DNA of 64,000 nt from an uncultured Candidatus Saccharimonadales bacterium (GTDB lineage: Bacteria > Patescibacteriota > Saccharimonadia > UBA4664). Of this stretch, positions 1 to 64,000 are shown in pieces. The position numbers were made by a program, and so were the translations under genes. How positions within the stretch are numbered: the first letter of the stretch is position 1; every line of letters begins with the position of its first letter. Where the stretch lies: contig CAZSRA010000004.1 of assembly GCA_964609585.1 (NCBI GenBank), positions 27,417 through 91,416 of the forward strand, given 5' to 3'. Under the pieces are notes generated by a model. The model saw only the letters and a list, made by a program, of their open reading frames with translations, had not been told where the DNA came from and made no database searches.

Positions 1-1
1 G

Positions 2-241
2 GCCGCGACACACCAGCTTTTGAAGGAGCACGTGAACCAGGTGTTGGCACTTTTGACGCCGCGCGAACAGAAGATTTTGCGCATGCGGTTTGGTCTGGAA
101 GACGGGCGCTCGCACACACTTGAAGAAGTAGGCCAGGAGTTTGGCGTGACGCGCGAGCGAATTCGCCAGATTGAGGCGAAGGCTTTGGCGAAGCTGCGGA
201 AACACCGTGAGAGTAAGAAGTTGCGAGATTATTTGCGGTAG
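2..241 (+). CDS. rpoD: RNA polymerase sigma-70 family factor, C-terminal fragment (gene starts upstream of window)
   Basis: ORF open at window start; region 4.2 HTH motif [28 protein letters not shown]. Confidence 0.65.
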
Positions 242-285
242 TTTGTGCAAGGTGAGATGGGGTTCAATCGGGTATACTGAAAAAC

Positions 286-3078
286 ATGAAGAAGCCTATT
301 TTAGTCTTGGTTGATGGTTCGGCGGTGTTTCACCGCGGGTATCACGCGCTGCCGCCGCTTTCGACGCGGGAGGGGATTCCGACGAACGCGGTGCTGGGTT
401 TTGCCAACATTATCTTTAAGGTAATGGAGTCGCTGAAGCCGACATACGTAGTGGTGGCGTGGGATAAATCGAGCAAGACGTTTCGCAAGGAAATGTATGC
501 TGAGTATAAGGCGACGCGCACAAAGCAGCCGGATGATCTCTATGCGCAGATTCCGCACACGCGCGAGCTGGTGGAGGCGCTGAATTTGCCGTGGGTGGAG
601 CTGGAAAACTACGAGGCGGATGACATTATTGGGACGTTTGCACGGCAGGCAGAAGAGCGTGGCGACGTGGATATTGTGATCGCCACGGGCGATAAAGATC
701 AGCTACAGTTGATTGATAAAAGCACAGTGGTGGACATGTTTAATCCGCGGGGACTTGAGCCGACGCGGTACGACCTCGCCAAAATGCAGGAGCGGTACGG
801 GCTGACGCCGACGCAATTTATTGATTATAAGGCGCTGGTGGGGGATACGAGCGATAATATTCCGGGTGTGAAGGGGATTGGCGATAAGGGGGCGATTAAG
901 CTGCTGGCGGAGTATGGGTCGCTGGACGGGATTTATGAGCACGTAGACGAGATTAAGGGCAGTGTGGGTGAGAAACTGCGGGCCGAGAAGGATATGGCTT
1001 ATTTGAGCCATAAACTGAGCGTGATTGTGTGCGACGCGCCGGTGACATTGGATCTAGAGGCGGCGAAATTGCGACCGCACGATTATGGGCATTTGAAGGA
1101 GCTGTTTCGGAAGCTGGAATTTCGGAGCTTGATGGCGAAATTGCCGGTGCTGGAGGCTGTAGAGTCGGGGAAGGCGCCGGGTGGGGCGGCTTCGGCCACG
1201 GGGACATTGAGCTTGTTTGGCGAAGACACGGGCGAGTCGGCCAAAAAAGACCGCGAGCATCTGAAAACGGCGAAGTACTACACGGTGGAGACGACGGAGG
1301 CGCTGGAGAAGCTGGCACGGGAGTTGGAGCAGCAGGAGGTGTTTGCGTTTGATACGGAGACGACGGGCGTGGACACGTTGGCGGCGGATTTGGTGGGGAT
1401 TTCTGTGGCTTTTCGTGAGGGCGAAGCGTACTACATTCCCGTGGGGCATACGCAGGGTACGCAGCTCAAGCATGATGAGGTGCTGGCGCGGCTGAAGCCG
1501 ATTTGGGAGAATCCGAAGATTGGCAAGGTGGGGCACAACCTTAAATTTGACTACGAGATGCTGCGTAAATATGGGGTGAAAACGGCCAATATTGCGTTTG
1601 ATACGATGATTGCGGGCTTTTTGCTGAACTCAGCTGGCCGGTCGCAGTCGCTCGACGATATGGCATACGCGGAGCTGGGGATCGAGATGATTCCGATTTC
1701 GGAGATGATTGGCGCGGATAAAAAGTCGCAGGTGACGTTTGATACGACGTTGATTGAGGATGCCACGACCTATGCGGCGGAGGATGCCGATATGAGCTGG
1801 CGGCTGTATGTAAAGCTGCGGGAGCGGTTGCATCAGAATTCGAAGCTCAATGAGTATGGCTGGAGTATGGAGCGGCTGGCTACGGAGGTGGAGTGGCCGA
1901 TTGTGGGGATTTTGGCTGAGATGGAGCTCAAAGGTATTGAGCTGGACGTGCCGTTTCTCGCGGCCTTTGGGAAGCGATTGAGTGAGCGGATTGGGGAGCT
2001 CAAGGGCAAAATTTATGATCTGGCCGGCGAGGAGTTTAACCTTGGTTCGCCGGCGCAGATGGGACAGATTTTGTATGGTCGATTGGGGCTGACGGCGATT
2101 GGCATTAAGAAGGGTAAAACGGGTCTGAGTACGGCGGCGGCAGAGCTGGAAAAGATGAAGGATGCGCATCCGATTGTGCCGCTCATTATGGAATTTCGGG
2201 AAATGGATAAGCTCATGAGCACGTATGTGCTAGCGTTGCCGGACCAGGTGGCGGCGGACGGGCGGGTGCATACGAACTTTTCGCAGGCGATCGTGCCGAG
2301 TGGGCGGCTGAGCTCAAATAACCCGAATTTACAGAATATTCCGGTGCGTACGGAGCTTGGTCGGGAGATCCGGACCGCATTTGTGGCGCCGAAGGGCAGG
2401 GTGCTTGTAAGCGCGGATTATTCGCAGATTGAGCTGCGAGTGGCGGCAGCGATGGCTGGTGACGAGGACATGATGCAGACGTTTCGCGACGGGCTGGATC
2501 TCCACCAGCAGACGGCGGCGGAATTGTATGATGTGCCACTTGAGGAGGTGACGAAGGAGATGCGCAGTGCGTCGAAGACGATTAACTTTGGCGTGCTGTA
2601 TGGGATGAGTGCGCATGGCTTGAGTGTGGCCACGGGTATGGACCTGAAGCAGGCAAATGAATTTATTGAGCGATATTTTGAGGTGCGGCCGAAGCTGAAA
2701 GAGTTTATAGAAAAAACGAAGAAGATGGCGTATGACGAGCAGTATACGGCCACGATTTTTGATCGACGTCGGCCGTGCCCGGAGATTCGCACGAATAATT
2801 TTCATATAAAGCAGGCGGCGGAGCGGGTGGCGGTGAACGTGCCGATTCAAGGGACGGCGGCGGACATTTATAAACTGGCGATGATTGCACTGGTGAAGCG
2901 GCTGGATGATGATTGCCAGATGTTGCTGCAGATTCACGACGAGCTGATCGTGGAGGCGCCGGCGGAAAAAGGCGAGGCGGTGGCGGCGCTGATGAAAGAG
3001 GCTATGGAAGGCGTGATAGATCTGGGCGTGCCATTGGTGGTAGATACGGCTGTGGGGGTGAACTGGGGAGAATTATGA
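286..3078 (+). CDS. polA: DNA polymerase I (5'-3' exonuclease, 3'-5' exonuclease and polymerase domains)
   Basis: 930-aa ORF; polymerase motifs (DYSQIELR, QIHDELI). Confidence 0.95.
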   Translation: MKKPILVLVDGSAVFHRGYHALPPLSTREGIPTNAVLGFANIIFKVMESLKPTYVVVAWDKSSKTFRKEMYAEYKATRTKQPDDLYAQIPHTRELVEALNLPWVELENYEADDIIGTFARQAEERGDVDIVIATGDKDQLQLIDKSTVVDMFNPRGLEPTRYDLAKMQERYGLTPTQFIDYKALVGDTSDNIPGVKGIGDKGAIKLLAEYGSLDGIYEHVDEIKGSVGEKLRAEKDMAYLSHKLSVIVCDAPVTLDLEAAKLRPHDYGHLKELFRKLEFRSLMAKLPVLEAVESGKAPGGAASATGTLSLFGEDTGESAKKDREHLKTAKYYTVETTEALEKLARELEQQEVFAFDTETTGVDTLAADLVGISVAFREGEAYYIPVGHTQGTQLKHDEVLARLKPIWENPKIGKVGHNLKFDYEMLRKYGVKTANIAFDTMIAGFLLNSAGRSQSLDDMAYAELGIEMIPISEMIGADKKSQVTFDTTLIEDATTYAAEDADMSWRLYVKLRERLHQNSKLNEYGWSMERLATEVEWPIVGILAEMELKGIELDVPFLAAFGKRLSERIGELKGKIYDLAGEEFNLGSPAQMGQILYGRLGLTAIGIKKGKTGLSTAAAELEKMKDAHPIVPLIMEFREMDKLMSTYVLALPDQVAADGRVHTNFSQAIVPSGRLSSNNPNLQNIPVRTELGREIRTAFVAPKGRVLVSADYSQIELRVAAAMAGDEDMMQTFRDGLDLHQQTAAELYDVPLEEVTKEMRSASKTINFGVLYGMSAHGLSVATGMDLKQANEFIERYFEVRPKLKEFIEKTKKMAYDEQYTATIFDRRRPCPEIRTNNFHIKQAAERVAVNVPIQGTAADIYKLAMIALVKRLDDDCQMLLQIHDELIVEAPAEKGEAVAALMKEAMEGVIDLGVPLVVDTAVGVNWGEL

Positions 3079-3563
3079 GCGGGACAGCATCGGCGCAGGA
3101 CCAGCTTCTGCCCGCAACTTGTGAGGCTATTGTGGCGGCGGTGCAGGCAGTGGTGGCGGCTGAGCCGATGAAAAATATACAGGCGGTCGTATTGCCGAAT
3201 GGTACGGCCGTAGGCCAACAACTGGTGATTGATGCTACAGGGAAGGACGGCCGAGTAAATCGGTGTCGGTTGTCGATGTTGAATCCAGATATGGCGCCAG
3301 CGAGAGAAGTGGTGAGGATGGAATTTGAACACGATAAGGACGGTAAATTTGGTGTGCACCGGGTGTACTCAGTGCAAAGCGTGCGGCGGGTCAATTTGGA
3401 TTTAGTGCTACTTGAGAACTTTATGGCAGATAGCCCGGAGACAGTACGCGAGGAAGATTTTCGGCCGATTTTATCCGAGGCATATGTGCGAAAGACTGTT
3501 TTGAAGGCAGTGGAAGATTGGAGTAACTACCGGGCGTGGCAGCGCCAGCAAGGCGGGAAATAA
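3075..3563 (+). CDS. hypothetical protein (163 aa), translationally coupled between polA and fpg
   Basis: ATG overlaps polA stop (ATGA); stop overlaps fpg start (TAATG); no recognisable motif. Confidence 0.45.
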   Translation: MSGTASAQDQLLPATCEAIVAAVQAVVAAEPMKNIQAVVLPNGTAVGQQLVIDATGKDGRVNRCRLSMLNPDMAPAREVVRMEFEHDKDGKFGVHRVYSVQSVRRVNLDLVLLENFMADSPETVREEDFRPILSEAYVRKTVLKAVEDWSNYRAWQRQQGGK

Positions 3564-4435
3564 TGCCGGAAGGTCCGGAAGTAGAGACGATTCGAAGGGG
3601 GCTGGAAGAGCAGATTGTGGGCCAGGGGGTAGCTGGGGTTCGCGTTTTGTGGGAAAAGAGCTTTCAGGCGAGCACAGATGAGATTTCGAAGCTGGTGGTC
3701 GGGGCTCGTATAGCTCGGGTTCTGCGGCGTGCGAAGGTGCTTATTATTGAGCTGGATAATGAGTTTTCTTTGCTGTTTCATTTGAAGATGACGGGACAAA
3801 TGGTAATGGTGAAGGCGGACGGGGAACGATACGCAGGTGGGCATCCAAGCGATAGTATGGCTCTGGCGCTACCGGACAAAAGTACGCGTGTGGTGTTTGA
3901 ATTTGATTCGGGCGACAAGCTATATTTTAATGATCAGCGCAAGTTTGGCTGGGTGAAGCTGGTGCGCTCGGATGAGGTGGGTCTTGATGCATTGATTGCG
4001 AGACTAGGGCCGGAGGCATTGTCGGCGGAGTTTAGTGTGGAGTATTTGGCGGGGCAGCTGGCGCGACACGCGAAAGCGCCAGTGAAGGCGGTGATTTTGG
4101 ACCAGTCAACGCTCGGTGGAGTAGGTAATATTTACGCCGATGAATCGTTGCATTTGGCCAGGATTCATCCAGCTAGGCAGGCTGGAATTTTGACGCCGGA
4201 GGAAGTGAAGCGGCTTTGGAGCGCGGTGCGGGATATAATAGCGGCGGGAATTGAGCATGGCGGGACAAGTTTTGCGCATTATGTGAATTCGTTGGGCGGT
4301 AAGGGTGATTATTTGACCCAGGCGAGAGTGTTTCGACGCGAAGGCCAGCCGTGCCAAGTGTGCGGGACGACGATCGAGAAGATTCGAGTGGCGGGGCGGG
4401 GTACGCATATTTGCCCGAAGTGCCAGGTCTTATGA
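3563..4435 (+). CDS. mutM: formamidopyrimidine-DNA glycosylase (Fpg/MutM)
   Basis: N-terminal MPEGPEVE catalytic Pro2/Glu3; C-terminal zinc finger CxxC...CxxC. Confidence 0.9.
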   Translation: MPEGPEVETIRRGLEEQIVGQGVAGVRVLWEKSFQASTDEISKLVVGARIARVLRRAKVLIIELDNEFSLLFHLKMTGQMVMVKADGERYAGGHPSDSMALALPDKSTRVVFEFDSGDKLYFNDQRKFGWVKLVRSDEVGLDALIARLGPEALSAEFSVEYLAGQLARHAKAPVKAVILDQSTLGGVGNIYADESLHLARIHPARQAGILTPEEVKRLWSAVRDIIAAGIEHGGTSFAHYVNSLGGKGDYLTQARVFRREGQPCQVCGTTIEKIRVAGRGTHICPKCQVL

Positions 4436-5370
4436 CGATATTTTTTTACGGACCAAATACCTTTGAACTTCGCCGTCAGCTGCAAGAAATGATGACAACG
4501 TATGTAAAAAAGGCGGGGTCGGATTTTGGTTTGGAGAGAGTTGATGGGGGTAGTGTGCGTTCCCATGAGCTTCGGGCTGCGTTGCAGGCAGTACCGTTTT
4601 TGGCAAATTCGAGGCTCGTGATCGTGGAGGGGCTGGCGCTGAATAAGGGAGTTTCGGATAAGCTTGAAGCGATTATGGCTGAGGTACCGGTATCCACAGT
4701 GGTAGTGTTCGTGGACCGGGAAGTAGACCAGCGTACGAGTGTTTTTAAACAACTGGCTAAGGCGGATAAGGTGGTGAAATTTGAGCCACTGTCGGGGCCA
4801 AAGCTTTTAAGCTGGGTGAAGGCAGAGATTGAGAAATTGGGTGGCGCAGCAGCGCCGCTTACCGTGCGGGAACTGGTAGAGGTGGCTGGTGAGGATCAGT
4901 GGCGGCTTTCGGGCGAGATTAATAAGCTGGTGAATTTTAACCCTGAAGTGACCATAGAAGTGGTGCGAGAAATGGTAACACCGAGCGTAGAGCAATCGAT
5001 TTTTGAGCTTGTTGAGGCTATGACAGCTGGACGGGCGGATGTGGCTCTGGCAGGATATCATCGTTTGCTTGTTCGTAGGGAGAGTGAGATTTATATTTTG
5101 ACCATGGTGCAGTGGCAATTGCGAAATTTGCTTTTGGCGAAAGCAGCGCCCGGGAATATGAGTCCGCCGGAGCTTGCAAAAGCGGCTGGGATGAGTCCAT
5201 ATGTGGCCGGGAAGATGGCGACTGCTCAGGGTCGATTGCACGAGGAGGTTCTAACAGAAGCTTATGCAGCGGCGGCGGACTGCGAGTACGACATCAAGAC
5301 CGGTAGACTTAAAGCGGAAGTGGCGGTGGAGCAATTGATTTATCGTGTAGGGATGATGGCGAAGGTTTAA
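4432..5370 (+). CDS. holA: DNA polymerase III delta subunit
   Basis: ATGA overlap with fpg stop; ~312-aa protein consistent with the HolA delta-subunit family. Confidence 0.75.
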   Translation: MTIFFYGPNTFELRRQLQEMMTTYVKKAGSDFGLERVDGGSVRSHELRAALQAVPFLANSRLVIVEGLALNKGVSDKLEAIMAEVPVSTVVVFVDREVDQRTSVFKQLAKADKVVKFEPLSGPKLLSWVKAEIEKLGGAAAPLTVRELVEVAGEDQWRLSGEINKLVNFNPEVTIEVVREMVTPSVEQSIFELVEAMTAGRADVALAGYHRLLVRRESEIYILTMVQWQLRNLLLAKAAPGNMSPPELAKAAGMSPYVAGKMATAQGRLHEEVLTEAYAAAADCEYDIKTGRLKAEVAVEQLIYRVGMMAKV

Positions 5371-5579
5371 TAGCCGGCTTCGTAGTCGGCTTGTTTGATG
5401 TCTTCAAGTAGTGTCTCCATATCGCTAAGGAGTGTGGTGAGTTCTTGGAGCTCGCCTTTGGCTAGCCATGCATTGCCGGGCGTGGTGGCAAAGTCTCGCA
5501 GGTTGGCGGTGCGCGTGACGATGTCTTCGGCTAGTTCGAGAAGATGGGCGCGCAAAGGGTCGGATGGAGTTTTTGCCAT
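5367..5579 (-). CDS. small acidic hypothetical protein (70 aa)
   Basis: intergenic ORF downstream of EEP gene on same strand; no SD; speculative. Confidence 0.25.
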   Translation of the reverse strand: MAKTPSDPLRAHLLELAEDIVTRTANLRDFATTPGNAWLAKGELQELTTLLSDMETLLEDIKQADYEAGY

Positions 5580-5611
5580 GGGCTTAGTATATCAGTTCGG
5601 GTGGTTTGTGA

Positions 5612-6379
5612 TCAGCAATCGATTCTGGCAATAACGGCTTTGTGGTCGGAAACGAGCTGGTCATTTACTTCAATATGGCGAACCTTGAGATTGGGACTGG
5701 CAAAGAGGTAGTCGCAAATAATGCCCTGAACGTAGTGTGCGCTCGACAGTGTAGTGGTGGCTCCGGTGGCTGAGACGAGGTTGTACAAATCGGTGGTTTG
5801 CTGGAAAGCCTGAATGGCAGGACTGCCTGGCGAAAGGTTGAAGTCGCCACCAACGATGACGGGGCCTTCCAGGGCTTTGATATAGCTTGCAACTTCTTGG
5901 AGGCGTTCGGCTGAGGCTTCGTTGCCGCGAGGTTGATTAACCCAATGTCCATGGTGGTTGATGAGATTTAAGGTAGTGCCGTGGCTTGTAATGCTGACAT
6001 GCTGGAAGTTGCGAGTGAGGTTGCTATCGAAGCTTTCAAGTGAGGCTGGATTATCAAGATGGAGCGGTCCAGGGCCACCGGTATAGTGAGTGGAGGTGTG
6101 ATTAAATCGGTGTTTTGAGAAAATAGCGTTTCCATAACTAAGCTGGTGGCCGAACACATTGAAACTACAGCAGGGAGAGAAAAACACATGGTTGAAGTGG
6201 TTTTGAGTGCTGATGAGCTCTAGAGTGCGGAATTGTTTCCAGGGTGAATAGGGGCTGATATGCTCCGGATAGGTAAAGACCTCCTGGGTGAAGATAACAT
6301 CAGGGTTTTCTTGGTCGATGAGTTTTAGCAGGGAGTTTAGCAGGTGGCCTTGCCAAACGTTTACTTGCATTATTTTCAT
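5612..6379 (-). CDS. endonuclease/exonuclease/phosphatase (EEP) family protein
   Basis: 255-aa ORF with EEP-fold motifs (N-terminal MQVNVW..., C-terminal SDHKAV). Confidence 0.75.
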   Translation of the reverse strand: MKIMQVNVWQGHLLNSLLKLIDQENPDVIFTQEVFTYPEHISPYSPWKQFRTLELISTQNHFNHVFFSPCCSFNVFGHQLSYGNAIFSKHRFNHTSTHYTGGPGPLHLDNPASLESFDSNLTRNFQHVSITSHGTTLNLINHHGHWVNQPRGNEASAERLQEVASYIKALEGPVIVGGDFNLSPGSPAIQAFQQTTDLYNLVSATGATTTLSSAHYVQGIICDYLFASPNLKVRHIEVNDQLVSDHKAVIARIDC

Positions 6380-6383
6380 AGGA

Positions 6384-7019
6384 TCACACTGGTCCTATGG
6401 CTGACTTGGTGGCGGAGGCGGCAGTATAGGTTTTGGATTGCTTAAGCTTGCTGTAGTTGCCGAAGACTTCGGTGAGATGACGCTTCATGTAATCTTTGAG
6501 GCCGGAGATAGTAACGATATAGAGCCTGCCGCCGGGATTTAGGCTGGCATAGGCGTCGGCCAGGAAGATTTCAAGCAGCTCAGAGCCGATTTTGGCAGGG
6601 ACGTTAGAGACGATGAGGTCGAATTTTTGGCCCGCGGGTATGTCGCTGAGCCCATTTGAAAGGTAGGCTTGGGTGTTGGTGAGATGGTTGATTTGGGCAT
6701 TTTTGCGGGCGAAGTTTATGGCTACAAAGTCTTTGTCTATGAGATGAACGATGCCTGCCGGAGCAAGCTTGGCCAAAGCGAGGCCAAGCGGTCCGTAGCC
6801 GCAGCCTAAATCGAGAATATGGGCGTTTGGAGCGACTTCGATATGGTCGAGTAGGAGACGGGTTCCTTCATCGATTTGCTTGGGGCTAAAGAGCCCCCAC
6901 GTGGAATGAAAGGTGAGGTTTTGACCGCGAAGATTGGTTTGAAAGATGATATCGGCTTTGAGTTCTGGGATGGTCACGTATGACTCCATGACATAAAAAT
7001 GGGGCCTTGGTGGCCCCAT
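6384..7019 (-). CDS. class I SAM-dependent methyltransferase (RsmC/small-domain rRNA MTase-like)
   Basis: LDLGCGYGPLG SAM-binding motif, VSNVP motif. Confidence 0.75.
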   Translation of the reverse strand: MGPPRPHFYVMESYVTIPELKADIIFQTNLRGQNLTFHSTWGLFSPKQIDEGTRLLLDHIEVAPNAHILDLGCGYGPLGLALAKLAPAGIVHLIDKDFVAINFARKNAQINHLTNTQAYLSNGLSDIPAGQKFDLIVSNVPAKIGSELLEIFLADAYASLNPGGRLYIVTISGLKDYMKRHLTEVFGNYSKLKQSKTYTAASATKSAIGPV

Positions 7020-7029
7020 TTAGTTGAGA

Positions 7030-7506
7030 TTATTTCTCGGATTTTTCAGTGGTCTTTTTGGGGGTGGCTTTTTTGGCAACTGGTTTTTTGGCGGTTGTAG
7101 CTTTGGGGGTTGCCGCTTTTTTGGTGGCGGTTTTGGTGGTAGCAGCTTTCTTGCCGGCGCCTTTGGTGGTTTTGGTTTCGGCAGGAACGGTTTCAGTACC
7201 CGTAGCTTTAGCGACAGCATGAGCTAGCGCGCTTTTGCGGCGAGCGGCAGTATTTTTGTGCAACGTGTGCTTTTTAACGGCACGATCAATTTCGGAGTAT
7301 GCCTCGCTCAATTTTGTTTGAGTAAGTTTGGCGTCGCCGGTAGTGAGGGCATTGTGTAATGCCGTAATGTCTTGCTTGATAGCCCGCTTGACTTGCAGGT
7401 TGCGGCTACGACGAACGAGAGTCTGCTTTGCGCGCTTGATGGCTGATTTAATGATGGGCATGAAAGTTCCTAAAGTACCAAGGGAATATACTTGATTTTG
7501 AGGCAA
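7030..7506 (-). CDS. rpsT: 30S ribosomal protein S20 with ~65-aa Lys/Ala/Thr-rich C-terminal tail
   Basis: N-terminal ~90 aa S20 (MPIIKSAIKRAKQTLVRRSRN...); histone-H1-like KKAxT repeats at C-terminus. Confidence 0.85.
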   Translation of the reverse strand: MPQNQVYSLGTLGTFMPIIKSAIKRAKQTLVRRSRNLQVKRAIKQDITALHNALTTGDAKLTQTKLSEAYSEIDRAVKKHTLHKNTAARRKSALAHAVAKATGTETVPAETKTTKGAGKKAATTKTATKKAATPKATTAKKPVAKKATPKKTTEKSEK

Positions 7507-7587
7507 TTGTAAAGGTGGCTTTGGTCGAAGAGGATAGCCGTAAGCGGTTCTATTGACAAATAGCCTTAAATGAGGTAGATTATAGCA

Positions 7588-8850
7588 ATGGATTTAACTC
7601 CCAAACAGCAGACTTCTGAAGCGATTCGGCAAGCAGAATCGATCTTGATTCTGACGGGCCAACACCCTTCGGTTGACCAGGCGTCGGCCGTGGCAGCACT
7701 GGCGGCGATTTTGCGCAAGTTTGGTAAAAAGGTGAGTGCAGTGGTGAGCGATAACCCGCCAGCGGCGGTGCAATCGCTCGATCCGCATGCATTTGAGCGT
7801 GGGCTAGGTGGTTCGCGCGATTTTGTGCTGAAGGTGGATACCACGAAGGTCGAGGTTGATAAGCTCCGGTACGAGGCGGAAGGTGGCAAGCTCAATATCT
7901 ATTTGACGCCTTTTAAAGGTGGATTTGCTCCAAGTGATGTGACGTTTGGGTACGGCGCTTTTCATTATGATTTGGCGATCGTGCTTGGCGTGCCGACACG
8001 GGCGAGGATTGATCGGATTTATGAGCAGAACTTGGCTTCATTTGAGACGATTCCGATGGTGAATTTGGACTTTCACCGGTCGAATGAGAATTATGGCGCG
8101 GTGAATTTGATTGAGCCGAGTGCGTCGAGTTTGTGCGAGATGCTAGTAGCTTTGAGCGAGAGCTTGCAGAGCGGGATTATTGACGCGGAAATTGCGACGG
8201 CACTTTTGATGGGGATTGTGGCTTCGACAGACCGGTTTACCGCGACGCACACAAGCCCGAAGAGCCTAACGGTAGCGGCGCAGATGATGGCGGCAGGAGC
8301 TAGGCAACAAACCGTGGTACGGGCATTGTACCGCGAGGGTAAGGGAGAGTCGCGAGGGGAGCGTGGTGGCGACCGTGAACGTGGCGGGGAGCGTTCAGGC
8401 GACCGTGAACGTAGCGGTCAGGGTCAGCGTAATGCGGCGGCTCAGTCGCCTGTGGTACCGGCTCCGACGTCTGCTGCGGTCCGCGAACCGGCTGCTCAGC
8501 CTACCCCTGTGGTCCAGCCGACTCCTGCGGCTCCTGCTCCTGTTTCTGTGCCTGAACCGCCAGTAGTTGCGCCTGCGCCAGCTGCTGCGCCTGAGATGTC
8601 GACGCCTGCGACCTCGGTAGAGACTGCTCAGCCTGTGGCTCAAGAGCAAACGCGGCTCATGCAAGACGACGGTGCCATTATTCAGCCAGCTCATATAGAA
8701 ATGAGCGTACCAGAAGCAGTCCAGCCAGCTCAGATGGCGGCACCTCAGCCGCAGCTTGCCCCGGAGCGGCCCCAGGCTATGCCGGTAGCGGATTTTGCTG
8801 CGGCAGCCGAGATGTTTAATCGAGAACCGGTTGCAGACGACGCAAAATAG
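7588..8850 (+). CDS. DHH/DHHA1 family phosphoesterase (NrnA-like nanoRNase/pAp phosphatase) with long low-complexity RG/Pro-rich C-terminal tail
   Basis: DHH/DHHA1 motifs in first ~260 aa; C-terminal ~150 aa disordered (ERGGDRERGG repeats, PAAPAP). Confidence 0.75.
   Translation: MDLTPKQQTSEAIRQAESILILTGQHPSVDQASAVAALAAILRKFGKKVSAVVSDNPPAAVQSLDPHAFERGLGGSRDFVLKVDTTKVEVDKLRYEAEGGKLNIYLTPFKGGFAPSDVTFGYGAFHYDLAIVLGVPTRARIDRIYEQNLASFETIPMVNLDFHRSNENYGAVNLIEPSASSLCEMLVALSESLQSGIIDAEIATALLMGIVASTDRFTATHTSPKSLTVAAQMMAAGARQQTVVRALYREGKGESRGERGGDRERGGERSGDRERSGQGQRNAAAQSPVVPAPTSAAVREPAAQPTPVVQPTPAAPAPVSVPEPPVVAPAPAAAPEMSTPATSVETAQPVAQEQTRLMQDDGAIIQPAHIEMSVPEAVQPAQMAAPQPQLAPERPQAMPVADFAAAAEMFNREPVADDAK
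8365..8424 (+). repeat. 2 x 30-bp imperfect tandem repeat inside DHH gene encoding ERGGDRERGG/ERSGDRERSG
   Basis: gagcgtggtggcgaccgtgaacgtggcggg / gagcgttcaggcgaccgtgaacgtagcggt read directly. Confidence 0.8.
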
Positions 8851-8872
8851 GCTGACTGGTGAGGCCATTTTT

Positions 8873-9538
8873 ATGAACGGTCTTTTGTTGGTGAATAAGC
8901 CGGTGGGTATGAGCTCATTTGACGTGATTCGGCGGCTGCGGCGGCAAACGGGGGTGCGTAAGATTGGGCATGCAGGCACCTTGGACCCACTCGCGAGTGG
9001 ACTCATGTTGATGTTGTTTGGGACGGCGTGCAAAAAAGCAGAGCTACTAACTAAATTTGATAAACGCTATGAAGCGAAGATTCGCCTGGGTGCTAATAGT
9101 ACAACCGGGGATGCGGAGGGGGAGAAACTGCTGGTGAGTGAGCGGGTACCGACACTGGGCGAGGTTGAAGCGGCGCTTGCTCGGCTCACGGGTGAGGTTA
9201 CGCAGGTGCCGAGTATGTATTCGGCCATTAAGATTAACGGCAAGGAAGCATATAAGCGAGCGCGAGCAGGTGAGGCTGTTGAGATGCCGAGTCGGGTAGT
9301 GACGGTGTATGAGAATGTGATGCAGAACTATGAATATCCGGTTATCAGGCTAAATTCGAAGGTATCGAGCGGGACGTATATTCGGAGTTTGGCTCAGGAT
9401 CTGGGCGAACTTTTGGGGACGGGGGCGTATTTGGACGGTTTGGTGCGGACGGAGGTGGGGGATTATCGACTGGAGAATGCGATGGAGTTGGACGGCGCGG
9501 ATGGTGAAAATGTGGAAAAAGCCTTGCTCGATGTGTGA
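8873..9538 (+). CDS. truB: tRNA pseudouridine(55) synthase (short form, no PUA domain)
   Basis: LLVNKPVGMSSFDVIRR...GHAGTLDPLASGLMLMLFG catalytic Asp motif. Confidence 0.9.
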   Translation: MNGLLLVNKPVGMSSFDVIRRLRRQTGVRKIGHAGTLDPLASGLMLMLFGTACKKAELLTKFDKRYEAKIRLGANSTTGDAEGEKLLVSERVPTLGEVEAALARLTGEVTQVPSMYSAIKINGKEAYKRARAGEAVEMPSRVVTVYENVMQNYEYPVIRLNSKVSSGTYIRSLAQDLGELLGTGAYLDGLVRTEVGDYRLENAMELDGADGENVEKALLDV

Positions 9539-9870
9539 TTTGGAGTATCCTCATTTGTGGTGCCCACAATACGTCTCTTGACTTTTATAAATTAATATAG
9601 TAAAATATATAACGATCGATTCACGATTGGGCTTGCCTTAGGCGAGAACAGCCGTGAGACGACCGCGCCCGCACGGAGCTCCAGTCCCCGCCAACCCGTG
9701 TGGCCGCCTTGTACCTGTCTTTTATGCATAACGTGAGTTCTTGGACTGAGGCCGCTCTGGTTGACTTCAGTGAACTTACTTGTACGTTAGTTCAAAGGTC
9801 GGCGAGAATCCTCTCGTTTGATCAAGCCCCTATCTTGAGCTAGTGCCACTAGTTTCGGGAAGGACGCACC

Positions 9871-10095
9871 ATGACCACTACGGCTACCCGGCCCGGTTCG
9901 GCCTCGGCTTACGTCTGTGAGCACCCGACGCCCTGTCCGGAGGCCCACGCCCCCGACCGCGACGCCGCCTTCATCCGGGCGGCCCACCCGGAGCAGGGCT
10001 GGTCGTTGCTGTGCAACGGCATCGTCCTGTTCGAGGACACCGGCGAGCTCCTGCCCGACGGCAGGTCGATCGCCCCCCACCGGCCCACTGACTGA
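9871..10095 (+). CDS. DUF5999-like small protein (actinobacterial-type), 74 aa
   Basis: motif HPEQGWSLLCNGIVLFEDTGELLPDGRSIAPHRP recalled from Streptomyces-type DUF5999; ~68% GC with C-ending codons on + strand; SD GGAAGGA upstream. Confidence 0.6.
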   Translation: MTTTATRPGSASAYVCEHPTPCPEAHAPDRDAAFIRAAHPEQGWSLLCNGIVLFEDTGELLPDGRSIAPHRPTD

Positions 10096-10145
10096 TAGCC
10101 TACGGGCTGCCGGTGACGCTCGGGGAGGCGTACTCCCCACCTACG

Positions 10146-10184
10146 ACCCATCGACTACGCGCTTCGTGCGCGTGGTCGATGGGT
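10146..10184 (+). terminator. stem-loop after DUF5999-like gene (17-bp near-perfect stem, loop TTCG)
   Basis: acccatcgactacgcgc ttcg tgcgcgtggtcgatgggt. Confidence 0.5.
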
Positions 10185-10292
10185 TACCACCCCGAGTTAT
10201 CGATTGCAATACATCGATGTCTCAGGCTGGTTTTGTTCGATTGACCAGTGGCTATTGCCAGATACGTATAGAAGTGCTAATATACCCGAGTT

Positions 10293-10559
10293 ATGTTAAA
10301 ACCTGAATCTAAAACCAAGGTTATTTCAAGTCTTGCCACACACAAGACCGATACTGGCTCGCCTGAAGTGCAGGTCGGTATCTTTACTGAGCAGATTAAA
10401 GAGCTCACGAAGCATCTTCAAGTTCACAAAAAAGATGAGCACTCTCGTCGTGGCCTTTTGAAGATGGTGAGCAAGCGTCGCCGATTGCTTGATTACTTGA
10501 ACAAGCGTGACCCTTCTCGCTACCAGGACATTTTGAAGAAACTGGACCTGCGTCGGTAA
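10293..10559 (+). CDS. rpsO: 30S ribosomal protein S15
   Basis: 88-aa ORF with S15 signature. Confidence 0.95.
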
Positions 10560-10582
10560 TTTCTATTCGTTGCTTTTGAAAT

Positions 10583-10606
10583 AAAGGCGGCTTTAGCCGC
10601 CTTTAT
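10583..10606 (+). terminator. rho-independent terminator-like hairpin after rpsO
   Basis: aaaggcggc ttta gccgccttt perfect 9-bp stem. Confidence 0.6.
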
Positions 10607-10782
10607 GGATTTAGAACTACTGCTTTGGACTGGGCGTAATCTGTGGTATAATTGCCGTACAACACATCCAGGTTTTACCAACCTAGACGGTGCGCATGTG
10701 ATTTATATGTGTTAGAGCTTTGGGATTAATGGATCACTCGGTCCTCTGTTAATCTCTTGTCCCTGGTACGTATGCGCCGTCG

Positions 10783-12909
10783 ATGAAGGACTTTATGAAA
10801 CAAGAAATCATTCACCCTTTCGGGGGCAAGACTCAGACGTTTAAAACTGAGTTTTGTGGTCGTGAACTTACTATTGAAACCGGTAAGATGGGCTTTTTGG
10901 CCGATGGCGCCGTAACGGTGCGTTATGGTGACACGGTAGTGCTGGGTACGGCGGTGGTGAGTAATCAGCCGCGGGATGGGGTGGACTTTTTCCCACTTTT
11001 AATTGACTTCGAGGAGCGATTTTACGCTTCGGGGAAGATTTCGGGGAGTCGCTTCATTAAGCGCGAAGGTCGGGCGAGTGAGCATGCGACTTTGAGCGCG
11101 CGGTTGATTGACCGGCCGATTCGGCCGTTGTTTCCGAAGGGCTATCGCAATGACGTGCAGAGTGTGGCGATGGTGATTTCGGCTGATCTTGAGCTAGCAT
11201 CGAACATTATTGCCATGACGGCGGTGTCGACGGCTTTGATGCTTTCTGGTGCGCCGTTTGAGGGGCCGGTGGCTGGGGTACGCGTGGGGCTGATTGACGG
11301 TGAGCTGGTGGCATTTCCGACTGAGGAGCAACTGCAGAATTCCAAGCTCGATCTGACGGTCGCGGGCACGAAAGACGCCATTATGATGGTGGAAGCGGGC
11401 GCGATGGAAGTGGACGAGGAGACGATGATCAAGGCAATTGAGCTCGCACACAAGAGCATTCAGCCGTTGATTAAATTGCAGGAAGAGATCGTAGCGAAGC
11501 TGGGCGTGAAAGAGAAGCCATTTGAGCTGGTGACAGCCGATGAGGAGTTGGTAGCTGCGATTAAGCACTTTTTGACGGGTAAACTAGGGCCAGCAGTGCG
11601 ACACCAAGATCACTACGTGCGCCACGATGCGATTCGCAACCTGGAGAGCGAAGTGGTGGAGCAGTTTGGTGAGAATTATGAGCATGCAAAGATTGAGGTG
11701 GCGTTTCGTAAGACGATAGATTATGAGATTCGCCGGGCGATCGTGGAAGACGGTGAGCGGCCGGATGGTCGCAAAACGACCGAGGTGCGGCCGATTTCCT
11801 CGCAGGTGGGGCTGCTGCCGCGCACGCACGGGAGTGCTTTGTTTACGCGCGGTTCGACCCAGGTGTTGAACGTGACGACGCTGGCTTCGACGACGTTTGC
11901 ACAGTTGATCGACACGATGGAAGAGAACACGACGAAACGCTACATGCACCATTACAATGCGCCGGGTTACTCAGGTGGCGAGGTGAAGCCAATGCGTTCG
12001 CCGGGCCGTCGCGAGATTGGGCACGGGGCTTTGGCCGAGCGAGCGCTTTTGCCAGTGATTCCGTCGGTGGAAGATTTCCCGTACACGATTCGCACGGTGT
12101 CTGAAGTGCTGAGCCAGAATGGTTCGAGCTCGATGGCGAGCGTGTGTGGTTCGACGCTGTCGCTGATGGACGCGGGAGTACCAATCCGAAAGCCCGTGGC
12201 CGGTATTGCGATGGGGCTCATCACCAAGGGTGACGGCGACTACGTGATTTTGAGCGACATCCAAGGTGCTGAGGACTTTGCTGGCGACATGGACTTTAAG
12301 GTCGCAGGTACTAAAGACGGCATTACGGCCTTGCAGATGGACATTAAGGTGAAGGGGATTACGCCGGCGATTATGCGCGACGCCCTGGCGCAGGCTCACA
12401 CGGGTCGGGCGCACATTATGAGCAAGATGATGGAAGTGTTGGACGAGCCGCGAGCTGAAATGAGCCCGTTTGCCCCACGGATTTCGAAGCTGATGATTAA
12501 CCCGGACAAGATCAAGGACGTGATCGGTAAGGGCGGCGAGACGATTAACCGGATTATTGCAGAAACTGGCGTGGAGATCGACATTGAAGATTCGGGTCTG
12601 GTGATGATTGCTTCGGTGGATGCTGAGGGTGCTGAGCGGGCGATTGAGATCATTAAGGGTCTTACCGAGGATCCTGAGGTGGGTACGATTTATACGGGCA
12701 CCGTGGTGAAACTGATGGACTTTGGGGCCTTCGTGAACGTTATGCCGGGCAAAGACGGCTTGGTGCACGTGAGCCAAATGAGCGATCAGCGGGTGGAAAA
12801 GGTAAGTGATGTGGTAAAATTGGGCGACAAGGTGCGCGTGAAGCTGATGGAAATTGATGCGCAGGGACGACTTAATTTGAGCATGAAGGCAGCAGCCGAA
12901 AAAAAGTAA
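10783..12909 (+). CDS. pnp: polynucleotide phosphorylase (PNPase)
   Basis: 708 aa; two RNase PH domains, KH and S1 at C-terminus; long structured 5' UTR. Confidence 0.95.
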   Translation: MKDFMKQEIIHPFGGKTQTFKTEFCGRELTIETGKMGFLADGAVTVRYGDTVVLGTAVVSNQPRDGVDFFPLLIDFEERFYASGKISGSRFIKREGRASEHATLSARLIDRPIRPLFPKGYRNDVQSVAMVISADLELASNIIAMTAVSTALMLSGAPFEGPVAGVRVGLIDGELVAFPTEEQLQNSKLDLTVAGTKDAIMMVEAGAMEVDEETMIKAIELAHKSIQPLIKLQEEIVAKLGVKEKPFELVTADEELVAAIKHFLTGKLGPAVRHQDHYVRHDAIRNLESEVVEQFGENYEHAKIEVAFRKTIDYEIRRAIVEDGERPDGRKTTEVRPISSQVGLLPRTHGSALFTRGSTQVLNVTTLASTTFAQLIDTMEENTTKRYMHHYNAPGYSGGEVKPMRSPGRREIGHGALAERALLPVIPSVEDFPYTIRTVSEVLSQNGSSSMASVCGSTLSLMDAGVPIRKPVAGIAMGLITKGDGDYVILSDIQGAEDFAGDMDFKVAGTKDGITALQMDIKVKGITPAIMRDALAQAHTGRAHIMSKMMEVLDEPRAEMSPFAPRISKLMINPDKIKDVIGKGGETINRIIAETGVEIDIEDSGLVMIASVDAEGAERAIEIIKGLTEDPEVGTIYTGTVVKLMDFGAFVNVMPGKDGLVHVSQMSDQRVEKVSDVVKLGDKVRVKLMEIDAQGRLNLSMKAAAEKK

Positions 12910-12985
12910 AATCGGGCTGATGTGGCATGAGGCCTCTGGCGTTTTTTAAGGCGCGAGGGGCCAAAGGGCCGCAGCAACCAAAAGA

Positions 12986-13579
12986 GTGAGCATGCAGGAA
13001 GAAAAAACAGATAAAGCGGCACAGCTGGCGGAAATAGCTCAGGCGATTGAAGCCAATAATGTGACTCCCCATTTGCGGGCTACGGCTACCCAACTCGTGT
13101 TCGGGACGGGGAGTGTGGACGCGGAGCTAATGTTCATTGGCGAGGCACCGGGGAAGCAGGAAGATCTGCAAGGCGAGCCATTTGTAGGGGCGGCAGGCAA
13201 GTTTTTGAACGAGATGCTGGATTCGATTGGCCTGAAACGGGCGGACATTTACATTAGCAACATCGTGAAATACCGGCCGCCGGACAACCGGGACCCCACG
13301 CCGGAAGAAATAACTGAATTTGTGCCGTATCTGAAGCAACAGATCGCGGTGATACGGCCCAAATTGGTGATATTTCTGGGAAGGCATTCTATGAATGTGT
13401 TCTTGCCGGAGCTTAAGATTAGCCAGGCGCATGGCAAGCCGGTGCGCAAGGGTGGGCAAGTGTATTTGCCATTGTTCCACCCGGCGGCAGCGCTGTATAA
13501 CGGATCGATGCGTGAGACGTTGATGGCAGATTTTGCATTGATTCCGGTGATACTGGAAAAAATTGCTCAAGCTTCCTAA
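12986..13579 (+). CDS. uracil-DNA glycosylase, family 4
   Basis: GEAPGKQEDLQGEPFVGAAGKFL motif typical of family 4 UDG. Confidence 0.85.
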   Translation: MSMQEEKTDKAAQLAEIAQAIEANNVTPHLRATATQLVFGTGSVDAELMFIGEAPGKQEDLQGEPFVGAAGKFLNEMLDSIGLKRADIYISNIVKYRPPDNRDPTPEEITEFVPYLKQQIAVIRPKLVIFLGRHSMNVFLPELKISQAHGKPVRKGGQVYLPLFHPAAALYNGSMRETLMADFALIPVILEKIAQAS

Positions 13580-13658
13580 ATAAATACCACCACATTTAAT
13601 TTGAATAACAACAAAATTTGGCTGCTATATAGCGTAGTCTGAACGAAAGGACCATTCA

Positions 13659-15887
13659 TTGGAACCAAATAAACAACAACCATCAGCCCAAAATGACTCG
13701 GCTGGTACAAATAGCGCGAAGCCTCGGGTGAGTAACCCGGTGGCTGGTAATGCGCCGAAATTGCCCCCAAGGCCGGAGTTTGAGCAGGCGTCGCGTCCGG
13801 CACAGCGACCGTGGCAGGCTCGAACCCCGCGGGCTGACGGTGCGGCGGGCCAAGGTGGGCTGGCGCGACCGGCGGCTAGGCCAGTGGGGCAGCCACCGCG
13901 AAACGGTGCGGCGGGTGTGCGACCGGTGGGCGCTGTGGGTGCACGGCCGGCTGGCGTGCGACCAAATGGGCTAGCGCCGGCGAGTGCTCAGTCCGGCGGT
14001 GTTCGTCCGCAGGGCGGCAATGGTGGCGGTAATCGAGGCGGCGGGAATCGCCGGCGAGGTGGCCAATCACAAGTGCCAAATCACACGGATTTGATGCCCG
14101 CACTCGATGCGATGCCGGTGAACAAGAGCATTTTTAATGGCTTGGCGGGCGTGCAGCAATCGAAGAAGCAGTCCCGTGGACCGGCAAACCAGGTGACGAA
14201 CAGCCCGAAGCTGAAGGTGATGCCTTTGGGCGGCCTGGGTGAGATCGGCAAGAACATGATGGCGATTGAGTATGGCAACGAAATTATTATTTTGGATATG
14301 GGTTTTGCGTTTCCGGACGCGAATCAGCCGGGTGTGGATTACATTTTGCCAGATGTAACGTATCTTGAGAAGAATCGTCATAAGGTGAAGGCGATTGTAA
14401 TTACGCACGGTCACATGGACCACATTGGCGCTTCGGGTTATATGATTCCGAAGTTTCCGGTGCCGATTTATGGCTCACGATTGAGCTTGGGCATGGTAGC
14501 AAAGCAGATCGAAGAGTTTAAGATTCAGACGCCGCGGTTTGTGGTGATGGATCCAGACAAGCACGAAAAGGTGCAAATTGGTAATTTTAGTATTGAGCTG
14601 GTGCGGGTGACGCACACGATTTCGGACGCGACAGCGATTATTATTCGTACGCCGGTGGGCATCATCATCGATACCGGTGACTGGCGCATGGACCCGACGC
14701 CGCTTGACGGCAAAATGATGGACCTGGCGCGGTTTAAGGAGCTGGGCGACGAGGGCGTGCTGCTGCTCATGAGCGACTCCACAAGCTGCGACAAGGTGGG
14801 CCGTGGTGGTAGTGAAAAGCTGGTGGAGCCGACGATTCACGATTTGTTTGGTCGGGCGGACGGACGCATTATTATTTCCACGTTTTCGAGCTCGATTACG
14901 CGGGTGCAGTTGATCATTGAGGCGGCAGCGAAGTCGGGGCGGAAGCTGGCCTTGGTGGGCCGCTCGATGTTGTCGACGATTGAGTTGTGCGTGAAGATGG
15001 GGTACTTGAGCGTGCCGCAGGGGCTGTTGATTCGAGCCCAGGACCTTAGTAATCATCCGGACGGTCAGATTGTAGTGCTTTGTACGGGTTCGCAGGGTGA
15101 GGAAAATTCGGCCTTGTCGCGCATGAGCACGGGTGATCACCAAAATGTGAAGATTAAGCCGGGCGACACAGTGATCTTTAGCTCGAGCGTGATTCCGGGT
15201 AATGAAGTGGCGATTGTGAAGCTGGTAGATAATTTGATGCGCGAAGGGGCGAGCGTGTTTTCGCGCGCGACTGAGGCTTTGCGCGGGCACGGAACGGTGC
15301 ACGTGGGTGGTCACGCTTCGCGCGACGACGTGGCGGATCTCGTGAGTTTGGTGCGACCGAAGTTCTTTATGCCGATCCACGGTGAGTTTCACCACTTGGT
15401 GTACAACTCCGAGGTAGCAGTGGAAAACGGCGTGCCGCGAGAGAACTGCTTTGTGATGGATAATGGGGACGTGCTCGAGCTCACAGCAACGACAGCTCAA
15501 AAGGGTGCACGCATTCCGGCCGGCATGGTGATGGTGGACGGTGCGGGAGTAGGGGATGTGGAAGGTGTGGTGTTGCGCGACCGGTTGGCGCTGGGCGGCG
15601 AAGGTGTGTTTATGATCATTGCTACGGTGAGCCGGAAGACGGGGCGACTGGTGAGTAGCCCGGACATTATTTCGCGCGGCTTCATTTATATGAAGGAGCA
15701 CGAGGAGCTGATTAATTCGGCGCGGGCGGAAGTGCGTAAAGCGTTTGAAAAGCGGACAGTGACGGGCAATCCGAGCCGTGAAGACTGGGCGAAGTTTAAG
15801 CTGCGTTTGCGGGATGACATTGGCGACTTATTGTATTCAAAAACGAAGCGAAATCCCATGGTGCTGCCGGTAATTAACGAAGTTTAG
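13659..15887 (+). CDS. rnj: ribonuclease J (metallo-beta-lactamase/beta-CASP) with ~185-aa Arg/Gly/Pro-rich N-terminal extension
   Basis: HGHMDHIG motif, beta-CASP and C-terminal domain; catalytic part begins ~14215. Confidence 0.9.
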   Translation: MEPNKQQPSAQNDSAGTNSAKPRVSNPVAGNAPKLPPRPEFEQASRPAQRPWQARTPRADGAAGQGGLARPAARPVGQPPRNGAAGVRPVGAVGARPAGVRPNGLAPASAQSGGVRPQGGNGGGNRGGGNRRRGGQSQVPNHTDLMPALDAMPVNKSIFNGLAGVQQSKKQSRGPANQVTNSPKLKVMPLGGLGEIGKNMMAIEYGNEIIILDMGFAFPDANQPGVDYILPDVTYLEKNRHKVKAIVITHGHMDHIGASGYMIPKFPVPIYGSRLSLGMVAKQIEEFKIQTPRFVVMDPDKHEKVQIGNFSIELVRVTHTISDATAIIIRTPVGIIIDTGDWRMDPTPLDGKMMDLARFKELGDEGVLLLMSDSTSCDKVGRGGSEKLVEPTIHDLFGRADGRIIISTFSSSITRVQLIIEAAAKSGRKLALVGRSMLSTIELCVKMGYLSVPQGLLIRAQDLSNHPDGQIVVLCTGSQGEENSALSRMSTGDHQNVKIKPGDTVIFSSSVIPGNEVAIVKLVDNLMREGASVFSRATEALRGHGTVHVGGHASRDDVADLVSLVRPKFFMPIHGEFHHLVYNSEVAVENGVPRENCFVMDNGDVLELTATTAQKGARIPAGMVMVDGAGVGDVEGVVLRDRLALGGEGVFMIIATVSRKTGRLVSSPDIISRGFIYMKEHEELINSARAEVRKAFEKRTVTGNPSREDWAKFKLRLRDDIGDLLYSKTKRNPMVLPVINEV

Positions 15888-16021
15888 GACCAGTATCTGG
15901 GACGCAGAGGTCTCGATCGATTCGTTATAACAAGCATATTTGTGGCTTGTTTCAGGGCCGGTAGTTGCAAGCATTGAGCTATTGAGCAGGCTGCTTGACG
16001 GCCCGGCTTTGTGGTGGCGTG

Positions 16022-16067
16022 TTGCATAAACCTATCCAGAATGATATACTTAACATGTACGTTAAGT
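16022..16067 (+). promoter_or_regulatory. predicted promoter (TTGCAT-N17-TATACT with TG extension) overlapped by palindromic operator ACTTAAC-ATGTAC-GTTAAGT
   Basis: read directly; 7-bp perfect inverted arms at 16048..16067 just upstream of DUF3224 gene. Confidence 0.5.
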
Positions 16068-16087
16068 AAAATAGGATTTAGGTAATT

Positions 16088-16498
16088 GTGAATACAGATA
16101 AGAAATATGCGAAAGCAACTATGACGATAAGCGGGCACTCGGCTGAGCCATATGACGAGCCAAAAGAAGGCCCAAGTCTTATAAAGGGTCATTCTGAAGA
16201 GCGATATAGCGGCGAGATCGCGGGGGTGGGTGTGCTCGAATTTGTGCAGGCGAATCAACAAGATGGATCGGCCACTTTTACCGGGATTAAGCGGATAACC
16301 GGTACGCTCGACGGCAAGCAAGGCTCATTTTTGCTTCAAGATACAGGGACGGTAAAAGGGACGAAGCTTGATGGGGATTGGCTGATTGTGCCAGGGTCGG
16401 GTACGGGTGAGTTGGTTGGGCTTCGTGGTGATGGTGGGATTCATACTGCTGTAGACGCCGACAGTCACCCCGTGCATCTTAATTATTGGTTTGAATAA
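16088..16498 (+). CDS. DUF3224 domain protein
   Basis: 136-aa ORF assigned to the DUF3224 fold family from recalled family features; GTG start, alternative ATG at 16121. Confidence 0.55.
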   Translation: MNTDKKYAKATMTISGHSAEPYDEPKEGPSLIKGHSEERYSGEIAGVGVLEFVQANQQDGSATFTGIKRITGTLDGKQGSFLLQDTGTVKGTKLDGDWLIVPGSGTGELVGLRGDGGIHTAVDADSHPVHLNYWFE

Positions 16499-16530
16499 AC
16501 CTCGCAAAGGTCTCGCTCTGTGTGGCGGGC

Positions 16531-16576
16531 TTGCAAGGACATCAAACTAGGAGTATAGTTAACGAGTATGTTAACT
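16531..16576 (+). promoter_or_regulatory. predicted promoter (TTGCAA-N17-TATAGT) overlapped by palindromic operator AGTTAAC-GAGTAT-GTTAACT that covers the arsR-family start codon (likely leaderless transcript)
   Basis: inverted repeat 16557..16576 read directly; similar half-sites to the 16048 site. Confidence 0.5.
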
Positions 16577-16909
16577 AAAGATGTTAGCCCCGAAGAACTC
16601 AACCTTGTCTTTCTTGCTCTTGGCAACGAGAAACGGCGTGCGATTGTGAATACTCTTTCGTTTCGTCCGGCTACTGTTAGCCAATTGGCGCAAGAACATG
16701 GTTTGTCGCTGCCTTCCATTCACCGGCATATCCGTTCCTTGGAGGAGGCTGGGCTCATTCAGCGACGAAAGGTTGGCCATACCAATTTTGTGGCCATAAA
16801 ACGTGCCGCGCTGAAAGCCGCCCAGGCTTGGATGGGTCAATACCATTTGGAGTGGGGTGACGATGATGAGTCGCTCGAGAATTACATCGACATGCTTAGT
16901 AGAAAGTAA
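16568..16909 (+). CDS. ArsR/SmtB family transcriptional regulator (no metal-binding CxC motif)
   Basis: winged HTH ATVSQLAQEHGLSLPSIHRHIRSLEEAGLI. Confidence 0.75.
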   Translation: MLTKDVSPEELNLVFLALGNEKRRAIVNTLSFRPATVSQLAQEHGLSLPSIHRHIRSLEEAGLIQRRKVGHTNFVAIKRAALKAAQAWMGQYHLEWGDDDESLENYIDMLSRK

Positions 16910-16927
16910 CAAATTGAAGGAGTAACA

Positions 16928-17227
16928 ATGAAGAACTATCTTATCATCAACCACAGTGATGGCACGACTGCCCCGGCCGGCCAAGCGGAGTGGGGGAAGT
17001 ACTTTGAGGTATTGAAGGATAACCTTGTGGACGGTGGCAAGCCAATCACCAAAACCCAGGCTGTGATTAAAGACAACAAGGTTACCGAGGCGTCAGATAC
17101 GGTGGTTGGATATACCATTCTTAAGGCTGAAAGTCTTGATGAAGCGACTGAACTTGTGGTTAAGGCTAGTCCGCTGGCCAATAAGCCTGGCTGTGAAGTT
17201 CGTGTGTATGAAATGATGCAGATGTAA
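16928..17227 (+). CDS. YciI-like / Dabb-fold small protein
   Basis: 99 aa; good SD AAGGAG; pattern VGYTILKAESLDEATELV resembles YciI family. Confidence 0.45.
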   Translation: MKNYLIINHSDGTTAPAGQAEWGKYFEVLKDNLVDGGKPITKTQAVIKDNKVTEASDTVVGYTILKAESLDEATELVVKASPLANKPGCEVRVYEMMQM

Positions 17228-17416
17228 AACGGCTGAAAAAGACAGGGAAGTGGCACATGCTATCTGGCGTGGGCCATTTTTCTTTTGAGGGATGGATTGA
17301 GGCGTAGCTGAATAAAATTGCGCGACGTTATTCGATTTAGCTTCGAGCGGGAGCTGTCTGAACAATTTTTGAGTTCTGATTAGCTTATGCTTGCGATCTG
17401 ATATAATGACACAACG

Positions 17417-19630
17417 ATGGCTGCCAAGAAATCAACCAGGAAAACACGCAAGGCACCGGCCTCTAGGCGTTCTAAGGCAAAGGCGCGCAAGCTTTCGCCG
17501 GAAGCCCAGCGCGAAATATCGGCAGTGGTGCTAGGACTGCTAGCATTGTTGACAGCTTTTGCGTGCTTTAATTTTGGTGGCACGTTGCCGTCTGGAATGT
17601 TTCACGGTTTGCGAGTGGCGATGGGGTACGCGGCGTATCTTTTGCCGGTGATTTTTGGGGCTTTGGCGTGGATGCTGTTTCAGCCGGACAAATATACGGT
17701 GAAGGGGCTGAACTATTTGGGATTTGCGGGGTTGCTGGCTAGCTTGTCGGCATTGTTTCATATTGGGTTTGGGAGTACAGATGGTAGCCTGGCCGCTCAA
17801 AATGGTTTGGGCGGTGGGTATTTGGGGTATGGGATCTCGAGTTGGATGTTGATGGTGCTAAATAGCGTGGCGGCAAGTATTGTGCTGGTGGCGCTCATGG
17901 CAATTTTCTTGATTTTGGCGACGAACACGAATTTGAAAGCGCTGTTTGGCACGATTTTTGCCGGGTTTACCCGTGAGGGTAAAGAAAAGGAAGAGAAGGC
18001 GCCGGAGGTAAAGCCGGATCTTGCCCAGCTGACCGTGAACGACAACTCGGGTTCGCCGGTGACGACTTTGCCGATGCGCGGTGAGCTGAATGTGGGCGGG
18101 GCGAAGAAGACGGTGAGTGCTCCGATGCCGGAACAGCCGCAAGAGGCGCTAACGGCGAATTCGGAAGAGGCGTGGACGCCGCCGAGCTTGGATTTGCTCC
18201 AGGCAACGAGTACGAAGGCGGATGCCGGGGACGTGAAGGCGAACGCAACGACGATCCAGAGTACGATGGAGAGCTTCGGCATTCATGTGACGATGGGCGA
18301 GGTGAATGTGGGGCCAACAGTGACGCAGTATACGTTTATTCCGCCGGCGGGAGTGAAGCTTAACAAGATTACGGGGCTGGATACGAACTTGGCTTTGAGT
18401 TTGGCGGCGCACCCGATTCGGATTGAAGCGCCGATTCCGGGAAAGAGCGCAGTGGGAGTGGAGATTCCAAATAAGGCGATTGCAACGGTGCGGCTGCGCG
18501 ATGTGCTGAGCGCGCCGGAGATTAAATCACAGAAGACGCCGCTGACGTTTGTGCTGGGGCGGGACGTGAGTGGGACGCCGATGAGCTCAGATCTGGCGGC
18601 GATGCCGCACCTTTTGATCGCTGGGGCTACGGGCTCGGGTAAGTCGGTGATGATTAACGCGCTTTTGACGAGCCTGCTGTACCGGAATTCGCCGGCGGAT
18701 ATGAAGTTGATTTTGGTGGACCCGAAGCGGGTGGAGTTAGGGTTATATAACGATATTCCGCATCTTTTGACACCGGTGATTGTGGAGCCGGAGAAGTGTA
18801 TTTCGGCACTGAAATGGGCGGTGGCGGAGATGGAGCGCCGGTACAAGCTGCTGGCGGAGATGGGTAATCGCAACATTGTGGAGTACAACACGGCGCACAA
18901 GGGTGAAGCGATGCCATATATCGTAATTGTGATTGATGAGCTGGCGGACCTGATGGTGCTGGCGGCGGCGGATGTGGAGACATTGATTGTGCGATTGGCG
19001 CAGATGGCGCGCGCCGTGGGCATCCACTTGGTGCTGGCGACGCAGCGGCCCAGTGTGGATGTGATTACGGGTATTATTAAGGCGAATATCCCGGCGCGGC
19101 TGGCGTTTAGCGTAGCGAGCCAGATTGATTCGCGGACGATTTTGGACCAGATGGGGGCGGAAAAGCTTTTGGGTAAGGGTGACATGCTGTTTTCGAGCCC
19201 GGAATACATTAAGCCAAGGCGGATTCAGGGTGTGTATGTGGACGATAAGGAGACGAAGGCGGTTACGGATTATTTGCGGTCGGCGCGCTCGCCACAGTAC
19301 AACGATGAGGTGCTGGCGCAGAAGGTGTCGATTGGTAAAGGCGGTGGCGGAGGCGGCGGGGGCGACATGGGCGAGCCGGACGACGATATGTTTAATGAGG
19401 CGGCGGAGGCGGTGTTTCGAGCCGGGAAGGCGAGTGCGAGTATGCTGCAGCGGCGGTTGCGGATCGGATATGCTCGGGCGGCGCGGTTGTTGGATCTTTT
19501 GGAGGAGCGCGGGATTATTGGGCCGGCGGATGGGGCGCGGCCAAGGGACGTGTTGATTTCGAGTTTGGATCAGATTGGGTCTGGCGGTGATGGTGATGTG
19601 ATGCGGCAGGCGGAGCCTTACGAGGAGTAG
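17417..19630 (+). CDS. ftsK: DNA translocase FtsK/SpoIIIE
   Basis: N-terminal TM segments, Walker A GATGSGKS, gamma winged-helix C-terminus; Gly8 run. Confidence 0.9.
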   Translation: MAAKKSTRKTRKAPASRRSKAKARKLSPEAQREISAVVLGLLALLTAFACFNFGGTLPSGMFHGLRVAMGYAAYLLPVIFGALAWMLFQPDKYTVKGLNYLGFAGLLASLSALFHIGFGSTDGSLAAQNGLGGGYLGYGISSWMLMVLNSVAASIVLVALMAIFLILATNTNLKALFGTIFAGFTREGKEKEEKAPEVKPDLAQLTVNDNSGSPVTTLPMRGELNVGGAKKTVSAPMPEQPQEALTANSEEAWTPPSLDLLQATSTKADAGDVKANATTIQSTMESFGIHVTMGEVNVGPTVTQYTFIPPAGVKLNKITGLDTNLALSLAAHPIRIEAPIPGKSAVGVEIPNKAIATVRLRDVLSAPEIKSQKTPLTFVLGRDVSGTPMSSDLAAMPHLLIAGATGSGKSVMINALLTSLLYRNSPADMKLILVDPKRVELGLYNDIPHLLTPVIVEPEKCISALKWAVAEMERRYKLLAEMGNRNIVEYNTAHKGEAMPYIVIVIDELADLMVLAAADVETLIVRLAQMARAVGIHLVLATQRPSVDVITGIIKANIPARLAFSVASQIDSRTILDQMGAEKLLGKGDMLFSSPEYIKPRRIQGVYVDDKETKAVTDYLRSARSPQYNDEVLAQKVSIGKGGGGGGGGDMGEPDDDMFNEAAEAVFRAGKASASMLQRRLRIGYARAARLLDLLEERGIIGPADGARPRDVLISSLDQIGSGGDGDVMRQAEPYEE

Positions 19631-19829
19631 GCTGGTTCGCTAGGTTTGTTTCACGGAGCTGGTGGGTTCGGCTGCGGCCATAAACTCCTTCTTTGCGAGC
19701 GAACTCGACCTTCTGGCTGGGTGTAAGTTTTGTCTTGTCGGGCGCGGTCTGCGGGCGGAGTTTGTGGCCTGCGCTCTACCCCTTATGCCTTTATCTCTAT
19801 CTCGGCGGGATAGCTGGTAAGATAGGGGC

Positions 19830-20789
19830 ATGGCAGATGATTTGAAAAAAATGACGGTGGGGCCAACGCTAAAGGCTAGGCGACAGGCATTGCGACTGAG
19901 TTTGGCGCAGGTTGAGCTGGATACGAAGATTCGGGGAAAATTTTTGACAGCGCTGGAATCGGGCAATTATGCGAGTTTGCCAAATGATATTTATTCGCGT
20001 GGATTTGTGCAGCATTACGCTAACCATTTGGGCCTGGACGGTGCGGCTGTGGCGGCGGCATATGTGAGTGAGCGAGGTGGGGTAGAGCAGGCGGACACGA
20101 AGCGACCGAGGCTGGCGCGGTCGAGGCGGCTGGTGTTTACCGGACGCATTGTGGCGGTATTTGCGGTGCTTGGGCTGGTGGTAGCGGTATTGTGGTATTT
20201 GCTCTGGCAATTTTCGGTGCTGGCGGCGCCACCAAGTTTGAGTGTGAGCTCGCCCGATGCTGACCTTGTGCTAACAGGAGAAGATATGACGGTGGGCGGA
20301 CACGCAACTCCAGGCTCGGATGTGACGGTGAATGATTCGCCGGTACTCACGGATACGGATGGGAATTTTAGTGAAAAGGTGGCTTTGCAAGACGGGGTGA
20401 ATATTATCCGCATTGCAGCTCGGAGCAAGCTGGGGAAGTCCACGGTGATTACGCGAAATGTGCTGGCAAAGTTACCGAAGGTGGATCCGGCGGCAGCAAC
20501 GGTCCCGGCGGCGGTGTTTGATGGAGTGGCGGTGGCGGTGAGCGTGCGAGAGACGACTTCGATTGTTGTGGTGGTTGATGGAGCAGAGGCATTTCGTGGG
20601 ACGTTTGTGGCGGGCAAGAGCTTGGTGTTTACTGGCAAGACAGACGTGAATGTAACGACGGGGAATGCGGGCGCGACGAGCATTATGATGACGAATAGCG
20701 TGGCGGTGAATAAGAAATTGGATCCGTTGGGCAAGGAAGGCGAGATTCGGCGGGGTCAGGATTTCGCGAAGGATACGGTAATTCCCTAG
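19830..20789 (+). CDS. RodZ-like HTH (XRE) membrane protein with DUF4115-like C-terminus
   Basis: N-terminal HTH LSLAQVELDTKIRGKFLTALE, single TM, C-terminal beta-rich domain. Confidence 0.6.
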   Translation: MADDLKKMTVGPTLKARRQALRLSLAQVELDTKIRGKFLTALESGNYASLPNDIYSRGFVQHYANHLGLDGAAVAAAYVSERGGVEQADTKRPRLARSRRLVFTGRIVAVFAVLGLVVAVLWYLLWQFSVLAAPPSLSVSSPDADLVLTGEDMTVGGHATPGSDVTVNDSPVLTDTDGNFSEKVALQDGVNIIRIAARSKLGKSTVITRNVLAKLPKVDPAAATVPAAVFDGVAVAVSVRETTSIVVVVDGAEAFRGTFVAGKSLVFTGKTDVNVTTGNAGATSIMMTNSVAVNKKLDPLGKEGEIRRGQDFAKDTVIP

Positions 20790-20853
20790 GCCCATTTGAG
20801 GCCTTAAATGGGGTCATATGCTACACTAAGCGCGACAAGGGAGGTTTTAGATT

Positions 20854-21351
20854 ATGGCTAAAGATTTTTCGTTTGATGTGGTGAGTGATTACGACGTGGC
20901 CGAGATGGGCAATGCCGTGGATCAGGCGCAGCGTGAGCTAGGTCAGCGATTTGATTTTAAGGGGACGGCCGCTAAGCTGGAATTTTCGGACGGGAAGACC
21001 GGGGTACAGATTGAGGGTGAATCGCGCAACCAGTTGGATTCAATTTTGGACATGTTTCAGAGCAAGTTGGTGAAGCGAGGGGTGTCACTGAAGGTATTGG
21101 ATATGAGCCGCGAGCCAGTGCAGGGCGGCAAGGAAATGCGCTGGAACGTGCCTTTTAAGAAGGGACTTGATCAGGACAAGGCGAAGCAGATTACTAAGTT
21201 GATTCGCGATCAGTATCCTAAGGCGAAGGCTCAGATTCAGGGGGATGCGGTGCGGGTGAGTTCTACGAGTAAGGATGACTTGCAGGGGGTAATGGCGGCG
21301 CTTAGGGAGGCGATATTTGATTTTCCGCTGGATTTTCAGAACTATCGTTAA
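20854..21351 (+). CDS. yajQ: YajQ family nucleotide-binding protein (UPF0234)
   Basis: 165 aa, MAKDFSFDVVSDYD... typical YajQ. Confidence 0.85.
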   Translation: MAKDFSFDVVSDYDVAEMGNAVDQAQRELGQRFDFKGTAAKLEFSDGKTGVQIEGESRNQLDSILDMFQSKLVKRGVSLKVLDMSREPVQGGKEMRWNVPFKKGLDQDKAKQITKLIRDQYPKAKAQIQGDAVRVSSTSKDDLQGVMAALREAIFDFPLDFQNYR

Positions 21352-21443
21352 GGGTTTTTGAGTTCTTCTGGGGAAATGTTGACTTACGGTTTTTGTTCGG
21401 TTACCATAGACCCATATAGATAACCAGATCAAAGGACGATACA

Positions 21444-22508
21444 ATGAGCACTGAAGTAGCGGAGAAGGTAGTGATGGAATCCAAGGCAGAGAAGGCGGCT
21501 AAACCGGATAAGACGACAGCCGAGAAAACCGAACGGCTAAAAGCGATTGATCTGGCTATGGCGCAGATTGAGAAGCAGTTTGGTGCTGGTTCTATTATGA
21601 AGCTGGGTGAGGCGCACAAGATTGATGTAGCGACGATTCCCACTGGCTCGTTGTCGCTGGACCTAGCTTTGGGTGGGGGATTGCCGCAGGGTCGGATTAT
21701 TGAGATTTATGGGCCGGAATCGAGCGGTAAAACTACTCTCGCTTTGCACGCGGTGGCTGAAGTGCAGAAGTCGGGCGGAGTGGCTGCGTTTATTGACGCA
21801 GAACACGCTTTGGATCCGGAATATGCGGCGCGGATTGGGATTAATTTGGATACGCTTCTCATTTCGCAACCAGATACTGGTGAGCAGGCACTGGAGATCG
21901 TAGAGACGCTGGTGCGGTCTTCGGCCGTGGATATTGTAGTAGTAGATTCCGTGGCGGCCTTGGTACCGAGAGCTGAAATTGAAGGCGACATGGGTGATGC
22001 TCATGTGGGCCTGCAGGCACGACTTATGAGCCAAGCTTTGCGTAAGCTTACAGGTGTCATTTCGAAGAGTAAGACGACCGTGGTGTTCATTAACCAGTTG
22101 CGTCTCAAGATTGGCGTGATGTTCGGCAACCCTGAGACGACGGCTGGTGGGCAGGCACTTAAGTACTATGCTTCGGTGCGAATGGATATTCGTGGATCGG
22201 AGCAGATTAAGGACGGTGATTTGTCGATCGGTAAGCATGTGAAGGTGAAGATCGTTAAAAATAAGGTGGCAGCGCCTTTTAAGGTGGCTGAGTTTGACAT
22301 CATGTTTAACGAGGGCATTTCCACCGCTGGCGATTTGATTGATCTAGCGGTGAAGTTTGATCAAGTAGCTAAGAGTGGCGCTTGGTATTCTTATAAAGAT
22401 GAGAAGATTGGGCAGGGCCGGGAAGCGGCTAAGCAATTCTTGAAGGATCATCCCGAGATCATGAAGACGCTGGATGCTAATATTCGTAAGCTGGCTCAGG
22501 CCAAGTAA
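21444..22508 (+). CDS. recA: recombinase RecA
   Basis: Walker [11 protein letters not shown]1/L2 loops. Confidence 0.97.
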
Positions 22509-22511
22509 GTA

Positions 22512-23129
22512 GTGCCGGTAGTCACCGACATCAAAAAGCAGCGACGGGTTGGTTCGAATAGATTCAATGTGTCGATTGACGGAGTTTATGCGTTTACGAT
22601 TTCAGACTTAGATTTAAGTATGAGTAGTTTGCGAATTGGGAGCGAGCTTACTCCAGCAGAGTTGGAAGAATATAAACAAAATGCAGATGAAGCCAAGGCT
22701 TATGCCTTGGCTCTTCGCTTTTTGGGTGTACGCCTAAGAAGCCGGCGAGAGTTGCAGGATTATTTGGTGCGCAGGGGCTGTGAACCAGACGAGTCGGAGG
22801 TGGCGCTGGAACGCTTAGAAAGATTGGATCTCGTAGATGATACGCGTTTTGCTAGGGCTTGGATTGCCGATAGACAAGCACTTAGGCCTCGGAGCAAGTT
22901 GCGGCTAGCGCAAGAATTGATGGCAAAGGGTGTGGCACGAGAAATAATTGACCAGGTTCTTCGTGAAGTGGAGCCTGATGGTGAGCTAGAAGCACTGAAG
23001 ACATTGATTGGACGTAAGCGTCGATTGGCGCAGTATCAAGACGCGAACAAGCTTACGGCCTACTTGCAGCGACAAGGTTATCGCTGGGAGCTTATTAAAA
23101 ATGCCTTGGAGGTGGTGGAATTAAACTAA
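22512..23129 (+). CDS. recX: regulatory protein RecX
   Basis: GTG start 4 nt after recA; RecX three-helix repeats. Confidence 0.8.
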   Translation: MPVVTDIKKQRRVGSNRFNVSIDGVYAFTISDLDLSMSSLRIGSELTPAELEEYKQNADEAKAYALALRFLGVRLRSRRELQDYLVRRGCEPDESEVALERLERLDLVDDTRFARAWIADRQALRPRSKLRLAQELMAKGVAREIIDQVLREVEPDGELEALKTLIGRKRRLAQYQDANKLTAYLQRQGYRWELIKNALEVVELN

Positions 23130-23272
23130 GTGCAGGCTGATAAAGCTTAGTTGGCGGTGACGAGGCGGTAAACAAGAACAAATGCTACAGCCCAAATAGC
23201 TAGAATAATTAACACAGGGAACTTCTGTTTATCTAAGGCGAGTTTAGCTTAAGGGATTTGTGAAAGCAATCA

Positions 23273-23809
23273 CTAAACTTCGGGCAAAGAATCGCTTGAG
23301 AGTAGGGGGCCGGTGGCTGTGGCATCGCGAACCGTGATCCGTTCTGGGGTGATGTCGAGAATTTGAGAGCGATCGATTAAGAGACTTGAACCAAACCAGG
23401 CTTGGAAGAGCGATTTGTAGACATGAAGCTTTTGAACTCGATTTGTATCAAGGTTGATCGTATAGTCACTTACGATTCCGAGTTTGTGATCGGAATCGGT
23501 TACAACTGGCTGGCCGATTGGGGAGTAATGGGTGCTCATGTTTGCCGTAAATCGAACAATATCGCTGGGATCAGTTAGTGCGTCCTCGTCGTCAATAATG
23601 AGGCAGTCGGGAGCGTATTGGCGAATATCGCTAGGCATGAGGAGGAGTCGCCTGGCGCGCGAACTTTGGCATAGGAGCGCTACTATTTCAAGAGTGCTGA
23701 TTTCAAGAATCGGTTGATTGACTAAGGCCACTGCTTGACCCGTTTGCAGACTAATAATAGGTTGGCCTGTAAGCTGGCTGAGCAGAGAATACATGCGCTC
23801 ATTGTACAC
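23273..23809 (-). CDS. PRC-barrel domain protein (two PRC-like repeats)
   Basis: GQAVALVNQPILEI... and GQPVVTDSDHKLGIVSDYTINLD motifs. Confidence 0.4.
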   Translation of the reverse strand: MYNERMYSLLSQLTGQPIISLQTGQAVALVNQPILEISTLEIVALLCQSSRARRLLLMPSDIRQYAPDCLIIDDEDALTDPSDIVRFTANMSTHYSPIGQPVVTDSDHKLGIVSDYTINLDTNRVQKLHVYKSLFQAWFGSSLLIDRSQILDITPERITVRDATATGPLLSSDSLPEV

Positions 23810-23841
23810 CTCGAATCTGGTCGTTTAGGACAAGAGTTTGG

Positions 23842-23870
23842 TTGACTATATTGGCAAACTTGGTTACAAT
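23842..23870 (+). promoter_or_regulatory. predicted sigma70 promoter of rpsF-ssb-rpsR operon (TTGACT-N17-TACAAT)
   Basis: read directly; followed by ~90-nt leader with two hairpins (23899..23925, 23929..23945). Confidence 0.5.
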
Positions 23871-23964
23871 TGGTTAGTTTTACAACTAATTAACCTTTTT
23901 ACGTGCGTAGTAAAAACGTACGTAACTGCGGGTTTTAAACCCCGGTTTCCAAAGAAAGGAAGCA

Positions 23965-24330
23965 ATGCAAAAAACATACGAATTAGTAGTGCTCTTGCAC
24001 CCCGACCTTGAGATTGACGTGGAAGCGCCGATCGCGAAGGTAGAGGGGCTTGTAGCGGCTGTGGACGGGAAGGTCCTGAAGCGTGATAACTGGGGCAAAA
24101 AGCGCCTGGCTTATCGAATTGCGCGTCAGGATTTTGCGATTTATGTCTACTTTGAACTGGAGCTCGAGCCTGAAAAGGTGCAGGAGCTTGATCGAACTAT
24201 TTTGATCACTGAAGAGGTGTTGCGACACATTTTGGTGGTGCACGAGGAAAATCCGACTCGTAGTGAAGCGAAGGCGAATGAGAAGGCTGAGAAGAAGCCT
24301 GAAGTAACGGTCGAAGAGGGAGCTGAATAG
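23965..24330 (+). CDS. rpsF: 30S ribosomal protein S6
   Basis: 121-aa ORF matching S6 family; conserved rpsF-ssb-rpsR gene order. Confidence 0.9.
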   Translation: MQKTYELVVLLHPDLEIDVEAPIAKVEGLVAAVDGKVLKRDNWGKKRLAYRIARQDFAIYVYFELELEPEKVQELDRTILITEEVLRHILVVHEENPTRSEAKANEKAEKKPEVTVEEGAE

Positions 24331-24333
24331 AAG

Positions 24334-24798
24334 ATGGCAAAGAGCTTTAACCAAGCAATCATCATGGGTAATCTAACGCGTGACCCAGAGCTACGGTCGA
24401 CGCCAGGCGGTCAGCAGGTGGCATCATTTTCGGTTGCTACGAACCGGACCTGGATGGACGGTAGTGGCGAACGCAAAGAGGCCGTAGAATACCATGAGAT
24501 TGTGGCTTGGGGAAAGCTCGGAGAACTGGCGGCTCAGTATCTAGCCAAGGGTCGTAAAGTGATGGTGGTGGGCCGCTTGCAGACCCAGAGCTGGGAAAAA
24601 GATGGAGTGAAGCGTCAGCGTACTGAGATTGTGGCAAGTGACGTTAACTTCTTGGACGGTCCCGGCGGGGCGCCCATGGGTGGCGGTGCAACCGGCTCTT
24701 CTGCTGGGGGATCAGCTCACTCGTCCAAGTCTGACGACGTGGTGATCCAGGATCTGGACGCTAACTCTAATATTAATCTAGACGATATTCCGTTTTAA
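24334..24798 (+). CDS. ssb: single-stranded DNA-binding protein
   Basis: OB fold, Gly-rich tail ending DDIPF. Confidence 0.9.
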   Translation: MAKSFNQAIIMGNLTRDPELRSTPGGQQVASFSVATNRTWMDGSGERKEAVEYHEIVAWGKLGELAAQYLAKGRKVMVVGRLQTQSWEKDGVKRQRTEIVASDVNFLDGPGGAPMGGGATGSSAGGSAHSSKSDDVVIQDLDANSNINLDDIPF

Positions 24799-24809
24799 CT
24801 TAAGGAAAT

Positions 24810-25031
24810 TTGATGGCTAATTTTTATTCAAAAAAGGTTTGTCGGTTTTGCGCCGAGAAGGTTGAATACATTGATTATAAGGACGTGAAGCTTTTGCAGC
24901 GCTATCTTTCGAGCTACGGCAAGATTGAGGGCCGTAAGCGCACTGGTAATTGCTTGCGCCACCAGCGTCGAGTCGCTGTGGCTTTGAAGCGTGCACGCCA
25001 CATTGCTTTACTACCGTTTACGGTTCGGTAA
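24810..25031 (+). CDS. rpsR: 30S ribosomal protein S18
   Basis: 73-aa ORF matching S18 family; completes the rpsF-ssb-rpsR arrangement. Confidence 0.9.
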
Positions 25032-25037
25032 TCCGGC

Positions 25038-25607
25038 ATGGCAACGGTTTACGGGCACACAGATCTGAAGATTGGGGTACTGGTGGAGCTGGATGGCGCA
25101 CCGTACCGTGTAACTGATTATTCGCACCATGCGATGGGTCGCGGCGGAGCAGTCGTTCAGGTGAAGCTAAAGAATTTGCTCACTGGTGGTGTAGTGGAGA
25201 AATCTTTCCGGAGCTCGGATAAGATTCAGCCGGCTGATGTGTCGCGGGTGAATATGCAGATGCTGTACCGCGAAGGCGACAATTTAGTGTTTATGAACAA
25301 CGAAACCTACGACCAGGAAACGGTGAGTACGGACGTGCTCGGCGATCAGGCGAAATATGTGGCCGATGGTACGGCCGTGCAGCTGCAGATGTTTAACGGG
25401 CGCGTGATTGGCCTCGATATTCCGAACGCGGTTTATTTGGAAGTAGTGGCGACTGAGCCGGGTGTGCGCGGGGATACTGCGACGGCGGCGCTGAAGCCGG
25501 CAACGCTTGAGACAGGTGTGCAGCTGATGGTGCCGCTTTTCATCAACGAAGGTGACAAGATTAAGGTGAATACGCTTTCAGGAGCTTATTTGGAGCGTCA
25601 GAAGTAA
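25038..25607 (+). CDS. efp: elongation factor P
   Basis: 189 aa, KOW-like N domain. Confidence 0.9.
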   Translation: MATVYGHTDLKIGVLVELDGAPYRVTDYSHHAMGRGGAVVQVKLKNLLTGGVVEKSFRSSDKIQPADVSRVNMQMLYREGDNLVFMNNETYDQETVSTDVLGDQAKYVADGTAVQLQMFNGRVIGLDIPNAVYLEVVATEPGVRGDTATAALKPATLETGVQLMVPLFINEGDKIKVNTLSGAYLERQK

Positions 25608-25615
25608 GGGCTGAT

Positions 25616-26374
25616 ATGGCCAAGCTACGGCTGGACGTTTTGATGGTGGAGCGGGGACTGGCAGCAACACGCAGCCAGGCTCAGGCTTTGATTATGGCGG
25701 GACAGGTGTCGGCGGATGGCAAGCGGTTGGATAAGCCGGGTATGTCGATTGATGCGGGTGCCGCGCTGCATGTGAAGGATCAGCCACGGTATGCGAGCCG
25801 GGCCGGGGATAAGCTGGCCTCGGTGGCCGAGGGGTTTAACCTCGACTTTGGAGGCAAGATAGTGCTCGATGTGGGCTCATCTACGGGTGGTTTTACCGAT
25901 TTTGCATTGCAAAATGGGGCGACAAGAGTGTACTGCGTGGATGTGGGGACGGGCCAGTTGGCGTATAAACTGCGTCAGGACGAGCGGGTGGTGGTGATGG
26001 AGCAGACGGATATTCGGGACGTGACGGTGGGCGAGGGGCCAAAGGGCATTCCGGAGCCTGCAGATATGGCGGTGATGGATGTGTCGTTTATATCGCTGAC
26101 GAAGGTGCTTGAAGTTACTGGAGCGTTGGTGAAGCCTGGTGGGGCGATTGTGGCGATGGCAAAGCCGCAATTTGAGGCGGGTAAGTTGCTTGCGGACAAA
26201 TATCACGGTGTGATTCCGATAGGGCCTGAACGCGATGAGGTGTTGAGGGAGCTGCGAGAGTGGATCCGCGAACAGTTTGAGATTGTGGCCGAGGCTGATT
26301 CGGGTTTGAGTGGCGCTGAGGGGAATGTGGAGCATTTTTTTAATTTGAGGAATATTACGGGCAATGGCGAATAA
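25616..26374 (+). CDS. tlyA: TlyA family rRNA 2'-O-methyltransferase (S4 + FtsJ-like)
   Basis: S4 domain then [16 protein letters not shown] motif. Confidence 0.85.
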
Positions 26375-28241
26375 ACCAGACTACTACAAGCAGGCAGCCG
26401 AAGATCGATTAGGTTTCTGGGAGGCGCAGGCTAAGCGCTTAAGCTGGGCTACGCCCTGGACGCAGGTGCTGGACTGGCAACCGCCGTTTGCGAAATGGTT
26501 TGTGGGTGGGAGCTTGAATGTGGCTTATAACTGTGTGGACCGACACGTGGAAGCGGGCAATGGTGACCGGGTGGCGATTTATTTTGAGGGTGAACCGGGC
26601 GACAGGCGGATAATAACGTATGCGGATTTGCAGGCGGAGGTGAGCCGGGCGGCAAATGCTTTAACGGCGCTTGGGGTGGTGAAGGGCGACCGGGTGGCGA
26701 TTTATATGCCAATGATTCCAGAAGCGGCGGTCGCGATGCTGGCGTGTGCTCGGATTGGCGCGCCGCATACGGTGGTGTTTGGCGGGTTTTCGCCGGATTC
26801 GTTGCGGACGCGGATTGAGGACGTGGGTGCGAAACTGGTGATTACGGCCGACGGCGGTTACCGCAAAGGGGTGCCCAGCGCGTTGAAACCGGCTGTGGAC
26901 GAAGCAGTGGCTGAGGTGCCAGCGGTAGAGCATGTGCTGGTGGTGAAGCGCACAGGACAGTCGGTGGCTTGGACGGAGGGGCGCGACGTGTGGTGGGACG
27001 ACGTGGTGGGCAGGGCGAGCTCTGAGCACACACCGGAGGCGCACGACTCTGAGCATCCACTGTTTGTGCTCTATACATCCGGAACGACGGCTAAGCCGAA
27101 GGGCATAATGCATACGACTGGTGGGTATCTAGCGCAGACTGCTTTTACCCACAAAATTGTTTTTGATCTGGAAAATGATAGGGACGTGTACTGGTGCACG
27201 GCTGATGTGGGCTGGATCACTGGGCACTCGTATGTGGTGTATGGGCCGCTTGCGAACGGGGCGACGCAGGTGATGTATGAAGGAACGCCGGACACGCCGA
27301 ATCAGGGGCGTTGGTGGGAAATTATCCAGAAATATGGGGTGACGATTTTGTATACGTCGCCGACGGCGGTGCGGACTTTCATGAAATGGGGCGATGACAT
27401 TCCGGCGCGGTACGATTTGAGCTCGATCCGGCTGCTGGGTTCGGTGGGGGAACCGATTAATCCGGAGGCATGGCTGTGGTACCGAAAGCACATTGGTGCT
27501 GGTACGGCCCCGATCGTGGATACATGGTGGCAGACGGAGACGGGTGCGATCGCGGTGAGTCCGCTGCCGGGTGCTGAGGCCAAACCAGGAGCGGCCATGA
27601 GGGCGCTGCCGGGCATGAGCGTGGATGTAGTGGATGAGGCTGGTAAGCCGGTGCCTAAGGGCGAGAGCGGCTACATTGTGCTCACTGAGCCGTGGCCGTC
27701 GATGTTGCGCGGCATTTGGGGCAATCCTGAACGGTATAAGGATACGTACTGGTTGCGTTTTGCAGGTATGTACTTCCCGGGCGACGGGGCTAAGCGCGAT
27801 GAGGATGGCGACATTTGGCTGCTCGGCCGGGTGGACGACACCATGAACGTGAGTGGGCACTTGCTTTCGACGGCTGAGATTGAGTCGGCGCTAGTGAGCC
27901 ACGCGGCGGTGGCTGAGGCAGCGGTGGTGGGTGCGAGCGACGCCACGACGGGCCAGCGGGTGGTGGCATTTGTGATTTTGCGGGCAGATGCGGACGCTAG
28001 TGATCTGGCGGTGCTGGTGGAGGCCTTGCGCAAGCATGTGGGCCGTGAGATTGGCCCGATTGCCAAGCCGAAGCAGATTATCGTGGTGCCAGAATTGCCG
28101 AAGACGCGCTCGGGCAAGATTATGCGCCGACTGCTGCGCGATGCGGTGGAGCATCATGCTATGGGCGATGTGACGACGCTGATGGATAGTTCGGTGATGG
28201 AGGCGATTGCGGCGGCGTTGAACTCAACGAACGCTGCTTAA
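26364..28241 (+). CDS. acs: acetyl-coenzyme A synthetase (AMP-forming)
   Basis: [14 protein letters not shown]-binding motif, 625 aa. Confidence 0.9.
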
Positions 28242-28248
28242 AGTTTTT

Positions 28249-28998
28249 TTAAGCGTACTGCTCGATGATGGCAGCGAGGCCGTCTTCATTTACGGGTAGG
28301 GCTATGACGTCTGCGACAGCTTTGAGGCCCGGCGTAGCATTGCCCATAGCTACTTTTAAACCGACGGAATTGAAGAGGTGGATATCGTTGTCGCCGTCGC
28401 CTACACCGATGGCCTGATCGGGATGAATCTTGAGCGCGCTTAGGACTTTGGCCACAGCCTGCTCTTTGGTGGCATTGCGATGAGTGATGAGCATGGCAAA
28501 GTTTTCGCCAGACCAGTCGGGGGCTAGACTGGCGGCGACATCTGGGATGGTTTCGAAAGTTTGCTTCAAGGCGATTGCAGTGGCGGCCGGAACTTGGCCA
28601 ACGAAAATAATGCCAACATGTTTTGTCCGATGGATGCGAGCGGTGATGTCGGAGACATGGACGGGGTCATCGTCGAGCGTAATTTTATAGGGATGAGTCT
28701 CAAGGATAGCTAAAATGGCTGTAACTGCGGTGGGTGCGAGGTAAGTGCGATGGATAATGTTGCCACTGGTAGGATCAATAATGACAGTGCCGCCGGAGAT
28801 AACGCAGAGATTGGTTATTTGGAGCGCCTTGATGATGGGCAGGGCGTAGCTTGGGGTGCGGCCAGTGGCGGCAAACATTTGAATGCGGTTTTGGTATTTG
28901 GTGATAGTGTCGACGAGGCGGCGGGATGGGAAGCCGTCCCAAGAGTTTGGAATGGCAGTGCCATCGAGGTCGAAGACTATGGCTTTATAACTAGACAT
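28249..28998 (-). CDS. Cof-type HAD-IIB family hydrolase
   Basis: FDLDGT motif, GDGDND motif. Confidence 0.8.
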   Translation of the reverse strand: MSSYKAIVFDLDGTAIPNSWDGFPSRRLVDTITKYQNRIQMFAATGRTPSYALPIIKALQITNLCVISGGTVIIDPTSGNIIHRTYLAPTAVTAILAILETHPYKITLDDDPVHVSDITARIHRTKHVGIIFVGQVPAATAIALKQTFETIPDVAASLAPDWSGENFAMLITHRNATKEQAVAKVLSALKIHPDQAIGVGDGDNDIHLFNSVGLKVAMGNATPGLKAVADVIALPVNEDGLAAIIEQYA

Positions 28999-30064
28999 TG
29001 AACCGAAACTCTACGACATCGCCATCTTGCATAATGTAGTCTTTGCCCTCGAGGCGGGCTTTGCCGGCAGCTCGAGCAGCGGGTAGTGAGCCGGTGGCTA
29101 TGAGGTCGGGGTAGCTGACGATCTCCGCCTTAATGAAGCCTTTTTGGAAATCGGTGTGGATGATACCAGCGGCTTCGGGGGCGGTGGCACCTTGGGGGAT
29201 AGTCCAGGCTCGAACTTCTTTAGGGCCGGCGGTGAGGTAGGTTTGGAGGCCAAGGGTTTCAAAGCCGGTACGTGCTAGCTGGGAAAGGCCAGATTCAGCA
29301 GCGCCGAGGTCTTTAAGGAGCTCGGATGCTTCTTCATCCGGCAAGTCGATGAGCTCCGATTCTATTTGTGCGCACAAGAAGATTGCGCGGGCTGGGCTTA
29401 CGATTGAGAGCAGTTCTTGTTGAATACTTTTATTGTTCAAATCTTGTTCATTTATATTGAACACATAAATAAATGGCTTGGCAGAGAGTAATTGTAGATC
29501 CTGCAAAAGAGTCAGATCTATTTTTGATCCATACAAAACTTGTCCAGAATCGAGAATTTGGCGAGCTTTGGTGGTAGCTTCGAGGGCTGCAGCGAAGGTT
29601 TTGGGATCGCGTTTGGCGTCGCTTTCGAGACGTTTGAGACGAGCATCAATGGTGGCGAGATCAGCCAGGATTAACTCGGTGTTGATGGTTTCGATGTCGC
29701 GTTTGGGGTCGGTGGTGTCGTCCACGTGGAGTACATTGGGATCGGAAAAAGCGCGAACGACTTGCACAATGGCGCTGCATTCGCGGATGTGGCTGAGGAA
29801 TTTATTGCCCATGCCCTGACCAACACTTGCACCCCGGACGATGCCGGCAATGTCGACGAAGGTGACGGGAGCGGGGACGATTTTTTCGGTTTGGTAGAGC
29901 TTGGCGAGCTCGTTTAGGCGTGGATCAGGAAGGGCCACGATACCAACATTGGGTTCGATGGTGGCGAAGGGGTAGTTTGCGGCTAGAACGTTATTTTTGG
30001 TGAGGGCGTTGAAGAGGGTAGATTTGCCGACGTTGGGGAGGCCGACGATACCGAGGGATAGCAT
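28991..30064 (-). CDS. ychF: redox-regulated ATPase YchF (Obg family)
   Basis: GLPNVGKST G1 motif, TGS-like C-terminus. Confidence 0.9.
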   Translation of the reverse strand: MLSLGIVGLPNVGKSTLFNALTKNNVLAANYPFATIEPNVGIVALPDPRLNELAKLYQTEKIVPAPVTFVDIAGIVRGASVGQGMGNKFLSHIRECSAIVQVVRAFSDPNVLHVDDTTDPKRDIETINTELILADLATIDARLKRLESDAKRDPKTFAAALEATTKARQILDSGQVLYGSKIDLTLLQDLQLLSAKPFIYVFNINEQDLNNKSIQQELLSIVSPARAIFLCAQIESELIDLPDEEASELLKDLGAAESGLSQLARTGFETLGLQTYLTAGPKEVRAWTIPQGATAPEAAGIIHTDFQKGFIKAEIVSYPDLIATGSLPAARAAGKARLEGKDYIMQDGDVVEFRFNV

Positions 30065-30122
30065 GTAAGATACCTATTCATTTTTGAACTTAAGATAGAC
30101 ATTATCTCATAATGAAGTCGTG

Positions 30123-30151
30123 AGTGACAAATGTTGGCTTATATAGCATAA
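30123..30151 (+). promoter_or_regulatory. predicted promoter GTGACA-N17-CATAAT upstream of 30203 gene
   Basis: read directly; SD GGAAGGTGA before ATG. Confidence 0.4.
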
Positions 30152-30202
30152 TATGCCGGCACCTACAAAATACCCAACAATCTTTCTGCAACTTCTCGGA
30201 AG

Positions 30203-31114
30203 GTGATGATTATGGAAGAGGGACAACTTCTCGAACTTCCCGTGCTGCCGGCCTTTGGGCTGCCGATGAATGTGAGCCTCGTTGCTAGATTCGGCGGACA
30301 CGCAAGTGCCCTCGATTTCGGTACGCCGGAGGAGGGGGCGACTCTGTTGCGCGAGACTGACCTGCTTGCGCCTGAAGCTCCCGGCTGGGATAGGTGGCTG
30401 TTGACCAACTACAACAAGGTGGCTCATGGTGACCTCGGGACCTACCGAAAGCTGGTTGCTGAGGCGGAACACAGTCCAGTAGGGGATTACGTTAGGGCAA
30501 TGATCGAAGGTCTGTTCTGGCACGGGCATGGTCTGAAGGTGATCCTGCTGGACGTCCCGGAGTCGTCGCTCTCGCGATCGGTTCTGCGCGCCGTGATGCG
30601 CCAGGGCGAGGTTCAGTCGAAGCGGCTACCCTTTGACCGGGCCGTGGAAAGTTTTCATGGTCTTTTGGTCGAGGCGATGCTTGTGAACATCCAGCGTGAA
30701 CATTATGTGCTGGTGAATCTCGCTCCGACGATCGAAGGAGCTATCGCGAACACGCCGAGACTGCGCGGACGGACGCCGGTACGAGTGCTCATACTGATGG
30801 GCGCTTACCATCAGGCCATGGGGCAAGAGATCAAATCGTGTCAGCGTGAGCTGGGTGTTGCTGGGTTCAGTTATACCGAATACGTCCAGCCTGGATTTGA
30901 GGGCTTGAGTATGACGAAATTCGGCAATGTGTGTCGCAGTGGAGTGGTGCCGAGTAGGGAACTGGCCGCCAGAGTGTTCGCTCATAATCTCGTGAGCGCC
31001 CGGCATTCCTTCTCGGACATCGAGCATAGCGGCGCCCAGAGCGCACACGTGCAGGCGATCGTCGACAGCATGTCGATGGCCGACATCCGGAATCTGTACA
31101 ACGAATCTCGGTGA
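30203..31114 (+). CDS. hypothetical protein (303 aa), compositionally atypical (about 59% GC, many C-ending codons on + strand)
   Basis: long ORF with SD; no family recognised. Confidence 0.5.
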   Translation: MMIMEEGQLLELPVLPAFGLPMNVSLVARFGGHASALDFGTPEEGATLLRETDLLAPEAPGWDRWLLTNYNKVAHGDLGTYRKLVAEAEHSPVGDYVRAMIEGLFWHGHGLKVILLDVPESSLSRSVLRAVMRQGEVQSKRLPFDRAVESFHGLLVEAMLVNIQREHYVLVNLAPTIEGAIANTPRLRGRTPVRVLILMGAYHQAMGQEIKSCQRELGVAGFSYTEYVQPGFEGLSMTKFGNVCRSGVVPSRELAARVFAHNLVSARHSFSDIEHSGAQSAHVQAIVDSMSMADIRNLYNESR

Positions 31115-31129
31115 GGAGTGTAGTGTGAA

Positions 31130-31177
31130 GGGGTCGCGGCGGACGAAGTCTGCTGCGACCCCGTTTCGTTTCTTGTG
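31130..31177 (+). terminator. rho-independent terminator (GGGGTCGC...GCGACCCC stem + T-rich)
   Basis: ggggtcgcggcggacgaagtctgctgcgacccc gtttcgtttctt. Confidence 0.6.
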
Positions 31178-31220
31178 CGTAAACCATAAGTGCGTTACTC
31201 TAGCATATAGATATATGTAG

Positions 31221-31736
31221 GTGTATGTGCCACAGGTAGACATAAAAAATAAGCGCTCTAAGAAGCCAATATTCGTGGGAGTGGGAGCTCTCGGCATTGT
31301 TGTGATTATCGTTGGCGGGGTGTTGTGGTATGTGGGCCATCCTGCGGTTACGACTCAGACTGTATTGACACAGGCGGCGGACAAAGAGTTTTCCGGTGAC
31401 GGAAAAGGTGCGATTGCGCAATTGGAGCAACAGTTGAGTCATGCGAAAACCAATGAAGACAAGGTGAATATCTACTTGGCTATTGGAGTCGCCTACGAAA
31501 ATGAGCATGATAGTAAATCGGCGCTGGCGGCATATCAGAAGGCGGGGGCGATTAGCGCAAGCTATGGGACAAACGATTCTATAGCCAGGGCAGCTGCGGA
31601 AACGGGTGATAAGCCAATGGCAATTGATTACTATAAGCGCAATCTTGCCTTGATAAACGAGGGTAAAGCCAAAGAGAGTAGCGGTGATGCTCCGACGATT
31701 GAGCAAGCGATTAAAGACCTGGGGGGTACCCCATGA
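31221..31736 (+). CDS. N-terminally membrane-anchored small protein with TPR-like helical C-terminus (171 aa); partner of secreted protein A
   Basis: N-terminus PQVDIKNKRSKKPIFVGVGALGIVVIIVGGVLW homologous to N-terminus of 33778 ORF; ATGA overlap with next gene. Confidence 0.5.
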   Translation: MYVPQVDIKNKRSKKPIFVGVGALGIVVIIVGGVLWYVGHPAVTTQTVLTQAADKEFSGDGKGAIAQLEQQLSHAKTNEDKVNIYLAIGVAYENEHDSKSALAAYQKAGAISASYGTNDSIARAAAETGDKPMAIDYYKRNLALINEGKAKESSGDAPTIEQAIKDLGGTP

Positions 31737-33667
31737 GGAGTCGTCTTGTAGTCGTAGCTGCGGTGGTGTTGTTTGCTATCGGGGTGGTAATCCCGGCCGG
31801 ATCTGCGGAAGCGGCGCCGTTTGCTCGAGCTGCAAATCACGGCTTTTTTACCAATCGATGTGATAACGGAGGCGGATCGGTCATAACGAGCGGTGTTCAC
31901 CCGACGGCCGCACCGTTGTACAACGGTAAGCCCTTCACTGCTAGCTTTATATCGCAGGTGCTTGGTTATCTGAGTGGTAGTGGTGGGAATAAGACGGGTG
32001 CTGAATTCCTGATTCTAACCATGCTCGGATATCCGGCTGGAACACCCAAGGCGACGGCGACCTTTGGGTTTGTTCAAACGAACTGGGTGAATTTGGTACA
32101 TGGTTATAGCGATAGAGGATGGATTCAGTGGAACGTCGCCTATAGTTTTACGTCTGATACATATTACCAAGGCGTGTATTCGTCGGTGGGTGGAATTTGT
32201 GACGGCATTGCTGGGTTCCCGGATGACGATGCTTGGTATTCACATTCGGCGACGGCTAATCCGGCGATTGTTTTTCACCAACCTGGGACAACTAGCTTCT
32301 ATGCCATACAGGAGTCGTGTGCAAATCCGCTCGGTGACTTTAATTTGCCGCCGTTGCCGATTCCAACGCCTGTTCCAAACTATAATGTGACTTTGTCGGC
32401 GGATACGAATGGTTCACCCTCCACGGTGGTGGCGGGGCAAAGCTATCGTATAGGCGTGGCAGTGAGCAATAGTGGGCCGGCGGCTTCGACCGTGGGCGAC
32501 ATTGAAGTGATGATGCCAGCAGCAGGCGTGGTGCAAGCTTGTGGGCCAACCTGTAATGACCCGGGCCAGAATGTGCTACTTTATGGTCCGACGGGCCCGG
32601 GAGGGCACAGTTACCGGGCGGCATCGACGATCCCGGGGACGGTCGGGCGCAACTGGGATTGGTCGGTGAATCCGCTGGGAGCAGGGGCGGGTGCCGGTAG
32701 TGTATTGAACTGGACGGTGGCACCGGGGACGCCAGTGGGGACGGTAATTACGTTTGATGTGTATTACTATAAGCAGAATTTGGCTGGCGGGGTGCAGCAT
32801 GTGACGGTAAGCTTCCGCGTGGTGTCGCAACGGACTCCGAGTATATCGGCTGCAAATAGCGACGTTCATGCAGGCGGTGGGCTGTGCGGGCAAGCATTGT
32901 CTGGCGGTAACGTGACGACGAGTCCGGGCGGAGCCTCATATGGCCAGTATGTAGTGTCGGCAACGGGCTCGATTAACAGTTTGTTTTCGAATAACGCCAG
33001 CAGTGGGGTCACGGATACGTTGAAGCTAGGCAATTTTGGCAGCTATGCTCAGGTATGTCGAGCGGATTTGTGGACGGCGGCTAAGGCGGGATGGCCGAGT
33101 GGGCCCGGTATTCATACCATTGGCGGATTGGGTGTCGCGTCGTTTGTGCTGGCGGGTAATGAAGGTGGGGTTTATTACTTCAACGGCACACACTTGAACC
33201 TGCACGGGGCGGTGGGTAATCCGATAGCTCCGGGCGTGCCGCCAGCTCCGGTGACGATTGTGACGCTCCAGCCGGGTGCAGTTGTCGAGATTGACGGCAA
33301 TATTACACTCAATAATACGGTGTATCCGCCGCACAGCGCGCCGTCGCTTGGGATTATTTCGGCGGGAGACATTTTGATTGATCCGGCGGTGACGCATGTG
33401 GATGCGTATTTGTTTTCTTCGGCAGGGACGATTGATACTTGTAACCCGATTGGGTCCTGTTCTACGCCCCAGTTGGTCGTGAACGGGTTTTTGATGGCCA
33501 AGAACATTTTGTTTAGTCGGGCGGGGGTCGTGAATACGAACGGCAATGCGGTGTCGGAAGCGATTAATCTGACGCCTCAAATTTACCTCAATCCGCCTAA
33601 ATATTTTGACGCGAGTGTGGATGATGTATTGCTCCAGGGGCAGGGTGAGCGAGCGCCTTTGTTCTGA
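31733..33667 (+). CDS. large secreted protein A (644 aa): signal peptide, variable N-terminal region (DUF11/Ig-like stretch), conserved ~270-aa C-terminal domain shared with 34208 ORF
   Basis: signal peptide MRSRLVVVAAVVLFAIGVVIPAGSAEA; C-terminal identity with paralog. Confidence 0.6.
   Translation: MRSRLVVVAAVVLFAIGVVIPAGSAEAAPFARAANHGFFTNRCDNGGGSVITSGVHPTAAPLYNGKPFTASFISQVLGYLSGSGGNKTGAEFLILTMLGYPAGTPKATATFGFVQTNWVNLVHGYSDRGWIQWNVAYSFTSDTYYQGVYSSVGGICDGIAGFPDDDAWYSHSATANPAIVFHQPGTTSFYAIQESCANPLGDFNLPPLPIPTPVPNYNVTLSADTNGSPSTVVAGQSYRIGVAVSNSGPAASTVGDIEVMMPAAGVVQACGPTCNDPGQNVLLYGPTGPGGHSYRAASTIPGTVGRNWDWSVNPLGAGAGAGSVLNWTVAPGTPVGTVITFDVYYYKQNLAGGVQHVTVSFRVVSQRTPSISAANSDVHAGGGLCGQALSGGNVTTSPGGASYGQYVVSATGSINSLFSNNASSGVTDTLKLGNFGSYAQVCRADLWTAAKAGWPSGPGIHTIGGLGVASFVLAGNEGGVYYFNGTHLNLHGAVGNPIAPGVPPAPVTIVTLQPGAVVEIDGNITLNNTVYPPHSAPSLGIISAGDILIDPAVTHVDAYLFSSAGTIDTCNPIGSCSTPQLVVNGFLMAKNILFSRAGVVNTNGNAVSEAINLTPQIYLNPPKYFDASVDDVLLQGQGERAPLF
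32858..33667 (+). repeat. ~0.8-kb segment duplicated at 35237..36064 (C-terminal domains of the two large secreted paralogs, high nucleotide identity)
   Basis: e.g. agcgacgttcatgcaggcggtgggctgtgcgggcaagcattgtctggcggtaacgtgacgacgagtccg vs agcgacattcatgcaggtggcgggctgtgcgggcaggcattgtctggcggtaatgtgacaacgagtccg. Confidence 0.85.
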
Positions 33668-33777
33668 TCGGTATGGGCTCCGAGGGGATGTGCAGCTGAA
33701 CTGAGAAGGGGGGTATAGAGGCTGCAAGGCCATAAAGGTTATGGTAAACTTACGTGAGTATAGTTTGTGAGTGTTAG

Positions 33778-34227
33778 ATGCCCCAAGTTGAAATAGTTCC
33801 TCATGGTTCGAAAAAGCCGGTGGCTACTATTGGAGCTGGTGTAGCTGGCGTGATTTTGGTGGCGATTGTGATAGCGGCAGTGATGTGGCTGAACCGGCCG
33901 AAGCCGAAGTCGACGCTACCGATAACTCGGGTAGTGACACCGAAGAACACCACTTATTACGCCGTAGTGAGTGCCGCAGATGTCGCAAAAGCTCACGAGA
34001 CTCTGGCGGCGGAGGGGACTGTGCAATCATTTGACGGGAAGACGATAGGGTTTTTAGCGAATGGTTCGAAGCAAACTTTGAAGCTTGTGGTCACGCCTTC
34101 TACTCGATACACAAAAGGTGCCAGTTATGCGCCGGCCCAGGCTAGCGGTTTGAAGGGTGGCTCGCGTGCTATTGTGACCTACAATTCGAGAACTAATGAA
34201 GTGATGAGTGTGGCTTATGATCTCTAG
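33778..34227 (+). CDS. N-terminally membrane-anchored small protein (149 aa); partner of secreted protein B
   Basis: PQVEIVPHGSKKPVATIGAGVAGVILVAIVIAAVMW similar to 31221 ORF N-terminus. Confidence 0.5.
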   Translation: MPQVEIVPHGSKKPVATIGAGVAGVILVAIVIAAVMWLNRPKPKSTLPITRVVTPKNTTYYAVVSAADVAKAHETLAAEGTVQSFDGKTIGFLANGSKQTLKLVVTPSTRYTKGASYAPAQASGLKGGSRAIVTYNSRTNEVMSVAYDL

Positions 34228-36064
34228 AAGGAGAACATGGCGACTTCGGCGGCCGATGACGATGGTGGTGGCGATAGCTGAGATCATATGGACGTTGGGA
34301 ATAGTGGTGCCGGCACAACCGGCATTTGCTGCGCAGGTGATTCAGAATTTGGCAACGAGCTCATCGCCTTCATTGCAGACACGATGGTATAGCTTGCGTG
34401 GATACGGCAGTATTCCGAAATGGGAACTGAACTGGCCGCAGCGAAGCGAGAATTGTCCATTTAACGGCAAGACCTATAAGACTTTGCCGTGGCAAGCTTA
34501 TGATCCGTTTAACTTATTTTTTAATGGCAACTACATGGATATCAGCAGTAACTGCGCTGATCGTTATACAGACGCGGGTACAGCGATTGGTGGGGGAGCC
34601 TGGATTTATCCAAGTGCACAAGGGGGCTGGGCAATGCCCGGGGGGCCACAATTTATAAATTGGCAGTCGGGGGCGTTTCCGGCTTTTTCGACGGTAATGA
34701 ATGGGTGTTTCAACGGTTCGCTGCCGGGCGGAAATGCAGCTGCGATTTGGGGAGCGGCTGGTCCTGATACGAGCGACCAGTTTTATGCGAGCGGCCCGAT
34801 TGGCACCATCCCCGGATTTGCTAATGGCTTATATTACGATAACTATCCTGGCGGTATACCTCAGGCTACAAAGCTGTTTTCAAATGGAGTAACGCTCGTA
34901 CGAGATAGCTTCAACTTGAACGCGACGGACATGATAAGGCTCAATCAGGGAAGCACCTCGTTGTTTATGCAAGCCTACGCGGATGACTGGTTGCAGGTTT
35001 ACCTTAACGGAGTTGCTGTGGGTGCATATACGACGACGACGGCGAGTAGAATGTCGCTTGATCTGACTGCGGTGAAGGGTTTGCTGGTGCCCGGGCAGAA
35101 TTGGATTGGGGTAATGGCTGCGGATAAGGCGGTGTTTGATGCGGCGGATCCGGGTGGTCGTGGGGCTGGGGTCTGCTACAACTTGCAGTACAAATACAGC
35201 GATGCCATTAGTAATCCGGGCTTACAGGGACTTAATAGCGACATTCATGCAGGTGGCGGGCTGTGCGGGCAGGCATTGTCTGGCGGTAATGTGACAACGA
35301 GTCCGAACAATCCGCCGAATCCTCCAGTGTCGTATGGGCAATATGTAGTGTCGGCAACGGGTTCGATTAATAATTTATTTTCGAATAATGCAAATAGTGG
35401 GGTGAATGACAAGTTAAAGGCGGGGAGCTCGGGAGGGTATGCGCAGGTGTGCCGAGCGGACTTATTGACGGCTGCTCGGGCAGGATGGCCGAGTGGGCCT
35501 GGGATTCATACCATTGGAGGTCTTGGAGCTGCATCTTTCAATCTGACAGGGACTGAGAGCGGGGTTTATTACTTTAATGGTACGCATTTGAACCTGCACG
35601 GGGCGGTGGGTAATCCGGTGGCTCCGGGTGTGCCGCCGAGCCCGGTGACGATTGTGACCTTGAATCCGGCGGCGGTGGTGGAGATCGATGGCAACATTAC
35701 GCTCAATAATACGGTGTATCCGCCGCATTCGGCGCCGTCGCTGGGGATTATTTCGGCATCGGATATTTTGATTGACCCGGCGGTGACGCATGTGGATGCT
35801 TATTTGTTTTCTTCGGCGGGGACGATTTATACGTGTAATGCAGCGCCGTCGGCTTGCTCGACGCCTTTACTAACGGTAAACGGGTTTTTGATGGCGAAAG
35901 ACCTTTCTTTTGGCCGGGTAGGGCCGTTTAACACTATGGGGTCGCCGATTACTGAGAGTATTGTGATGACGCCTCAAATCTACCTTAATCCGCCGAAGTA
36001 TTTTGATGTGAGTGTGGACGACGCTGTGTTGCAAGGGCAAGGTGAAAAACCCCCGCTATTTTAG
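34208..36064 (+). CDS. large secreted protein B (618 aa): signal peptide, distinct N-terminal region (PA14-like stretch AYADDWLQVYLNGVAVG), conserved C-terminal domain shared with protein A
   Basis: start uncertain (34208/34217/34256); overlaps preceding gene. Confidence 0.6.
   Translation: MWLMISRRRTWRLRRPMTMVVAIAEIIWTLGIVVPAQPAFAAQVIQNLATSSSPSLQTRWYSLRGYGSIPKWELNWPQRSENCPFNGKTYKTLPWQAYDPFNLFFNGNYMDISSNCADRYTDAGTAIGGGAWIYPSAQGGWAMPGGPQFINWQSGAFPAFSTVMNGCFNGSLPGGNAAAIWGAAGPDTSDQFYASGPIGTIPGFANGLYYDNYPGGIPQATKLFSNGVTLVRDSFNLNATDMIRLNQGSTSLFMQAYADDWLQVYLNGVAVGAYTTTTASRMSLDLTAVKGLLVPGQNWIGVMAADKAVFDAADPGGRGAGVCYNLQYKYSDAISNPGLQGLNSDIHAGGGLCGQALSGGNVTTSPNNPPNPPVSYGQYVVSATGSINNLFSNNANSGVNDKLKAGSSGGYAQVCRADLLTAARAGWPSGPGIHTIGGLGAASFNLTGTESGVYYFNGTHLNLHGAVGNPVAPGVPPSPVTIVTLNPAAVVEIDGNITLNNTVYPPHSAPSLGIISASDILIDPAVTHVDAYLFSSAGTIYTCNAAPSACSTPLLTVNGFLMAKDLSFGRVGPFNTMGSPITESIVMTPQIYLNPPKYFDVSVDDAVLQGQGEKPPLF
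35237..36064 (+). repeat. second copy of the ~0.8-kb duplicated C-terminal-domain segment
   Basis: see 32858..33667. Confidence 0.85.
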
Positions 36065-36121
36065 GGCGCGAGTATTTCGCGAGTATTTCGCTTACATAAT
36101 GGTTATGGTAGAATTTGGATC

Positions 36122-37162
36122 ATGGGACTTTTCGTAAAAGAAGCAGAATTTTTCGGACTAGACATTGGATCAACGGCGATTCGGCTGGTGCAGCTGCGAC
36201 GAGCAGGGGATCATCCGGCGCTGGTGGCTTATGGATCGGTGCCGGTGCCGTTAAATCTGACGTCGAGTGACTCGAAGCTGGATCAGGATAAGATCGTAGA
36301 GCTCGTGAAGCAAGTGGTGCATGAGAACCGGGTGGCTTTGAAGAATGTGGTAGTGGGGCTGTCGGCAAATAAGGTGTTTGCCACGGTCATAACGACACCG
36401 AAACTCGATAACGCCCAGCTTGCGAAGGCGATTCGATACCAGGCTGAGCAATATATTCCGATGGCGCTTGATCAGGTGAAGCTTGATTGGTCGGTGATAG
36501 ACCAGAGTAAAGATGGTAAGCAGCTCGAAGTGCTGCTTGTGGCGGCGCCAAATTCGGCGATTGACAAGTACGTGGGAATTTTGGAGAAGGCGGGACTTGA
36601 GCCGCTAGCCTTGGAGCCAAATGCAACGGCGGTGGCTAGGGCTTTGATTCCGGTGAACAACTTGGCGGTGGTGGTAGTGGATTTTGGATCGCTGGATTCG
36701 GATATCTCCATTGTATGGAACAACGGGCCACGGTTGATTCGTTCGGTGTCGGTGGGGAGTACTACGCTGGTGCGATCGGTGGCGCAGAATTTGGGACTCG
36801 ACGAGGTGCAGGCGAATCAATTTACCTTTAAATTTGGTCTGACGCAGTCGAAGCTTGAGGGCCAGGTGTTTAAGGCAATCAAGCCGACATTAGACAACTT
36901 GGTGTCGGAAGTGGATAAATCTACGAAGTACTTTTTGGGGCGATACCCAGACGTGAAACTGGAGAAGCTGGTGATAACGGGGGCGGCGTCGAGTTTGCCG
37001 GAGCTAGGTCCATTTTTGGCCAATTCAACGGGACTACCGGTAGAGTTTGGCAACGCATGGACCAACGTGTCGTATCCGTCGGCGCTGCAGGATAAACTGA
37101 TGGGACTTTCGGTGGAATATGCGGCGGCAGTCGGACTGGCCGGCCGGGGGTACATGGGATGA
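36122..37162 (+). CDS. pilM: type IV pilus assembly protein PilM (actin-like ATPase fold)
   Basis: 346-aa first gene of the PilM/N/O/B block; N-terminal FGLDIGSTAIRLVQL actin-fold ATPase motif typical of PilM/FtsA-like proteins. Confidence 0.85.
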   Translation: MGLFVKEAEFFGLDIGSTAIRLVQLRRAGDHPALVAYGSVPVPLNLTSSDSKLDQDKIVELVKQVVHENRVALKNVVVGLSANKVFATVITTPKLDNAQLAKAIRYQAEQYIPMALDQVKLDWSVIDQSKDGKQLEVLLVAAPNSAIDKYVGILEKAGLEPLALEPNATAVARALIPVNNLAVVVVDFGSLDSDISIVWNNGPRLIRSVSVGSTTLVRSVAQNLGLDEVQANQFTFKFGLTQSKLEGQVFKAIKPTLDNLVSEVDKSTKYFLGRYPDVKLEKLVITGAASSLPELGPFLANSTGLPVEFGNAWTNVSYPSALQDKLMGLSVEYAAAVGLAGRGYMG

Positions 37163-37749
37163 CAATGCTCATTAACCTTTTGCCGGATCTGCGTCAGGCT
37201 AAGCTAAAGGAGCGCCATCGTCGTCAATTGGTGACGGGCGTGTCGGTGACGGTGTGGATTGCCTGCGGAGCCATTGTGGCGCTGCTGTTTGTGTACATGG
37301 GCGGGCAAAAGGTGATTATTGCGACGACGACGAAGAGTGTGTCGGACAAAGAAGCGTCATTGCAGTCGATATCGGGTCTGGAGGATGCTTTAACGGCTAG
37401 CCAGCATTTGTCGAGCTTGTCGAGTTTGTATGCTAAACGCGTGTACATGAGTAAATTTTTTGATGTCTACATGCAGGCTAATCCCGCGACGGTAGCTCTG
37501 AGCTCGATGCAGATTGATTCATCGAATATCTTGACGATCCTCGGGACAGCTCCGAGCTATGCAGAGGTGGCAAAGCTAGCTCGTGCGCTCGAAGGGTCTA
37601 ACGTGACGGTGGGCGCGGGAGCGGCGGAGGCGAATGCGCCTTACTTTAGCAATGTAAGCATTCTGAGTCTTGATAACAGTGCTAAGACGGGCGTGAGTTT
37701 TACTATTAGCGCCACTTTGGCGGCAGGAGTAACCAGTGGCAGCAACTAA
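37159..37749 (+). CDS. pilN: type IV pilus assembly protein PilN
   Basis: N-terminal INLLP motif and TM helix; ATGA overlap with pilM. Confidence 0.7.
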   Translation: MTMLINLLPDLRQAKLKERHRRQLVTGVSVTVWIACGAIVALLFVYMGGQKVIIATTTKSVSDKEASLQSISGLEDALTASQHLSSLSSLYAKRVYMSKFFDVYMQANPATVALSSMQIDSSNILTILGTAPSYAEVAKLARALEGSNVTVGAGAAEANAPYFSNVSILSLDNSAKTGVSFTISATLAAGVTSGSN

Positions 37750-38380
37750 GACAACGGTTAAAGCAGAGAATTTATCAAATAATAATTTGATGATTGTGAT
37801 GCTGTTGATATCGCTTCTGGCGGTGGGCGTGTCGGTGCTTGTGGGCAAATCTTTGGTGACAACGATCGTACGCGATACAACAGTAGTGAAAAAGGAAAGC
37901 GCAGCCGATAAACAGCTTTCGTCCGATAAAGATGCGGCGCCGAAGCTGGTAGACGCATACGGGCAGCTCAATGACAAGACTAAACTTGTGGCAGACGCAT
38001 TGCCAACAGAGCCGGATTTTCCGAGCCTGATCGTGACACTTGAGAATATGGCAAAAACAGCGGGTGTGACGCTTAAAAGTGTGACACCTGCTCAAGCGGG
38101 TGCGTCGTCGGTGGATGCGTCGGCCGGGGCTACGGCCGCTGCTTCTACGGACACAAGTGTGGCGCCGACTCCTCAGAGCTATAAGTTTGGCATTAGTTTT
38201 AGTGGGACGTACGCTAGTTTGACAAAGTTTTTGACGGTTATAGAGACTTCGGCCCGGCCGATGCGGGTGCTCGATATGCAGCTCGCTGGTGGCGGAAGCG
38301 CTTTGAGCGGGCAGTTTGACGTCGAAACCTTCTATCAAGGTAAGGCTCAATTGCCCTTCGGTAAGGAGACGGTGAAATGA
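37736..38380 (+). CDS. pilO: type IV pilus assembly protein PilO-like
   Basis: single TM, coiled coil, position after pilN. Confidence 0.6.
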   Translation: MAATKTTVKAENLSNNNLMIVMLLISLLAVGVSVLVGKSLVTTIVRDTTVVKKESAADKQLSSDKDAAPKLVDAYGQLNDKTKLVADALPTEPDFPSLIVTLENMAKTAGVTLKSVTPAQAGASSVDASAGATAAASTDTSVAPTPQSYKFGISFSGTYASLTKFLTVIETSARPMRVLDMQLAGGGSALSGQFDVETFYQGKAQLPFGKETVK

Positions 38381-38631
38381 AACAAAAAGATATTATCTCT
38401 TTAGTGTTCGCAGTTGGGATTCTTTTGGTGGCCGGCTACATTGGCTATACGCAGCTTTTGCCAAAGCAGGCTACGGGTCCAACCACGGTGACCGTAGACA
38501 AGGTAGGGGTAATTCCTGATAGCTTGGACGCTTCGGGGCTTGCGGCCATTAATGATCCCACCAAGGTGGTGGATTTTAATGCGCCGGTGGATTTGTCGGG
38601 CTTGAACAATCAAGCACCGTTTGGTCCCTGA
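38377..38631 (+). CDS. small single-TM protein in pilus operon (PilP-analogue candidate)
   Basis: 84 aa, overlaps pilO stop, TM helix. Confidence 0.4.
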   Translation: MKQKDIISLVFAVGILLVAGYIGYTQLLPKQATGPTTVTVDKVGVIPDSLDASGLAAINDPTKVVDFNAPVDLSGLNNQAPFGP

Positions 38632-38653
38632 AGGAGTTTGATAATGGTTAAGT

Positions 38654-40438
38654 TTGCGAGGTCTGATGCTATCGGTTGAGAGCCAGCAGCGGATAGAAGA
38701 ACTTCTACTTGAGGGTAAACTGCTCAAGCCGGAAGATCTTGAGACGGCTAAAGTGGATGCGCTAAAGGCGTCTAAGCCGCTCATTGCCTACATTGCTGAA
38801 AAAAATTTGGTGGGCGAAGAGGATCTGACGCGGATTTCAGCGCAGGCTATGGGGGTGCCTTACGCAAATTTGAACGCGTTAACGGTACCAGATGACATTA
38901 CGAAGTTGCTCGCGAAAGAGACGGCCGAAACGTATCTGGCGGTGCCATTTGGCATGCAGCAGGGACGGTTGGCCGTGGGTATGCTCGACCCGACCAATAT
39001 CCAGGCTGTGGACTTTTTGAGCCGCAAGGTGGGACACAACATTACGGTGTATTTGGCGTCGCGGGGATCGATTGATCATGTGCTGGCGCAGTTCCATAGC
39101 GATGTGGCGGCGGATGTGGCGAGCGCGATGGATGTCGCGAGTGTGGACGATCACCCGAAGGTGGAGGCAAAGAATGCCAAGGGGCTGCAGAATTTGGTGC
39201 AGGATGCGCCGATTACGCGCGCCTTGAACGCGATTTTGGATTATGCGGCGCAGAGCCGGGCGAGTGATATTCACATTGAGCCGCGCGAGCATGAGCTGAA
39301 GATTCGTTACCGGATTGACGGTATTTTGCAGGAGACGATGACGCTACCGAAGAGCATTGAGCCGGCGCTGATTTCGCGCATTAAGATTTTGAGCAATTTG
39401 CGGATTGATGAGCACCGGATTCCGCAGGACGGGCAATTTCAGATTAGCTCGAATGGGCACGAGATTGACCTGCGTATTGCGATTTCGCCAGTGGTGTGGG
39501 GCGAGCAGGTGGTGGTGCGGCTTTTGGACAAGAGCGGGACAGTGCTGACGCTGGAGAGTCTGGGTTTTCGAGGCCGGGCGGCGCGACTGATTGATGAGGG
39601 AATTCATAAGCCGCATGGGATGACGCTTTCGACGGGGCCGACGGGTTCGGGAAAGAGTACGTCGCTGTACGCGATTGTGCAGGAACTCAAGGATGTGTCG
39701 ATCAACATTGTGACGCTGGAAGATCCGGTGGAGTACAAGATGGACGGGATTAATCAGATTCAGGTGAATAATGATGTGGGCCTGACGTTTGCGAGCGGGC
39801 TGCGGAGTATTTTGCGGCAGGATCCGAATGTGGTGCTGGTGGGGGAGATTCGCGATAAAGAGACGGCGGATCTGGCGGTGCAGGCGGCGCTGACGGGACA
39901 CGTGGTGCTTTCGACGATTCACACGAACTCGGCGGCCGGGGTGTTGCCGCGTATGCTCGACATGGGGATCGAGCCGTTTTTGATCGCGAGTACGATTAAT
40001 ACGGTGATTGGGCAGCGGCTGGTGCGAAAATTGTGCGAGAAATGCAAGGAATCATTTGAAACGAACGAGGCGCAGACAAAGTCGATTATGGCGACTTTGG
40101 GCGATGTGCTGCCGAAGACGAAGAGTGAGCTGGAACGGGTAAAGAAGGACGTGGGCTATGAGGTGGTGCCAACGGCCGACCAGAAGACGTTTACGGTGTA
40201 CAAGGCGGTGGGTTGCAAGGAGTGTGTGAAGGGGTACAAGGGGCGGATTGGTATTTATGAGGTGTTTGCCATGACGCCGGCGATGGAGAAATTGCTGCTT
40301 GAGCATTCGACGACGAGCGAGGTGCAGAATCAGGCATCGAAAGATGGCATGCTAACGATGAAGCAGGATGGGTACTTTAAGGCTTTGAATGCGCTGACGA
40401 CTTTGGAAGAGGTAGCGCGGGTGGCGGCGGACTTTTAG
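38654..40438 (+). CDS. pilB: type IV pilus assembly ATPase PilB (GspE family)
   Basis: Walker A GPTGSGKST, GspII_E N-domain, tetracysteine motif. Confidence 0.9.
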   Translation: MRGLMLSVESQQRIEELLLEGKLLKPEDLETAKVDALKASKPLIAYIAEKNLVGEEDLTRISAQAMGVPYANLNALTVPDDITKLLAKETAETYLAVPFGMQQGRLAVGMLDPTNIQAVDFLSRKVGHNITVYLASRGSIDHVLAQFHSDVAADVASAMDVASVDDHPKVEAKNAKGLQNLVQDAPITRALNAILDYAAQSRASDIHIEPREHELKIRYRIDGILQETMTLPKSIEPALISRIKILSNLRIDEHRIPQDGQFQISSNGHEIDLRIAISPVVWGEQVVVRLLDKSGTVLTLESLGFRGRAARLIDEGIHKPHGMTLSTGPTGSGKSTSLYAIVQELKDVSINIVTLEDPVEYKMDGINQIQVNNDVGLTFASGLRSILRQDPNVVLVGEIRDKETADLAVQAALTGHVVLSTIHTNSAAGVLPRMLDMGIEPFLIASTINTVIGQRLVRKLCEKCKESFETNEAQTKSIMATLGDVLPKTKSELERVKKDVGYEVVPTADQKTFTVYKAVGCKECVKGYKGRIGIYEVFAMTPAMEKLLLEHSTTSEVQNQASKDGMLTMKQDGYFKALNALTTLEEVARVAADF

Positions 40439-40461
40439 ATTGGTTTGGTTTTGGGGCTAGG

Positions 40462-40552
40462 CCTAAGGTTTCAAAACGGAGGTTTTTGAGGCTTTGAAAG
40501 CTTAGGTCTGGCCGGTCCCGCAGATGCGGGGCCGGGCGCAGACGAAGGAGGG
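40462..40552 (-). repeat. cassette 3' repeat copy 1 (~95 bp: CCTAAGGTTTCAAAAC...CTTAGG imperfect hairpin + GC hairpin + purine-rich tail abutting stop codon)
   Basis: aligned by eye with copies at 41267 and 42238. Confidence 0.7.
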
Positions 40553-41167
40553 TCAGGCGATGGCGGCGTTCGTGTACTGGCAGAAGGATCTGACGGGTCG
40601 CTGACCGTTGAGCCAGTTGAACGCATCTTGGAGCGCGCCGGGGAGCGTCGTGATGACGAGTGGAGGTACGCCTCCGCTTGCCTGGTGGAAGATCGCTGGT
40701 GTGCACACGAAGCTCGTTTGCGAGGAGTTCGGTGTGACCCCGATCATCACCAGGCCGGGGTAGTCGGGATCGGCGGTGATGACGAGAACGAGGCAGTCAT
40801 TGCGCCAGCGCTCCAGCTTGATGCTGGGACTGGCCTGCGGACTGCTGCTGCCGGGATCCTGGTAATGGAACCCGGCGTTCGATAGTGCTTGCTGGTTGTC
40901 CCAGTTCAGGATCGTGGCGCCGACGACGGCGGGCGAGGTCGATGCGGGCCTGCAGGCGGCTTTGATCTTGATGTCGCTTGCCGAGATGCTCGCGGTCGCA
41001 TCGGTTGATGTGCTTGAGCTGGGCTTGTCGCCTGCGGTGGGCGTGGTCGTAACGACCGAGGTCGAGTGCGCCGGGTGGTTGTGGGCGCTGTAAGCGGCGA
41101 CGCTGGCACCCGTGAGAGCGACAGCTGCGAGGATCACAGCGGCCAGATTGCTACGCCGAGTTCGCAT
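40553..41167 (-). CDS. secreted protein (204 aa; Sec signal, S/T-rich linker, 4-Cys C-terminal domain), paralog of 41371 ORF, ~65% GC
   Basis: ATG at 41165-41167 with SD GAAGG; signal MRTRRSNLAAVILAAVALTGASVAA. Confidence 0.5.
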   Translation of the reverse strand: MRTRRSNLAAVILAAVALTGASVAAYSAHNHPAHSTSVVTTTPTAGDKPSSSTSTDATASISASDIKIKAACRPASTSPAVVGATILNWDNQQALSNAGFHYQDPGSSSPQASPSIKLERWRNDCLVLVITADPDYPGLVMIGVTPNSSQTSFVCTPAIFHQASGGVPPLVITTLPGALQDAFNWLNGQRPVRSFCQYTNAAIA

Positions 41168-41215
41168 ACGCGAGCCTTCTTTCTTCGTCTGGGTTGTCAA
41201 AAATGGACGATTAAT

Positions 41216-41244
41216 ATTTTAGAATAAACCATTTGATTTGTCAA
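41216..41244 (-). promoter_or_regulatory. near-consensus sigma70 promoter TTGACA-N17-TAAAAT (minus strand) for cassette gene a
   Basis: reverse complement of attttagaataaaccatttgatttgtcaa. Confidence 0.55.
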
Positions 41245-41266
41245 TTTTATGATAATTAAAAACAAG

Positions 41267-41370
41267 CCTAAGATTTCAAAAAAGGAGCTTGGGTGCTCTT
41301 GAAGCCTTAGGCTTGCGCCGGTCCCCGCGCGCCGAAGGCGCGGGGACCGGCATGCAAGACGGGAAGGGAA
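41267..41370 (-). repeat. cassette 3' repeat copy 2 with perfect 14-bp GC hairpin (gccggtccccgcgc...gcgcggggaccggc)
   Basis: hairpin and flanking CCTAAG...CTTAGG arms read directly from sequence. Confidence 0.7.
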
Positions 41371-42012
41371 CTAGCTCCTGGTGCAGTCGGACCCGCCGTT
41401 GGCGAGCCAGACGTCCAGCTTGGTGAGCGCGACGTCGACGTTTGCGGCGTCCAGCGGCAGGCTCACGTTGCACATGAACCCCTCCGGCCTCTTGGTGCGC
41501 GTGGAGTCTTCGTACATGCCGATCAGGAGGATCGTCGGGTTCGCGCCGGTGGTGACCAGCATCGAGGTGCAGCCCTGCGTCTCCTTCCAGTCCTCCCAGC
41601 CATCGGTGTCCGAGCTGACGTTGTGGAAGCCGAAGCCGGCGCTCGTGAGCGGCTGAGCGGGGATCTGGCCGAGCTTCGTACCGGAGGGCGGGCTGAACTG
41701 CGTTGCGGTGGGGCAGCCGGTGACCTGGTCGATCGTGGCCTCGAGGCCCTGGGCGGTCGGGTCCAGCGTGATCGCCGACGGCGACGTGGTCGGCACGGCG
41801 GTCGAGTGGGCGGGGGACGGGGAGGCCGCGGCGTTGGCCGACTGGGACGCGGAGGCGTTGGTGGTCGGCGCCGGAGCGACGACGTTCTGGCCGCCAGCGA
41901 AGCGCGGGTTGACGTTGGGCTTCGCGCCCCTGGATCCGCTGCAGGCAGCGGTGCTGAGGGCGGTGGCCAGGAACAGGCCGATGAGGCTGGAGGCGCGCTT
42001 CGAGATTCGCAT
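41371..42012 (-). CDS. putative lipoprotein (213 aa; lipobox-like LSTAAC, S/T/P/A-rich linker, Cys-containing C-terminal domain), paralog of 40553 ORF, ~66% GC
   Basis: shared motifs with paralog (GF.(Y/F)...; LV.T(A/G).P..L(L/V)IG; F(V/M)C; WL(N/A)G); SD GAAGGGAAC. Confidence 0.5.
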   Translation of the reverse strand: MRISKRASSLIGLFLATALSTAACSGSRGAKPNVNPRFAGGQNVVAPAPTTNASASQSANAAASPSPAHSTAVPTTSPSAITLDPTAQGLEATIDQVTGCPTATQFSPPSGTKLGQIPAQPLTSAGFGFHNVSSDTDGWEDWKETQGCTSMLVTTGANPTILLIGMYEDSTRTKRPEGFMCNVSLPLDAANVDVALTKLDVWLANGGSDCTRS

Positions 42013-42104
42013 GGTGTGCGAGTTCCCTTCTTAAAGTGTCTTGCGGGGTCAAGGTAGCGATCGCTCGAGTAAATCTAGGGACTACAATGAGCAGATCGTT
42101 AACT

Positions 42105-42133
42105 ACTTTAGCATAAGTAGTATCATTTGTCAA
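42105..42133 (-). promoter_or_regulatory. near-consensus sigma70 promoter TTGACA-N17-TAAAGT (minus strand) for cassette gene b
   Basis: reverse complement of actttagcataagtagtatcatttgtcaa. Confidence 0.55.
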
Positions 42134-42237
42134 ATTTACGCAAGCTGAGTTTCGAATGGATCGCTTAGTTGAGATTCTGGAAAGGGCTTGGAGAATAATT
42201 GCGAAGTATGTACGTAGCGGACATTTGACAGGGTAGA

Positions 42238-42338
42238 CCTAAGGTTTCAAAACTCTTGGGGTCTTGGTAGGCCGTTTGAAAACTTGGGTCTAGCCGGCCC
42301 CGCATGGTACACGGGGCCGGAGGTCAGATGAAGAAAGA
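42238..42338 (-). repeat. cassette 3' repeat copy 3 (hairpin ccggccccg...cggggccgg)
   Basis: hairpin arms and flanking CCTAAG motif read directly from sequence. Confidence 0.7.
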
Positions 42339-42500
42339 TCACCTGGAGAGGGACGGCCAGTGGCCGGTCCAGAAGGCCACTCCCGCCATCATCGCCAGAA
42401 CAAAGAGCATCCCGGCGGTGAAGAGGAGTTGTGGCTGTTGCGATGCAACGAGGCCGCGCCAGAAACCGCCGATGGCGGCTTTGAGGTTCTTGTTTCGCAT
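42339..42500 (-). CDS. small membrane peptide (53 aa) MRNKNLKAAIGGFWRGLVASQQPQLLFTAGMLFVLAMMAGVAFWTGHWPSLSR
   Basis: short form chosen because consensus promoter lies inside the longer 105-aa ORF. Confidence 0.35.
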   Translation of the reverse strand: MRNKNLKAAIGGFWRGLVASQQPQLLFTAGMLFVLAMMAGVAFWTGHWPSLSR

Positions 42501-42559
42501 TGCGAGACCTTGCTTTCTGGTTTGGGTTTGAAATGCTTGGGATGAGCAGACCGTCATAT

Positions 42560-42587
42560 ACTTTAGCATAAGTAGTTTAAATGTCAA
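42560..42587 (-). promoter_or_regulatory. near-consensus sigma70 promoter TTGACA-N16-TAAAGT (minus strand) for cassette gene c
   Basis: reverse complement of actttagcataagtagtttaaatgtcaa. Confidence 0.5.
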
Positions 42588-42670
42588 GTTTGCGACAATA
42601 CATAACCAGAGAAGGCAGTGTACAACCCCATACTCCTTGTGCTTTAATGGAGTCATCTTAGAGGTGAAAT

Positions 42671-43741
42671 GTGGAGAGAAGTGCCCTCAAAATTGAATTG
42701 ATGCTGGAGCAGGTGATTAAGTTTGATGCGTCGGACTTGCACCTTCAGGTGGGTCTGCCGCCGATGTTACGGGTGGATGGTTCACTCAAGCAGATTGAGG
42801 ACACGCCGGTACTTGAGCCTGCGGACGTAGAAAAGCTGGTATTTTCGATTTTGGACGATGATCAAAAAGAGATTTTGATCAAAGACAAGGAAGTGGATTT
42901 TTCGTTTGCGTTTGGAAACTATGGGCGATTCCGGGTAAATGCGTTTCACGAGCGCGGGAATGTGGCGGCAGCGCTGCGCCTGATTCCGAGCAAGGTGCGG
43001 ACATTAGAAGAACTCCAGATGCCGAAGGTGTTGCAGGACTTTACGAAGTTTCCGCGCGGGTTGGTGCTGGTGACGGGGCCGACGGGCTCGGGTAAATCGA
43101 CGACGCTCGCGGCTATGGTGGACAAGATTAATGCTGAGCAATCGAAGCACATTTTGACGATTGAGGACCCGATTGAGTACGCGCATAGTTCGAAAAAATC
43201 GATCGTGGTGCAGCGGGAAATTCACTACGATACGTACTCGTTTGCGGCAGCTCTACGCTCGAGCTTGCGGCAAGACCCGGATGTGGTGTTGATCGGTGAG
43301 ATGCGCGATCTTGAGACGATTGCGGCGGCAGTGACGATCGCGGAGACGGGGCACTTGGTGCTGGCCACCCTGCACACGAACAGCGCGGCTCAGAGTATTG
43401 ATCGTATGATCGACGTATTTCCGCCTCACCAGCAGCAGCAGATTCGGGTGCAGCTGGCAGGTATGCTTCAGGGGATTTGTTCGCAGCGGTTGGTGCCGGG
43501 GATTGGCGGTGGCCGCGTGATAGCGGCTGAGATTTTGGTGGCGACAGGTGCGGTGCGTAACATTATTCGTGAGGGCAAGACGCATCAGCTGGACGCAGTG
43601 ATTCAGACGGGCGCGGAATACGGCATGCAGAGCATGGACCGGCAGCTGGTGGCGCTCGTGCAAGAGGGCAAGATTACCTATGATGAGGCCAAGAATTTTG
43701 CGATTGATTTGCAAGAGCTCGACCGTTTAATGCGAGGTTAG
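42671..43741 (+). CDS. pilT: twitching motility ATPase PilT
   Basis: Walker A GPTGSGKSTT, 356 aa; alternative start 42701. Confidence 0.9.
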   Translation: MERSALKIELMLEQVIKFDASDLHLQVGLPPMLRVDGSLKQIEDTPVLEPADVEKLVFSILDDDQKEILIKDKEVDFSFAFGNYGRFRVNAFHERGNVAAALRLIPSKVRTLEELQMPKVLQDFTKFPRGLVLVTGPTGSGKSTTLAAMVDKINAEQSKHILTIEDPIEYAHSSKKSIVVQREIHYDTYSFAAALRSSLRQDPDVVLIGEMRDLETIAAAVTIAETGHLVLATLHTNSAAQSIDRMIDVFPPHQQQQIRVQLAGMLQGICSQRLVPGIGGGRVIAAEILVATGAVRNIIREGKTHQLDAVIQTGAEYGMQSMDRQLVALVQEGKITYDEAKNFAIDLQELDRLMRG

Positions 43742-43880
43742 GAAGAGAAAGCATTTACATGGCACATTACTTCATCGACATTTACGCTCCGCACTCATCG
43801 TACGTTAAAGTACGCTTCGTTTGCGGTACGCATCTCTCCTTGTACTGCACTCATGTAAATGCTTCCTCGGAGGCTAAGTC

Positions 43881-45107
43881 ATGATTACGTTTGTTTATAC
43901 GGCGCATAAGACCGAGACGGGCGAGACAGTAAAAGCAGAAGTGCAGGCCGAAAATGAGCGAGCGGCGGCGAAGCTGCTGGTGGCTCAGGGGTTGTTTCCG
44001 ATTTCGATTGATCCGAAGGATGGTGCCGGGTTTTTAGCCAAATCTGGGTTTGGAACTCGGGTGGGCGCCAAGGACCGAGTGATTTTTACGCGGCAGCTGT
44101 CTACGCTGATTAATGCGGGATTGCCGTTGACGCAGTCGCTGCGGACGGTGAGTGAGCAGGTGCAAAATAAAACTTTGCACGATGTATCGGTGGCGGTGGT
44201 ATCGAGCGTGGAATCGGGGACGAGTTTGAGTCAATCGTTTGCTCAATACCCGAAGATTTTTAGTGACATTTATGTGAGCTTGGTGGCGGCGGGGGAGTCG
44301 TCGGGGTCGCTGGATAAATCTTTGGAACGGATCGCAATGCAACAGGAGAAGGATGCGGCGATCGTGGGCAAGATTCGCAGTGCGCTGATTTATCCGATTA
44401 TTGTGCTTTTGGTGATTGCGGCGGTGCTAGTGTTTATGCTTACGACGGTGTTGCCGCAGGTGGGTGGGCTGTACAAGGATTTGCATAAGCCGCTGCCGAC
44501 TTTGACGCAGATTTTGCTTGCGATTTCGAATTTTATTATGCACTTTTGGTTCATTGTGATAATCGGGTTGGTGGCTGGCGGGTTTGCGCTGAAGAATTAT
44601 ATACAAACGGAGCAAGGGCGGGCGGTAGCAGACCGAGTGAAGTTGGATGTGCCGCTATTTGGGAAGATTTATCGCAAGGTCTACATGGCGCGGTTTGCTA
44701 GGACGCTGGGGACGATGCTGCAGAGTGGTATCCCGATGCTGGAGGCGCTGCGGATTGTGAAGAATGCCATTGATAACGTGCATGTGGAAGCGGTGCTAGA
44801 GAAGAGTATGCAAGGGGTGAAGGGCGGCAAGGCGCTGTCGACGACGCTGGAGAATGAAGAAACGTTTATAAAGCTGGTGCCGCAGATGATTAAGATTGGC
44901 GAGCAGTCGGGGGCGATTGATTCTATGCTGGACCGGGTGGCGACGTACTACGAGAATGAGGTGGACGAAGAGGTGAAGAACATTTCGACGACGATTGAGC
45001 CGCTTTTGATGGTGGTGCTGGGTGTGACGGTGGGCGGTGTGATTGCGGCGATTTTGATGCCGGTGTACTCGTTGGTGGGGAACGGGTCGGTGGATAATTT
45101 GAAGTAG
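43881..45107 (+). CDS. pilC: type IV pilus platform protein PilC (GspF family)
   Basis: two T2SSF repeats, 408 aa. Confidence 0.9.
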   Translation: MITFVYTAHKTETGETVKAEVQAENERAAAKLLVAQGLFPISIDPKDGAGFLAKSGFGTRVGAKDRVIFTRQLSTLINAGLPLTQSLRTVSEQVQNKTLHDVSVAVVSSVESGTSLSQSFAQYPKIFSDIYVSLVAAGESSGSLDKSLERIAMQQEKDAAIVGKIRSALIYPIIVLLVIAAVLVFMLTTVLPQVGGLYKDLHKPLPTLTQILLAISNFIMHFWFIVIIGLVAGGFALKNYIQTEQGRAVADRVKLDVPLFGKIYRKVYMARFARTLGTMLQSGIPMLEALRIVKNAIDNVHVEAVLEKSMQGVKGGKALSTTLENEETFIKLVPQMIKIGEQSGAIDSMLDRVATYYENEVDEEVKNISTTIEPLLMVVLGVTVGGVIAAILMPVYSLVGNGSVDNLK

Positions 45108-45137
45108 GTTGGGATTGAGGGAATAATTGCGCCTTGT

Positions 45138-45236
45138 GGGCGGTTCGGGGATTGCTCCCCGAACCGCCCGGTTGGTGTGACTCGGGCCTAGGGTCCGAGT
45201 CACAGGACGGGGGTCCGGCTGAGGGTTACCAGCCGG
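45138..45236. terminator. three consecutive hairpins between convergent pilC and PD40-SGNH gene (14-bp, 9-bp, 7-bp stems)
   Basis: gggcggttcgggga ttgc tccccgaaccgccc; gtgactcgg...ccgagtcac; ccggctg...cagccgg. Confidence 0.55.
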
Positions 45237-47583
45237 TACCGGTGAGGACGGAGATCGCGGTTGCCGCGATCTTGGACTGACCGGTGGTGCTGCCGCTGCC
45301 CGGGGTGGGGTGCGGGTAGCCGTAGATCCGGTTGGTGGAGATGTAGCCACCTGCGACCGGGCTCGTGCCCAGGGCGGAGGTGGCGGTGAGGTCAACGTAC
45401 TTGACGTTGGTTCCGCTCACGTAGGTGTGGTCGCCGTTGAGCTCGACTACCACGCTGTGGATGCCCTTGGTGCTGCCGGAGTCGGCGTAGCAGGAGTTGC
45501 CAGTGCTATCGACGACATTCGGGTAGCCGACGTTCAGAATCCTGACACCCGGCGAGGCAGCGGCTGCCACCGTCTCCATGCCTTGCAGGTTGCTCTGGAT
45601 GAGCCCGGAAACGGTGAAGCCGGTGCCGGGGTCGGGAACCGTGAGGTTGTCGTAGACGGAGTTGGCGTCCGGGCAGTTGGTGATGCCGCTGGTGACGGCC
45701 CAGGGTTTGACGCTGGGCGTGTTCCAGTTCGCGAGGTACCAGTTGGCCAGGACGTCAGTCCAGTTGGTGTCGTCGGCGCCGCCGGTCATGCTGACGACGT
45801 TCCAGGAGTCGTACCGCGTGTATAACGCGAGACTGAGCTTTGCGGATTGGGTGTCTCCGCTGGCCCAGGCTGCGGTTCCCGGGGTCGCCAGGTCGCTGCC
45901 GAAACTACTGGTTGGGGCTCCGCTGCGAGCGATCAGGTAGGCCGGCATCCCATCGGAGCCGGTTGCTCCCATACTGATTTGCCAGACTGAAGGGGCGTGC
46001 GTGGAGCTGTTGTAGCTGGCCACGGCCGTGTTCACCCAGGATGCGGTCGCGTCGTTGGGCGTGGGGTCGTTGCTGGGGAGGTACGAAGCACCATCGGCGC
46101 AACTGATGGTCTTGCCGAGGTACTTCACTGCGGCGTCCGCTTGAGTGGGACACTGTGGCTGATCCGATGCCTCGTGGTGGCCGCTGCTGAACGAGTCGCC
46201 GACGGCAGCCCAGATGGGGGCCTTCGGTGTGTGTACCCTGAGAGGTGTGCTCCAGCTACCGGCGGTTCCGCCGGTGCTCACTGGGCGCACCCACAGGTAC
46301 CAGTCTTGGTCGGGCTGCGTGCCGCCGCCCCAGGTGGTGCCGGTACCCGAGTACTTGCCAAGGAAGCTGATCGGTCCCTTCTTCGTGCTCATGTTGGTGA
46401 TGGTTTGGAGGTAGCTCGTGTTCGGAGCGGTCGTGCTCGACGTCGACCATCCGAGGTCGAACCGCTGGTTGCCGGTGGCCGAGAGACTTACCGTCACCTG
46501 GCGGGTGTACGGTGCGTCGCTGGCCGACGGGGCACTGAACGTCGCGGTGCTATTGGACGGCGGGGCTGGGGGCCAGGCCGCGTTGACGAGGGAGAACCAC
46601 GACTGGACATGGCCGCTGGAGGCGGTCAGGTCGGTGGCAGTGCCACCGCTCGAGCTGATGCTGAACACGTCTTCGGAGCCGCTCGTCGTGTTGTTGCTGG
46701 CGAAATACACCGTGCTGCCGTTGGCCGACACGCGCGGCAGTTCGTCAGTGCGCGAGTAGGACTCCGTCGTCAGGGCGTTGCGGGTCACGGTTGTCGTGCT
46801 GAATCCGTTTGACGAACCAAAGTACGAAAGGCCGCCTCCGTTCTCATCACTGTTGAAGTAGATCCGCGATCCATCCGGCGACCAGGCAGGCTCGACATCG
46901 TTGTATGAGCCAAGCGCCGAAGTGAGGCGATGCTGGTTGGTGCCGTCTGCGTTCATGATCCAGATCTGTGTCTGGTTCGTGCCGCTCGGGTCGACGAGGT
47001 CGTAGGTGAGCTTGGTGCCGTCCGGTGACCACGCGACGTCGAGATCGCTCACGTTGTTGGTCGTGAGCTGAACCACACCGCCGGTGCCGTCCGACCTGAC
47101 CTTGTAGACGTTGGTGTTGATCCCGCCCGGCACGGAGTAGCGCCGGGTGAACGCGATCCAGGAACCGTCCGGCGACCAGTGCGGGTTGTCCTCGGTGAAG
47201 TTGTCCGTCGAACCGGCCTGGGTGAGGGTTGTGATACCCGATCCGTCCGAGTTGGCGAGGTAGATCCCCGAGTAGCTGGTTGGGTAGCCAACGTAGGCGA
47301 CCCGCGACCCGTCTGGGGAGACGTCCGGCTGGCTCGGCGATTGTGTGCTCTCGATGATCGTCGAGACCGTACCGGTGGAGCCATCGCGCTTGGCGATGAT
47401 GCCGTTTCCACCGGAATCCATACCGTCGTACATGATGTCGCCAGCGGCGACATCGGCGTGAGCCATCGGCGCCGTGGCGACGATGTTGAAGACCGGGAGT
47501 CCGATGACGGTTCCGATCGCTAGCGCGAAGGCGAGCAAGATTGCTCGCAGTCCGCTGCTAGGTGGTGTCGGTCGTTGAGACAC
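45226..47583 (-). CDS. secreted PD40 (TolB-like) beta-propeller + SGNH/GDSL hydrolase fusion protein (785 aa), ~65% GC
   Basis: GTG start with SD AAAGGAGT; signal peptide; four SPDGS(R/W/K)(V/I/L)x(Y/F) PD40 repeats; GDSL block IWAAVGDSFSSG. Confidence 0.6.
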   Translation of the reverse strand: MSQRPTPPSSGLRAILLAFALAIGTVIGLPVFNIVATAPMAHADVAAGDIMYDGMDSGGNGIIAKRDGSTGTVSTIIESTQSPSQPDVSPDGSRVAYVGYPTSYSGIYLANSDGSGITTLTQAGSTDNFTEDNPHWSPDGSWIAFTRRYSVPGGINTNVYKVRSDGTGGVVQLTTNNVSDLDVAWSPDGTKLTYDLVDPSGTNQTQIWIMNADGTNQHRLTSALGSYNDVEPAWSPDGSRIYFNSDENGGGLSYFGSSNGFSTTTVTRNALTTESYSRTDELPRVSANGSTVYFASNNTTSGSEDVFSISSSGGTATDLTASSGHVQSWFSLVNAAWPPAPPSNSTATFSAPSASDAPYTRQVTVSLSATGNQRFDLGWSTSSTTAPNTSYLQTITNMSTKKGPISFLGKYSGTGTTWGGGTQPDQDWYLWVRPVSTGGTAGSWSTPLRVHTPKAPIWAAVGDSFSSGHHEASDQPQCPTQADAAVKYLGKTISCADGASYLPSNDPTPNDATASWVNTAVASYNSSTHAPSVWQISMGATGSDGMPAYLIARSGAPTSSFGSDLATPGTAAWASGDTQSAKLSLALYTRYDSWNVVSMTGGADDTNWTDVLANWYLANWNTPSVKPWAVTSGITNCPDANSVYDNLTVPDPGTGFTVSGLIQSNLQGMETVAAAASPGVRILNVGYPNVVDSTGNSCYADSGSTKGIHSVVVELNGDHTYVSGTNVKYVDLTATSALGTSPVAGGYISTNRIYGYPHPTPGSGSTTGQSKIAATAISVLTGTGW

Positions 47584-47714
47584 GACTTACTCCTTTGGCT
47601 GTCAAGCGACAAACAATCTCGGCCCTTAGCCGAGAGAGGCCCGCTGCGAGGTACAGCGGACTAAGCGAATATGCGGGATTAAAGAGGATATGTAAATGAT
47701 TTTTGGTCTAGTAA

Positions 47715-47744
47715 TTGACAGTCCCAAAGCATAAGTGGGATACT
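47715..47744 (+). promoter_or_regulatory. predicted promoter TTGACA-N18-GATACT (TG-extended) upstream of major pilin
   Basis: read directly from sequence. Confidence 0.35.
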
Positions 47745-47790
47745 GTATCCAAGTTGTAATATTTCAACACACTAACGAAAGGTGATTTAG

Positions 47791-48273
47791 GTGAGAAACC
47801 TCCTTAAGAAAGAAAAGGGTTTTACCCTTATAGAAATCGTGCTTGTCTTGGCCATTGCGGGTCTTTTGCTCGTGATTGTGTTCTTGGCGGTGTCTGGGGC
47901 TCAGAAGAGTCGGCGAGATACGCAGCGGAAGAACGACTTGAGCCGAGTAGCAGCTCAGCTGGAAAGTTTTGCTTCGAATAATAATGGATGCTACCCAGGA
48001 TCGGGTGGTCTAGGGGGTTGTCCTGCAGGTATATCAACATTTGCTGTTTTTGCAGCTAGTACCTACATCACAGGAGCAAATTTGACTGATCCGCTGCAAG
48101 GTGGTGCATATACTTATGCTGGACTAGTAACTCCAACTTCTGCTGTTGCTGCTGGCTTCCAGTATCAAATTGGAGCTGGTACTACTTGCGATGGAGTCGC
48201 AAATGCTAGTGCTCGAGTATATAGCTTGCGACTAGGTCTTGAGCAGGGCACTGGCTGCCGGGACAACAAGTAA
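47791..48273 (+). CDS. pilA: type IV pilin (major pilin candidate), class III signal KG|FTLIE
   Basis: GTG start with SD; GFTLIEIVLVLAIAGLLLVIV; two Cys pairs. Confidence 0.8.
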   Translation: MRNLLKKEKGFTLIEIVLVLAIAGLLLVIVFLAVSGAQKSRRDTQRKNDLSRVAAQLESFASNNNGCYPGSGGLGGCPAGISTFAVFAASTYITGANLTDPLQGGAYTYAGLVTPTSAVAAGFQYQIGAGTTCDGVANASARVYSLRLGLEQGTGCRDNK

Positions 48274-48301
48274 TCCAAAAAACGGATTCGCGATTTCCAA
48301 A

Positions 48302-48328
48302 AAAAAGAGGCCTTCGGGCCTCTTTTTA
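48302..48328 (+). terminator. rho-independent terminator after pilin gene
   Basis: agaggcc ttcg ggcctct ttttt. Confidence 0.75.
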
Positions 48329-48342
48329 GGTATAATCTTCTT

Positions 48343-48774
48343 ATGCTTCGTGAGTCGAGGGGTTTTACTATTATTCAGCTTATTACTGCTATGACGGTGG
48401 TAGGGCTTTTGGTAGTGGGGTTGGTGGTGCATGAATTGAAGATTGCGCAGCAGGATGATCAGCGGAAGGGGAATTTGGCGCTGGTGGAAGGGCTGGTGAG
48501 CCGGTATGCGGAGAATCATTTGGGGCGGTATCCGTCGACGAAGGAGGCGAGCATACTGGGCACAGATTTTCAGATGCAATTTGATGGTTTGCGGCTTTTG
48601 GACCCGAAGACGGGGCATTATTATGTGTTGGGATCGGATTTTGGGCCTTGTAATGGTGGTGCGGACACGCCGGACCGGGGGCCGGGATATGTGAGCTATA
48701 AGAGTCCGGGGGATAATGGCCCGTATGCTTTGAGGATTTGTTTGGAAAAGGGAGAATTTTACGTTGGCAATTAG
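48343..48774 (+). CDS. pilin-like protein with Gln at position +5 (G|FTIIQL) instead of the conserved Glu
   Basis: TATAAT at 48331-48336 only ~6 nt before ATG (possible leaderless); prepilin-like hydrophobic N-terminus. Confidence 0.55.
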   Translation: MLRESRGFTIIQLITAMTVVGLLVVGLVVHELKIAQQDDQRKGNLALVEGLVSRYAENHLGRYPSTKEASILGTDFQMQFDGLRLLDPKTGHYYVLGSDFGPCNGGADTPDRGPGYVSYKSPGDNGPYALRICLEKGEFYVGN

Positions 48775-49555
48775 CTACGGGCTCGTGGAGGTGCTGTTTG
48801 GGCTGATTTTTGGATCGGCGATCAATGCGATGGTGTGGCGGCTGAAGGTGGGGCGGAGCTGGGCGCGGGGTAGGAGTGTGTGCTCGGAATGTGGACATAC
48901 GCTGGCTGCGAAGGATTTGGTGCCGGTGCTGTCGTGGATTGCTTTGGGCGGAAAGTGCCGGTATTGCCGGAAGCCGATTGCCGATCACCCGGTAGTGGAG
49001 CTGGTGACGGGAGTAGTGTTTGGCGTGTCGGCGTATGTGCTAGCGCCGACGAGTCTGGCGGGCTGGGTGGGGCTCGGGTTTTGGCTGGTGCTTGTGGTGA
49101 TGCTTTTGGTGCTGGCGGTATACGACGCGCGGTGGATGATTTTGCCGGATGTGGTGATGGTGCCAACGATCGTGGTGGCGCTCGTGTATACGGTGGTGAT
49201 GGCGGTGATGGCTCGTAGCCCGCAGGTGGCGCTGGGGGCATTTGAGGCGGCGGTGGCGGTCGGCGGGGCTTTTTATGGGCTGGTAGTGGTGACAAAGGGT
49301 CGCGGGATGGGTGGTGGCGATATAAAGCTAGCGTTTGCGATGGGACTGGTGCTGGGCTTGCAGGGTACGGCGATAGCGATGTTTGTGGCTTTTAATGTGG
49401 CGGCGGTGGTAGGCTTGGTGTTGATTGCGAAGCGCAAGCGGGGCCGGCGTGATCATATGCCGTTTGGGCCGTATTTGGTGGGGGGGACGATGGTGGCGTT
49501 TTTGTTTGGGCGGCAGATTGTGGCATGGTATCTGAAATTAAATGGGTTATATTGA
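48764..49555 (+). CDS. pilD: prepilin peptidase (A24 family) PilD
   Basis: N-terminal CxxC...CxxC, catalytic Asp motifs (VYDARWMILPD, GGGDIK). Confidence 0.85.
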   Translation: MAISYGLVEVLFGLIFGSAINAMVWRLKVGRSWARGRSVCSECGHTLAAKDLVPVLSWIALGGKCRYCRKPIADHPVVELVTGVVFGVSAYVLAPTSLAGWVGLGFWLVLVVMLLVLAVYDARWMILPDVVMVPTIVVALVYTVVMAVMARSPQVALGAFEAAVAVGGAFYGLVVVTKGRGMGGGDIKLAFAMGLVLGLQGTAIAMFVAFNVAAVVGLVLIAKRKRGRRDHMPFGPYLVGGTMVAFLFGRQIVAWYLKLNGLY

Positions 49556-49564
49556 TAAGTACTT

Positions 49565-50209
49565 ATGGCTATGAAGAGACAAGCTGGTTTTACGCTGATT
49601 GAGCTCATTTTGGTGATGGCGATTTCGTCGATGTTGGCGGTGATAGCCTTTGCTGGGCAGCGGGGACTGCGGAGTCAGAGTCAGTTTGACGCTGACGTGA
49701 ACAAGCTGGTATCGACGATTGCGGATGCGCGCAACGAGGCGACGGCGGCGGTGAATATGGCGGGACCGGGCAATGGGTCGAAGAATTGTTTGATTAATAC
49801 GGTGCCAGGGGCTCAATACGTGTTTGCGGGAGTGGTGTGGAGTGCGATTGATGCGCCGGGAGGCGCGACGTTTCGCCTGGACTTTTATGCCGCCGACCGG
49901 AATGCGGCGCCAGCGGTAGCATGTGTGTTTGATACCCGCACGATTAGCGTGACGTCGGCGGTGATGCGCGTAAATGTGGCACCGGGGACGGGTGTGGCGA
50001 AGTCGGTATTTATACGTGACAACACGGGTAATTTGAACGTGTGCGCCGTGACGGCGGCGGCAACGAATGTGCTCACGAGCTTTACGGCTGGGAACTGCGT
50101 GGCGGGAGCGGCTGGTAATACGGCACTGGTGGTGAATTTGAGCGATGCCGATGGGCATACGTCGAAGGTGCAGGTAGATCCGAGCGGACTGGCACGGCGA
50201 ATTAACTAG
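49565..50209 (+). CDS. minor pilin / pseudopilin (FimT/GspH-like), prepilin motif G|FTLIE
   Basis: MAMKRQAGFTLIELILVMAISSML. Confidence 0.7.
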   Translation: MAMKRQAGFTLIELILVMAISSMLAVIAFAGQRGLRSQSQFDADVNKLVSTIADARNEATAAVNMAGPGNGSKNCLINTVPGAQYVFAGVVWSAIDAPGGATFRLDFYAADRNAAPAVACVFDTRTISVTSAVMRVNVAPGTGVAKSVFIRDNTGNLNVCAVTAAATNVLTSFTAGNCVAGAAGNTALVVNLSDADGHTSKVQVDPSGLARRIN

Positions 50210-50230
50210 CCCCGGCGTGTCCATGGTATA

Positions 50231-50821
50231 TTGAAGGTACTTATGCTTATGAACAGGGTTAGAGCGGTGCAGAGAGGCGAGCGGGGTTTTACTTTGATAG
50301 AGCTCCTGGTGGCGATGTCTGTGTTTAGCTTTATGTTGGTGATTGTGGTGACGGGTTTCATTAACATCGTGCGGCTTCATGATGAAGCTTTGGCTGCAAA
50401 CTTGGCCCAGGATAATGCGCGGGTAGCAATGGACGAACTGGTGAGAGGGGTGAGGAATTCTACGGGTGCAGCTTCGGCGACGGGTACCGGTGCCTCGGGT
50501 GTTTTGTGTTTGAATAGCTTAACGGGTTTGCCGGTAGCATACTATGTGCAGGGGGGCGTGCTGATGCGGGCGAACGATTGTGCAGCCCATAGTAATCCGG
50601 CGGCTATTACGTCGAGCTCGGTGTTTGTGTCTGACTTTACGCCGGCACAGCTGTCGCAGGGGCCAAAGGTGGTGAGGCCGCTGGTGCAGATGTCGGTGAC
50701 GGTGGGTTCAAATAACGGCACAACGGCAGGCTCGGGGGCGGCGCTTACGTGTGGTAGCACTAATGCGGACCGGACGTTTTGCTCGGTTGTAACGTTAACT
50801 TCGGAGGCGGCACCACGATGA
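50231..50821 (+). CDS. minor pilin (PilW-like), prepilin motif G|FTLIE
   Basis: RGERGFTLIELLVAMSVFSFML; start may be 50249. Confidence 0.6.
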   Translation: MKVLMLMNRVRAVQRGERGFTLIELLVAMSVFSFMLVIVVTGFINIVRLHDEALAANLAQDNARVAMDELVRGVRNSTGAASATGTGASGVLCLNSLTGLPVAYYVQGGVLMRANDCAAHSNPAAITSSSVFVSDFTPAQLSQGPKVVRPLVQMSVTVGSNNGTTAGSGAALTCGSTNADRTFCSVVTLTSEAAPR

Positions 50822-51876
50822 GACTACGAGAATTGCATATTTCGCGAATTACTTTGTCAGGTTCTGCGAGCCTCGAGCCCGGCCGGGATGGCTTTGTTTC
50901 GTTATTTACGGCGATTATGTTGAGTCTGTTGCTCATGGTGATTACGGTGAGTTTGGTGTCGCTAGAGGCACTGCAGTTGCGCAAAGCCGAAGACTCCGAG
51001 CAAACGCTTCGAGCGTACTATGCGGCAGAAGCGGGGGTTGAGGACGCCGTGAGCAAGGTGCTTAATAGCCCTTCGCGGGTGGCTCAGCCGTGTACCACTA
51101 ATACGAGCTACGATATTCCGGGTGCGGCGGGGTGGACGTGTCAGCAGATTACGTTTTCGGGAGCGCCTTCCGGTAAATTGACGGCAGATACGGCCACAAC
51201 GGTGGATCCGGGCCATGTGACGGGGCCGGGTTATAATAGCGCGATTGTGGAGTGGAATCAGGCGTCGAGCGGATCGTTTAGTGTGGGCGCGAGTTTGCCA
51301 TCTCAGGCCGGGTATACGGCTGCGGCACCACCGCTTGAGATCTCGATTGCATCGTACCCGTCGGCCGGGTTTAAGGCGAGTGATATTGGCGGGTCGGTGA
51401 AGTTGCAGAACGCTTTGATTGTGCCCAGGGGTAATACGGGTGCGTATCAGGTAAACTTTGCCGGATTGCTCGGGGGCGGGCAGTGGAATGGGAATTGTGG
51501 CGCTTTGGGACGCAGTTATACGATTAGTGGTAAGGCTTATACAGCAGCCTATAACTGCTATGCGGTGATTACGAATTTGACTACGGCTAAGGATTATTTG
51601 TTTCGGATTCGGTCACGGTATTTGCCCACGACGTACCGGATGACGTTTATGACGAGTGCAAATGGTGGGGGATCGGTAGTGCCAGTGCCGGATGGGATGG
51701 CTACCATTGATGTGACAGCCCAGGCTGGACAGACATACCGCCGGGTGATTTCAAAACTGCCTTTGGGAGTGGGAGCTGAGGCGACTTTGAACTACGTGAT
51801 TTATTCGGATACCAATGTGTGCAAGAACTTTACGGTACTCGATAACGTGGCACCACCGCCAAATACAGGGTGTTAA
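50818..51876 (+). CDS. PilX-like minor pilin/pilus-associated protein (non-canonical prepilin N-terminus)
   Basis: ATGA overlap with previous gene; hydrophobic segment GFVSLFTAIMLSLLLMVITV. Confidence 0.45.
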   Translation: MRLRELHISRITLSGSASLEPGRDGFVSLFTAIMLSLLLMVITVSLVSLEALQLRKAEDSEQTLRAYYAAEAGVEDAVSKVLNSPSRVAQPCTTNTSYDIPGAAGWTCQQITFSGAPSGKLTADTATTVDPGHVTGPGYNSAIVEWNQASSGSFSVGASLPSQAGYTAAAPPLEISIASYPSAGFKASDIGGSVKLQNALIVPRGNTGAYQVNFAGLLGGGQWNGNCGALGRSYTISGKAYTAAYNCYAVITNLTTAKDYLFRIRSRYLPTTYRMTFMTSANGGGSVVPVPDGMATIDVTAQAGQTYRRVISKLPLGVGAEATLNYVIYSDTNVCKNFTVLDNVAPPPNTGC

Positions 51877-52409
51877 TCATGAAGAAGTTTTTGGCTTCAC
51901 AGAGCGGTGATACGATTATTGAAGTGACGATGGCGCTGGCGATTTTGGCGGTAGTGCTGATGAGTGCGACGCTGGTGACGACGCGAGCTTTTCGGCTTGG
52001 GCAAACGGCGCGAGAGCGGACAACGATGGCGGAGGCAGCGCAGGGGCAGGCGGAAGAACTGCGGAGTTTTCGGGATAATCATACGTGGTCGGAGTTTTTG
52101 TATGGGGGTTCCATTGCGGGGGTGGCCTACAATGGGGTACTGACGATTCCGGGTGGTCCGGGATGTCATGTTTCGACGCCTTGTGCGCATATGTTGTATC
52201 GAACGTTTGCTGCGGGGGCGGTGGAATTTGTGCCTTCAGCCTCGCCGGTGGCGGGTCCGGTGCCTACGTCTTACTTGGAGATTTCGGTAACGCCGTTGAC
52301 GGCTCCACCGGTTACGAGCGTGAGCGTAACGGTGAGCTACGGCTTTACTGAGCTTGGTGGCTCCAATGTGGACGCGGGCCACATAAAGACAACGCTTACT
52401 CAGCTTTAG
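51870..52409 (+). CDS. minor pilin (PilV-like), prepilin motif G|DTIIE
   Basis: QSGDTIIEVTMALAILAVVLM. Confidence 0.5.
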   Translation: MLIMKKFLASQSGDTIIEVTMALAILAVVLMSATLVTTRAFRLGQTARERTTMAEAAQGQAEELRSFRDNHTWSEFLYGGSIAGVAYNGVLTIPGGPGCHVSTPCAHMLYRTFAAGAVEFVPSASPVAGPVPTSYLEISVTPLTAPPVTSVSVTVSYGFTELGGSNVDAGHIKTTLTQL

Positions 52410-53325
52410 GGCGGCTGTGGAACTTTTCGTGGACGGCTTTGAGCTGAGGATCGGTGATATGGGTGTAGATTTGAGTGGTAGCGATGTTGGCGTGTCCGAG
52501 AAGGCCCTGGACACTACGGATGTCGGCGCCGTTGATGAGTAAGTCGGTAGCGAAGCTATGGCGCAGGGTGTGGGGTGTGACGTCCTTGGTGATACCGGCA
52601 GCTACGGCGTAGCGTTTTACGAGGCGCTGGACGCTACGGACGGTGAGACGGGTATACATACCGCCTTCAGCGTCATCCTGGGTGCCGGAGTAGTGGATGA
52701 AGAGGGGTTTGCCGGAGTCTCCTCGGGTTTTTAGATAGCGATCGATCCAGGTGGCAGCTTGCTCGGAAATGAAGATGGGGCGGTCTTTTTGACCCTTGCC
52801 GCGGACCATGAATTCGCGGCGGTCGAGATTAATGTGGTCGATGTTTAGATCCACGAGCTCGGATACGCGCAGGCCGCCGGAAAAGAGGAGCTCGATGATG
52901 GCGCGGTCGCGCAGGCCTACGGGATTGCTCGTGTCGATGGCGTCGAGGAGGCGCTCGACTTCCTCGGTTTCGAGGAAGGTGACTTTGGGACGGACGGTTT
53001 TGGCGAGCTCGATTTTGGCGGAGTCGAGGGCTGCAATGTCCCGCTTGGCGAGGTATTTGAGGAAGCTCCGTAGGGCTATGAGGTGATAGTTTTGGGTGGT
53101 TTTGGTGAGCTCGTGGCCGGTGGAATCCTTGGTGCGATTGAGGTGGAGGCGCCATTGGCGGATCATTTCAGCGTCGAGTTTTTGGATGTCGCAGTCGCCA
53201 GAGAATTCGACTAGGCGCTGGAGGTAATGATCGTAGTTGCTGATGGTTTTTTGGCTACGGTTTTGCTCCACTTCGAGATGTTCGAGGAAGTCGGTGACGA
53301 GTTCGGAGAGAGGGAGCGTGGCCAT
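52396..53325 (-). CDS. xerD: tyrosine site-specific recombinase XerD/XerC family
   Basis: C-terminal HTLRHSFAT...LLGHANIATTQIYTH with catalytic Tyr. Confidence 0.85.
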   Translation of the reverse strand: MATLPLSELVTDFLEHLEVEQNRSQKTISNYDHYLQRLVEFSGDCDIQKLDAEMIRQWRLHLNRTKDSTGHELTKTTQNYHLIALRSFLKYLAKRDIAALDSAKIELAKTVRPKVTFLETEEVERLLDAIDTSNPVGLRDRAIIELLFSGGLRVSELVDLNIDHINLDRREFMVRGKGQKDRPIFISEQAATWIDRYLKTRGDSGKPLFIHYSGTQDDAEGGMYTRLTVRSVQRLVKRYAVAAGITKDVTPHTLRHSFATDLLINGADIRSVQGLLGHANIATTQIYTHITDPQLKAVHEKFHSRPKAE

Positions 53326-53484
53326 GGATTTATGGTATCACGTTGTTGCAAGGAGGGCGCGTTGGAGGTCGAAAGGTAGGCTTTGCTCGAGGAAACCGGT
53401 GCGCTGGCCGATTTCGACGGCGTGGTGGGGATATGCCCTTCTTGTGGACGGGTCAATTGGCTGGTCTCCTGGTACAATTGCGGT

Positions 53485-55374
53485 ATGGAAAGTAACGTGG
53501 TGCCAATGCGGCCAGTGATTATGAAGACGGTCGTAGTGTGTCTGGGGCTCGCTATGGCGCCGTGGCTCACGGGAGGCCAGGAGCCGCTGGGCCGATTGAT
53601 CGCCGGGTTTGCTTTGTTGCTTGGGGTGCTTTTGGTGTGGCGGCAGCCGGTGGCTCGGAAGTTGAAACGGGGACCACTCGTGGTGAGCTTTGGGCTGTTG
53701 ATTGGGGCGGGGGTATTGTCGCTATTATGGACTGCCAACCGGTATTCGAGCGTGGTGTGGATCATGCAGTGGGTAATGATGGGGCTCGCTTTTCGCTTGT
53801 CTTATGCTGTTTCTAGCGACCGCGTTGGTCGGCTGTGGGTAGTCAGAATGTACTTAGTGTCCGCGGCACTGTTTTGTGTGGCGGCTATTTGGATGTATTT
53901 TGTGAGTAGCTATGGTCGGCTGACAGGGACGTTTTACTGGCCCAATCCTGCGGCTGGTTATCTATTACCCGCGATTATGTTGGGCGTTGATGGGGTGAGG
54001 CGATCTAAGGTTGGCCGTGCTCTCTATGCATGGATGGCTGCGACGGTTTTGTTTGTGGCCGCGTTTTTGCTAGCAGATTCCCGGGCAGCGAGCGTAGTTT
54101 TGTTCATTATTTTGGTATTGTTTTTGCTTTTAGTGAAGCTTTCTCGACGTTTTTGGGTAAATTTTGTGTTCGTTTTTGTAATGGCGTTTGGAGTGAGTTT
54201 TGGGATGGTAAAGTTGAGCTCTGTGGTGGTTCAGCATAGTGACAAGGTTGCACCGGGATCGCGACTCGTTGAGGCGGCATCGGGTAGTTCTGTGAGCGGT
54301 AGTGACCGCTTGTATTTTCTGGGTAGTGCATTTGAAATGTGGTTTACCCATCCTTTGGGCGGCGTAGGGGCAGGGGCTTTTGGAGATATTCATCCGAGAT
54401 ACCAGCAGCGGGTAGTGAGCGCTTCAGCTAATGTTCATAACATCTACGTGCAGGTTCTGGCTGAGCTTGGGCTGGTGGGGGCTGTGGCGCTGGCGGCTGT
54501 GCTTTTGGCTCTTATGCTTGGGTTGCTAAGGGGACTCGTGGCGCATCCGGAATTAATGCCAGTGGCGATTGGACTGATGGGTTTGCTTTTGCATGCAGGA
54601 CTCGACATCGACGCCAGTTATCCAGCTCTGTTGAGCCTAGTGGGTGTATTTTTTGGCCTATTGCATACTCAAAGAAACGAACCGTGGGTAAAAACGAAAC
54701 CTTTTACACCAATGTTGGCTATGGTGATTTTGGTGCCAGTGGTGAGCTTGTATTTTAGTCAGACCTGGGCCGAGCGGGGAAGGGTGGCACAAGCTGATGG
54801 GGACTATGAGCTGGCGACTGAAGATTTTGCGCGGGCGACGACGGGGCTGGTTTACAACCCGGATTTTGTGACGGCGGAGGGGATTAACCAGTTGCAATTG
54901 GGCGAGCTGGATTTGGCGTTGAGCGGGGCGCGGCGGGCGGAGGCGCTGGATCCGAACGATGGGCAACACCATCAGTTGGAGGGTCGCATACTCGTGCGCC
55001 AAGGTGATTTGAAGGGGGCGGAAGCGGCTTTTCGGGTAGCATTGGCGCTTGATCGACTCAACCATCCGGACTACGCGCTTGATCTCGCGGCAACTTTGGA
55101 GCTTGAGCACAGGCCCACGGAAGCAGTGCAAGTGGCCCAGACCATGCTCGACCAGTATCCGGCGGCGGTTGTGAGTAATCGTTCCGCTGACGAAACGGTG
55201 GGGCCGAATCTGGCCAACTTGGAGGCGCTGGTGGGTAATGTGGCATTGGAGCAGGGAGATTTGGTCAAAGCACGGTCGGCGGCGGCTCAGGCCTTGAAGC
55301 TTGATCCGCAGAGTTTGCGAGGGCGAGCATTGATGCATCAGGTAGAGAAAGCAGTAAGTAACTCTAGCCAGTAG
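53485..55374 (+). CDS. O-antigen ligase (Wzy_C) family membrane protein with C-terminal TPR repeats
   Basis: ~12 TM helices, Wzy_C-like central loop, TPR-like C-terminus. Confidence 0.6.
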   Translation: MESNVVPMRPVIMKTVVVCLGLAMAPWLTGGQEPLGRLIAGFALLLGVLLVWRQPVARKLKRGPLVVSFGLLIGAGVLSLLWTANRYSSVVWIMQWVMMGLAFRLSYAVSSDRVGRLWVVRMYLVSAALFCVAAIWMYFVSSYGRLTGTFYWPNPAAGYLLPAIMLGVDGVRRSKVGRALYAWMAATVLFVAAFLLADSRAASVVLFIILVLFLLLVKLSRRFWVNFVFVFVMAFGVSFGMVKLSSVVVQHSDKVAPGSRLVEAASGSSVSGSDRLYFLGSAFEMWFTHPLGGVGAGAFGDIHPRYQQRVVSASANVHNIYVQVLAELGLVGAVALAAVLLALMLGLLRGLVAHPELMPVAIGLMGLLLHAGLDIDASYPALLSLVGVFFGLLHTQRNEPWVKTKPFTPMLAMVILVPVVSLYFSQTWAERGRVAQADGDYELATEDFARATTGLVYNPDFVTAEGINQLQLGELDLALSGARRAEALDPNDGQHHQLEGRILVRQGDLKGAEAAFRVALALDRLNHPDYALDLAATLELEHRPTEAVQVAQTMLDQYPAAVVSNRSADETVGPNLANLEALVGNVALEQGDLVKARSAAAQALKLDPQSLRGRALMHQVEKAVSNSSQ

Positions 55375-55431
55375 CGTGAGGCTACTTGGATAGGTATAAT
55401 GCCTGATATGTATTTGATTGGACGGCACTAA

Positions 55432-56031
55432 ATGATACAAGGATTGATTTCTAGCCTGGGCGTTGGGGGTATTGGGCTCGGGGTGTTTTTGAATGGGCTG
55501 GGCGTTCCGGGACTCAGCGAAGTGCTTTTGCCTTTGGGTGGGGCAGCTGTGAGCCATGGGCGGATGAATCTCGTGGTGCTGCTACTCGTGGCTTTGGTGT
55601 CGCAGCTAGTGGGGCTAAGCGCTGCATATTTCATTGCCAAGTACGGTGGGCACGCCTTGATTGTGAAGTACGGGAAGTATATCCTCGTGTCGCACCGGGA
55701 GCTCGCGGCCGTGGAGAAGACGTTTGAAAAGTACGGGCAGTGGCTGGTGCTGTTTGGCGCGTTTATTCCGGGAATTCAGGGATTTATTGGCTATGTAGCG
55801 GGGCTCGCGGAAATGAACTTTGCCCGGTTTGTGATCGCGGCGCTGGTGGGTAAACTGGTATGGATCGGGGGTTTGGTGTACTTGGGATCAGTACTTGGGA
55901 GTCACGTAGGAGCAATTCTTGCCAGCATGCGGCAGGTGGGCGTGTTAGTATTGGCGGCAGTACTGGGCGTGGGATTCTGGTACCTATATACACACCGGCA
56001 GCGTCGCCGCGATAAAGGAGCGAAAAATTGA
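55432..56031 (+). CDS. dedA: DedA/SNARE-associated family membrane protein
   Basis: 199-aa hydrophobic ORF with several predicted TM helices; assignment from overall similarity to the DedA/SNARE-associated family. Confidence 0.8.
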   Translation: MIQGLISSLGVGGIGLGVFLNGLGVPGLSEVLLPLGGAAVSHGRMNLVVLLLVALVSQLVGLSAAYFIAKYGGHALIVKYGKYILVSHRELAAVEKTFEKYGQWLVLFGAFIPGIQGFIGYVAGLAEMNFARFVIAALVGKLVWIGGLVYLGSVLGSHVGAILASMRQVGVLVLAAVLGVGFWYLYTHRQRRRDKGAKN

Positions 56032-57320
56032 AGATTAAACAGACAACGCTCGAGAATGGCCTGCGGATTGTAACAGCGAGTTTGGCCGATGCACGGAGCG
56101 TGACGGTAAACATTATGGTAGGTGCAGGCTCTCGATTTGAAGATTATCAGGCGAATGGTGGGGTTTCTCATTTTTTGGAACACCTGCTATTTAAGGGCTC
56201 GAAGAAGTATCCGACAGCGCAGGTGATCGCAGAGGCCGTGGATGCGGTGGGTGGCTACAATAATGCTTATACGACCGAAGATGTGACGGCGTTTTACATT
56301 AAAGTGCCGGCACGCCACGGGGCTTTGGCGCTGGACATTTTGAGCGATATGGTGCAAGCGCCGTTGCTCGATCAGACAGAACTCGATCGTGAGCGCAGTG
56401 TGATTGTGGAAGAAATGAACGTGTTTCGCGATGATCCGTCGCGGTTTATTGGTACGCTCGTGCCGGGGCTGATCTTTCCTGATAATCCGTTGGGCCGGGA
56501 TGTAATTGGTACGGAAGCAGTAATTAATAGTATTTCCCGCGAGGCAATTGCTGAGTATCTAGCGAAGCATTACCGGCCGAATAATCTGGTGGTGGCGGTG
56601 GCTGGAGCGGTGGACCACGATGAGGTGGTGGCTCAGGTGAAGGTCCGGCTTGGCGATATGCAAACGGGAGAGCTGGCGGAGATTGTGCCGGTACCGGCGG
56701 CTTCTGACAAGGATCTGGTGGTAACGCATTCTAAACCCACGGCGCAGGCTCATTTTATGGTGGCTGCGCGCGGGTATGCTTATGAGGACGCGGATGAGCC
56801 GGCTTCGCGGCTGGTGGCGGCGATTTTGGGTCGCGGGATGAGTTCGCGGTTGTTTTTGAACGTGCGCGAGCGGCAAGGACTGGCTTACACGGTGTTTGCA
56901 GAGGTGAATCCCTTTGTGGATACGGGGTTGTTTGAGGCGTATGCGGGTGTTAATCTCGATAAGATCCAGCAAGCTTTGGATTCGGTGCTGCATGAGCTGG
57001 CGCTGATTCGGACCGAACTGGTGGGTGAGGCTGAGCTGCAAAAGGCGAAGCAGCAGCTGACAGCGGGGCTGGAGATGAGCCTGGAGAGTAATGGTAGCGT
57101 GGCGGACCGGATTGGTTCGCAACTGGTGCTTTTGGGTAAGGTGAAGCCGATTGAGGAGACGATTGCTGGGATTGAAGCGGTAACGGCGGAGGATGTGTTG
57201 CGGGTCGCGAAGGCGATGCTTGCGCCAGAGCAACTGCGGTTTGCTATTATTGCTCCGGAGCCTGAGGCTGCCGCGAAGCATTTCGTAGATTATATTACAA
57301 CAACAAAGGAGAAGTTATAG
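56028..57320 (+). CDS. M16 family zinc peptidase (insulinase-like)
   Basis: HFLEHLLFKG inverted zinc-binding motif HxxEH. Confidence 0.85.
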   Translation: MKIKQTTLENGLRIVTASLADARSVTVNIMVGAGSRFEDYQANGGVSHFLEHLLFKGSKKYPTAQVIAEAVDAVGGYNNAYTTEDVTAFYIKVPARHGALALDILSDMVQAPLLDQTELDRERSVIVEEMNVFRDDPSRFIGTLVPGLIFPDNPLGRDVIGTEAVINSISREAIAEYLAKHYRPNNLVVAVAGAVDHDEVVAQVKVRLGDMQTGELAEIVPVPAASDKDLVVTHSKPTAQAHFMVAARGYAYEDADEPASRLVAAILGRGMSSRLFLNVRERQGLAYTVFAEVNPFVDTGLFEAYAGVNLDKIQQALDSVLHELALIRTELVGEAELQKAKQQLTAGLEMSLESNGSVADRIGSQLVLLGKVKPIEETIAGIEAVTAEDVLRVAKAMLAPEQLRFAIIAPEPEAAAKHFVDYITTTKEKL

Positions 57321-57322
57321 CT

Positions 57323-57811
57323 ATGGAACGATCATTAATTGTAGTAAAACCCGATGGCGTACAGCGGTCGCTTGTGGGTCGGTTGTTGCAGCGATTTGAA
57401 GACGCGGGCCTGAAAATGGTGGGCATGAAGATGGTGTGGATCGACGGCGATTTTGCCAAGAAGCACTATTTTGACCTAGCTGAGCGTCGCGGTGAGCATG
57501 TACTGAAGAATATGGTAGATTTAATGACTGAAGGCCCGGTGGTGGCGGTGGTGCTAGAGGGCGTGGAAGCGGTGGAGAACGTGCGTCGGATTGTGGGCGC
57601 AACAGAGCCAAAGTCGGCCGCACCCGGCACGATACGTGGTGACTTTGCGCACCACAGTTTTGGATACACGGACGAGAAGGGCAAAGGCATTCGGAACTTG
57701 ATCCATGCTTCGGGGAATGTGGATGAAGCCAAGCAGGAAATTGCGTTGTGGTTTAAAGACGACGAGATTCATGAGTATAAGACGGATCAGGAAAAGCATC
57801 ACAGTTTCTAA
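57323..57811 (+). CDS. ndk: nucleoside diphosphate kinase
   Basis: IVVKPDGVQRSLVGRLL, catalytic His region; extended C-terminus. Confidence 0.9.
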   Translation: MERSLIVVKPDGVQRSLVGRLLQRFEDAGLKMVGMKMVWIDGDFAKKHYFDLAERRGEHVLKNMVDLMTEGPVVAVVLEGVEAVENVRRIVGATEPKSAAPGTIRGDFAHHSFGYTDEKGKGIRNLIHASGNVDEAKQEIALWFKDDEIHEYKTDQEKHHSF

Positions 57812-57839
57812 ACGCTGAGCTTTTAAATAGTTCCTTGAG

Positions 57840-57866
57840 CCCGCACGTAAGTCGTGCGGGTTTTTA
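57840..57866 (+). terminator. rho-independent terminator after ndk
   Basis: cccgcacg taagt cgtgcggg ttttt. Confidence 0.75.
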
Positions 57867-57994
57867 GGTCTCAAAATGTTGGCTGTCTCTTGAGGGATTG
57901 TCGCTTTGCCTACGGGATGCTAGGGTATTGCTCTGGCGAGGATCGTCGTGATCTGAGAGTGGGCCAGCGGAATACCCGAGGAAAAGGGTGCACA

Positions 57995-58369
57995 GTGACA
58001 GCAACACGCAAGGAGTTTGTCCCGGCATGGTTGAAGGCCTGTTTGGCTGCCCAGATCTCTGAGGCGGCTGACCGGCTACGGGAAGCGATTTCTTGGGGTC
58101 ATGAGATCCGGGTCGGCTACGACGTAGCCGGTCAGGTGATCGCCACCCTGGTTCGTTACTATGTGGTGGGTCGAGAGGGGAACGAAGAGGCTCGTTATCG
58201 GCTCAACGCCGAGCAGACAACGGCGGCCTTGTTCCTGATGACGGTGATGTCGCTTTACGCGGCGATGGATCCTGAACTACAACTTCCTCTCGACGCGTGC
58301 CTGAAGGAGCAGCGCGTGTGGACGTCGCGGGGCTGTGAGTCATTCGAGGGAGTGGTTGTCGGTCTCTAG
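57995..58369 (+). CDS. hypothetical protein (124 aa), compositionally atypical (C-ending codons on + strand), adjacent to tRNA-Arg
   Basis: GTG start with SD AAGGG; followed by hairpin 58381..58405. Confidence 0.4.
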   Translation: MTATRKEFVPAWLKACLAAQISEAADRLREAISWGHEIRVGYDVAGQVIATLVRYYVVGREGNEEARYRLNAEQTTAALFLMTVMSLYAAMDPELQLPLDACLKEQRVWTSRGCESFEGVVVGL

Positions 58370-58380
58370 GATCGTCGGAG

Positions 58381-58415
58381 GCCCCGGTTCGTATGGAACC
58401 GGGGCTGACTTTGTC
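58381..58415 (+). terminator. terminator-like hairpin (gccccggttc gtatg gaaccggggc) + T-rich
   Basis: stem arms and loop gtatg read directly from sequence. Confidence 0.5.
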
Positions 58416-58452
58416 TATCGGGAGATGAAAGATTGTATCGTTGGTTAAAATC

Positions 58453-58528
58453 TGGTGCCCCAGGAGGGAATCGAACCCCCGACGCTCTCCTTAGGACGGA
58501 GACGCTCTATCCACTGAGCTACTGAGGC
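58453..58528 (-). tRNA. tRNA-Arg (anticodon CCU), CCA encoded
   Basis: reverse complement GCCTCAGTAGCTCAGTGGATAGAGCGTCTCCGTCCTAAGGAGAGCGTCGGGGGTTCGATTCCCTCCTGGGGCACCA folds as cloverleaf; anticodon loop GTCCTAA. Confidence 0.85.
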
Positions 58529-58564
58529 GTGGGTGGAATTATAGCAGAATGATACAATCTAAGC

Positions 58565-59131
58565 ATGAGCAAGAAACAATCGGTTGTAGGACCGGGGAAA
58601 CAATTTCCTGGACAGCATGAAGGTGAAGAGGTGTTGTTTGTATTTCGGCAGCATCCGCTCGTGATGCGTAGTAGTTTAATTTTTGGGTTGCTCGTGATTG
58701 TGCTGGCGGTGTTGCCGTTTGATTTTCCGCAGATTTATACGGTGGAATGGTTGTCGGGGCTTTTGATGAAGGTTTTGATATTCGTGGTGATCGCGGTATT
58801 TTTGAGCTGGTTTTACCGATGGGTGGGTTGGTACTACACGCTTTATATTGTGACGGACCGGCGGATTCTGGCGATTAAGCAAAAAGGACTGTTTGATCGC
58901 AAGGTGGACGAGTGGCAGTTGGATGGGATTTCGAACGTGAACTACCACATTGGTGGGTTTCAGGCGGTGCTGTTTGGGTTTGGGGACATTACGGCGCGGA
59001 CGTACATTGGGGATCTGGAGATGCGCAAGATTCATAAGCCGGCCGAGGTGCATTCTCAGCTCGTGGACGCGGTGAGGCGAGCGGGCGGTGGGGCAACGAT
59101 GCGCAGCGGGTCGACACAGGAGGGGAACTAA
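58565..59131 (+). CDS. bacterial PH-domain (YdbS/YdbT-like, DUF304) membrane protein
   Basis: two TM helices followed by bPH_2-like domain. Confidence 0.65.
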   Translation: MSKKQSVVGPGKQFPGQHEGEEVLFVFRQHPLVMRSSLIFGLLVIVLAVLPFDFPQIYTVEWLSGLLMKVLIFVVIAVFLSWFYRWVGWYYTLYIVTDRRILAIKQKGLFDRKVDEWQLDGISNVNYHIGGFQAVLFGFGDITARTYIGDLEMRKIHKPAEVHSQLVDAVRRAGGGATMRSGSTQEGN

Positions 59132-59142
59132 GTTAGCATGAT

Positions 59143-60285
59143 ATGCATATAGCCGAGGAGTTTATTTTGCCGAGTAAAGATGACGAAGTTAAGGTTGAAT
59201 CTAAGGTAGAGAAGGCAAAGAAGCCGGAGTCTGAGGTGAAGCCTGCGGCGAAGGAAAAGGCTGAGAAGGCCGAGAAGCCTAAAGACGTCGATGTTGAGAC
59301 CGAAGTTAAAGAGGATGAGTCCGAGAAGGCAAAGCCTGAAGCCCATGAGACTGTTTCTCGCGTGAAGACGCGCGATATGCGAGGGATTGGCATGAAAGTG
59401 GCGGCGGTCGTGGTTGCCCTCGTGGCTGTGGTGACAACAGTATTTGGGGTCTTGCTCTACGGCTATCACAGTGACAATCTGGCCGTCCAAGCGGTGGCAT
59501 CGATCATTCCTTATCCAGTTGAGCGAGTAAATGGCGATTTTGTAACGTATAAATCCTTCTTGTTTGAAGTAAATGCGAATGAGCGGGCGTACCAGAATAA
59601 TGCCAAACTCAACAATCAGCCCGCAACGGACTTTAACTCGGCAGAGGGCAAGAAGTTGGTAGTACAGATTAAGCAACATGCACTTGATAAACTCTCAAGC
59701 GACTCGTTGATGGCGCACCTGGCCTCGCAAAAGAAGGTGACAGTGAGTGACAAGAACGTCAATGATCTCGTGAACCAGCTTTATAGTCGGTACGGCGGTA
59801 AGGACACTTTGCTAAAGACCTTGCAGCAGATCTACGGCTGGAACTTGAATGACCTAAAGGGCGTGGTTTATAAGCAATTGCTGGCCAAGGCAGTACAGGA
59901 CAAGGTTACTTCTGACCCGGCGGTTGATGCTGCTGCGAAGGCAAAAGCTCAAGATGTCGTAAAGCAGATTAAAGCTGGTGGCGACTTCGGCGAGCTTGCG
60001 AAGAAATACTCTCAGGCGTCGGATGCGGCGAGCGGTGGGGATCTAGGCTTCTTTACTAAGGGCCAGTTGCCGGATGAACTGCAGAAGGCAGCAGAAGCTT
60101 TGCAGCCTGGTCAGGTGTCGGACCCAGTGAAGGACCAGTACGGTTACGAGATCTTGAAGGTTGTTGAAAAGAAGGATGATGGTTCGATTCACGCCCTGCA
60201 TATTCTGATTAAGACTGTAGACTTTACCGAGTACTTCCAGAACCTTCAGAACAAGGCTAAGATCAACAAGTATTTGAAGGTTTAG
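59143..60285 (+). CDS. parvulin-type peptidyl-prolyl cis-trans isomerase (PrsA/SurA-like) with Lys/Glu-rich N-terminal region
   Basis: PpiC domain GGDLGFFTKGQLPDELQKAAEALQPGQVSDPV. Confidence 0.75.
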   Translation: MHIAEEFILPSKDDEVKVESKVEKAKKPESEVKPAAKEKAEKAEKPKDVDVETEVKEDESEKAKPEAHETVSRVKTRDMRGIGMKVAAVVVALVAVVTTVFGVLLYGYHSDNLAVQAVASIIPYPVERVNGDFVTYKSFLFEVNANERAYQNNAKLNNQPATDFNSAEGKKLVVQIKQHALDKLSSDSLMAHLASQKKVTVSDKNVNDLVNQLYSRYGGKDTLLKTLQQIYGWNLNDLKGVVYKQLLAKAVQDKVTSDPAVDAAAKAKAQDVVKQIKAGGDFGELAKKYSQASDAASGGDLGFFTKGQLPDELQKAAEALQPGQVSDPVKDQYGYEILKVVEKKDDGSIHALHILIKTVDFTEYFQNLQNKAKINKYLKV

Positions 60286-60301
60286 TTCGGCGGCGGCGAT
60301 T

Positions 60302-60877
60302 ATGACTACGGATTGGCAGGGGGCGGCGCAGCGGCTGGAAAACGGTGAGATAGGCATAATTCCTACGGATACGCTGTATGGGATCGTAGGATCAGCATTG
60401 AAGCCGGCGGTGGTTGAGCGGATTTATAAGCTGAGGGACCGCGACCTTGATAAGCCGATGATCGTTTTGGTGGCGGATTGGGCGGATATTGAGCGGTTGG
60501 GAGTGCGGGTTGAGGGGCGAGTTCGACAGATGCTCGAAAAGGTGTGGCCGGGGGCAGTGAGCGTAGTGTTGCCGGCGGCTATTTCGGGACTAAGATATTT
60601 GCACCGGGGGACCAACGGTATTGCGTTTCGGATGCCGGCGAAGCCGAGTTTGCGAGCGATGCTTCAGGAGACGGGACCGATCGTGGCGCCGAGTGCAAAC
60701 TTGGCAGGCAAGGAGCCGGCGGTGTCTGTAGGGGAGGCGAGGGAGTATTTTGGCGATGAGGTATTTTACGTAGATGAAGGTACATTACATAATGCGGCTT
60801 CGGCCTTAGTGGACGCTCGAGTAGAACCGATGCGAGTGTTGCGGTCGGCCCCGGGATTTAAGCAGGAGATGATATGA
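60302..60877 (+). CDS. tsaC: L-threonylcarbamoyladenylate synthase (TsaC/YrdC family)
   Basis: IIPTDTLYGIVGSAL motif. Confidence 0.8.
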   Translation: MTTDWQGAAQRLENGEIGIIPTDTLYGIVGSALKPAVVERIYKLRDRDLDKPMIVLVADWADIERLGVRVEGRVRQMLEKVWPGAVSVVLPAAISGLRYLHRGTNGIAFRMPAKPSLRAMLQETGPIVAPSANLAGKEPAVSVGEAREYFGDEVFYVDEGTLHNAASALVDARVEPMRVLRSAPGFKQEMI

Positions 60878-61446
60878 GTGATGCGGAGCCATTAAAAATT
60901 GCGGTTTTAGCTGGGACTAAGCGGGCGCAACGGGAGTCAATTAAGGCGGCGCGGTTTGTGGCTGAGATGGGTCGTGAGCTAGAGGGCGTGGAAATAAGGT
61001 TTGTGGATCCCGAGGATTTTGATTTTCCGGGGGATGGTAATGATCCGGAAGGTAAGGACCCACGTTACGGTGAGATTACGGCTTGGGCGGATGCGTTTTT
61101 CATTGTAACGCCGGAATATAACCATTCGTTTCCGGGCTCGCTTAAGCGGATGCTGGATTCGGAGTTGGAAAATTATATTCATAAGCCGGTGGCATTTGCT
61201 GGGGCTTCAAATGGGCGTTGGGGTGGCGTGCGAGCGATCGAAGCCCTAAATACTACGGTGCGAGAGATGGGGCTGGTGAGTACGTTTACGGATGTGCATT
61301 TTCCGAAGGTGCAGGAATTGTTTGATGACGAAGGAAAGCTGCTGGAGCCGGTCTACCGGAAGCTGGTGGGGAAGGCTTATAACGAGTTGATTTGGATGGC
61401 TAGGACTTTGAAGTGGGGGCGGGAGCATTTGGGCGATAAGGGCTAG
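60874..61446 (+). CDS. NADPH-dependent FMN reductase family (flavodoxin-like) oxidoreductase
   Basis: ATGA overlap with tsaC; KIAVLAGTKRAQ...FIVTPEYNHSFPGSLK. Confidence 0.75.
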   Translation: MSDAEPLKIAVLAGTKRAQRESIKAARFVAEMGRELEGVEIRFVDPEDFDFPGDGNDPEGKDPRYGEITAWADAFFIVTPEYNHSFPGSLKRMLDSELENYIHKPVAFAGASNGRWGGVRAIEALNTTVREMGLVSTFTDVHFPKVQELFDDEGKLLEPVYRKLVGKAYNELIWMARTLKWGREHLGDKG

Positions 61447-61576
61447 AGTTTGAGCTCTGCGCTCTATCCTTTGTGTGCGAACGGCGAGTTTTAGTTGCCA
61501 GGACGGCGTAAACCTGGTACGATTTGACGGTTCAGCCAGTGCCCAGAACGTGGGTGCGGTTAAGCATTACATCTTT

Positions 61577-61653
61577 GGGCTCGTGGTGTAGAGGCCTAAC
61601 ATGCCTCCCTGTCACGGAGGAGATCGCCGGTTCGAATCCGGTCGAGCCCGCCA
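61577..61653 (+). tRNA. tRNA-Asp (anticodon GUC), CCA encoded
   Basis: GGGCTCGTGGTGTAGAGGCCTAACATGCCTCCCTGTCACGGAGGAGATCGCCGGTTCGAATCCGGTCGAGCCCGCCA; anticodon loop CTGTCAC. Confidence 0.9.
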
Positions 61654-61666
61654 GCAATTATCTGAC

Positions 61667-61693
61667 AAAAAAGGCTTTAGATAGCCTTTTTTT
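61667..61693 (+). terminator. rho-independent terminator after tRNA-Asp
   Basis: aaaaaaggct ttagat agccttttttt. Confidence 0.7.
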
Positions 61694-61827
61694 GTACTAA
61701 TAACCTCCTTAATCCTCAGCAATTTATTGTAATGTTTTGATTTATGCATGATAATGTGTTGATCGTTTTTTGAAGCGATCGCAATGCACCGCGCAGGTGT
61801 TGCTCCTACTCGCGAGAAGAGGCTTCC

Positions 61828-62298
61828 ATGCTATTTCTGATCTTGGTCCTTCCGTTCTGCGCTTTGTTCGCGGGGTTGTGTTTGCATCTTGCAAGATATG
61901 TGAGCAAGGAAGGATGGCGCAACCCGGAAGTTGTCCTCATTATCTTGGGATGTTTTTATCCCATGGGCAAGCTGCTGGAGGCTTTTCCGACTACACCGGA
62001 ATACATTAGGGGACATCTCGCCGATGTGGGTGCCATTCCGGCAACAGTTCTCCTTTACCCGTTGTTGCTGGACAAACTTTCTCGGGATTCGCCAAACCGG
62101 CTATATGGGCGACGTTTTTCGGTGCTGGTAGGCTTTCTGGGGGCAGTTGGATGGGAACTCGGGCAATTCTATGTGCACCGGTATTTTCATCGTATCAACG
62201 GTGACCGGTGGGATTTGATCATCTACTGCGGGATGGCTGGATTCACCTGGCTGCTCGTTGAAGCTCAGGAGCGACGCGAAAAACGGATTCGGGAATAA
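61828..62298 (+). CDS. hypothetical integral membrane protein (156 aa)
   Basis: 4 predicted TM helices; no family recognised. Confidence 0.45.
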   Translation: MLFLILVLPFCALFAGLCLHLARYVSKEGWRNPEVVLIILGCFYPMGKLLEAFPTTPEYIRGHLADVGAIPATVLLYPLLLDKLSRDSPNRLYGRRFSVLVGFLGAVGWELGQFYVHRYFHRINGDRWDLIIYCGMAGFTWLLVEAQERREKRIRE

Positions 62299-62416
62299 CC
62301 CGAAAAACAGCGAGGGGGCGAGGTGGTTGAGTTGAAGCCACTAGCCCGGAGGACCCTGAATTTTCAAGGCCCTCTTTTTTGTTTTCATACATGTTAATTG
62401 TGGATGTGGTAGCGTC

Positions 62417-63874
62417 TTAACTATCTAGACTCACTCGTAAAGCTAATACTTGCTCAAAACCGATAACCCAGCCAGTTTGGCGGATGCTGCGATAGAGTGG
62501 AGTTTGGAGGAGGTTGCCGCGGCTGTCGTAGACTTCGGGGAAGCCTTTGTGGCGAAGGATGGCGGTTTTGTAGGCGGTGATTTGGGCGTCGGCTGCTTCG
62601 AGGTATGTTTTGGCCTTGGTTTGGCGATAGAGGAGCAGCAGGGTCTTGATATATTCCATGCCCCAGAAGCTCCAGACGGCGTCGCCCCCGTAGGATGCTA
62701 CGGAGAGGCGTACGACGAGGAATTGGCGGCTGGCGCGGGTTTCGTGTTGGTAGCGAACGCCTAAGGGCTGGTCGATCTTTTGAGCCTGGAGGTAGGCGAT
62801 GCTGCGTTCGAAATAGGGGCGTTCTTTGGGGTTTTCGATTGAGAGAAAACCAGTGAAAAGCACTGCTAGCCAATCGGAGGAATAGTAATGGTTTTCGTGG
62901 CCAGCGGGTGACAGGTCTTCGAGGAAGTAGCCGCCTTCTTCGTACCAAAAGGTTTCGAGGATGGTGGTTTTGATTAAGGCTAGGCGATCTAAGTCTTTGG
63001 GAATGAGCCCGAGCTCCATAGCAAGTTGGGTGGTTTTCCAAAAGATAACGTTGTCGTAAAAGGCGCAGGAGCGTTTGGTGATGTCTTTGGCGCCGGAGAG
63101 CACGGCATCGGTGCGAATGAGGTTCATTGTGGGGTCGAAGACGGTGGTGTGGTAATGAGTGTAGAGAGCTTGGAGAGTTTGCGTGTAGTCGCCGAGGAGG
63201 GCGAGGCCAGCTAGCTTCGTGGCGGCTTTGTGCGGGTGGGGCGCGGAGTATTGGTAGAGCTTGGCGCTGGATTCCTTGCCGGTGAGTGCAGCAAGGGCGT
63301 AGAGGAGGCCGTAGACCGTGTCGGAGGGGTAGGCGTGGAAGTTGACGCAAGTGGCGGCTAGAGGGCCGGTGGGTACGATGGTGGTGGTGGGGACGCGGTA
63401 TTTGGAGAAGACGCCGAGACCGTAGGCGACGGTTTGGAGGTAAACGAGCTGACGGTTTTGCCAATCAATTTCGGTACTCGGTATGTTGGGGTCGAGCAGG
63501 GGATAGTAGAAGACGCCGAGGTTGCGTACGAAGAGGCTGTTGAAATGGTCGCCGGAGGTCACGAGGAGTTTGGTGGGATTAAAACGGAGCGCGTGGATGT
63601 CTGCGATGATTGTCTCTACGTTTTGGCCGACGGAAGCGGGGCTCGAAAGGTAGCGGGTATGGAGAATGTGGATACCGCATTTGGCCACAGCAAAAGCGCG
63701 CCACCACCAGTTTTGTCTGACAGTGAGTTTGTGGTTGCGATCGCGAGCTTCGATGACGGCATTGATCATGCGGGCGCGGTAAGGCAAGCGGATAATGCTG
63801 AAGCGACTGAACGGGCTCGTGAGGTGACTGTACGCTACAACGAGCGCCAGGGCAGCAGCGGGAAGAAAAAGCAT
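62417..63874 (-). CDS. glycoside hydrolase-like protein (possible (alpha/alpha)6-barrel, GDE_C/GH63-like)
   Basis: 485-aa ORF; function assignment weak, based on recalled motif patterns only. Confidence 0.4.
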   Translation of the reverse strand: MLFLPAAALALVVAYSHLTSPFSRFSIIRLPYRARMINAVIEARDRNHKLTVRQNWWWRAFAVAKCGIHILHTRYLSSPASVGQNVETIIADIHALRFNPTKLLVTSGDHFNSLFVRNLGVFYYPLLDPNIPSTEIDWQNRQLVYLQTVAYGLGVFSKYRVPTTTIVPTGPLAATCVNFHAYPSDTVYGLLYALAALTGKESSAKLYQYSAPHPHKAATKLAGLALLGDYTQTLQALYTHYHTTVFDPTMNLIRTDAVLSGAKDITKRSCAFYDNVIFWKTTQLAMELGLIPKDLDRLALIKTTILETFWYEEGGYFLEDLSPAGHENHYYSSDWLAVLFTGFLSIENPKERPYFERSIAYLQAQKIDQPLGVRYQHETRASRQFLVVRLSVASYGGDAVWSFWGMEYIKTLLLLYRQTKAKTYLEAADAQITAYKTAILRHKGFPEVYDSRGNLLQTPLYRSIRQTGWVIGFEQVLALRVSLDS

Positions 63875-64000
63875 TAGAGATAGGCTTTATCGATATAGCA
63901 CCAGCGCCATTCTTTTTCGCCAGCGGGTGCTGCGTGGAAGGATTCCATGACGGCGTGGCCCGTGGTTTCAAAGTGCTTGGTGGCATGTAGGCCGACCGAG
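63874..64000 (-). CDS. UBP-type zinc-finger (zf-UBP) protein, C-terminal fragment (gene continues beyond window)
   Basis: reverse-strand translation ...HATKHFETTGHAVMESFHAAPAGEKEWRWCYIDKAYL*; TAATG stop/start overlap with 62417..63874 gene. Confidence 0.55.
   Translation of the reverse strand, partial: SVGLHATKHFETTGHAVMESFHAAPAGEKEWRWCYIDKAYL

What the first reader, a model, noticed from the sequence alone, without database searches (positions are those of the whole stretch)
31221..36064. Tandem two-gene modules (small membrane-anchored protein + large secreted protein) directly upstream of the T4P operon; the large proteins share a conserved C-terminal domain with divergent N-terminal halves
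Module 1 is 31221..31736 plus 31733..33667. Module 2 is 33778..34227 plus 34208..36064. The small proteins share an N-terminal PQV(D/E)I..SKKP + TM-helix signature. The large proteins have Sec signal peptides and unrelated N-terminal ~350-aa regions: a DUF11/Ig-like stretch in A and a PA14-like stretch AYADDWLQVYLNGVAVG in B. They share a nearly identical ~270-aa C-terminal domain (SDVHAGGGLCGQALSGGNVTTSP ... GVYYFNGTHLNLHGAVGNP ... VYPPHSAPSLGIIS ... VTHVDAYLFSSAGTI). A variable binding domain on a conserved anchor, next to pilM, suggests pilus-associated adhesins analogous in logic to PilY1, or polymorphic surface proteins. Start/stop overlaps suggest translational coupling within each module.
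Basis: partly seen in the sequence, partly recalled or inferred. Interest (0 to 1): 0.72.

Follow-up and report, generated by a model that had tools for sequence, protein, structure and literature searches.

The report
Modular surface proteins heading Saccharibacteria pilus operon
Two tandem gene pairs at the head of a soil Saccharibacteria type IV pilus operon each encode a small membrane-anchored protein and a large exported protein with an exchangeable, adhesin-like front half on a shared ice-binding-protein/ComZ-like beta-solenoid; this is a widespread but undescribed family and a plausible host-recognition accessory of the pilus.

Summary
Two small-plus-large gene pairs lie at 31221-33667 and 33778-36064, directly upstream of pilM. 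The large proteins share a 282-aa C-terminal domain (78% identity, not "nearly identical") behind unrelated N-terminal halves.

The family is large (408 cluster representatives at E<=1e-10) and always C-terminal. In 19 of 26 assessable loci the gene sits 45-265 nt upstream of pilM.

The small partners carry an N-terminal MPQV(D/E)-basic-TM anchor. Their type follows the large protein's N-terminal type, and in some genomes the anchor is fused to the large protein.

Evolution is mosaic. The heads are exchanged between genomes, while the C-domains track the resident genome.

The pair is absent between ychF and pilM in cultured Southlakia epibionticum, so it is probably accessory rather than core machinery.

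Best reading (confidence 0.5): pilus-associated modular adhesins that follow PilY1 logic but are not PilY1 members. Pilus attachment itself is inferred, not shown.

The parts
31130..31162 (+). Strong terminator-like hairpin (15-bp stem, then T-rich tail) ending the upstream unit. It marks the 5' boundary of the module and pil transcription unit.
   Evidence: It is by far the strongest + strand terminator-like hairpin between 30000 and pilM; only weaker 6-7 bp stems lie inside the genes, including one at 35728 within large B.
31221..31736 (+). Small protein A (171 aa; probable true start GTG 31227 giving MPQVDIKNKRSKKP). Short basic cytoplasmic N-terminus, one TM helix, then a TPR-like helical ectodomain.
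   Evidence: TPR Pfam matches are below the gathering scores (E ~2e-4). Homologues precede the large gene in L001-L006, L008, L009, L013, L017, L020, L026.
31733..31813 (+). Large protein A signal peptide (aa 1-27: MRSR, hydrophobic helix, AEA|AP).
   Evidence: Sequence. The model has helix 3-19 followed by a low-confidence linker. A27 is nearly invariant in 50 homologues.
31820..32347 (+). Large A domain 1 (aa 30-205): alpha+beta domain of unassigned fold. Family motifs are GR....GYF.N, TMLG and CANP.G.
   Evidence: AF2 blocks covering aa 31-200 mostly 85-96, two blocks in the 60s. Conserved columns. Homologous N regions in 48 of ~124 representatives. No Pfam hit, and no PDB fold match among the top-listed hits.
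32375..32827 (+). Large A domain 2 (aa 215-365): Ig-like beta-sandwich (DUF11/CARDB-like).
32828..33622 (+). Large A C-terminal domain (aa 366-630): triangular right-handed beta-solenoid shared with large B.
33623..33667 (+). Large A C-terminal tail (aa 631-644 plus stop): predicted disordered, ending in the conserved GQGERAPLF-COOH.
   Evidence: pLDDT <50. G-E-[RK]-x-P-L-[FY] at the extreme C-terminus in 146 of 166 family sequences.
33731..33751 (+). 21-nt element CATAAAGGTTATGGTAAACTT upstream of small B, repeated (86%) upstream of pilM at 36095-36115. It is part of the duplicated unit and a possible promoter or 5'-UTR element.
33778..34227 (+). Small protein B (149 aa): MPQVEIVPHGSKKP, one TM helix, then a ~100-aa non-TPR ectodomain.
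   Evidence: Orthologues precede B-type large genes in L013 (57%) and L014 (31%).
34208..35206 (+). Large B signal peptide and B-type N region (aa 1-333). Contains a galactose-binding-like jelly roll around aa 224-304 (nt 34877-35119; ADDWLQVYLNG motif).
   Evidence: Relatives are P0073 (74%), P0076 (46%), P0019, P0142 and P0140.
35207..36064 (+). Large B C-terminal beta-solenoid domain and tail (aa 334-618; ...GQGEKPPLF-COOH).
   Evidence: The domain junction (35234-35305 vs 32855-32926) is the best conserved DNA stretch between the paralogues, at 92%.
36122..40438 (+). Context: pilM (36122-37162), pilN (37159-37749), pilO (37736-38380), an 84-aa TM protein (38377-38631) and pilB (38654-40438).
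   Evidence: NCBIfam and Pfam.
42671..52409 (+). Context: pilT (42671), pilC (43881), pilins (47791, 48343), prepilin peptidase (48764), and four minor-pilin-like genes (49565, 50231, 50779, 51870). No PilY1-like gene lies among them.

Best explanation
The region holds two copies of a conserved accessory module of Saccharimonadia type IV pilus loci. Each module has two genes.

(i) A small N-in, single-pass membrane protein. It has a conserved cytoplasmic MPQV(D/E)-basic N-terminus and a type-specific ectodomain.

(ii) A translationally coupled, Sec-exported large protein in two parts. The front half is a type-specific, adhesin-like head. In A it is an alpha+beta domain plus an Ig-like domain. 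In B it includes a galactose-binding-like jelly roll. The back half is a common beta-solenoid of the ice-binding-protein/ComZ type, ending in a conserved free tail, GE[RK]xPL[FY]-COOH.

Proposed mechanism:
- The solenoid and tail are the common docking part. They attach the protein to the pilus system, either to the minor-pilin tip complex (as PilY1 does, or as the ComZ and cyanobacterial PilX solenoids sit at the tip) or to the outer face of PilN/PilO.
- The heads bind different ligands on host cells, probably cell-wall glycans for B.
- The small partner holds or matures its cognate head at the membrane near the machine.

Shown: gene structure, fold prediction, family size, synteny, partner/head co-variation and mosaic evolution. 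Inferred: export, pilus attachment, ligand binding and the role of the tail.
For: 1. Synteny. The large gene lies 45-265 nt upstream of pilM in 19 of 26 assessable loci. These include members with only ~25-30% C-domain identity. No strong terminator lies between the modules and pilM, whereas a strong one lies upstream at 31130.

3. Heads look like adhesin parts: Ig/DUF11 and a sugar-binding-like jelly roll.

4. Modularity:
- Large B N region vs P0073: 74% identity. Their C-domains: 46%. Large B C-domain vs the co-resident large A C-domain: 78%.
- The breakpoint falls at the domain junction, around residue 340-360.
- In L013 the two heads are unrelated but the two C-domains are 100% identical in DNA over ~250 codons.
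- The junction is the most conserved DNA stretch between the paralogues in the window, at 92%.

5. The small partner's type follows the head type, not the C-domain. The 4-nt overlaps are conserved. The MPxV-TM anchor is fused directly to the large protein in L003, L007, L010 and six representatives.

6. Rates. Against the closest relative L001 (pilM 92%, pilB 90%), small A is 32%, the A head 31% and the C-domain 75% identical. The parts expected to face the host are the fastest-evolving in the locus.

7. The module is dispensable for the pilus itself. S. epibionticum has ychF 12 nt from pilM and an essential T4P. Copy number is 0, 1 or 2.
Against: - No direct evidence of pilus association.
- The proteins lack any pilin domain or prepilin signal.
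- They are encoded ~13 kb from the minor pilin genes (49565-52409), not among them.
- Seven of 26 loci, including L008 and L011, have the module away from pil genes.
- Similarity to ComZ and ice-binding proteins is structural only. There is no sequence-level match to any PDB chain or to Pfam DUF3494. Beta-solenoids recur in many unrelated surface proteins.
- Domain 1 of large A has no assigned fold and could be enzymatic.
- The identical C-domains in L013 could be an assembly artefact.
- Loci were found through motif-based scans and some are near-duplicates, so the 19/26 figure is not an unbiased frequency.
Confidence: 0.5

Rival explanations
1. Pilus-independent cell-surface adhesins or wall proteins. 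The large protein is exported and held on the cell surface by its small membrane-anchored partner, or by the fused anchor. Co-location with pil genes reflects co-regulation for host attachment, not physical association with the filament.
For: - The anchor is fused directly to the large protein in several genomes, which fits a cell-bound protein.
- Modules exist away from pil genes.
- There is no pilin domain.
- The Cell 2023 Tn-seq study infers several non-pilus adhesins acting after T4P contact (PMC10633639).
Against: - Gene position immediately upstream of pilM is retained down to ~25% C-domain identity, which is more than co-regulation usually preserves.
- The conserved free C-terminal tail and the genome-tracking C-domain suggest a specific resident partner.
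- The fused-anchor forms carry an AxA-like site after the TM segment (APKASA|LG) and may be cleaved.
Confidence: 0.25
2. A structural component of the monoderm T4P machine. The solenoid would act as a tip plug or primer, or as an envelope-crossing collar, and the heads would be secondary.
For: - Operon position next to the alignment genes pilMNO.
- C-domain divergence runs parallel to PilN/PilO and the 84-aa protein.
- The tail resembles the conserved C-terminus of the 84-aa protein encoded after pilO.
- A plug role has been proposed for cyanobacterial PilX solenoids.
Against: - It is absent from the ychF-pilM junction of S. epibionticum, whose T4P is functional and essential. TM7x locus one, as described, has no room for it.
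- Copy number and heads vary, and unlinked copies exist.
Confidence: 0.12
3. Secreted glycan-active enzymes, such as beta-helix lyases or hydrolases with carbohydrate-binding modules. They would remodel host or self envelope polysaccharide to let the pilus or cell reach the host.
For: - The B head matches GH2-type sugar-binding modules.
- Domain 1 of A has invariant D, N, C and W residues of unknown role.
Against: - There is no Pfam or NCBIfam catalytic family.
- No conserved acidic pair typical of lyases or hydrolases was identified.
- The domain is absent from viral contigs, where depolymerase tailspikes would be expected.
Confidence: 0.08

Closest known systems
PilY1 / PilC tip-associated adhesins of Gram-negative type IVa pili
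   Same: Sec signal peptide rather than a prepilin signal. Large non-pilin protein. Variable N-terminal adhesin region on a conserved C-terminal domain. Paralogues with different heads in one genome, as in Myxococcus (own knowledge). Encoded within T4P gene clusters.
   Different: The C-domain here is a beta-solenoid, not the seven-bladed PilY1 beta-propeller, and has no sequence or Pfam relationship. It is encoded upstream of pilM rather than among the minor pilins. It has a dedicated small membrane partner and a conserved C-terminal tail. The organism is a monoderm.
ComZ (Thermus thermophilus, PDB 6qvi) and solenoid-bearing cyanobacterial PilX/HpsA minor pilins
   Different: In those proteins the solenoid is inserted into a pilin fold with an N-terminal alpha1 helix. 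Here it is the C-terminal domain of a Sec-exported, non-pilin protein. There is no sequence-level similarity. DNA binding is unknown here.
Ice-binding protein fold, type 1 (DUF3494, PF11999)
   Different: No Pfam DUF3494 match at E<=1 or in 50 homologues at E<=0.01. Only a short helix is modelled where IBPs have a long flanking alpha-helix. Ice binding is not expected.
Tapirins of Caldicellulosiruptor (PDB 4wa0, 6n2b, 6n2c)
   Different: Much weaker structural match. In tapirins the beta-helix is the ligand-binding part. There is no small partner gene, no conserved tail and no shared sequence.
PilX1/PilX2 of Nanosynbacter lyticus TM7x
   Same: Saccharibacterial T4P-linked proteins with lectin-like accessory domains, without PilD signals, proposed as tip adhesins (PMC11623550).
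   Different: Those are described as pilin-fold proteins with C-terminal jelly-roll or beta-propeller domains. Here the order is reversed (head first, common solenoid last) and there is no pilin fold.

Membership tests
PilY1/PilC (PF05567) | C-terminal PilY1 beta-propeller domain | tested here: not met
   No Pfam or NCBIfam hit. The AF2 model of the C-domain is a beta-solenoid.
PilY1/PilC (PF05567) | Encoded in the minor-pilin operon (fimU-pilVWXY1E type) | tested here: not met
   The modules lie upstream of pilM. The minor-pilin-like genes are at 49565-52409 with no large non-pilin gene among them.
PilY1/PilC (PF05567) | Sec-type (not prepilin) signal peptide, with a variable N region on a conserved C region | tested here: met
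   Sequence inspection and heuristic. Mosaic identity tables.
PilY1/PilC (PF05567) | Physical association with the minor-pilin tip complex | not testable with these tools
   Needs complex prediction or experiment.
ComZ / solenoid-bearing PilX tip pilins | Type IV pilin N-terminal helix and pilin fold | tested here: not met
   The N-terminus has no G|F(T/S)LIE-type motif, unlike the window's own pilins. The hydrophobic helix is only ~17 aa and is followed by AEA|A.
ComZ / solenoid-bearing PilX tip pilins | IBP-like triangular beta-solenoid | tested here: met
ComZ / solenoid-bearing PilX tip pilins | Sequence homology | tested here: not met
   Profile searches of PDB sequences found nothing.
Ice-binding protein / DUF3494 (PF11999) | Match to the Pfam model | tested here: not met
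   No hit at E<=1 for either large protein, and none among 50 homologues at E<=0.01.
Ice-binding protein / DUF3494 (PF11999) | Right-handed triangular beta-helix fold | tested here: met
Ice-binding protein / DUF3494 (PF11999) | Long alpha-helix packed along the solenoid | tested here: inconclusive
   Only a short helix (aa 446-452) is modelled, and that part has moderate confidence (pLDDT 58-69).
PA14 domain (large B head) | Match to Pfam PA14 | tested here: not met
   No PA14 hit at E<=1 in large B or 5 relatives. Instead BetaGal_ABD2 (3 of 6) and Glyco_hydro_2_N (1.5e-5, 1 of 6).
DUF11 / CARDB-like Ig domain (large A middle) | Match to Pfam DUF11, with a beta-sandwich fold | tested here: inconclusive
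TPR proteins (small A ectodomain) | Pfam TPR match above the gathering score | tested here: inconclusive
   Five TPR models hit at E 2e-4 to 2e-3, all below their cut-offs. Similar weak hits occur in the partners in L011 and L013.

The most novel reading that the evidence does not exclude
Environmental Saccharibacteria may use a previously unrecognised class of pilus-docked host-recognition proteins. In this reading a Sec-exported protein attaches to the type IV pilus tip or base through an IBP/ComZ-like solenoid and a free C-terminal GE[RK]xPL[FY] peptide. Its host-binding head, together with a cognate MPQV-anchored membrane chaperone, is swapped between genomes as a cassette by recombination at the conserved head/solenoid junction. 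This would make it a host-range determinant for epibiotic ultrasmall bacteria.
Probability: 0.27. Interest if true: 0.82.

Novelty: new variant of a known kind. Interest (0 to 1): 0.62.

Why it matters
How ultrasmall epibiotic Saccharibacteria recognise their host bacteria is an open question. Type IV pili are the only appendage so far shown to matter, and the tip adhesins proposed for the cultured oral strains (PilX1, PilX2) are not conserved.

This module is a large family with no Pfam, NCBIfam or source annotation. It is fixed at the head of the pilus operon in soil and other environmental lineages. It is absent between ychF and pilM in S. epibionticum, and TM7x locus one, as described, has no room for it.

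Its features are those expected of a host-specificity determinant:
- exchangeable heads on a genome-specific docking domain;
- a cognate membrane partner for each head type;
- fast evolution relative to the pilus machinery.

It also adds a third, independent context in which an ice-binding-type solenoid is tied to a type IV pilus, after Thermus ComZ and cyanobacterial PilX. Here the solenoid is on a non-pilin protein.

If the docking idea is right, the conserved C-terminal peptide and the MPQV N-terminal motif would be two new short targeting signals in Patescibacteria.

Tried and rejected
- Pfam and NCBIfam on all four proteins: nothing for the large proteins, only sub-threshold TPR for small A.
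- Sequence-profile searches of PDB with three alignments: no hits.
- Foldseek against PDB with the full-length model: only Ig-domain hits (integrin legs, Gram-positive pilins). Nothing for domain 1.
- The AlphaFold database library was unavailable, so no UniProt-named structural neighbours were obtained and TM7x or S. epibionticum orthologues could not be sought by fold.
- Word-indexed protein search is poorly sensitive for this family: 8, 17 and 1 hits, against 2127 by exhaustive HMMER.
- TPR-clamp idea: I considered that the small TPR protein binds the conserved C-terminal tail, as TPR clamps do. I rejected it as the main idea because the small protein's type follows the head type, not the shared tail. 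Small B is not TPR, and fused-anchor forms have no TPR.
- Recent gene conversion in the window: rejected. DNA identity is 75% and third-position identity 54%. Conversion does fit L013, at 100% DNA identity.
- Phage origin or tail-fibre reading: no relatives in viral contigs.
- Invertible or phase-variable element: no convincing inverted repeats flank the modules.
- S. epibionticum supplementary tables have no 'ice-binding', 'DUF3494' or 'ComZ' annotation. This does not prove the family is absent elsewhere in that genome.
- A literature search for Patescibacteria, pilus and solenoid found no paper.
Full report
**1. Observation**

- small A, 31221-31736
- large A, 31733-33667 (644 aa)
- small B, 33778-34227 (149 aa)
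- large B, 34208-36064 (618 aa)

pilM starts at 36122.

The large proteins align only over their last 282 residues, at 78% identity (E 6e-146). Their first ~335-365 residues give no significant alignment. At DNA level the shared part is 75% identical, with 54% identity at third codon positions. It is therefore an old duplication kept by selection, not a recent copy.

The small proteins share only their first ~37 residues. These comprise an extreme N-terminal PQV(D/E) motif, a basic stretch and one hydrophobic helix. By comparison with homologues that begin MPQV..., the true start of small A is probably GTG 31227, which has AGGTG four bases upstream.

The small A stop and large A start overlap as ATGA. 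Large B overlaps small B by 11-20 nt.

A strong terminator-like hairpin lies at 31130-31162. No comparably strong one lies between the modules and pilM, so the modules probably head the pil transcription unit.

**2. Organism and surroundings**

The window carries a complete type IV pilus (T4P) cluster:
- pilM, pilN, pilO, an 84-aa TM protein and pilB
- pilT and pilC
- two pilins and the prepilin peptidase
- four minor-pilin-like genes

The closest loci in public genomes are all Candidatus Saccharimonadia or Patescibacteria metagenome-assembled genomes. The nearest come from soil and rhizosphere metagenomes.

**3. What the large proteins are**

Neither large protein matches any Pfam or NCBIfam model. 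Every source calls the relatives 'hypothetical protein'.

An exhaustive profile search with the C-domain gives the following:
- 2127 cluster representatives at E<=1e-3
- 408 at E<=1e-10
- 125 at E<=1e-30

In the 150 listed hits the domain is at the C-terminal end of proteins mostly 600-1000 aa long (full range to 1250 aa).

An AlphaFold2 model of large A with a 50-sequence alignment has a mean pLDDT of 81. It shows:
- a signal-peptide helix (aa 3-19);
- an alpha+beta domain (aa 30-205);
- an Ig-like sandwich (aa 215-365);
- a beta-solenoid (aa 366-630);
- a disordered tail (aa 631-644).

The resemblance is structural only. No PDB chain or DUF3494 model is matched by sequence.

Domain 1 has conserved motifs (GR....GYF.N, TMLG, CANP.G). 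No fold match for it appeared among the top-listed hits.

The B-type head is a second, rarer family with five relatives among the 150 listed representatives. It contains a galactose-binding-like jelly roll (BetaGal_ABD2 in 3 of 6; Glyco_hydro_2_N at 1.5e-5 in 1 of 6). No PA14 match was found.

The extreme C-terminus is G-E-[RK]-x-P-L-[FY] in 146 of 166 family sequences.

**4. Synteny**

I compared the window proteins with 29 related loci.

Adjacent to pilM: the C-domain gene is followed by pilM within 45-265 nt in 19 of the 26 loci that have enough downstream sequence. These are L001-L007, L009, L010, L012, L013, L015, L016, L017, L019, L020, L021, L028 and L029. The set includes members with only ~25% C-domain identity (L028, L029) and a distant representative, P0122 (E 1e-32).

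Typical gene order:
1. ychF (minus strand)
2. one or two [small + large] modules
3. pilM, pilN, pilO and the 84-aa gene
4. pilB, pilT and pilC
5. pilins
6. pilD

Away from pil genes: seven loci have the module elsewhere. L008 sits among HAD, FemAB and LigD genes. L011 has two tandem modules in a genome that also has a pil-linked copy, L010.

Absent: in the cultured Southlakia epibionticum, ychF (SEML1_0103) ends 12 nt from pilM (SEML1_0104), and the T4P genes are essential (PMC10633639 supplement). TM7x locus one, as described, has no room for the module either. The module is therefore accessory, with 0, 1 or 2 copies. It is not core machinery.

No relatives were found in viral contigs.

**5. 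The small partner**

In nearly every locus a 145-200-aa gene precedes the large gene with a 4-nt overlap. Its product begins MP[QRKH][VI], followed by basic residues and one TM helix.

Its ectodomain type follows the head type:
- TPR-like partners go with A-type heads (sub-threshold Pfam TPR in the window, L011 and L013).
- A ~100-aa non-TPR domain goes with B-type heads. Small B is 57% identical to the L013 partner and 31% to the L014 partner.

In L003, L007, L010 and six representatives, the same MPxV-basic-TM segment is fused directly to the N-terminus of the large protein. This Rosetta-stone pattern argues that the small and large proteins act together at the membrane.

**6. Mosaic evolution**

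- The large B head is 74% identical to that of P0073 (L013), but their C-domains are only 46% identical. The large B C-domain is 78% identical to that of the co-resident large A.
- Along the window-versus-L013 alignment, identity drops from ~72% to ~45-50% around residue 340-360, which is the domain junction.
- In L013 the module order is reversed (B, then A, then pilM). The two unrelated heads carry C-domains that are 100% identical in DNA over ~250 codons. This is either gene conversion or an assembly artefact.
- In the window, the junction (NSD[VI]HAGGGLCGQALSGGNVTTSP) is the best-conserved DNA stretch between the paralogues, at 92% over 72 nt.
- Other two-module genomes show less homogenisation: 56% in L003 and 48% in L005.
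- Against the closest relative L001 (pilM 92%, pilB 90%, pilN/pilO ~62%), small A is 32%, the A head 31% and the C-domain 75% identical.

The unit that is exchanged or diverges fastest is therefore [small gene + head]. The C-domain tracks the resident genome at about the rate of PilN/PilO.

**7. Mechanism**

The best-supported reading is a T4P-associated modular adhesin system.
- The common solenoid and tail dock the protein to a genome-specific partner in the pilus system.
- The heads bind different ligands on host cells.
- The small partner holds or matures its cognate head at the membrane.

Membership in PilY1/PilC fails on the defining beta-propeller and on gene context. Membership in the ComZ/PilX group fails on the pilin fold.

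Whether the protein rides the pilus tip, sits at the pilus base or stays on the cell surface cannot be decided with these tools. I put 0.5 on pilus-associated adhesin, of which about 0.27 is a true tip-docked host-range determinant. I put 0.25 on pilus-independent surface adhesin, 0.12 on a machine component or plug, and 0.08 on a glycan-active enzyme.

**8. Novelty and verdict**

I found no paper describing this module. The family has no domain annotation.

It is a new variant of a known kind: a non-pilin, T4P-linked modular adhesin. It has an unusual docking fold, a dedicated partner gene and two conserved terminal motifs.

**Caveats**

- The loci were found by motif-based scans and include near-duplicates.
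- Signal peptides were not run through a dedicated predictor.
- Domain 1 has no assigned fold.
- All functional statements are inferences.

Noticed in passing
window 38377-38631 (84-aa gene after pilO); homologues in L001-L007, L009, L010, L012, L013: This small TM protein ends in a conserved DL[TS]GLGNxxPFG[PQ]-COOH in 12 loci. The pattern G-x-G-[EN]-x-x-P-[LF] near a free C-terminus resembles the large proteins' tail GQGE[RK]xPLF, so both tails might bind the same site. In S. epibionticum the equivalent gene (SEML1_0107) is essential.
   Followed up: partly
window 33731-33751 and 36095-36115: A 21-nt element, CATAA(A/T)GGTTATGGTA(A/G)A(C/A)TT, lies upstream of small B and again just upstream of pilM, with an exact 10-mer GGTTATGGTA in both. 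The spacing matches the module duplication, so the downstream intergenic region (a possible promoter or leader) was duplicated along with the C-domain.
   Followed up: partly
window 36068-36089: A tandem 11-nt direct repeat, GCGAGTATTTC x2, lies between the large B stop and pilM.
   Followed up: no
window 40553-41200 (-) and 41371-42012 (-): Two weakly paralogous minus-strand ORFs (215 and 213 aa) with signal or lipoprotein-like N-termini interrupt the pil cluster between pilB and pilT. This stretch has raised GC (0.615, against ~0.52-0.54 in the four flanking 2-kb windows). In L003, L004, L005, L007, L012, L028 and L029, pilB and pilT are adjacent, so this looks like an insertion.
   Followed up: partly
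window 45226-47583 (-): A 785-aa PD40/WD40-like beta-propeller protein on the minus strand lies between pilC and the major pilin gene. In related loci pilC is followed directly by the pilin.
   Followed up: no
window 1-64000: GC skew is strongly positive in every 2-kb window (0.13-0.36), and most long ORFs that look like genes are on the + strand. This is an unusually large strand compositional asymmetry, of the kind reported for some CPR genomes.
   Followed up: no
window 30203-31114 (+): A 303-aa ORF between ychF and the first module has no Pfam or NCBIfam match and no counterpart in L001-L011. In L026 the module follows ychF directly. It is followed by the strong terminator at 31130-31162.
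   Followed up: partly
L011 8211-12491: A second, pil-unlinked locus in the same MAG as L010 carries two tandem modules. The second large gene is short (378 aa) but keeps the conserved C-terminal tail. Further downstream a 603-aa pectate-lyase-like beta-helix protein (16337-18148) is encoded.
   Followed up: partly
window 50779-51876: The PilX-like minor pilin is large (365 aa) and has no sequence similarity to the solenoid domain (tblastn of the C-domain finds only the two module copies in the window). Its extra domain was not modelled.
   Followed up: no

What the first reader, a model, noticed from the sequence alone, without database searches (positions are those of the whole stretch)
32858..36064. 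~0.8-kb near-identical nucleotide duplication within 2.4 kb (C-terminal domains of the two secreted paralogs)
Nucleotide identity between 32858..33667 and 35237..36064 looks high. Long stretches are identical, with scattered synonymous differences and one short indel region around the TCN/CNAAPSAC motif. This implies recent duplication or ongoing gene conversion. Such a direct repeat pair can mediate deletion or domain shuffling and is a likely collapse or mis-join point in short-read assemblies.
Basis: seen in the sequence. Interest (0 to 1): 0.5.

Follow-up and report, generated by a model that had tools for sequence, protein, structure and literature searches.

The report
Shared tail domain of two pilus-locus proteins
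The 0.8-kb repeat is real but only about 75% identical; it is an old, selectively maintained C-terminal domain shared by two neighbouring secreted proteins with unrelated "heads" that sit directly in front of the type IV pilus genes of a Saccharibacteria-class bacterium, so it is neither a fresh duplication nor an assembly hazard.

Summary
The repeat exists at the stated place: 32837-33664 versus 35216-36061, which are the last 276/282 codons of two same-strand genes, A (31733-33667) and B (34208-36064). It is not near-identical. DNA identity is 75-76%, protein identity 78-80%, the longest exact shared run is 30 nt, there are two indels, dS is about 1.1 and dN/dS is 0.14.

That divergence is only slightly younger than the split from the nearest sequenced relative (pilB dS 1.4, pilM dS 1.9). 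"Recent duplication or ongoing gene conversion", efficient repeat-mediated deletion and short-read collapse are therefore not supported.

The repeat is the conserved C-terminal domain of a large family with no Pfam or NCBIfam model (2126 cluster representatives). Its predicted fold is an ice-binding-protein-like beta-solenoid. In 11 of 12 domain-family loci examined, the gene lies immediately upstream of pilM-pilN-pilO-pilB in Saccharimonadia.

The two heads are unrelated, and each travels with its own small membrane protein. B's head has relatives (54-74% identity) fused to very different C-domains, while B's own C-domain groups with A's clade at 100% bootstrap. An old domain replacement or gene conversion therefore homogenised the C-domain within this genome. 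Similar patterns appear in two other genomes.

Function is inferred: alternative adhesive heads on a common docking or anchoring module linked to the pilus.

The parts
31130..31162 (+). Terminator-like hairpin (15-bp stem, 11 G-C pairs, T-rich tail) that closes the upstream unit (orf303) before module 1
31221..31736 (+). Small partner protein 1 (171 aa): N-terminal membrane anchor (VPQVDI..SKKP + hydrophobic helix) followed by TPR repeats. Its stop overlaps the start of gene A (ATGA). Homologues precede A-type genes in L001-L008
31733..33667 (+). Gene A, 644 aa. Sec-type signal peptide (aa 1-27, AEA|AP, by inspection), alpha/beta head (about aa 30-210), Ig-like CARDB/DUF11-like domain (about aa 215-365), then the C-domain. 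Identical to database protein P0157
32837..33664 (+). Repeat copy 1: C-terminal domain of A (aa 369-644). Predicted IBP-like beta-solenoid; its last ~15 residues, ending GQGERAPLF, are modelled at low confidence (the family-wide conservation of the C-terminal motif is described in the report)
33731..33751 (+). Copy 1 of the box CATAAAGGTTATGGTAAACTT (extended -10-like), lying between gene A and the small149 gene. It duplicates the conserved pilM promoter-like box
33778..34227 (+). Small partner protein 2 (149 aa): N-terminal membrane anchor (MPQVEI..SKKP), no TPR. Its C-terminal part is homologous to the small genes that precede B-type genes in L011-L018
34208..36064 (+). Gene B, 618 aa from GTG 34208. 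The likely start is ATG 34217; the database protein P0173 starts at ATG 34262. Signal peptide (AFA|AQ), a B-type head with a weak galactose-binding-domain-like signal (aa 224-304), then the C-domain
35216..36061 (+). Repeat copy 2: C-terminal domain of B (aa 337-618), ending GQGEKPPLF
36095..36115 (+). Copy 2 of the box (CATAATGGTTATGGTAGAATT), 11 nt upstream of the pilM ATG. The core GGTTATGGTA is found once, at the same position, in each of L001-L009
36122..40438 (+). Downstream type IV pilus assembly genes: pilM 36122-37162, pilN 37159-37749, pilO 37736-38380, an 84-aa membrane ORF 38377-38631, pilB 38654-40438. Further on lie pilT 42671-43741, pilC 43881-45107 and a prepilin gene 47791-48273

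Best explanation
The two 0.8-kb copies encode the same conserved C-terminal domain of two adjacent secreted proteins, A and B. Both belong to the type IV pilus locus of a Saccharimonadia (Saccharibacteria/TM7-class) genome.

Each protein has three parts: a signal peptide, a variable head, and a common C-terminal beta-solenoid. Each head is preceded by, and co-inherited with, its own small membrane-anchored partner protein.

Shown here:
- The two C-domains descend from one sequence that was copied within this lineage long ago (dS about 1.1). The copying was by duplication plus head replacement, or by gene conversion of B's native C-domain by A's.
- Both copies have since been kept under purifying selection.
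- The heads have separate, older histories.

Inferred mechanism: the C-domain, with its conserved but apparently disordered ..GQGE(K/R)xPL(F/Y) tail, is the common module that docks or anchors these proteins to a lineage-specific partner. That partner would be the pilus tip, the pilus machinery or the cell envelope. The swappable heads (A: alpha/beta plus Ig-like; B: possibly carbohydrate-binding) would provide alternative binding specificities. This logic resembles PilY1-type pilus-associated adhesins.

Confidence by part: about 0.8 for the evolutionary account and about 0.35 for the functional account.
For: Divergence and selection:
- 75.2-75.7% nt identity and 78-80% aa identity; dS 1.10, dN/dS 0.14.
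- Silent-site identity is 60% against 47% expected, p<1/5000.
- A and B share more informative sites with each other than with L001: 136 vs 86 and 70.

Locus association:
- In the window, in 9 of 10 GTDB-genome loci, and in a distant member on a 1.9-Mb contig, the gene lies immediately upstream of pilM-pilN-pilO-small ORF-pilB.
- The 7 B-head loci whose DNA reaches that far (L011-L017) show the same position; the eighth, L018, ends inside the gene.

Family:
- The exhaustive profile search gave 2126 representatives at E<=1e-3 and 126 at E<=1e-30.
- The domain ends within 4 residues of the protein's C-terminus in 137 of the 141 best-scoring representatives examined, with a conserved tail.
- There is no Pfam, NCBIfam or PDB sequence match.

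Fold:
- The full-length AlphaFold2 model has pLDDT 87.9.

Chimeric history:
- B head vs P0073 head is 74% identical, but their C-domains are only 46% identical. A and B C-domains are 78% identical while their heads are unrelated.
- The clade {A, B, L001, P0161, P0001, P0009, P0160} has 100% bootstrap support and B+P0073 has 0%. P0073 and P0074, both with B-type heads, cluster together elsewhere in the tree.
- B's head is 54-60% identical to heads in genomes whose PilM is only 42-46% identical and whose C-domain is <=28% identical.

The same pattern elsewhere:
- L011a/L011b: heads unrelated, C-terminal 420 aa 66% identical, against 44% for L011a vs the L012 protein over the same part. L011b vs L012 is 54% over the full length; its C part was not measured separately.
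- L006a/L006b C-domains are sisters (82% bootstrap) although the L006a head is 80% identical to the L004 head.

Both genes are real: the ORFs are intact, and an independent Logan contig (P0002) spans B's head/C-domain junction exactly.
Against: - The functional part rests only on synteny, architecture and fold. No experiment or named orthologue was found in the two Saccharibacteria pilus papers read.
- The C-domain is not homologous to PilY1, and there is no prepilin signal. The nearest prepilin gene is 12 kb away.
- One family locus (L010) is not next to pil genes.
- At the protein level, A+B as sisters to the exclusion of L001 has only 47% bootstrap support. The event could therefore be about as old as that speciation.
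- The direction and mechanism of the copying are not resolved: duplication plus head replacement, or conversion between pre-existing modules.
- P0073's genomic context was not obtained.
Confidence: 0.6

Rival explanations
1. One reading: a recent tandem duplication, or ongoing gene conversion, keeps the two 0.8-kb segments nearly identical. The pair would then be an active substrate for deletion and an assembly collapse point.
For: - The copies are 2.38-2.40 kb apart in direct orientation.
- Short patches are more alike: 92% over 72 nt at 32855-32926, and 93% over 60 nt at 33377-33436.
- A runs test gives p=0.014.
- The Logan contig carrying P0002 ends inside the C-domain.
Against: - Overall identity is 75%, dS is 1.10 and third-position identity is 55%.
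- The longest exact match is 30 nt.
- The maximum-run and maximum-segment tests are not significant, at p=0.15 and p=0.16.
- 55 amino-acid differences and two indels separate the copies.
Confidence: 0.05
2. A plain ancient tandem duplication of one whole two-gene module, after which the heads simply diverged beyond recognition while the C-domain stayed conserved. No recombination or domain replacement would be involved.
For: - Both modules have the same layout: a small membrane protein, then a large secreted protein.
- Both small proteins share the N-terminal PQV(D/E)I..SKKP anchor motif.
- The box after each C-domain is duplicated.
Against: - B's head and its small partner have clear relatives (54-74% identity) that carry quite different C-domains. 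A-type heads likewise have their own orthologues.
- Orthologous pairs normally have head identity at or above C-domain identity: 88/75, 89/84 and 68/68. B-P0073 at 74/46 is therefore discordant.
- The C-domain tree conflicts with head relationships at 100% versus 0% bootstrap.
Confidence: 0.08
3. The evolutionary account holds, but the proteins are general cell-surface or envelope proteins (S-layer-like or wall-anchored adhesins). They would have no physical link to the pilus, and their position upstream of pilM would be conserved gene order only.
For: - The pilM box looks like pilM's own promoter, so pilM need not be co-transcribed with A and B.
- L010 carries family members away from pil genes.
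- The architecture (head + Ig-like + conserved C-terminal module) is typical of surface adhesins, and the IBP-like fold is common in secreted adhesins.
- Neither pilus paper lists such a gene among pilus components.
Against: - Adjacency to pilM persists across lineages whose PilM is only 42-46% identical, and across unrelated head types.
- The intergenic gap to pilM is 57 nt, with no terminator-like site between B and pilM.
Confidence: 0.25
4. Assembly artefact: one real gene was mis-assembled into two copies, or a chimeric join of two strains created gene B.
For: The source is a metagenome-assembled contig (P0157 and P0173 come from one 95,991-bp NCBI contig). Read depth could not be examined.
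Against: - Both ORFs are intact and under purifying selection, and they differ at 25% of sites.
- An independent Logan contig reproduces B residues 143-503 exactly, across the head/C-domain junction.
- Two-module loci with the same logic exist in L006, L008 and L011.
Confidence: 0.02

Closest known systems
PilY1 / PilC family of type IV pilus-associated adhesins (Pseudomonas, Neisseria, Myxococcus PilY1.1-1.3)
   Same: - Large proteins with a Sec signal peptide rather than a prepilin signal.
- Encoded in pilus loci.
- Variable N-terminal region with a conserved C-terminal domain.
- Several paralogues with different N-terminal parts can occur in one genome.

This comparison rests on established knowledge; the window features come.
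   Different: - The C-terminal domain here is a beta-solenoid, not the PilY1 beta-propeller, and there is no PF05567 match.
- The genes sit upstream of pilMNO, not in a minor-pilin operon.
- Each is paired with a small membrane protein.
- Pilus association has not been tested.
Ice-binding-protein-like beta-solenoid (IBP-1 fold, DUF3494 / PF11999)
   Different: - No sequence match to any Pfam model at E<=0.1; identity in the structural alignments is 10-14%.
- This family has its own motifs: D-x-HAGGG-x-C, YxxVCRxDL, PQIYLNPP, and the terminal GQGExxPLF.
- There is no reason to expect ice binding.
ComZ of Thermus thermophilus (competence pilus protein with a beta-solenoid insert, PDB 6qvi)
   Different: - ComZ is a pilin, with the N-terminal pilin helix and a prepilin signal. 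A and B have ordinary signal peptides and no pilin fold.
- The resemblance is at fold level only (16% identity).
Concerted evolution / partial gene conversion between tandem surface-protein paralogues with exchangeable domains
   Same: - A region-limited similarity between neighbours exceeds that to the orthologue of the rest of the gene.
- The boundary is sharp and falls at the domain border.
- The pattern recurs in other genomes.
   Different: The event here is old (dS 1.1), with no detectable recent tract. It is a historical homogenisation or graft, not an active variation system.

Membership tests
PilY1/PilC pilus-associated adhesins | C-terminal PilY1/PilC beta-propeller domain (PF05567) | tested here: not met
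   No Pfam hit at E<=0.1. The model shows a beta-solenoid.
PilY1/PilC pilus-associated adhesins | Sec-type signal peptide, not a prepilin leader | tested here: met
   By inspection, the N-termini are MRSRLVVVAAVVLFAIGVVIPAGSAEA|AP and ..VVPAQPAFA|AQ. There is no N_methyl hit. No signal-peptide predictor was available.
PilY1/PilC pilus-associated adhesins | Encoded with the minor pilin genes and located at the pilus tip | tested here: not met
   The genes lie upstream of pilMNO, and the nearest prepilin gene is at 47791. Tip location cannot be tested with these tools.
Ice-binding-like domain DUF3494 (PF11999) | Sequence match to the family model | tested here: not met
   no match in A, B or ten diverse family members.
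Ice-binding-like domain DUF3494 (PF11999) | IBP-1 type right-handed beta-solenoid fold | tested here: met
Type IV pilins / ComZ-like modular pilins | N-terminal prepilin leader and hydrophobic alpha1 helix (N_methyl motif) | tested here: not met
   By contrast, the ORF at 47791 does match PF07963.
Paralogues homogenised by gene conversion or domain replacement | Within-genome similarity of one segment exceeds similarity to the orthologue defined by the rest of the gene, and the trees are incongruent | tested here: met
   B-A C-domains 78% vs B-P0073 46%, with B-P0073 heads at 74%. Bootstrap 100% vs 0%. Repeated in L011 and L006.
Paralogues homogenised by gene conversion or domain replacement | Recent or ongoing exchange: long identical tracts and low dS | tested here: not met
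   dS 1.10, longest identical run 30 nt, tract tests p=0.15-0.16.
CARDB/DUF11-type Ig-like domain (middle domain of A) | Sequence or fold match to CARDB/DUF11 | tested here: inconclusive
Galactose-binding-domain-like module (head of B) | Match to a galactose-binding-like Pfam model above the gathering score | tested here: inconclusive
   - BetaGal_ABD2 matches B at E 0.011-0.03, and 3 of 9 B-type heads at best E 0.0023.
- Glyco_hydro_2_N matches at 0.0074, and at 1.5e-5 in P0142.
- All scores are below the gathering cut-offs.
- No structure model of B was made.

The most novel reading that the evidence does not exclude
These genes encode a previously unnamed, widespread component of the Saccharimonadia (Patescibacteria) type IV pilus system. 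It would be a PilY1-like but non-homologous adaptor-adhesin. Its IBP-like beta-solenoid and conserved C-terminal tail would plug into the lineage-specific pilus tip or machinery. Its head, together with a dedicated small membrane chaperone, would be an exchangeable cassette that sets which host surface the episymbiont can bind. Heads would move between lineages and be grafted onto the resident C-domain. That would explain why the C-domains of co-resident paralogues are homogenised while the heads are mosaic.
Probability: 0.3. Interest if true: 0.7.

Novelty: new member of a known kind. Interest (0 to 1): 0.4.

Why it matters
As flagged, the finding is ordinary: two paralogues share a moderately diverged domain, with no practical risk of assembly collapse or repeat-mediated deletion.

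The surrounding biology is of more interest. Saccharibacteria are obligate episymbionts whose type IV pili are essential and mediate host binding (PMC10633639, PMC11623550). Here a large family with no model sits directly in front of pilM in nearly every locus examined, including lineages whose PilM is only 42-46% identical. It carries swappable heads on a domain that is homogenised within each genome.

If these proteins are pilus-linked adhesins, they are candidates for host-range determinants. They would also be a concrete, testable target in the cultivable strains.

Tried and rejected
- **Sequence annotation.** Pfam, NCBIfam and PDB sequence searches of A, B and ten family members gave nothing for the C-domain.
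- **First genome scan.** The scan with the full alignment failed for lack of a conserved stretch. It worked after trimming to the last 115 residues.
- **First structure model.** The AlphaFold2 model of the C-domain from 10 sequences was weak (pLDDT 59) and gave only marginal Foldseek hits. The 91-sequence full-length model replaced it.
- **Foldseek of the full model.** Hits were dominated by the Ig-like domain (integrin legs, Gram-positive pilins) and gave nothing for A's N-terminal alpha/beta head.
- **Unavailable resources.** The afdb50 library was not available. An exact look-up of the contig encoding P0157 found no record, so the source organism's name and read data were not obtained. Cluster look-up gave no names.
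- **Gene-conversion tract tests.** Tests on silent sites were not significant apart from a runs test.
- **Base composition.** GC and GC3 show no sign of foreign origin for B's head.
- **Consensus promoter scan.** It found fewer sites than in shuffled sequence and missed the conserved box, which lacks a -35 element.
- **Literature.** PilX1 of TM7x was considered as an orthologue and rejected. It is described as a pilin fold with an N-terminal helix and a C-terminal jelly roll, which is a different architecture. The Tn-seq paper does not name a gene of this kind.
- **Secretin or pilotin analogy.** An analogy between the TPR partner plus large protein and a pilotin-secretin pair was considered. 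It was dropped to a remark because only generic, sub-threshold TPR matches support it and the second partner has no TPR.


Full report
**1. The observation**

Two same-strand ORFs carry the repeat: A (31733-33667, 644 aa) and B (34208-36064, 618 aa). BLASTP aligns only their C-terminal parts, A 369-644 with B 337-618, at 78% identity (E 6e-146). The first 336-368 residues show nothing.

At the DNA level the match is weaker than reported:
- blastn aligns 32855-33648 with 35234-36045 at 75.7% over 815 columns, and megablast gives 79.9% over 607 nt.
- A codon-based alignment gives 75.2% identity, with 84%, 87% and 55% at codon positions 1, 2 and 3.
- 205 of 828 sites differ, and there are 55 amino-acid changes.
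- There is a 15-nt indel (B 35312-35326) and a 3-nt indel near the TCN motif.
- The longest exact shared string in any register is 30 nt.

The repeat is therefore real and at the stated place, but 'near-identical' is not correct.

**2. Age and selection**

Nei-Gojobori estimates are pS 0.58, dS 1.10, dN 0.15 and dN/dS 0.14. For calibration, orthologues between the window and the closest genome found (L001; PilM 92% and PilB 90% aa identity) give dS 1.85 (pilM), 1.37 (pilB) and 1.81 (pilN). Their C-domains are saturated at silent sites.

Silent sites of A and B still carry signal:
- Codon identity at conserved residues is 59.8%, against 46.8 +/- 2.6% expected from codon usage. None of 5000 permutations reached the observed value.
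- Three-way informative sites favour A+B: 136 vs 86 and 70.

The common ancestor of the two copies is thus somewhat younger than the split from L001, but old in absolute terms.

Identity along the repeat is uneven. Third-position identity is 70-85% at 32837-32926 and 33377-33436, and 30-45% at 32987-33046, 33107-33166 and 33437-33556. The longest run of identical codons and the best-scoring segment are nevertheless not significant (p=0.15 and 0.16), and only a runs test reaches p=0.014. I see no evidence for a recent conversion tract.

**3. What the genes are**

The neighbourhood is a type IVa pilus locus: pilM, pilN, pilO, an 84-aa membrane ORF and pilB, then pilT, pilC and a prepilin gene. 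ychF lies on the other strand upstream.

Each large gene is preceded by, and overlaps, a small gene that encodes an N-terminally anchored membrane protein. The partner of A has TPR repeats; the partner of B does not.

Neither A nor B matches Pfam, NCBIfam or PDB sequences. The only exception is a weak galactose-binding-domain-like signal in B's head.

The shared C-domain defines a large family:
- The word-indexed search found only 8 relatives. The exhaustive profile search found 2126 representatives at E<=1e-3, 410 at <=1e-10 and 126 at <=1e-30.
- In 137 of the 141 best-scoring representatives examined, the domain ends within 4 residues of the C-terminus, with a conserved tail ..GQGE(K/R)xPL(F/Y).
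- Conserved cysteines and the motifs D-x-HAGGG-x-C, VCRxDL and PQIYLNPP recur.

A full-length AlphaFold2 model of A built on 91 sequences is confident (pLDDT 87.9). It shows a signal peptide, an alpha/beta head (about 30-210), an Ig-like domain (about 215-365) and a beta-solenoid (369-about 630), followed by a low-confidence tail.

**4. Conserved position**

A scan of one genome per species found 10 loci, all in Saccharimonadia or Patescibacteria MAGs. In 9 of them the gene ending in this domain lies directly upstream of pilM-pilN-pilO-small ORF-pilB. It is usually preceded by a TPR small gene, with ychF on the other strand.

A distant member on a 1.9-Mb contig has the same position. A 10-nt core (GGTTATGGTA) of an extended -10-like box lies just before pilM in all nine loci. 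In the window the 16-nt box occurs twice and nowhere else: 11 nt before pilM, and again after gene A in front of the second module. The repeated unit therefore reaches beyond the stop codon.

No terminator-like site separates A, B and pilM. A strong one (31130-31162) precedes module 1.

**5. Mosaic history**

Most related genomes have one module. L006, L008 and L011 have two.

A-type heads have many orthologues, such as P0009 and P0160 at 55-56%. B-type heads, together with the B-type small partner, occur in P0073 (74%), P0074 (46%) and eight metagenome loci, L011-L018 (the six compared in full are 50-60% identical over the whole head). In the seven whose DNA reaches that far they again lie directly upstream of pilM; L018 ends inside the gene.

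Three comparisons show that heads and C-domains have different histories:
- True orthologues have head identity at or above C-domain identity: 88/75, 89/84 and 68/68. B vs P0073 is 74/46.
- In a bootstrapped C-domain tree, {A, B, L001, P0161, P0001, P0009, P0160} has 100% support and B+P0073 has 0%. P0073 and P0074 group together elsewhere.
- In L011, L012 and L017, PilM is 42-46% and PilB 53-55% identical to the window's, and the C-terminal domain is <=28% identical. The B head is nevertheless 54-60% identical.

B is therefore a B-type head joined to a C-domain of the resident (A-type) lineage.

The same signature recurs elsewhere:
- L011a and L011b have unrelated heads but 66% identity over the C-terminal 420 residues. 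L011a vs the L012 protein over the same part is 44%, and L011b vs L012 is 54% over the full length.
- L006a and L006b C-domains are sisters (82% bootstrap), although L006a's head is 80% identical to L004's.

Base composition gives no hint of recent import.

Two routes fit the window's layout: [head A][C][box][small149][head B][C][box][pilM]. One is duplication of the A module followed by replacement of the second head and partner. The other is conversion of a pre-existing B module's C-domain. I cannot tell them apart.

**6. How it most likely works**

Shown:
- Two intact, selected genes.
- A shared C-terminal beta-solenoid domain copied within the lineage long ago.
- Heads with independent histories, each tied to its own small partner.
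- Tight and deep conservation of the position in front of pilM.

Inferred: the C-domain and its conserved terminal tail form the common part that binds a lineage-specific partner, whether pilus tip, pilus machinery or cell envelope. That role would explain why co-resident copies stay alike. The heads would supply alternative binding specificities.

The logic resembles PilY1-type adhesins. Membership fails on the defining beta-propeller and on operon context, so this is a functional analogy only.

The main rival is that these are general surface proteins whose link to pilM is positional. I give the evolutionary account about 0.8 and the pilus-linked function about 0.35.

**7. Literature**

The TM7x study of two pilus systems lists pilins and machinery but no such gene. 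Its PilX1 has a different architecture (PMC11623550). The S. epibionticum Tn-seq study reports that most pilus-locus genes and several adhesins are essential, but does not name this family (PMC10633639). I could not map orthologues in those strains with the tools at hand.

**8. Verdict**

The flagged feature is genuine but overstated, and its proposed consequences do not hold. It is an old, selected, shared domain of two modular paralogues. The wider family and its head-swapping pattern next to the pilus genes deserve a modest follow-up.

Noticed in passing
window 33731-33746 and 36095-36110; L001 6482-6491, L002 3792-3801, L003 4653-4662, L004 10425-10434, L005 2387-2396, L006 7491-7500, L007 10402-10411, L008 10403-10412, L009 10365-10374: A conserved box CATAAWGGTTATGGTA (extended -10-like, TGgTAGAAT) lies just upstream of pilM in nine related genomes. 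In the window it sits only 11 nt before the pilM ATG, which suggests a leaderless or near-leaderless pilM transcript. The window has a second copy in front of the small149/B module.
   Followed up: partly
window 34208-34262: The start of gene B is ambiguous. The database protein (P0173, 600 aa) starts at ATG 34262 and so lacks a basic n-region. Orthologues keep one (RFRRP), which favours ATG 34217 (MISRRRTWRLRRP...), overlapping the small149 stop. An AAGGAG at 34228-34233 precedes an out-of-frame 14-codon mini-ORF at 34237.
   Followed up: partly
window 31130-31162: A strong terminator-like hairpin (15-bp stem, 11 G-C pairs) lies after the unannotated 303-aa ORF (30203-31114). That ORF has no homologue in any related locus and no family match.
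   Followed up: no
window 34634-35716 (B residues 143-503): A 1149-bp Logan contig encodes a fragment (P0002) identical to B across the head/C-domain junction. The contig ends inside the C-domain, and its last six residues diverge. This may be a short-read break near the repeat, or strain variation.
   Followed up: partly
window 45229-47583 (minus strand): A 785-aa protein with PD40/WD40-like beta-propeller repeats lies between pilC and a prepilin gene. A beta-propeller protein in a pilus locus recalls PilY1 and the propeller-bearing PilX2 described for TM7x.
   Followed up: no
window 40556-41200 and 41279-42133 (minus strand): Two ORFs (215 and 285 aa) with no Pfam match interrupt the pilus genes between pilB and pilT, on the opposite strand.
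   Followed up: no
P0016, P0023, P0035 (family representatives); L004 8069-10384: Some large family members begin with the same MP(Q/R)V..basic..hydrophobic anchor motif that opens the small partner proteins (MPQVEI..SKKP). This suggests fusion, or a shared membrane-anchoring signal, between partner and large protein in some lineages.
   Followed up: no
L010 8231-11975 (same MAG as L009): A second locus in one genome carries an A-type family member, a TPR small gene and a 384-aa ORF with only the C-terminal tail of the domain. No pil genes lie within 10 kb. Extra copies outside the pilus locus therefore exist.
   Followed up: no

Follow-up and report, generated by a model that had tools for sequence, protein, structure and literature searches.

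Introduction

In Pseudomonas aeruginosa, the region of pilin-accessory genes lying downstream of pilA is a strain-variable hotspot set between conserved core genes, and the vlp, vsa and vsp families of Mycoplasma are loci for variable surface lipoproteins. In Saccharibacteria, type IV pili are the best-documented organelle of host contact (PMC9894109; bioRxiv 10.1101/2024.11.25.624915), their genes form one operon of conserved synteny (PMC7739484), and the PilT-containing locus is described as essential in TM7x (Nanosynbacter lyticus) and as the likely driver of its twitching motility (bioRxiv 10.1101/2024.11.25.624915). The window considered here, a 64-kb stretch of Saccharimonadia (TM7/CPR) DNA, shares its gene set and order with the T4P-1 locus of TM7x (bioRxiv 10.1101/2024.11.25.624915; PMC7739484), running pilM-N-O-B-T-C, pilin, pilD and minor pilins. 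In the published descriptions of T4P-1 considered here, no mention was found of opposite-strand genes between pilB and pilT (PMC7739484; bioRxiv 10.1101/2024.11.25.624915), whereas the operon of the window's clade is broken twice, once at that junction and once between pilC and the pilin gene. The first of these interruptions, 2.2 kb long, is the subject of this report, and we interpret it, with a probability of roughly 0.6, as the content of a clade-specific accessory-gene slot opened in the PilT-containing type IV pilus operon, whose cargo would be strain-specific surface proteins.

Like the P. aeruginosa region, the slot lies in a type IV pilus cluster between conserved pilus genes, holds unrelated cargo in close relatives, and contains genes that are compositionally atypical and often orphan. 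Unlike it, the slot splits two motor ATPase genes that are adjacent in nearly all other Saccharibacteria, and its cargo, invariably encoded on the opposite strand, brings along a strong promoter and a putative two-hairpin terminator; one genome reuses this promoter/terminator scaffold for different ORFs, and neither a tRNA gene nor an integrase or transposase gene is found at the borders of the slot. With the Mycoplasma families the locus shares its setting in a small-genome, surface-attached bacterium, a tandem arrangement of exported-protein or lipoprotein genes, and a 5' expression region better conserved than the sequence for the mature protein; one relative adds a Mycoplasma-like switch at an A7/A8 tract (L162 type, see below). 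In contrast to vlp, the promoters and ORFs of the window carry no homopolymer tract (the longest run is 6 nt), signal peptides differ between units, long in-frame tandem repeats are absent (the cargo has one weak 24-nt x 1.9 repeat), and neither an invertible element nor a site-specific recombinase is adjacent; the run length and the single weak repeat led us to reject a phase-variable family of the Vlp type.

A further resemblance is to integron cassette arrays, since the single-ORF units stand in line, all point the same way and end in an imperfect palindrome of ~60 nt. An integron was rejected, however: each unit has its own promoter, attC core pairs (RYYYAAC...GTTRRRY) number zero on either strand of 40400-42700, and the sole tyrosine recombinase gene in the 64 kb, which is XerC/D-like (52396-53325), is 10 kb off with pilus genes between. 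A diversity-generating retroelement was likewise discarded, blastn of both islands against the window having returned only the promoter/terminator modules and no repeat pair.

Borders of the slot and assembly support

On the left, the slot is bounded by the stop codon of pilB (38654..40438, plus strand), which encodes the type IV pilus assembly ATPase (Pfam T2SSE 5.9e-128, with MshEN); on the right stands pilT (42671..43741, plus strand; T2SSE 1.4e-51), encoding the retraction ATPase. The right edge of the variable part is set by the pilT promoter/leader block (42617..42670, plus strand; in reverse complement ...TTGTACAC...ATACCCCTTGTGCTTTAAT...GAGGTG), a large part of which is invariant in an alignment of all seven lineages of the clade, and blastn homology to the related loci L082, L002 and L003 starts at 42617-42629. 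The conservation of this block implies that pilT would be transcribed on its own.

Since the source is a metagenome-assembled genome and its GC content steps sharply at the ORF borders, a chimeric assembly, in which high-GC contaminant DNA had been joined into a Saccharimonadia contig, had to be considered. We regard it as scarcely credible and reject it. An independently assembled Logan contig, SRR9179560_920109, matches window positions 41358-42700 with 100% identity over 1343 nt, covering the start of pilT and the third and second cassettes, and is thus identical across the pilT-side junction. Along the insert, moreover, high-GC ORFs and mutually homologous low-GC modules alternate three times, the module adjoining pilB has a counterpart at the same position in the related locus L175, where the 3' end next to the pilB stop codon shows the same two-hairpin layout and sequence vocabulary, and six related lineages carry inserts at the same junction.

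Three minus-strand units on a common scaffold

Between the end of pilB at 40438 and the start of pilT at 42671 lie three minus-strand units, each made of a promoter, an ORF and a 3' module, as a sequence-only reading of this DNA had described; its three sigma-70 promoters, too, were found where it had placed them. P1 (41216..41244, minus strand; TTGACA-N17-TAAAAT) matches the consensus at 11/12 positions and is the best sigma-70 match in the window. P2 (42105..42133, minus strand; TTGACA-N17-TAAAGT) is near consensus, with a TG-extended -10 element overlapped by a 7-bp inverted repeat (ACTACTT-N6-AAGTAGT), and P3 (42560..42587, minus strand; TTGACA-N16-TAAAGT) is divergent from the pilT promoter. 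Promoter-like sites in the inserted region number 6 against 1.1 expected, and only 10 sites in the whole 64 kb match at 10/12 or better, three being P1-P3 and one the major pilin promoter. The promoter modules are 64-83% identical pairwise (z 4.1-12.9 against shuffles), with the highest value for P2 and P3 (83% over 53 nt, z 12.9). The leaders are short, end in ATG-CGA-A and gave no significant structure on RNA folding; the Shine-Dalgarno sequence ascribed to each ORF is present, but as a partial match only (AAGG/GAAGG).

Every unit closes with a ~105-nt module that begins at the stop codon and contains two hairpins, so that the earlier description of a ~100-bp 3' module with a GC-rich hairpin was right about the module but one hairpin short. 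T1 (40448..40552, minus strand), which adjoins the pilB stop codon, and T3 (42228..42338, minus strand) each have two tandem hairpins; T2 (41258..41370, minus strand) has a 14-bp GC hairpin and a second palindrome with 17-nt arms, followed by a T-run. The second palindrome reads CCTAAG.TTTCAAA...TTTGAAA.CTTAGG. Predicted folding energies are -38 kcal/mol for T1 (minus-strand z -5.4, plus-strand z -5.8), -61.7 kcal/mol for T2 (z -8.0) and -37.2 kcal/mol for T3 (z -3.4). Pairwise identity among the modules is 77-79% (z 6.6-14.4 relative to shuffled sequences; T1 and T3 79%, z 14.4, T2 77% to either), and in the window their palindrome motif is confined to these three sites (7 matches against 1.35 expected). 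The T-run occurs after T2 only, and a scan for consensus terminators called none on the minus strand; as T1 and T3 have no U-tract, it is their structure that suggests a terminator role. The two-hairpin module would probably halt transcription in both directions, T1 being a candidate bidirectional terminator, and we propose that pilB may thereby be shielded from antisense read-through. Similarity among the modules follows a mosaic pattern, in that units 2 and 3 have the most alike promoters, whereas for the terminator modules the closest pair is that of units 1 and 3.

The encoded proteins

The ORF of the first unit, orf204 (40553..41167, minus strand), encodes an orphan, predicted exported protein of 204 aa with an N-terminal signal or anchor (MRTRRSNLAAVILAAVALTGASVAA), hydrophobic and without Cys, a short S/T-rich linker, and a ~140-aa domain with Cys at positions 72, 125, 155 and 196. 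It forms a singleton cluster, and NCBI is the sole listed source of its exact sequence, on a 95,991-nt contig. The second, orf213 (41371..42012, minus strand), encodes an orphan predicted lipoprotein of 213 aa, whose N-terminus (MRISKR..LIGLFLATALSTAA-C24) shows, by pattern match and inspection, an n-region, an h-region and a lipobox (S-T-A-A-C24, pattern TAAC), followed by a ~70-aa A/S/T/P-rich linker and a ~120-aa domain with Cys at 100, 148, 181 and 210. The secreted or lipoprotein character assigned to these two ORFs thus fits, and the linkers attributed to them exist, although at ~70 aa in orf213 and ~35 aa in orf204 they fall short of the ~100 aa given. The third, orf53 (42339..42500, minus strand), is, as had been noted, a tiny hydrophobic peptide of 53 aa, with a single hydrophobic segment at about residues 25-45 and no Cys, predicted to be a single-span membrane peptide; gene calling on the Logan contig recovers it as well, and it forms a singleton cluster. 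The same pattern match and inspection found no lipobox Cys in orf204 or orf53.

The proposed paralogy of the two larger ORFs is real, though distant: they share 27-31% amino acid identity and 49% codon-aligned nucleotide identity, BLASTP aligns them at 27% over 128 aa (E 2e-5), and the local alignment score of the domains by themselves stands at z 6.0, equalled in 0/2000 shuffles. Their shared Cys also hold up, four in each mature domain at matching positions. No relation of orf53 to either was found in any frame. The flanks of the units (64-83% nucleotide identity) are accordingly more conserved than the paralogous coding sequence (49%). Two AlphaFold2 models, with pLDDT 45.7 and 36.4, were too poor to use and hence lend no fold to a surface role.

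Composition and orphan status

The cargo of the window is compositionally foreign. Its three ORFs have 62-70% GC and a GC3 of 0.79 (orf204), 0.95 (orf213) and 0.78 (orf53), that is 0.78-0.95, against 0.55-0.71 for native genes; the share of G at third positions is 0.25-0.35, where native minus-strand genes have 0.10-0.11, and third positions in orf213 are 60% C and 35% G. Within the paralogous domains alone, GC3 is 0.95 +/- 0.02 in orf213 and 0.81 +/- 0.03 in orf204, some four standard errors apart. The claim that these are the highest-GC genes of the window captures a real contrast but overlooks orf785 (45226..47583, minus strand), a 785-aa, predicted exported PD40 beta-propeller protein gene of 64% GC and GC3 0.83, located between pilC and the pilin gene. 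This second opposite-strand gene has its own double-hairpin 3' end and ~25 full-length homologues at 33-66% identity, among them one at the same site in L082 that is only 45% identical, as against 95% for PilT. A gene of similar composition thus has a homologue at the same site in a relative, which means that high GC3 alone is no proof of host origin.

Searches for relatives of the cargo found next to nothing. A word-indexed search of 5.8 billion clusters returned orf213 itself as its sole match, and a profile search with HMMER, run exhaustively over 1.84 billion representative proteins, gave a family consisting of orf213 and orf204, its other matches being repeat proteins aligned through short stretches; 72,556 plasmids and 50,697 phage records held no cargo homologue. 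Pfam, NCBIfam, PHROGs, PADLOC and the PDB provided no credible family match: in Pfam at E up to 1, orf204 matched nothing and orf213 only YkuD (0.13), and NCBIfam offered only LpqS (E 0.029; 14.7 bits, the cut-off being 35). The suggested kinship with DUF3558 or another actinobacterial lipoprotein family therefore found no match. In PADLOC, orf53, orf204 and the cargo of relatives had no hit and orf213 a marginal, non-credible one to ZorF (E 0.0058, 14.6 bits), which leaves the toxin/immunity role offered for the small peptide unsupported.

The pilB-pilT junction in relatives

In 31 of 34 other, more distant Saccharibacteria loci, pilB and pilT are separated by 7-151 nt, and in L083, whose PilT is 79% identical, the gap is 14 nt. 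Every locus examined from the clade whose PilT is at least 90% identical has a wider gap, in which any ORFs present differ and lie on the opposite strand. The best matches of PilT are Saccharimonadia/Saccharibacteria metagenome-assembled genomes, with 95, 92 and 90% amino acid identity to L082, L002 and L003; PilB is 92% identical to that of L082 and 83% to that of L002. While PilB and PilT are thus 83-95% identical among relatives, the inserts are unrelated: vapBC (MazE_antitoxin 6e-09, PIN 1.9e-19) with a 128-aa ORF in L082, a 371-nt GC-rich stretch without a convincing ORF in L002, a 186-aa membrane ORF in L003, five small lipoprotein genes in L162-L174, a 135-aa ORF in L172, and a 324-aa ORF in L175/L176, the L175 protein being likewise an orphan. 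Because the close relatives examined have different inserts and most other Saccharibacteria a tight gap, the junction is a clade-specific hotspot. On this point synteny strongly bears out the sequence-only reading: relatives do not carry the same genes there, and the compositional contrast is present.

All five genes of the L162 array have a lipobox, which suggests that the clade makes lipoproteins; the array has repeated -10 modules, and its paralogous proteins are 23-30% identical. No signal peptide was found in the cargo of L082 (128 aa), L172 (135 aa) or L175 (324 aa), and these three cases, with the toxin-antitoxin pair of L082, indicate that the slot is not dedicated to surface proteins.

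Discussion

The explanation we favour is that a slot was opened between pilB and pilT in one Saccharimonadia lineage and now holds three self-contained minus-strand transcription units, each with a strong sigma-70 promoter, one ORF and a two-hairpin 3' module. The promoter/terminator scaffold would have been copied from unit to unit, with the content from start to stop codon differing, and the coding parts probably came on separate occasions from a high-GC source not yet sampled. The products would most likely be strain-specific cell-surface proteins of an obligate epibiont, highly expressed beside the host-attachment machinery and not parts of the pilus. The interpretation first placed on this DNA survives as to the hotspot, the export signals and the foreign composition, not as to DUF3558, an actinobacterial link or a toxin.

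How the cargo arose could be told differently. It is possible, if on balance doubtful, that two in-place duplications of a single ancestral unit were followed by quick divergence of the coding regions under diversifying selection, the ORF of unit 3 being lost or replaced, without repeated acquisition; the units do share their scaffold, both between the promoter and ATG-CGA-A and onward of the stop codon, the paralogy with its four matching Cys is genuine, and the L162 array presents a like pattern. Yet equally old copies evolving under a single mutation regime would not be expected to show a domain GC3 of 0.95 in one paralog and 0.81 in the other, a gap that simple duplication in place leaves unexplained, orf53 is unrelated, and the mosaic similarity of the modules means that recombination would be needed as well. 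The iterative acquisition originally envisaged is thereby half right, in that shared scaffold and paralogy point to copying in place and the GC3 gap to separate arrivals. Recent capture from an actinobacterial host, or its phage or plasmid, of genes placed under native promoters and acting on the host cell surface seems rather unlikely to us, although orf213 combines a GC3 of 0.95, G at third positions three times as frequent as in native genes, a lipobox and a linker rich in A/S/T/P, cultivated Saccharibacteria have Actinobacteria (Schaalia, Leucobacter) as the hosts on which they grow, and several Saccharibacteria have been described as naturally competent (bioRxiv 10.1101/2024.11.25.624915). 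Against it stand the clusters, representatives, plasmids and phages devoid of a homologue, the absence of a match to DUF3558 or any other lipoprotein family, the orphan status of the 324-aa cargo in the sister lineage L175, and the example of orf785, similar in composition and yet member of a family with a homologue at the same L082 site. With zero homologues in these searches, no closer relative in the proposed donor group backs a horizontal origin from Actinobacteria, and the actinobacterial donor stays no more than a resemblance.

As to function, the location inside the pilus operon, promoters as close to consensus as that of the major pilin, and the arrays of small lipoproteins at the same place in relatives might speak for lineage-specific accessory pilus parts, such as anchoring or regulating lipoproteins coupled to pilB and pilT. 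This is improbable, given that the cargo is not conserved even at 90-95% PilT identity, that most Saccharibacteria have no gene there, and that a Pfam search found no pilin-type N-terminal methylation motif in it. More improbable still is a defence or addiction islet, with orf53 as a membrane toxin and the exported proteins as immunity or exclusion factors: the VapB/VapC-type pair at the same junction in L082 and the short, hydrophobic, strongly promoted orf53 would suit it, but PADLOC offered no credible match beyond the marginal ZorF, no Rfam antisense RNA was found and the leaders lack significant structure, and the genes form three separate transcription units instead of a toxin-antitoxin operon.

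On these data, one environmental clade has opened a conserved motor-gene operon at a fixed point and filled it with strongly promoted genes of fast turnover, many of them for predicted lipoproteins. This supplies a short, concrete list of candidate strain-specific surface factors where host-specificity determinants are hardly known, and the promoter/terminator scaffold could serve as an expression site for CPR genetics. Should the cargo turn out not to act at the cell surface, the slot would be an ordinary accessory-gene hotspot with orphan genes.

A bolder version, to which we give only a small chance, would make the slot a contingency locus, that is, a dedicated expression site for strain-specific surface proteins that determine host range or recognition in this clade. 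Its units would be built on the reusable promoter/terminator scaffold and pass between strains by pilus-dependent natural transformation, with the highly conserved pilB and pilT as homology arms, and the locus would be linked physically to the organelle of host contact. In some lineages homopolymer slippage would switch the units; in an L162-type relative, whether a lipoprotein gene encodes 196 or 108 aa depends on an A7/A8 difference in tract length.

A three-unit island between pilB and pilT

The window is part of a Saccharimonadia genome (Saccharibacteria/TM7, CPR), and its PilT is best matched by Saccharimonadia MAGs (92% and 90% identity); about 35 other Saccharibacteria come next (GTDB contigs, one genome per species). 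Its type IV pilus cluster extends from 36122 to about 52400, with pilM, pilN/O-like genes, pilB (38654-40438), pilT (42671-43741), pilC (43881-45107), a pilin gene (at 47791), pilD (at 48764) and minor pilins, and agrees with the PilT-containing locus one of TM7x (bioRxiv 10.1101/2024.11.25.624915). The sequence-only reading had described three units of common architecture, all on the minus strand, in the 2.2 kb between pilB and pilT, and this structure is borne out, with ORFs, promoters and 3′ modules all located. Unit 1, adjoining pilB, has a promoter (P1, TTGACA-N17-TAAAAT) at 41244-41216, the gene orf204 at 41167-40553 and a 3′ module at 40552-40448, which stops 10 nt short of the pilB stop codon; unit 2 has its promoter (P2, TTGACA-N17-TAAAGT) at 42133-42105, orf213 at 42012-41371 and a 3′ module at 41370-41258; and unit 3, adjoining pilT, has its promoter (P3, TTGACA-N16-TAAAGT) at 42587-42560, orf53 at 42500-42339 and a 3′ module at 42338-42228.

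The promoter of each unit thus described is close to consensus, and the 3′ end is structured. Promoter-like sites in the region number 6 versus 1.1 expected; only ten sites in the 64 kb have at least 10 of the 12 consensus positions, three being the unit promoters and one that of the major pilin, and the single best match in the 64 kb (11/12) is one of the three unit promoters. The 3′ modules consist of two tandem hairpins, one GC-rich and then the palindrome CCTAAG.TTTCAAA-loop-TTTGAAA.CTTAGG, a motif absent from the remainder of the window. All fold beyond shuffled controls (z -5.4, -8.0 and -3.4 for units 1, 2 and 3), that of unit 1 to a like degree on either strand (plus strand, z -5.8). 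Similarity between units runs from 5′ of the -35 element to a common ATG-CGA-A start and appears again from the stop codon on, with promoter modules 64-83% identical (z 4.1-12.9) and 3′ modules 77-79% (z 6.6-14.4); this scaffold, reused within the genome, is better conserved than the cargo genes that it encloses. The similarity is a mosaic, the closest promoters being those of units 2 and 3 and the closest terminators those of units 1 and 3.

Two smaller elements lie within the shared parts. The inverted repeat ACTACTT-ATGCTA-AAGTAGT, a possible repressor operator that shares bases with the -10 hexamer, is perfect (7+7) in P2 (42104-42125, minus strand), matches at 5/7 in P3 (42559-42580, minus strand) and is missing from P1. 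The ATG-CGA-A start of all three ORFs (41160-41175, 42000-42020 and 42492-42508) falls within or next to a small CTCGC...GCGA(G/A) hairpin, which may be only inherited sequence, because the 5′ leaders fold no better than shuffled controls (z +1.0, -0.7 and +0.5), and a role of hairpins and leaders as RNA elements was rejected.

The assembly appears sound. Window positions 41358-42700, which take in units 2 and 3 and reach 30 nt into pilT, recur with 100% identity in a contig from a separate assembly (Logan, run SRR9179560). A chimera is further argued against by the threefold alternation of high-GC ORFs with mutually homologous low-GC modules, and by a counterpart of the pilB-side module at the same place in a related locus (L175, below). 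In the protein collection, exact entries for the 213-aa and 53-aa products come from Logan only, and those for orf204, PilT and PilC from NCBI, so the deposited MAG annotation may omit orf213 and orf53 or call them otherwise.

The junction in related genomes

Among more distant Saccharibacteria loci having both genes, 31 of 34 have a pilB-pilT gap of 7-151 nt, the remaining three gaps (245-479 nt) holding plus-strand ORFs and no opposite-strand cargo; at one locus, where PilT is 79% identical, the gap is 14 nt. All lineages with PilT at least 90% identical to that of the window have an enlarged junction, with content that differs in each, so that turnover takes place among close relatives. The closest relative, L082 (PilT 95%, PilB 92%), has 1364 nt with a vapBC-like pair of MazE-type antitoxin and PIN toxin genes on the plus strand directly 3′ of pilB (L082 4701-5356), then an opposite-strand, high-GC orphan ORF of 128 aa with its own TTGACA promoter and GC hairpin. 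In L002 (92%) the junction is 371 nt (60% GC) with a hairpin and no convincing ORF, and in L003 (90%) at least 1.5 kb with a 186-aa membrane ORF on the minus strand. In the L162-L174 group (21 contigs, many samples) the junction measures 3 kb and carries five genes on the minus strand, 108-148 aa in length, each of which opens with a lipoprotein signal and a lipobox (LAAC, LTAC, LAGC, LAGC, AAGC); three of them are detectably paralogous (23-30% identity), and the spacers between genes contain repeated -10 modules and hairpins. L172 has a 135-aa ORF of GC3 (third-position GC) 0.94, and L175/L176 a single orphan ORF of 324 aa and GC3 0.88.

The cargo of these relatives is unrelated to the window genes. 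A common cargo superfamily was rejected, as hhalign of the L162 lipoprotein family with the window family (orf213 and orf204) aligned signal peptides only (probability 4%) and the L082 128-aa product matched orf213 at an E of only 4.2; nor do the gaps of L002, L025, L026 and L035 look like decayed cargo, blastx against all cargo proteins giving chance matches only.

The borders of the slot are conserved and its place is fixed. On the pilT side, seven of seven lineages share a largely invariant block, in which lie the Shine-Dalgarno sequence of pilT and a promoter-like TGn-TTTAAT with TGTACA, and they diverge just past it, at 42617-42629. Searches for the window modules elsewhere gave chance 15-mers only (blastn-short, all 176 loci), no match to single-arm and promoter patterns among 81 loci except the identical Logan contig, and no match to the palindrome pattern CCTAAGRTTTCAAA-N10-30-YTTGAARNCTTRGG in metagenome or viral contigs. 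A counterpart, spotted by eye and then confirmed by alignment, occurs at the 3′ end of the L175 gene, adjoining the pilB stop codon, with a layout and much sequence in common with the window modules: a stop codon, CTG, a CCGGC.CCGCATC..GCGGG hairpin and then GACCT(A/T)AG...TTTCAAA...CT.AGG, with two hairpins predicted (z -5.4). Since L175 has a like module beside the pilB stop, the module type is older than the window cargo, and it probably began as a convergent terminator shared by pilB and a then-resident slot gene.

Ten near-clonal contigs (L162, also L163-L166, L171 and L173) are nearly alike over about 8 kb (0-2 substitutions per contig) but show two recurrent 1-nt indels, both within the lipoprotein array (L162 2358 and 3420). 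With an A8/A7 tract, one lipoprotein gene changes between 108 and 196 aa, and with a single-T indel another does so between 148 and 141 aa, either as candidate phase variation or as homopolymer sequencing error.

Cargo proteins and their origin

The products of orf213 and orf204 are 27-31% identical (49% at the nucleotide level, codon-aligned), and their homology is real by the local score of the domains alone (z 6.0; 0/2000 shuffles). Three cysteines align (100/72, 148/125 and 181/155), and a fourth lies near the C-terminus of each. The orf213 product begins with a charged n-region and a hydrophobic stretch ending in S-T-A-A-C24, which fits the lipobox pattern, followed by an A/S/T/P-rich linker of about 70 residues and a domain of about 120. 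The sequence for the A/S/P-rich part of this linker includes an imperfect repeat of 24 nt (41816-41861; 1.9 copies, 81% match). That of orf204 has a hydrophobic N-terminus without a cysteine, and would hence be a signal peptidase I substrate or an anchor, and a shorter linker opening with a shared PAHST.V.TT.P.A motif. The orf53 peptide has one hydrophobic segment and is no frameshifted remnant of the paralogs, to which it has no similarity in any frame.

None of the three has a credible family match in Pfam, NCBIfam, PHROGs or PADLOC, or a sequence match in the PDB. In a word-indexed search of 5.8 billion clusters orf213 returned itself only, an exhaustive HMMER profile search of 1.84 billion representatives gave the two window proteins and three extra matches (repeat proteins hit through short stretches, judged spurious), and tblastn of the paralogs against plasmid and phage collections gave nothing. 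AlphaFold2 reached a pLDDT of only 45.7 (two-sequence alignment with linker) and 36.4 (domain only, orf204 first), which permits no statement on the fold.

The cargo stands apart in base composition. In a window of about 54% mean GC, with positive GC skew throughout the 64 kb and a majority of co-oriented genes, native genes have a GC3 of 0.55-0.71, and those of either orientation show an extreme third-position strand bias (GC3 skew about +0.6 on the plus strand), versus a GC3 of 0.95, 0.79 and 0.78 for orf213, orf204 and orf53 and a cargo GC3 skew of merely +0.19 to +0.38. Third-position G is 25-35% in cargo versus 10-11% in native minus-strand genes, and the strong periodicity, with GC3 above GC1 and GC2, supports the ORF frames as called. 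Within the globular domains GC3 is 0.95 ± 0.02 for orf213 versus 0.81 ± 0.03 for orf204, a gap not easily explained if both copies had been in one genome for the same time, and one that suggests arrival or replacement at different times.

The cargo had been called the highest-GC genes of the window, which needs correcting, as orf785, a second opposite-strand gene of the pilus cluster (45226-47583, minus strand, between pilC and the pilin gene; 785 aa), also has 64% GC and a GC3 of 0.83. It is predicted to be an exported PD40 beta-propeller protein, has its own pair of 3′ hairpins, and is only 45% identical to its same-site homologue in L082 (8867-11200), versus 95% for PilT and 85% for PilC; it looks like a very fast-evolving surface protein. 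These results bear on a donor among Actinobacteria, a possible source of the cargo that base composition alone speaks for. The suggestion found no support in the searches, which returned no homologue and no match to DUF3558 or another actinobacterial lipoprotein family (Pfam, NCBIfam). No such donor emerged for the similarly composed orf785 either, as its full-length homologues are metagenome proteins, among them the L082 copy, and given that same-site homologue high GC3 is not here, by itself, proof of host origin.

Working and role of the slot

Each unit would be strongly transcribed on its own, in a direction divergent from pilT and convergent with pilB, and the double hairpins would halt transcription from both sides. 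The cargo products would be exported, one as a lipoprotein, and would expose on the cell surface small domains that are stabilised by disulfides and tethered through long, flexible linkers. From the export signals, the turnover and the location, we infer as their most likely role that of strain-specific surface proteins of an obligate epibiont, a reading to which, in that specific form, we give a probability of roughly 30-35%. The slot is not exclusively a surface-protein site, since cargo in three relatives has no signal peptides and one of them carries the toxin-antitoxin pair.

Known systems of other kinds were considered and rejected for the window. An integron array is at odds with the lack of attC core pairs and of an adjacent intI, and with a promoter in every unit; a DGR target would call for a template/variable repeat pair, of which there is none; and against Vlp-type phase variation stand the absence of any homopolymer longer than 6 nt and the presence of just one, weak, repeat of 24 nt. 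PADLOC gave nothing credible as a defence or toxin system. A known RNA element is likewise disfavoured by unstructured leaders and by Rfam, which at gathering score gave only two tRNAs in the whole window, both outside the island, and in the island at E up to 1 just one chance-level match. The slot is best filed as an accessory-gene hotspot, a known kind, and the general conclusion of the sequence-only reading, a hotspot with exported proteins, proves right. Junction content differs among the lineages with close PilT, and the orphan cargo of foreign composition often has export signals. The slot is unusual in that it separates the two pilus motor genes in a CPR epibiont, occurs in one clade only and reuses a promoter/terminator scaffold around orphan ORFs, and its cargo provides concrete candidates, by sequence, for strain-specific surface factors beside the host-contact organelle. 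Its borders have no integrase, transposase, tRNA gene or direct repeat, and the sole tyrosine recombinase of the window, XerC/D-like, lies 10 kb away. Cargo could be exchanged between strains by homologous recombination in the conserved pilB/pilT flanks after natural transformation, which is plausible because competence has been reported for Saccharibacteria.

Other genes in and around the pilus cluster

Further opposite-strand orphans, with no Pfam match, occur in the pilus operons of relatives: a 264-aa ORF between pilT and pilC in L003 (2700-3494, minus strand) and a 239-aa ORF between pilC and the pilin gene in L172 (3380-4099, minus strand). Directly 5′ of pilM in the window, two large plus-strand ORFs of native composition (31733-33667 and 34208-36064; 644 and 618 aa; GC2 about 0.51), with no Pfam match, may be uncharacterised pilus-associated proteins. 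At the other end of the cluster lies the XerC/D-like recombinase gene (52396-53325, minus strand; Phage_integrase 7.5e-46 and a SAM-like N domain), followed by a gene for an O-antigen-ligase/TPR protein (53383-55374).
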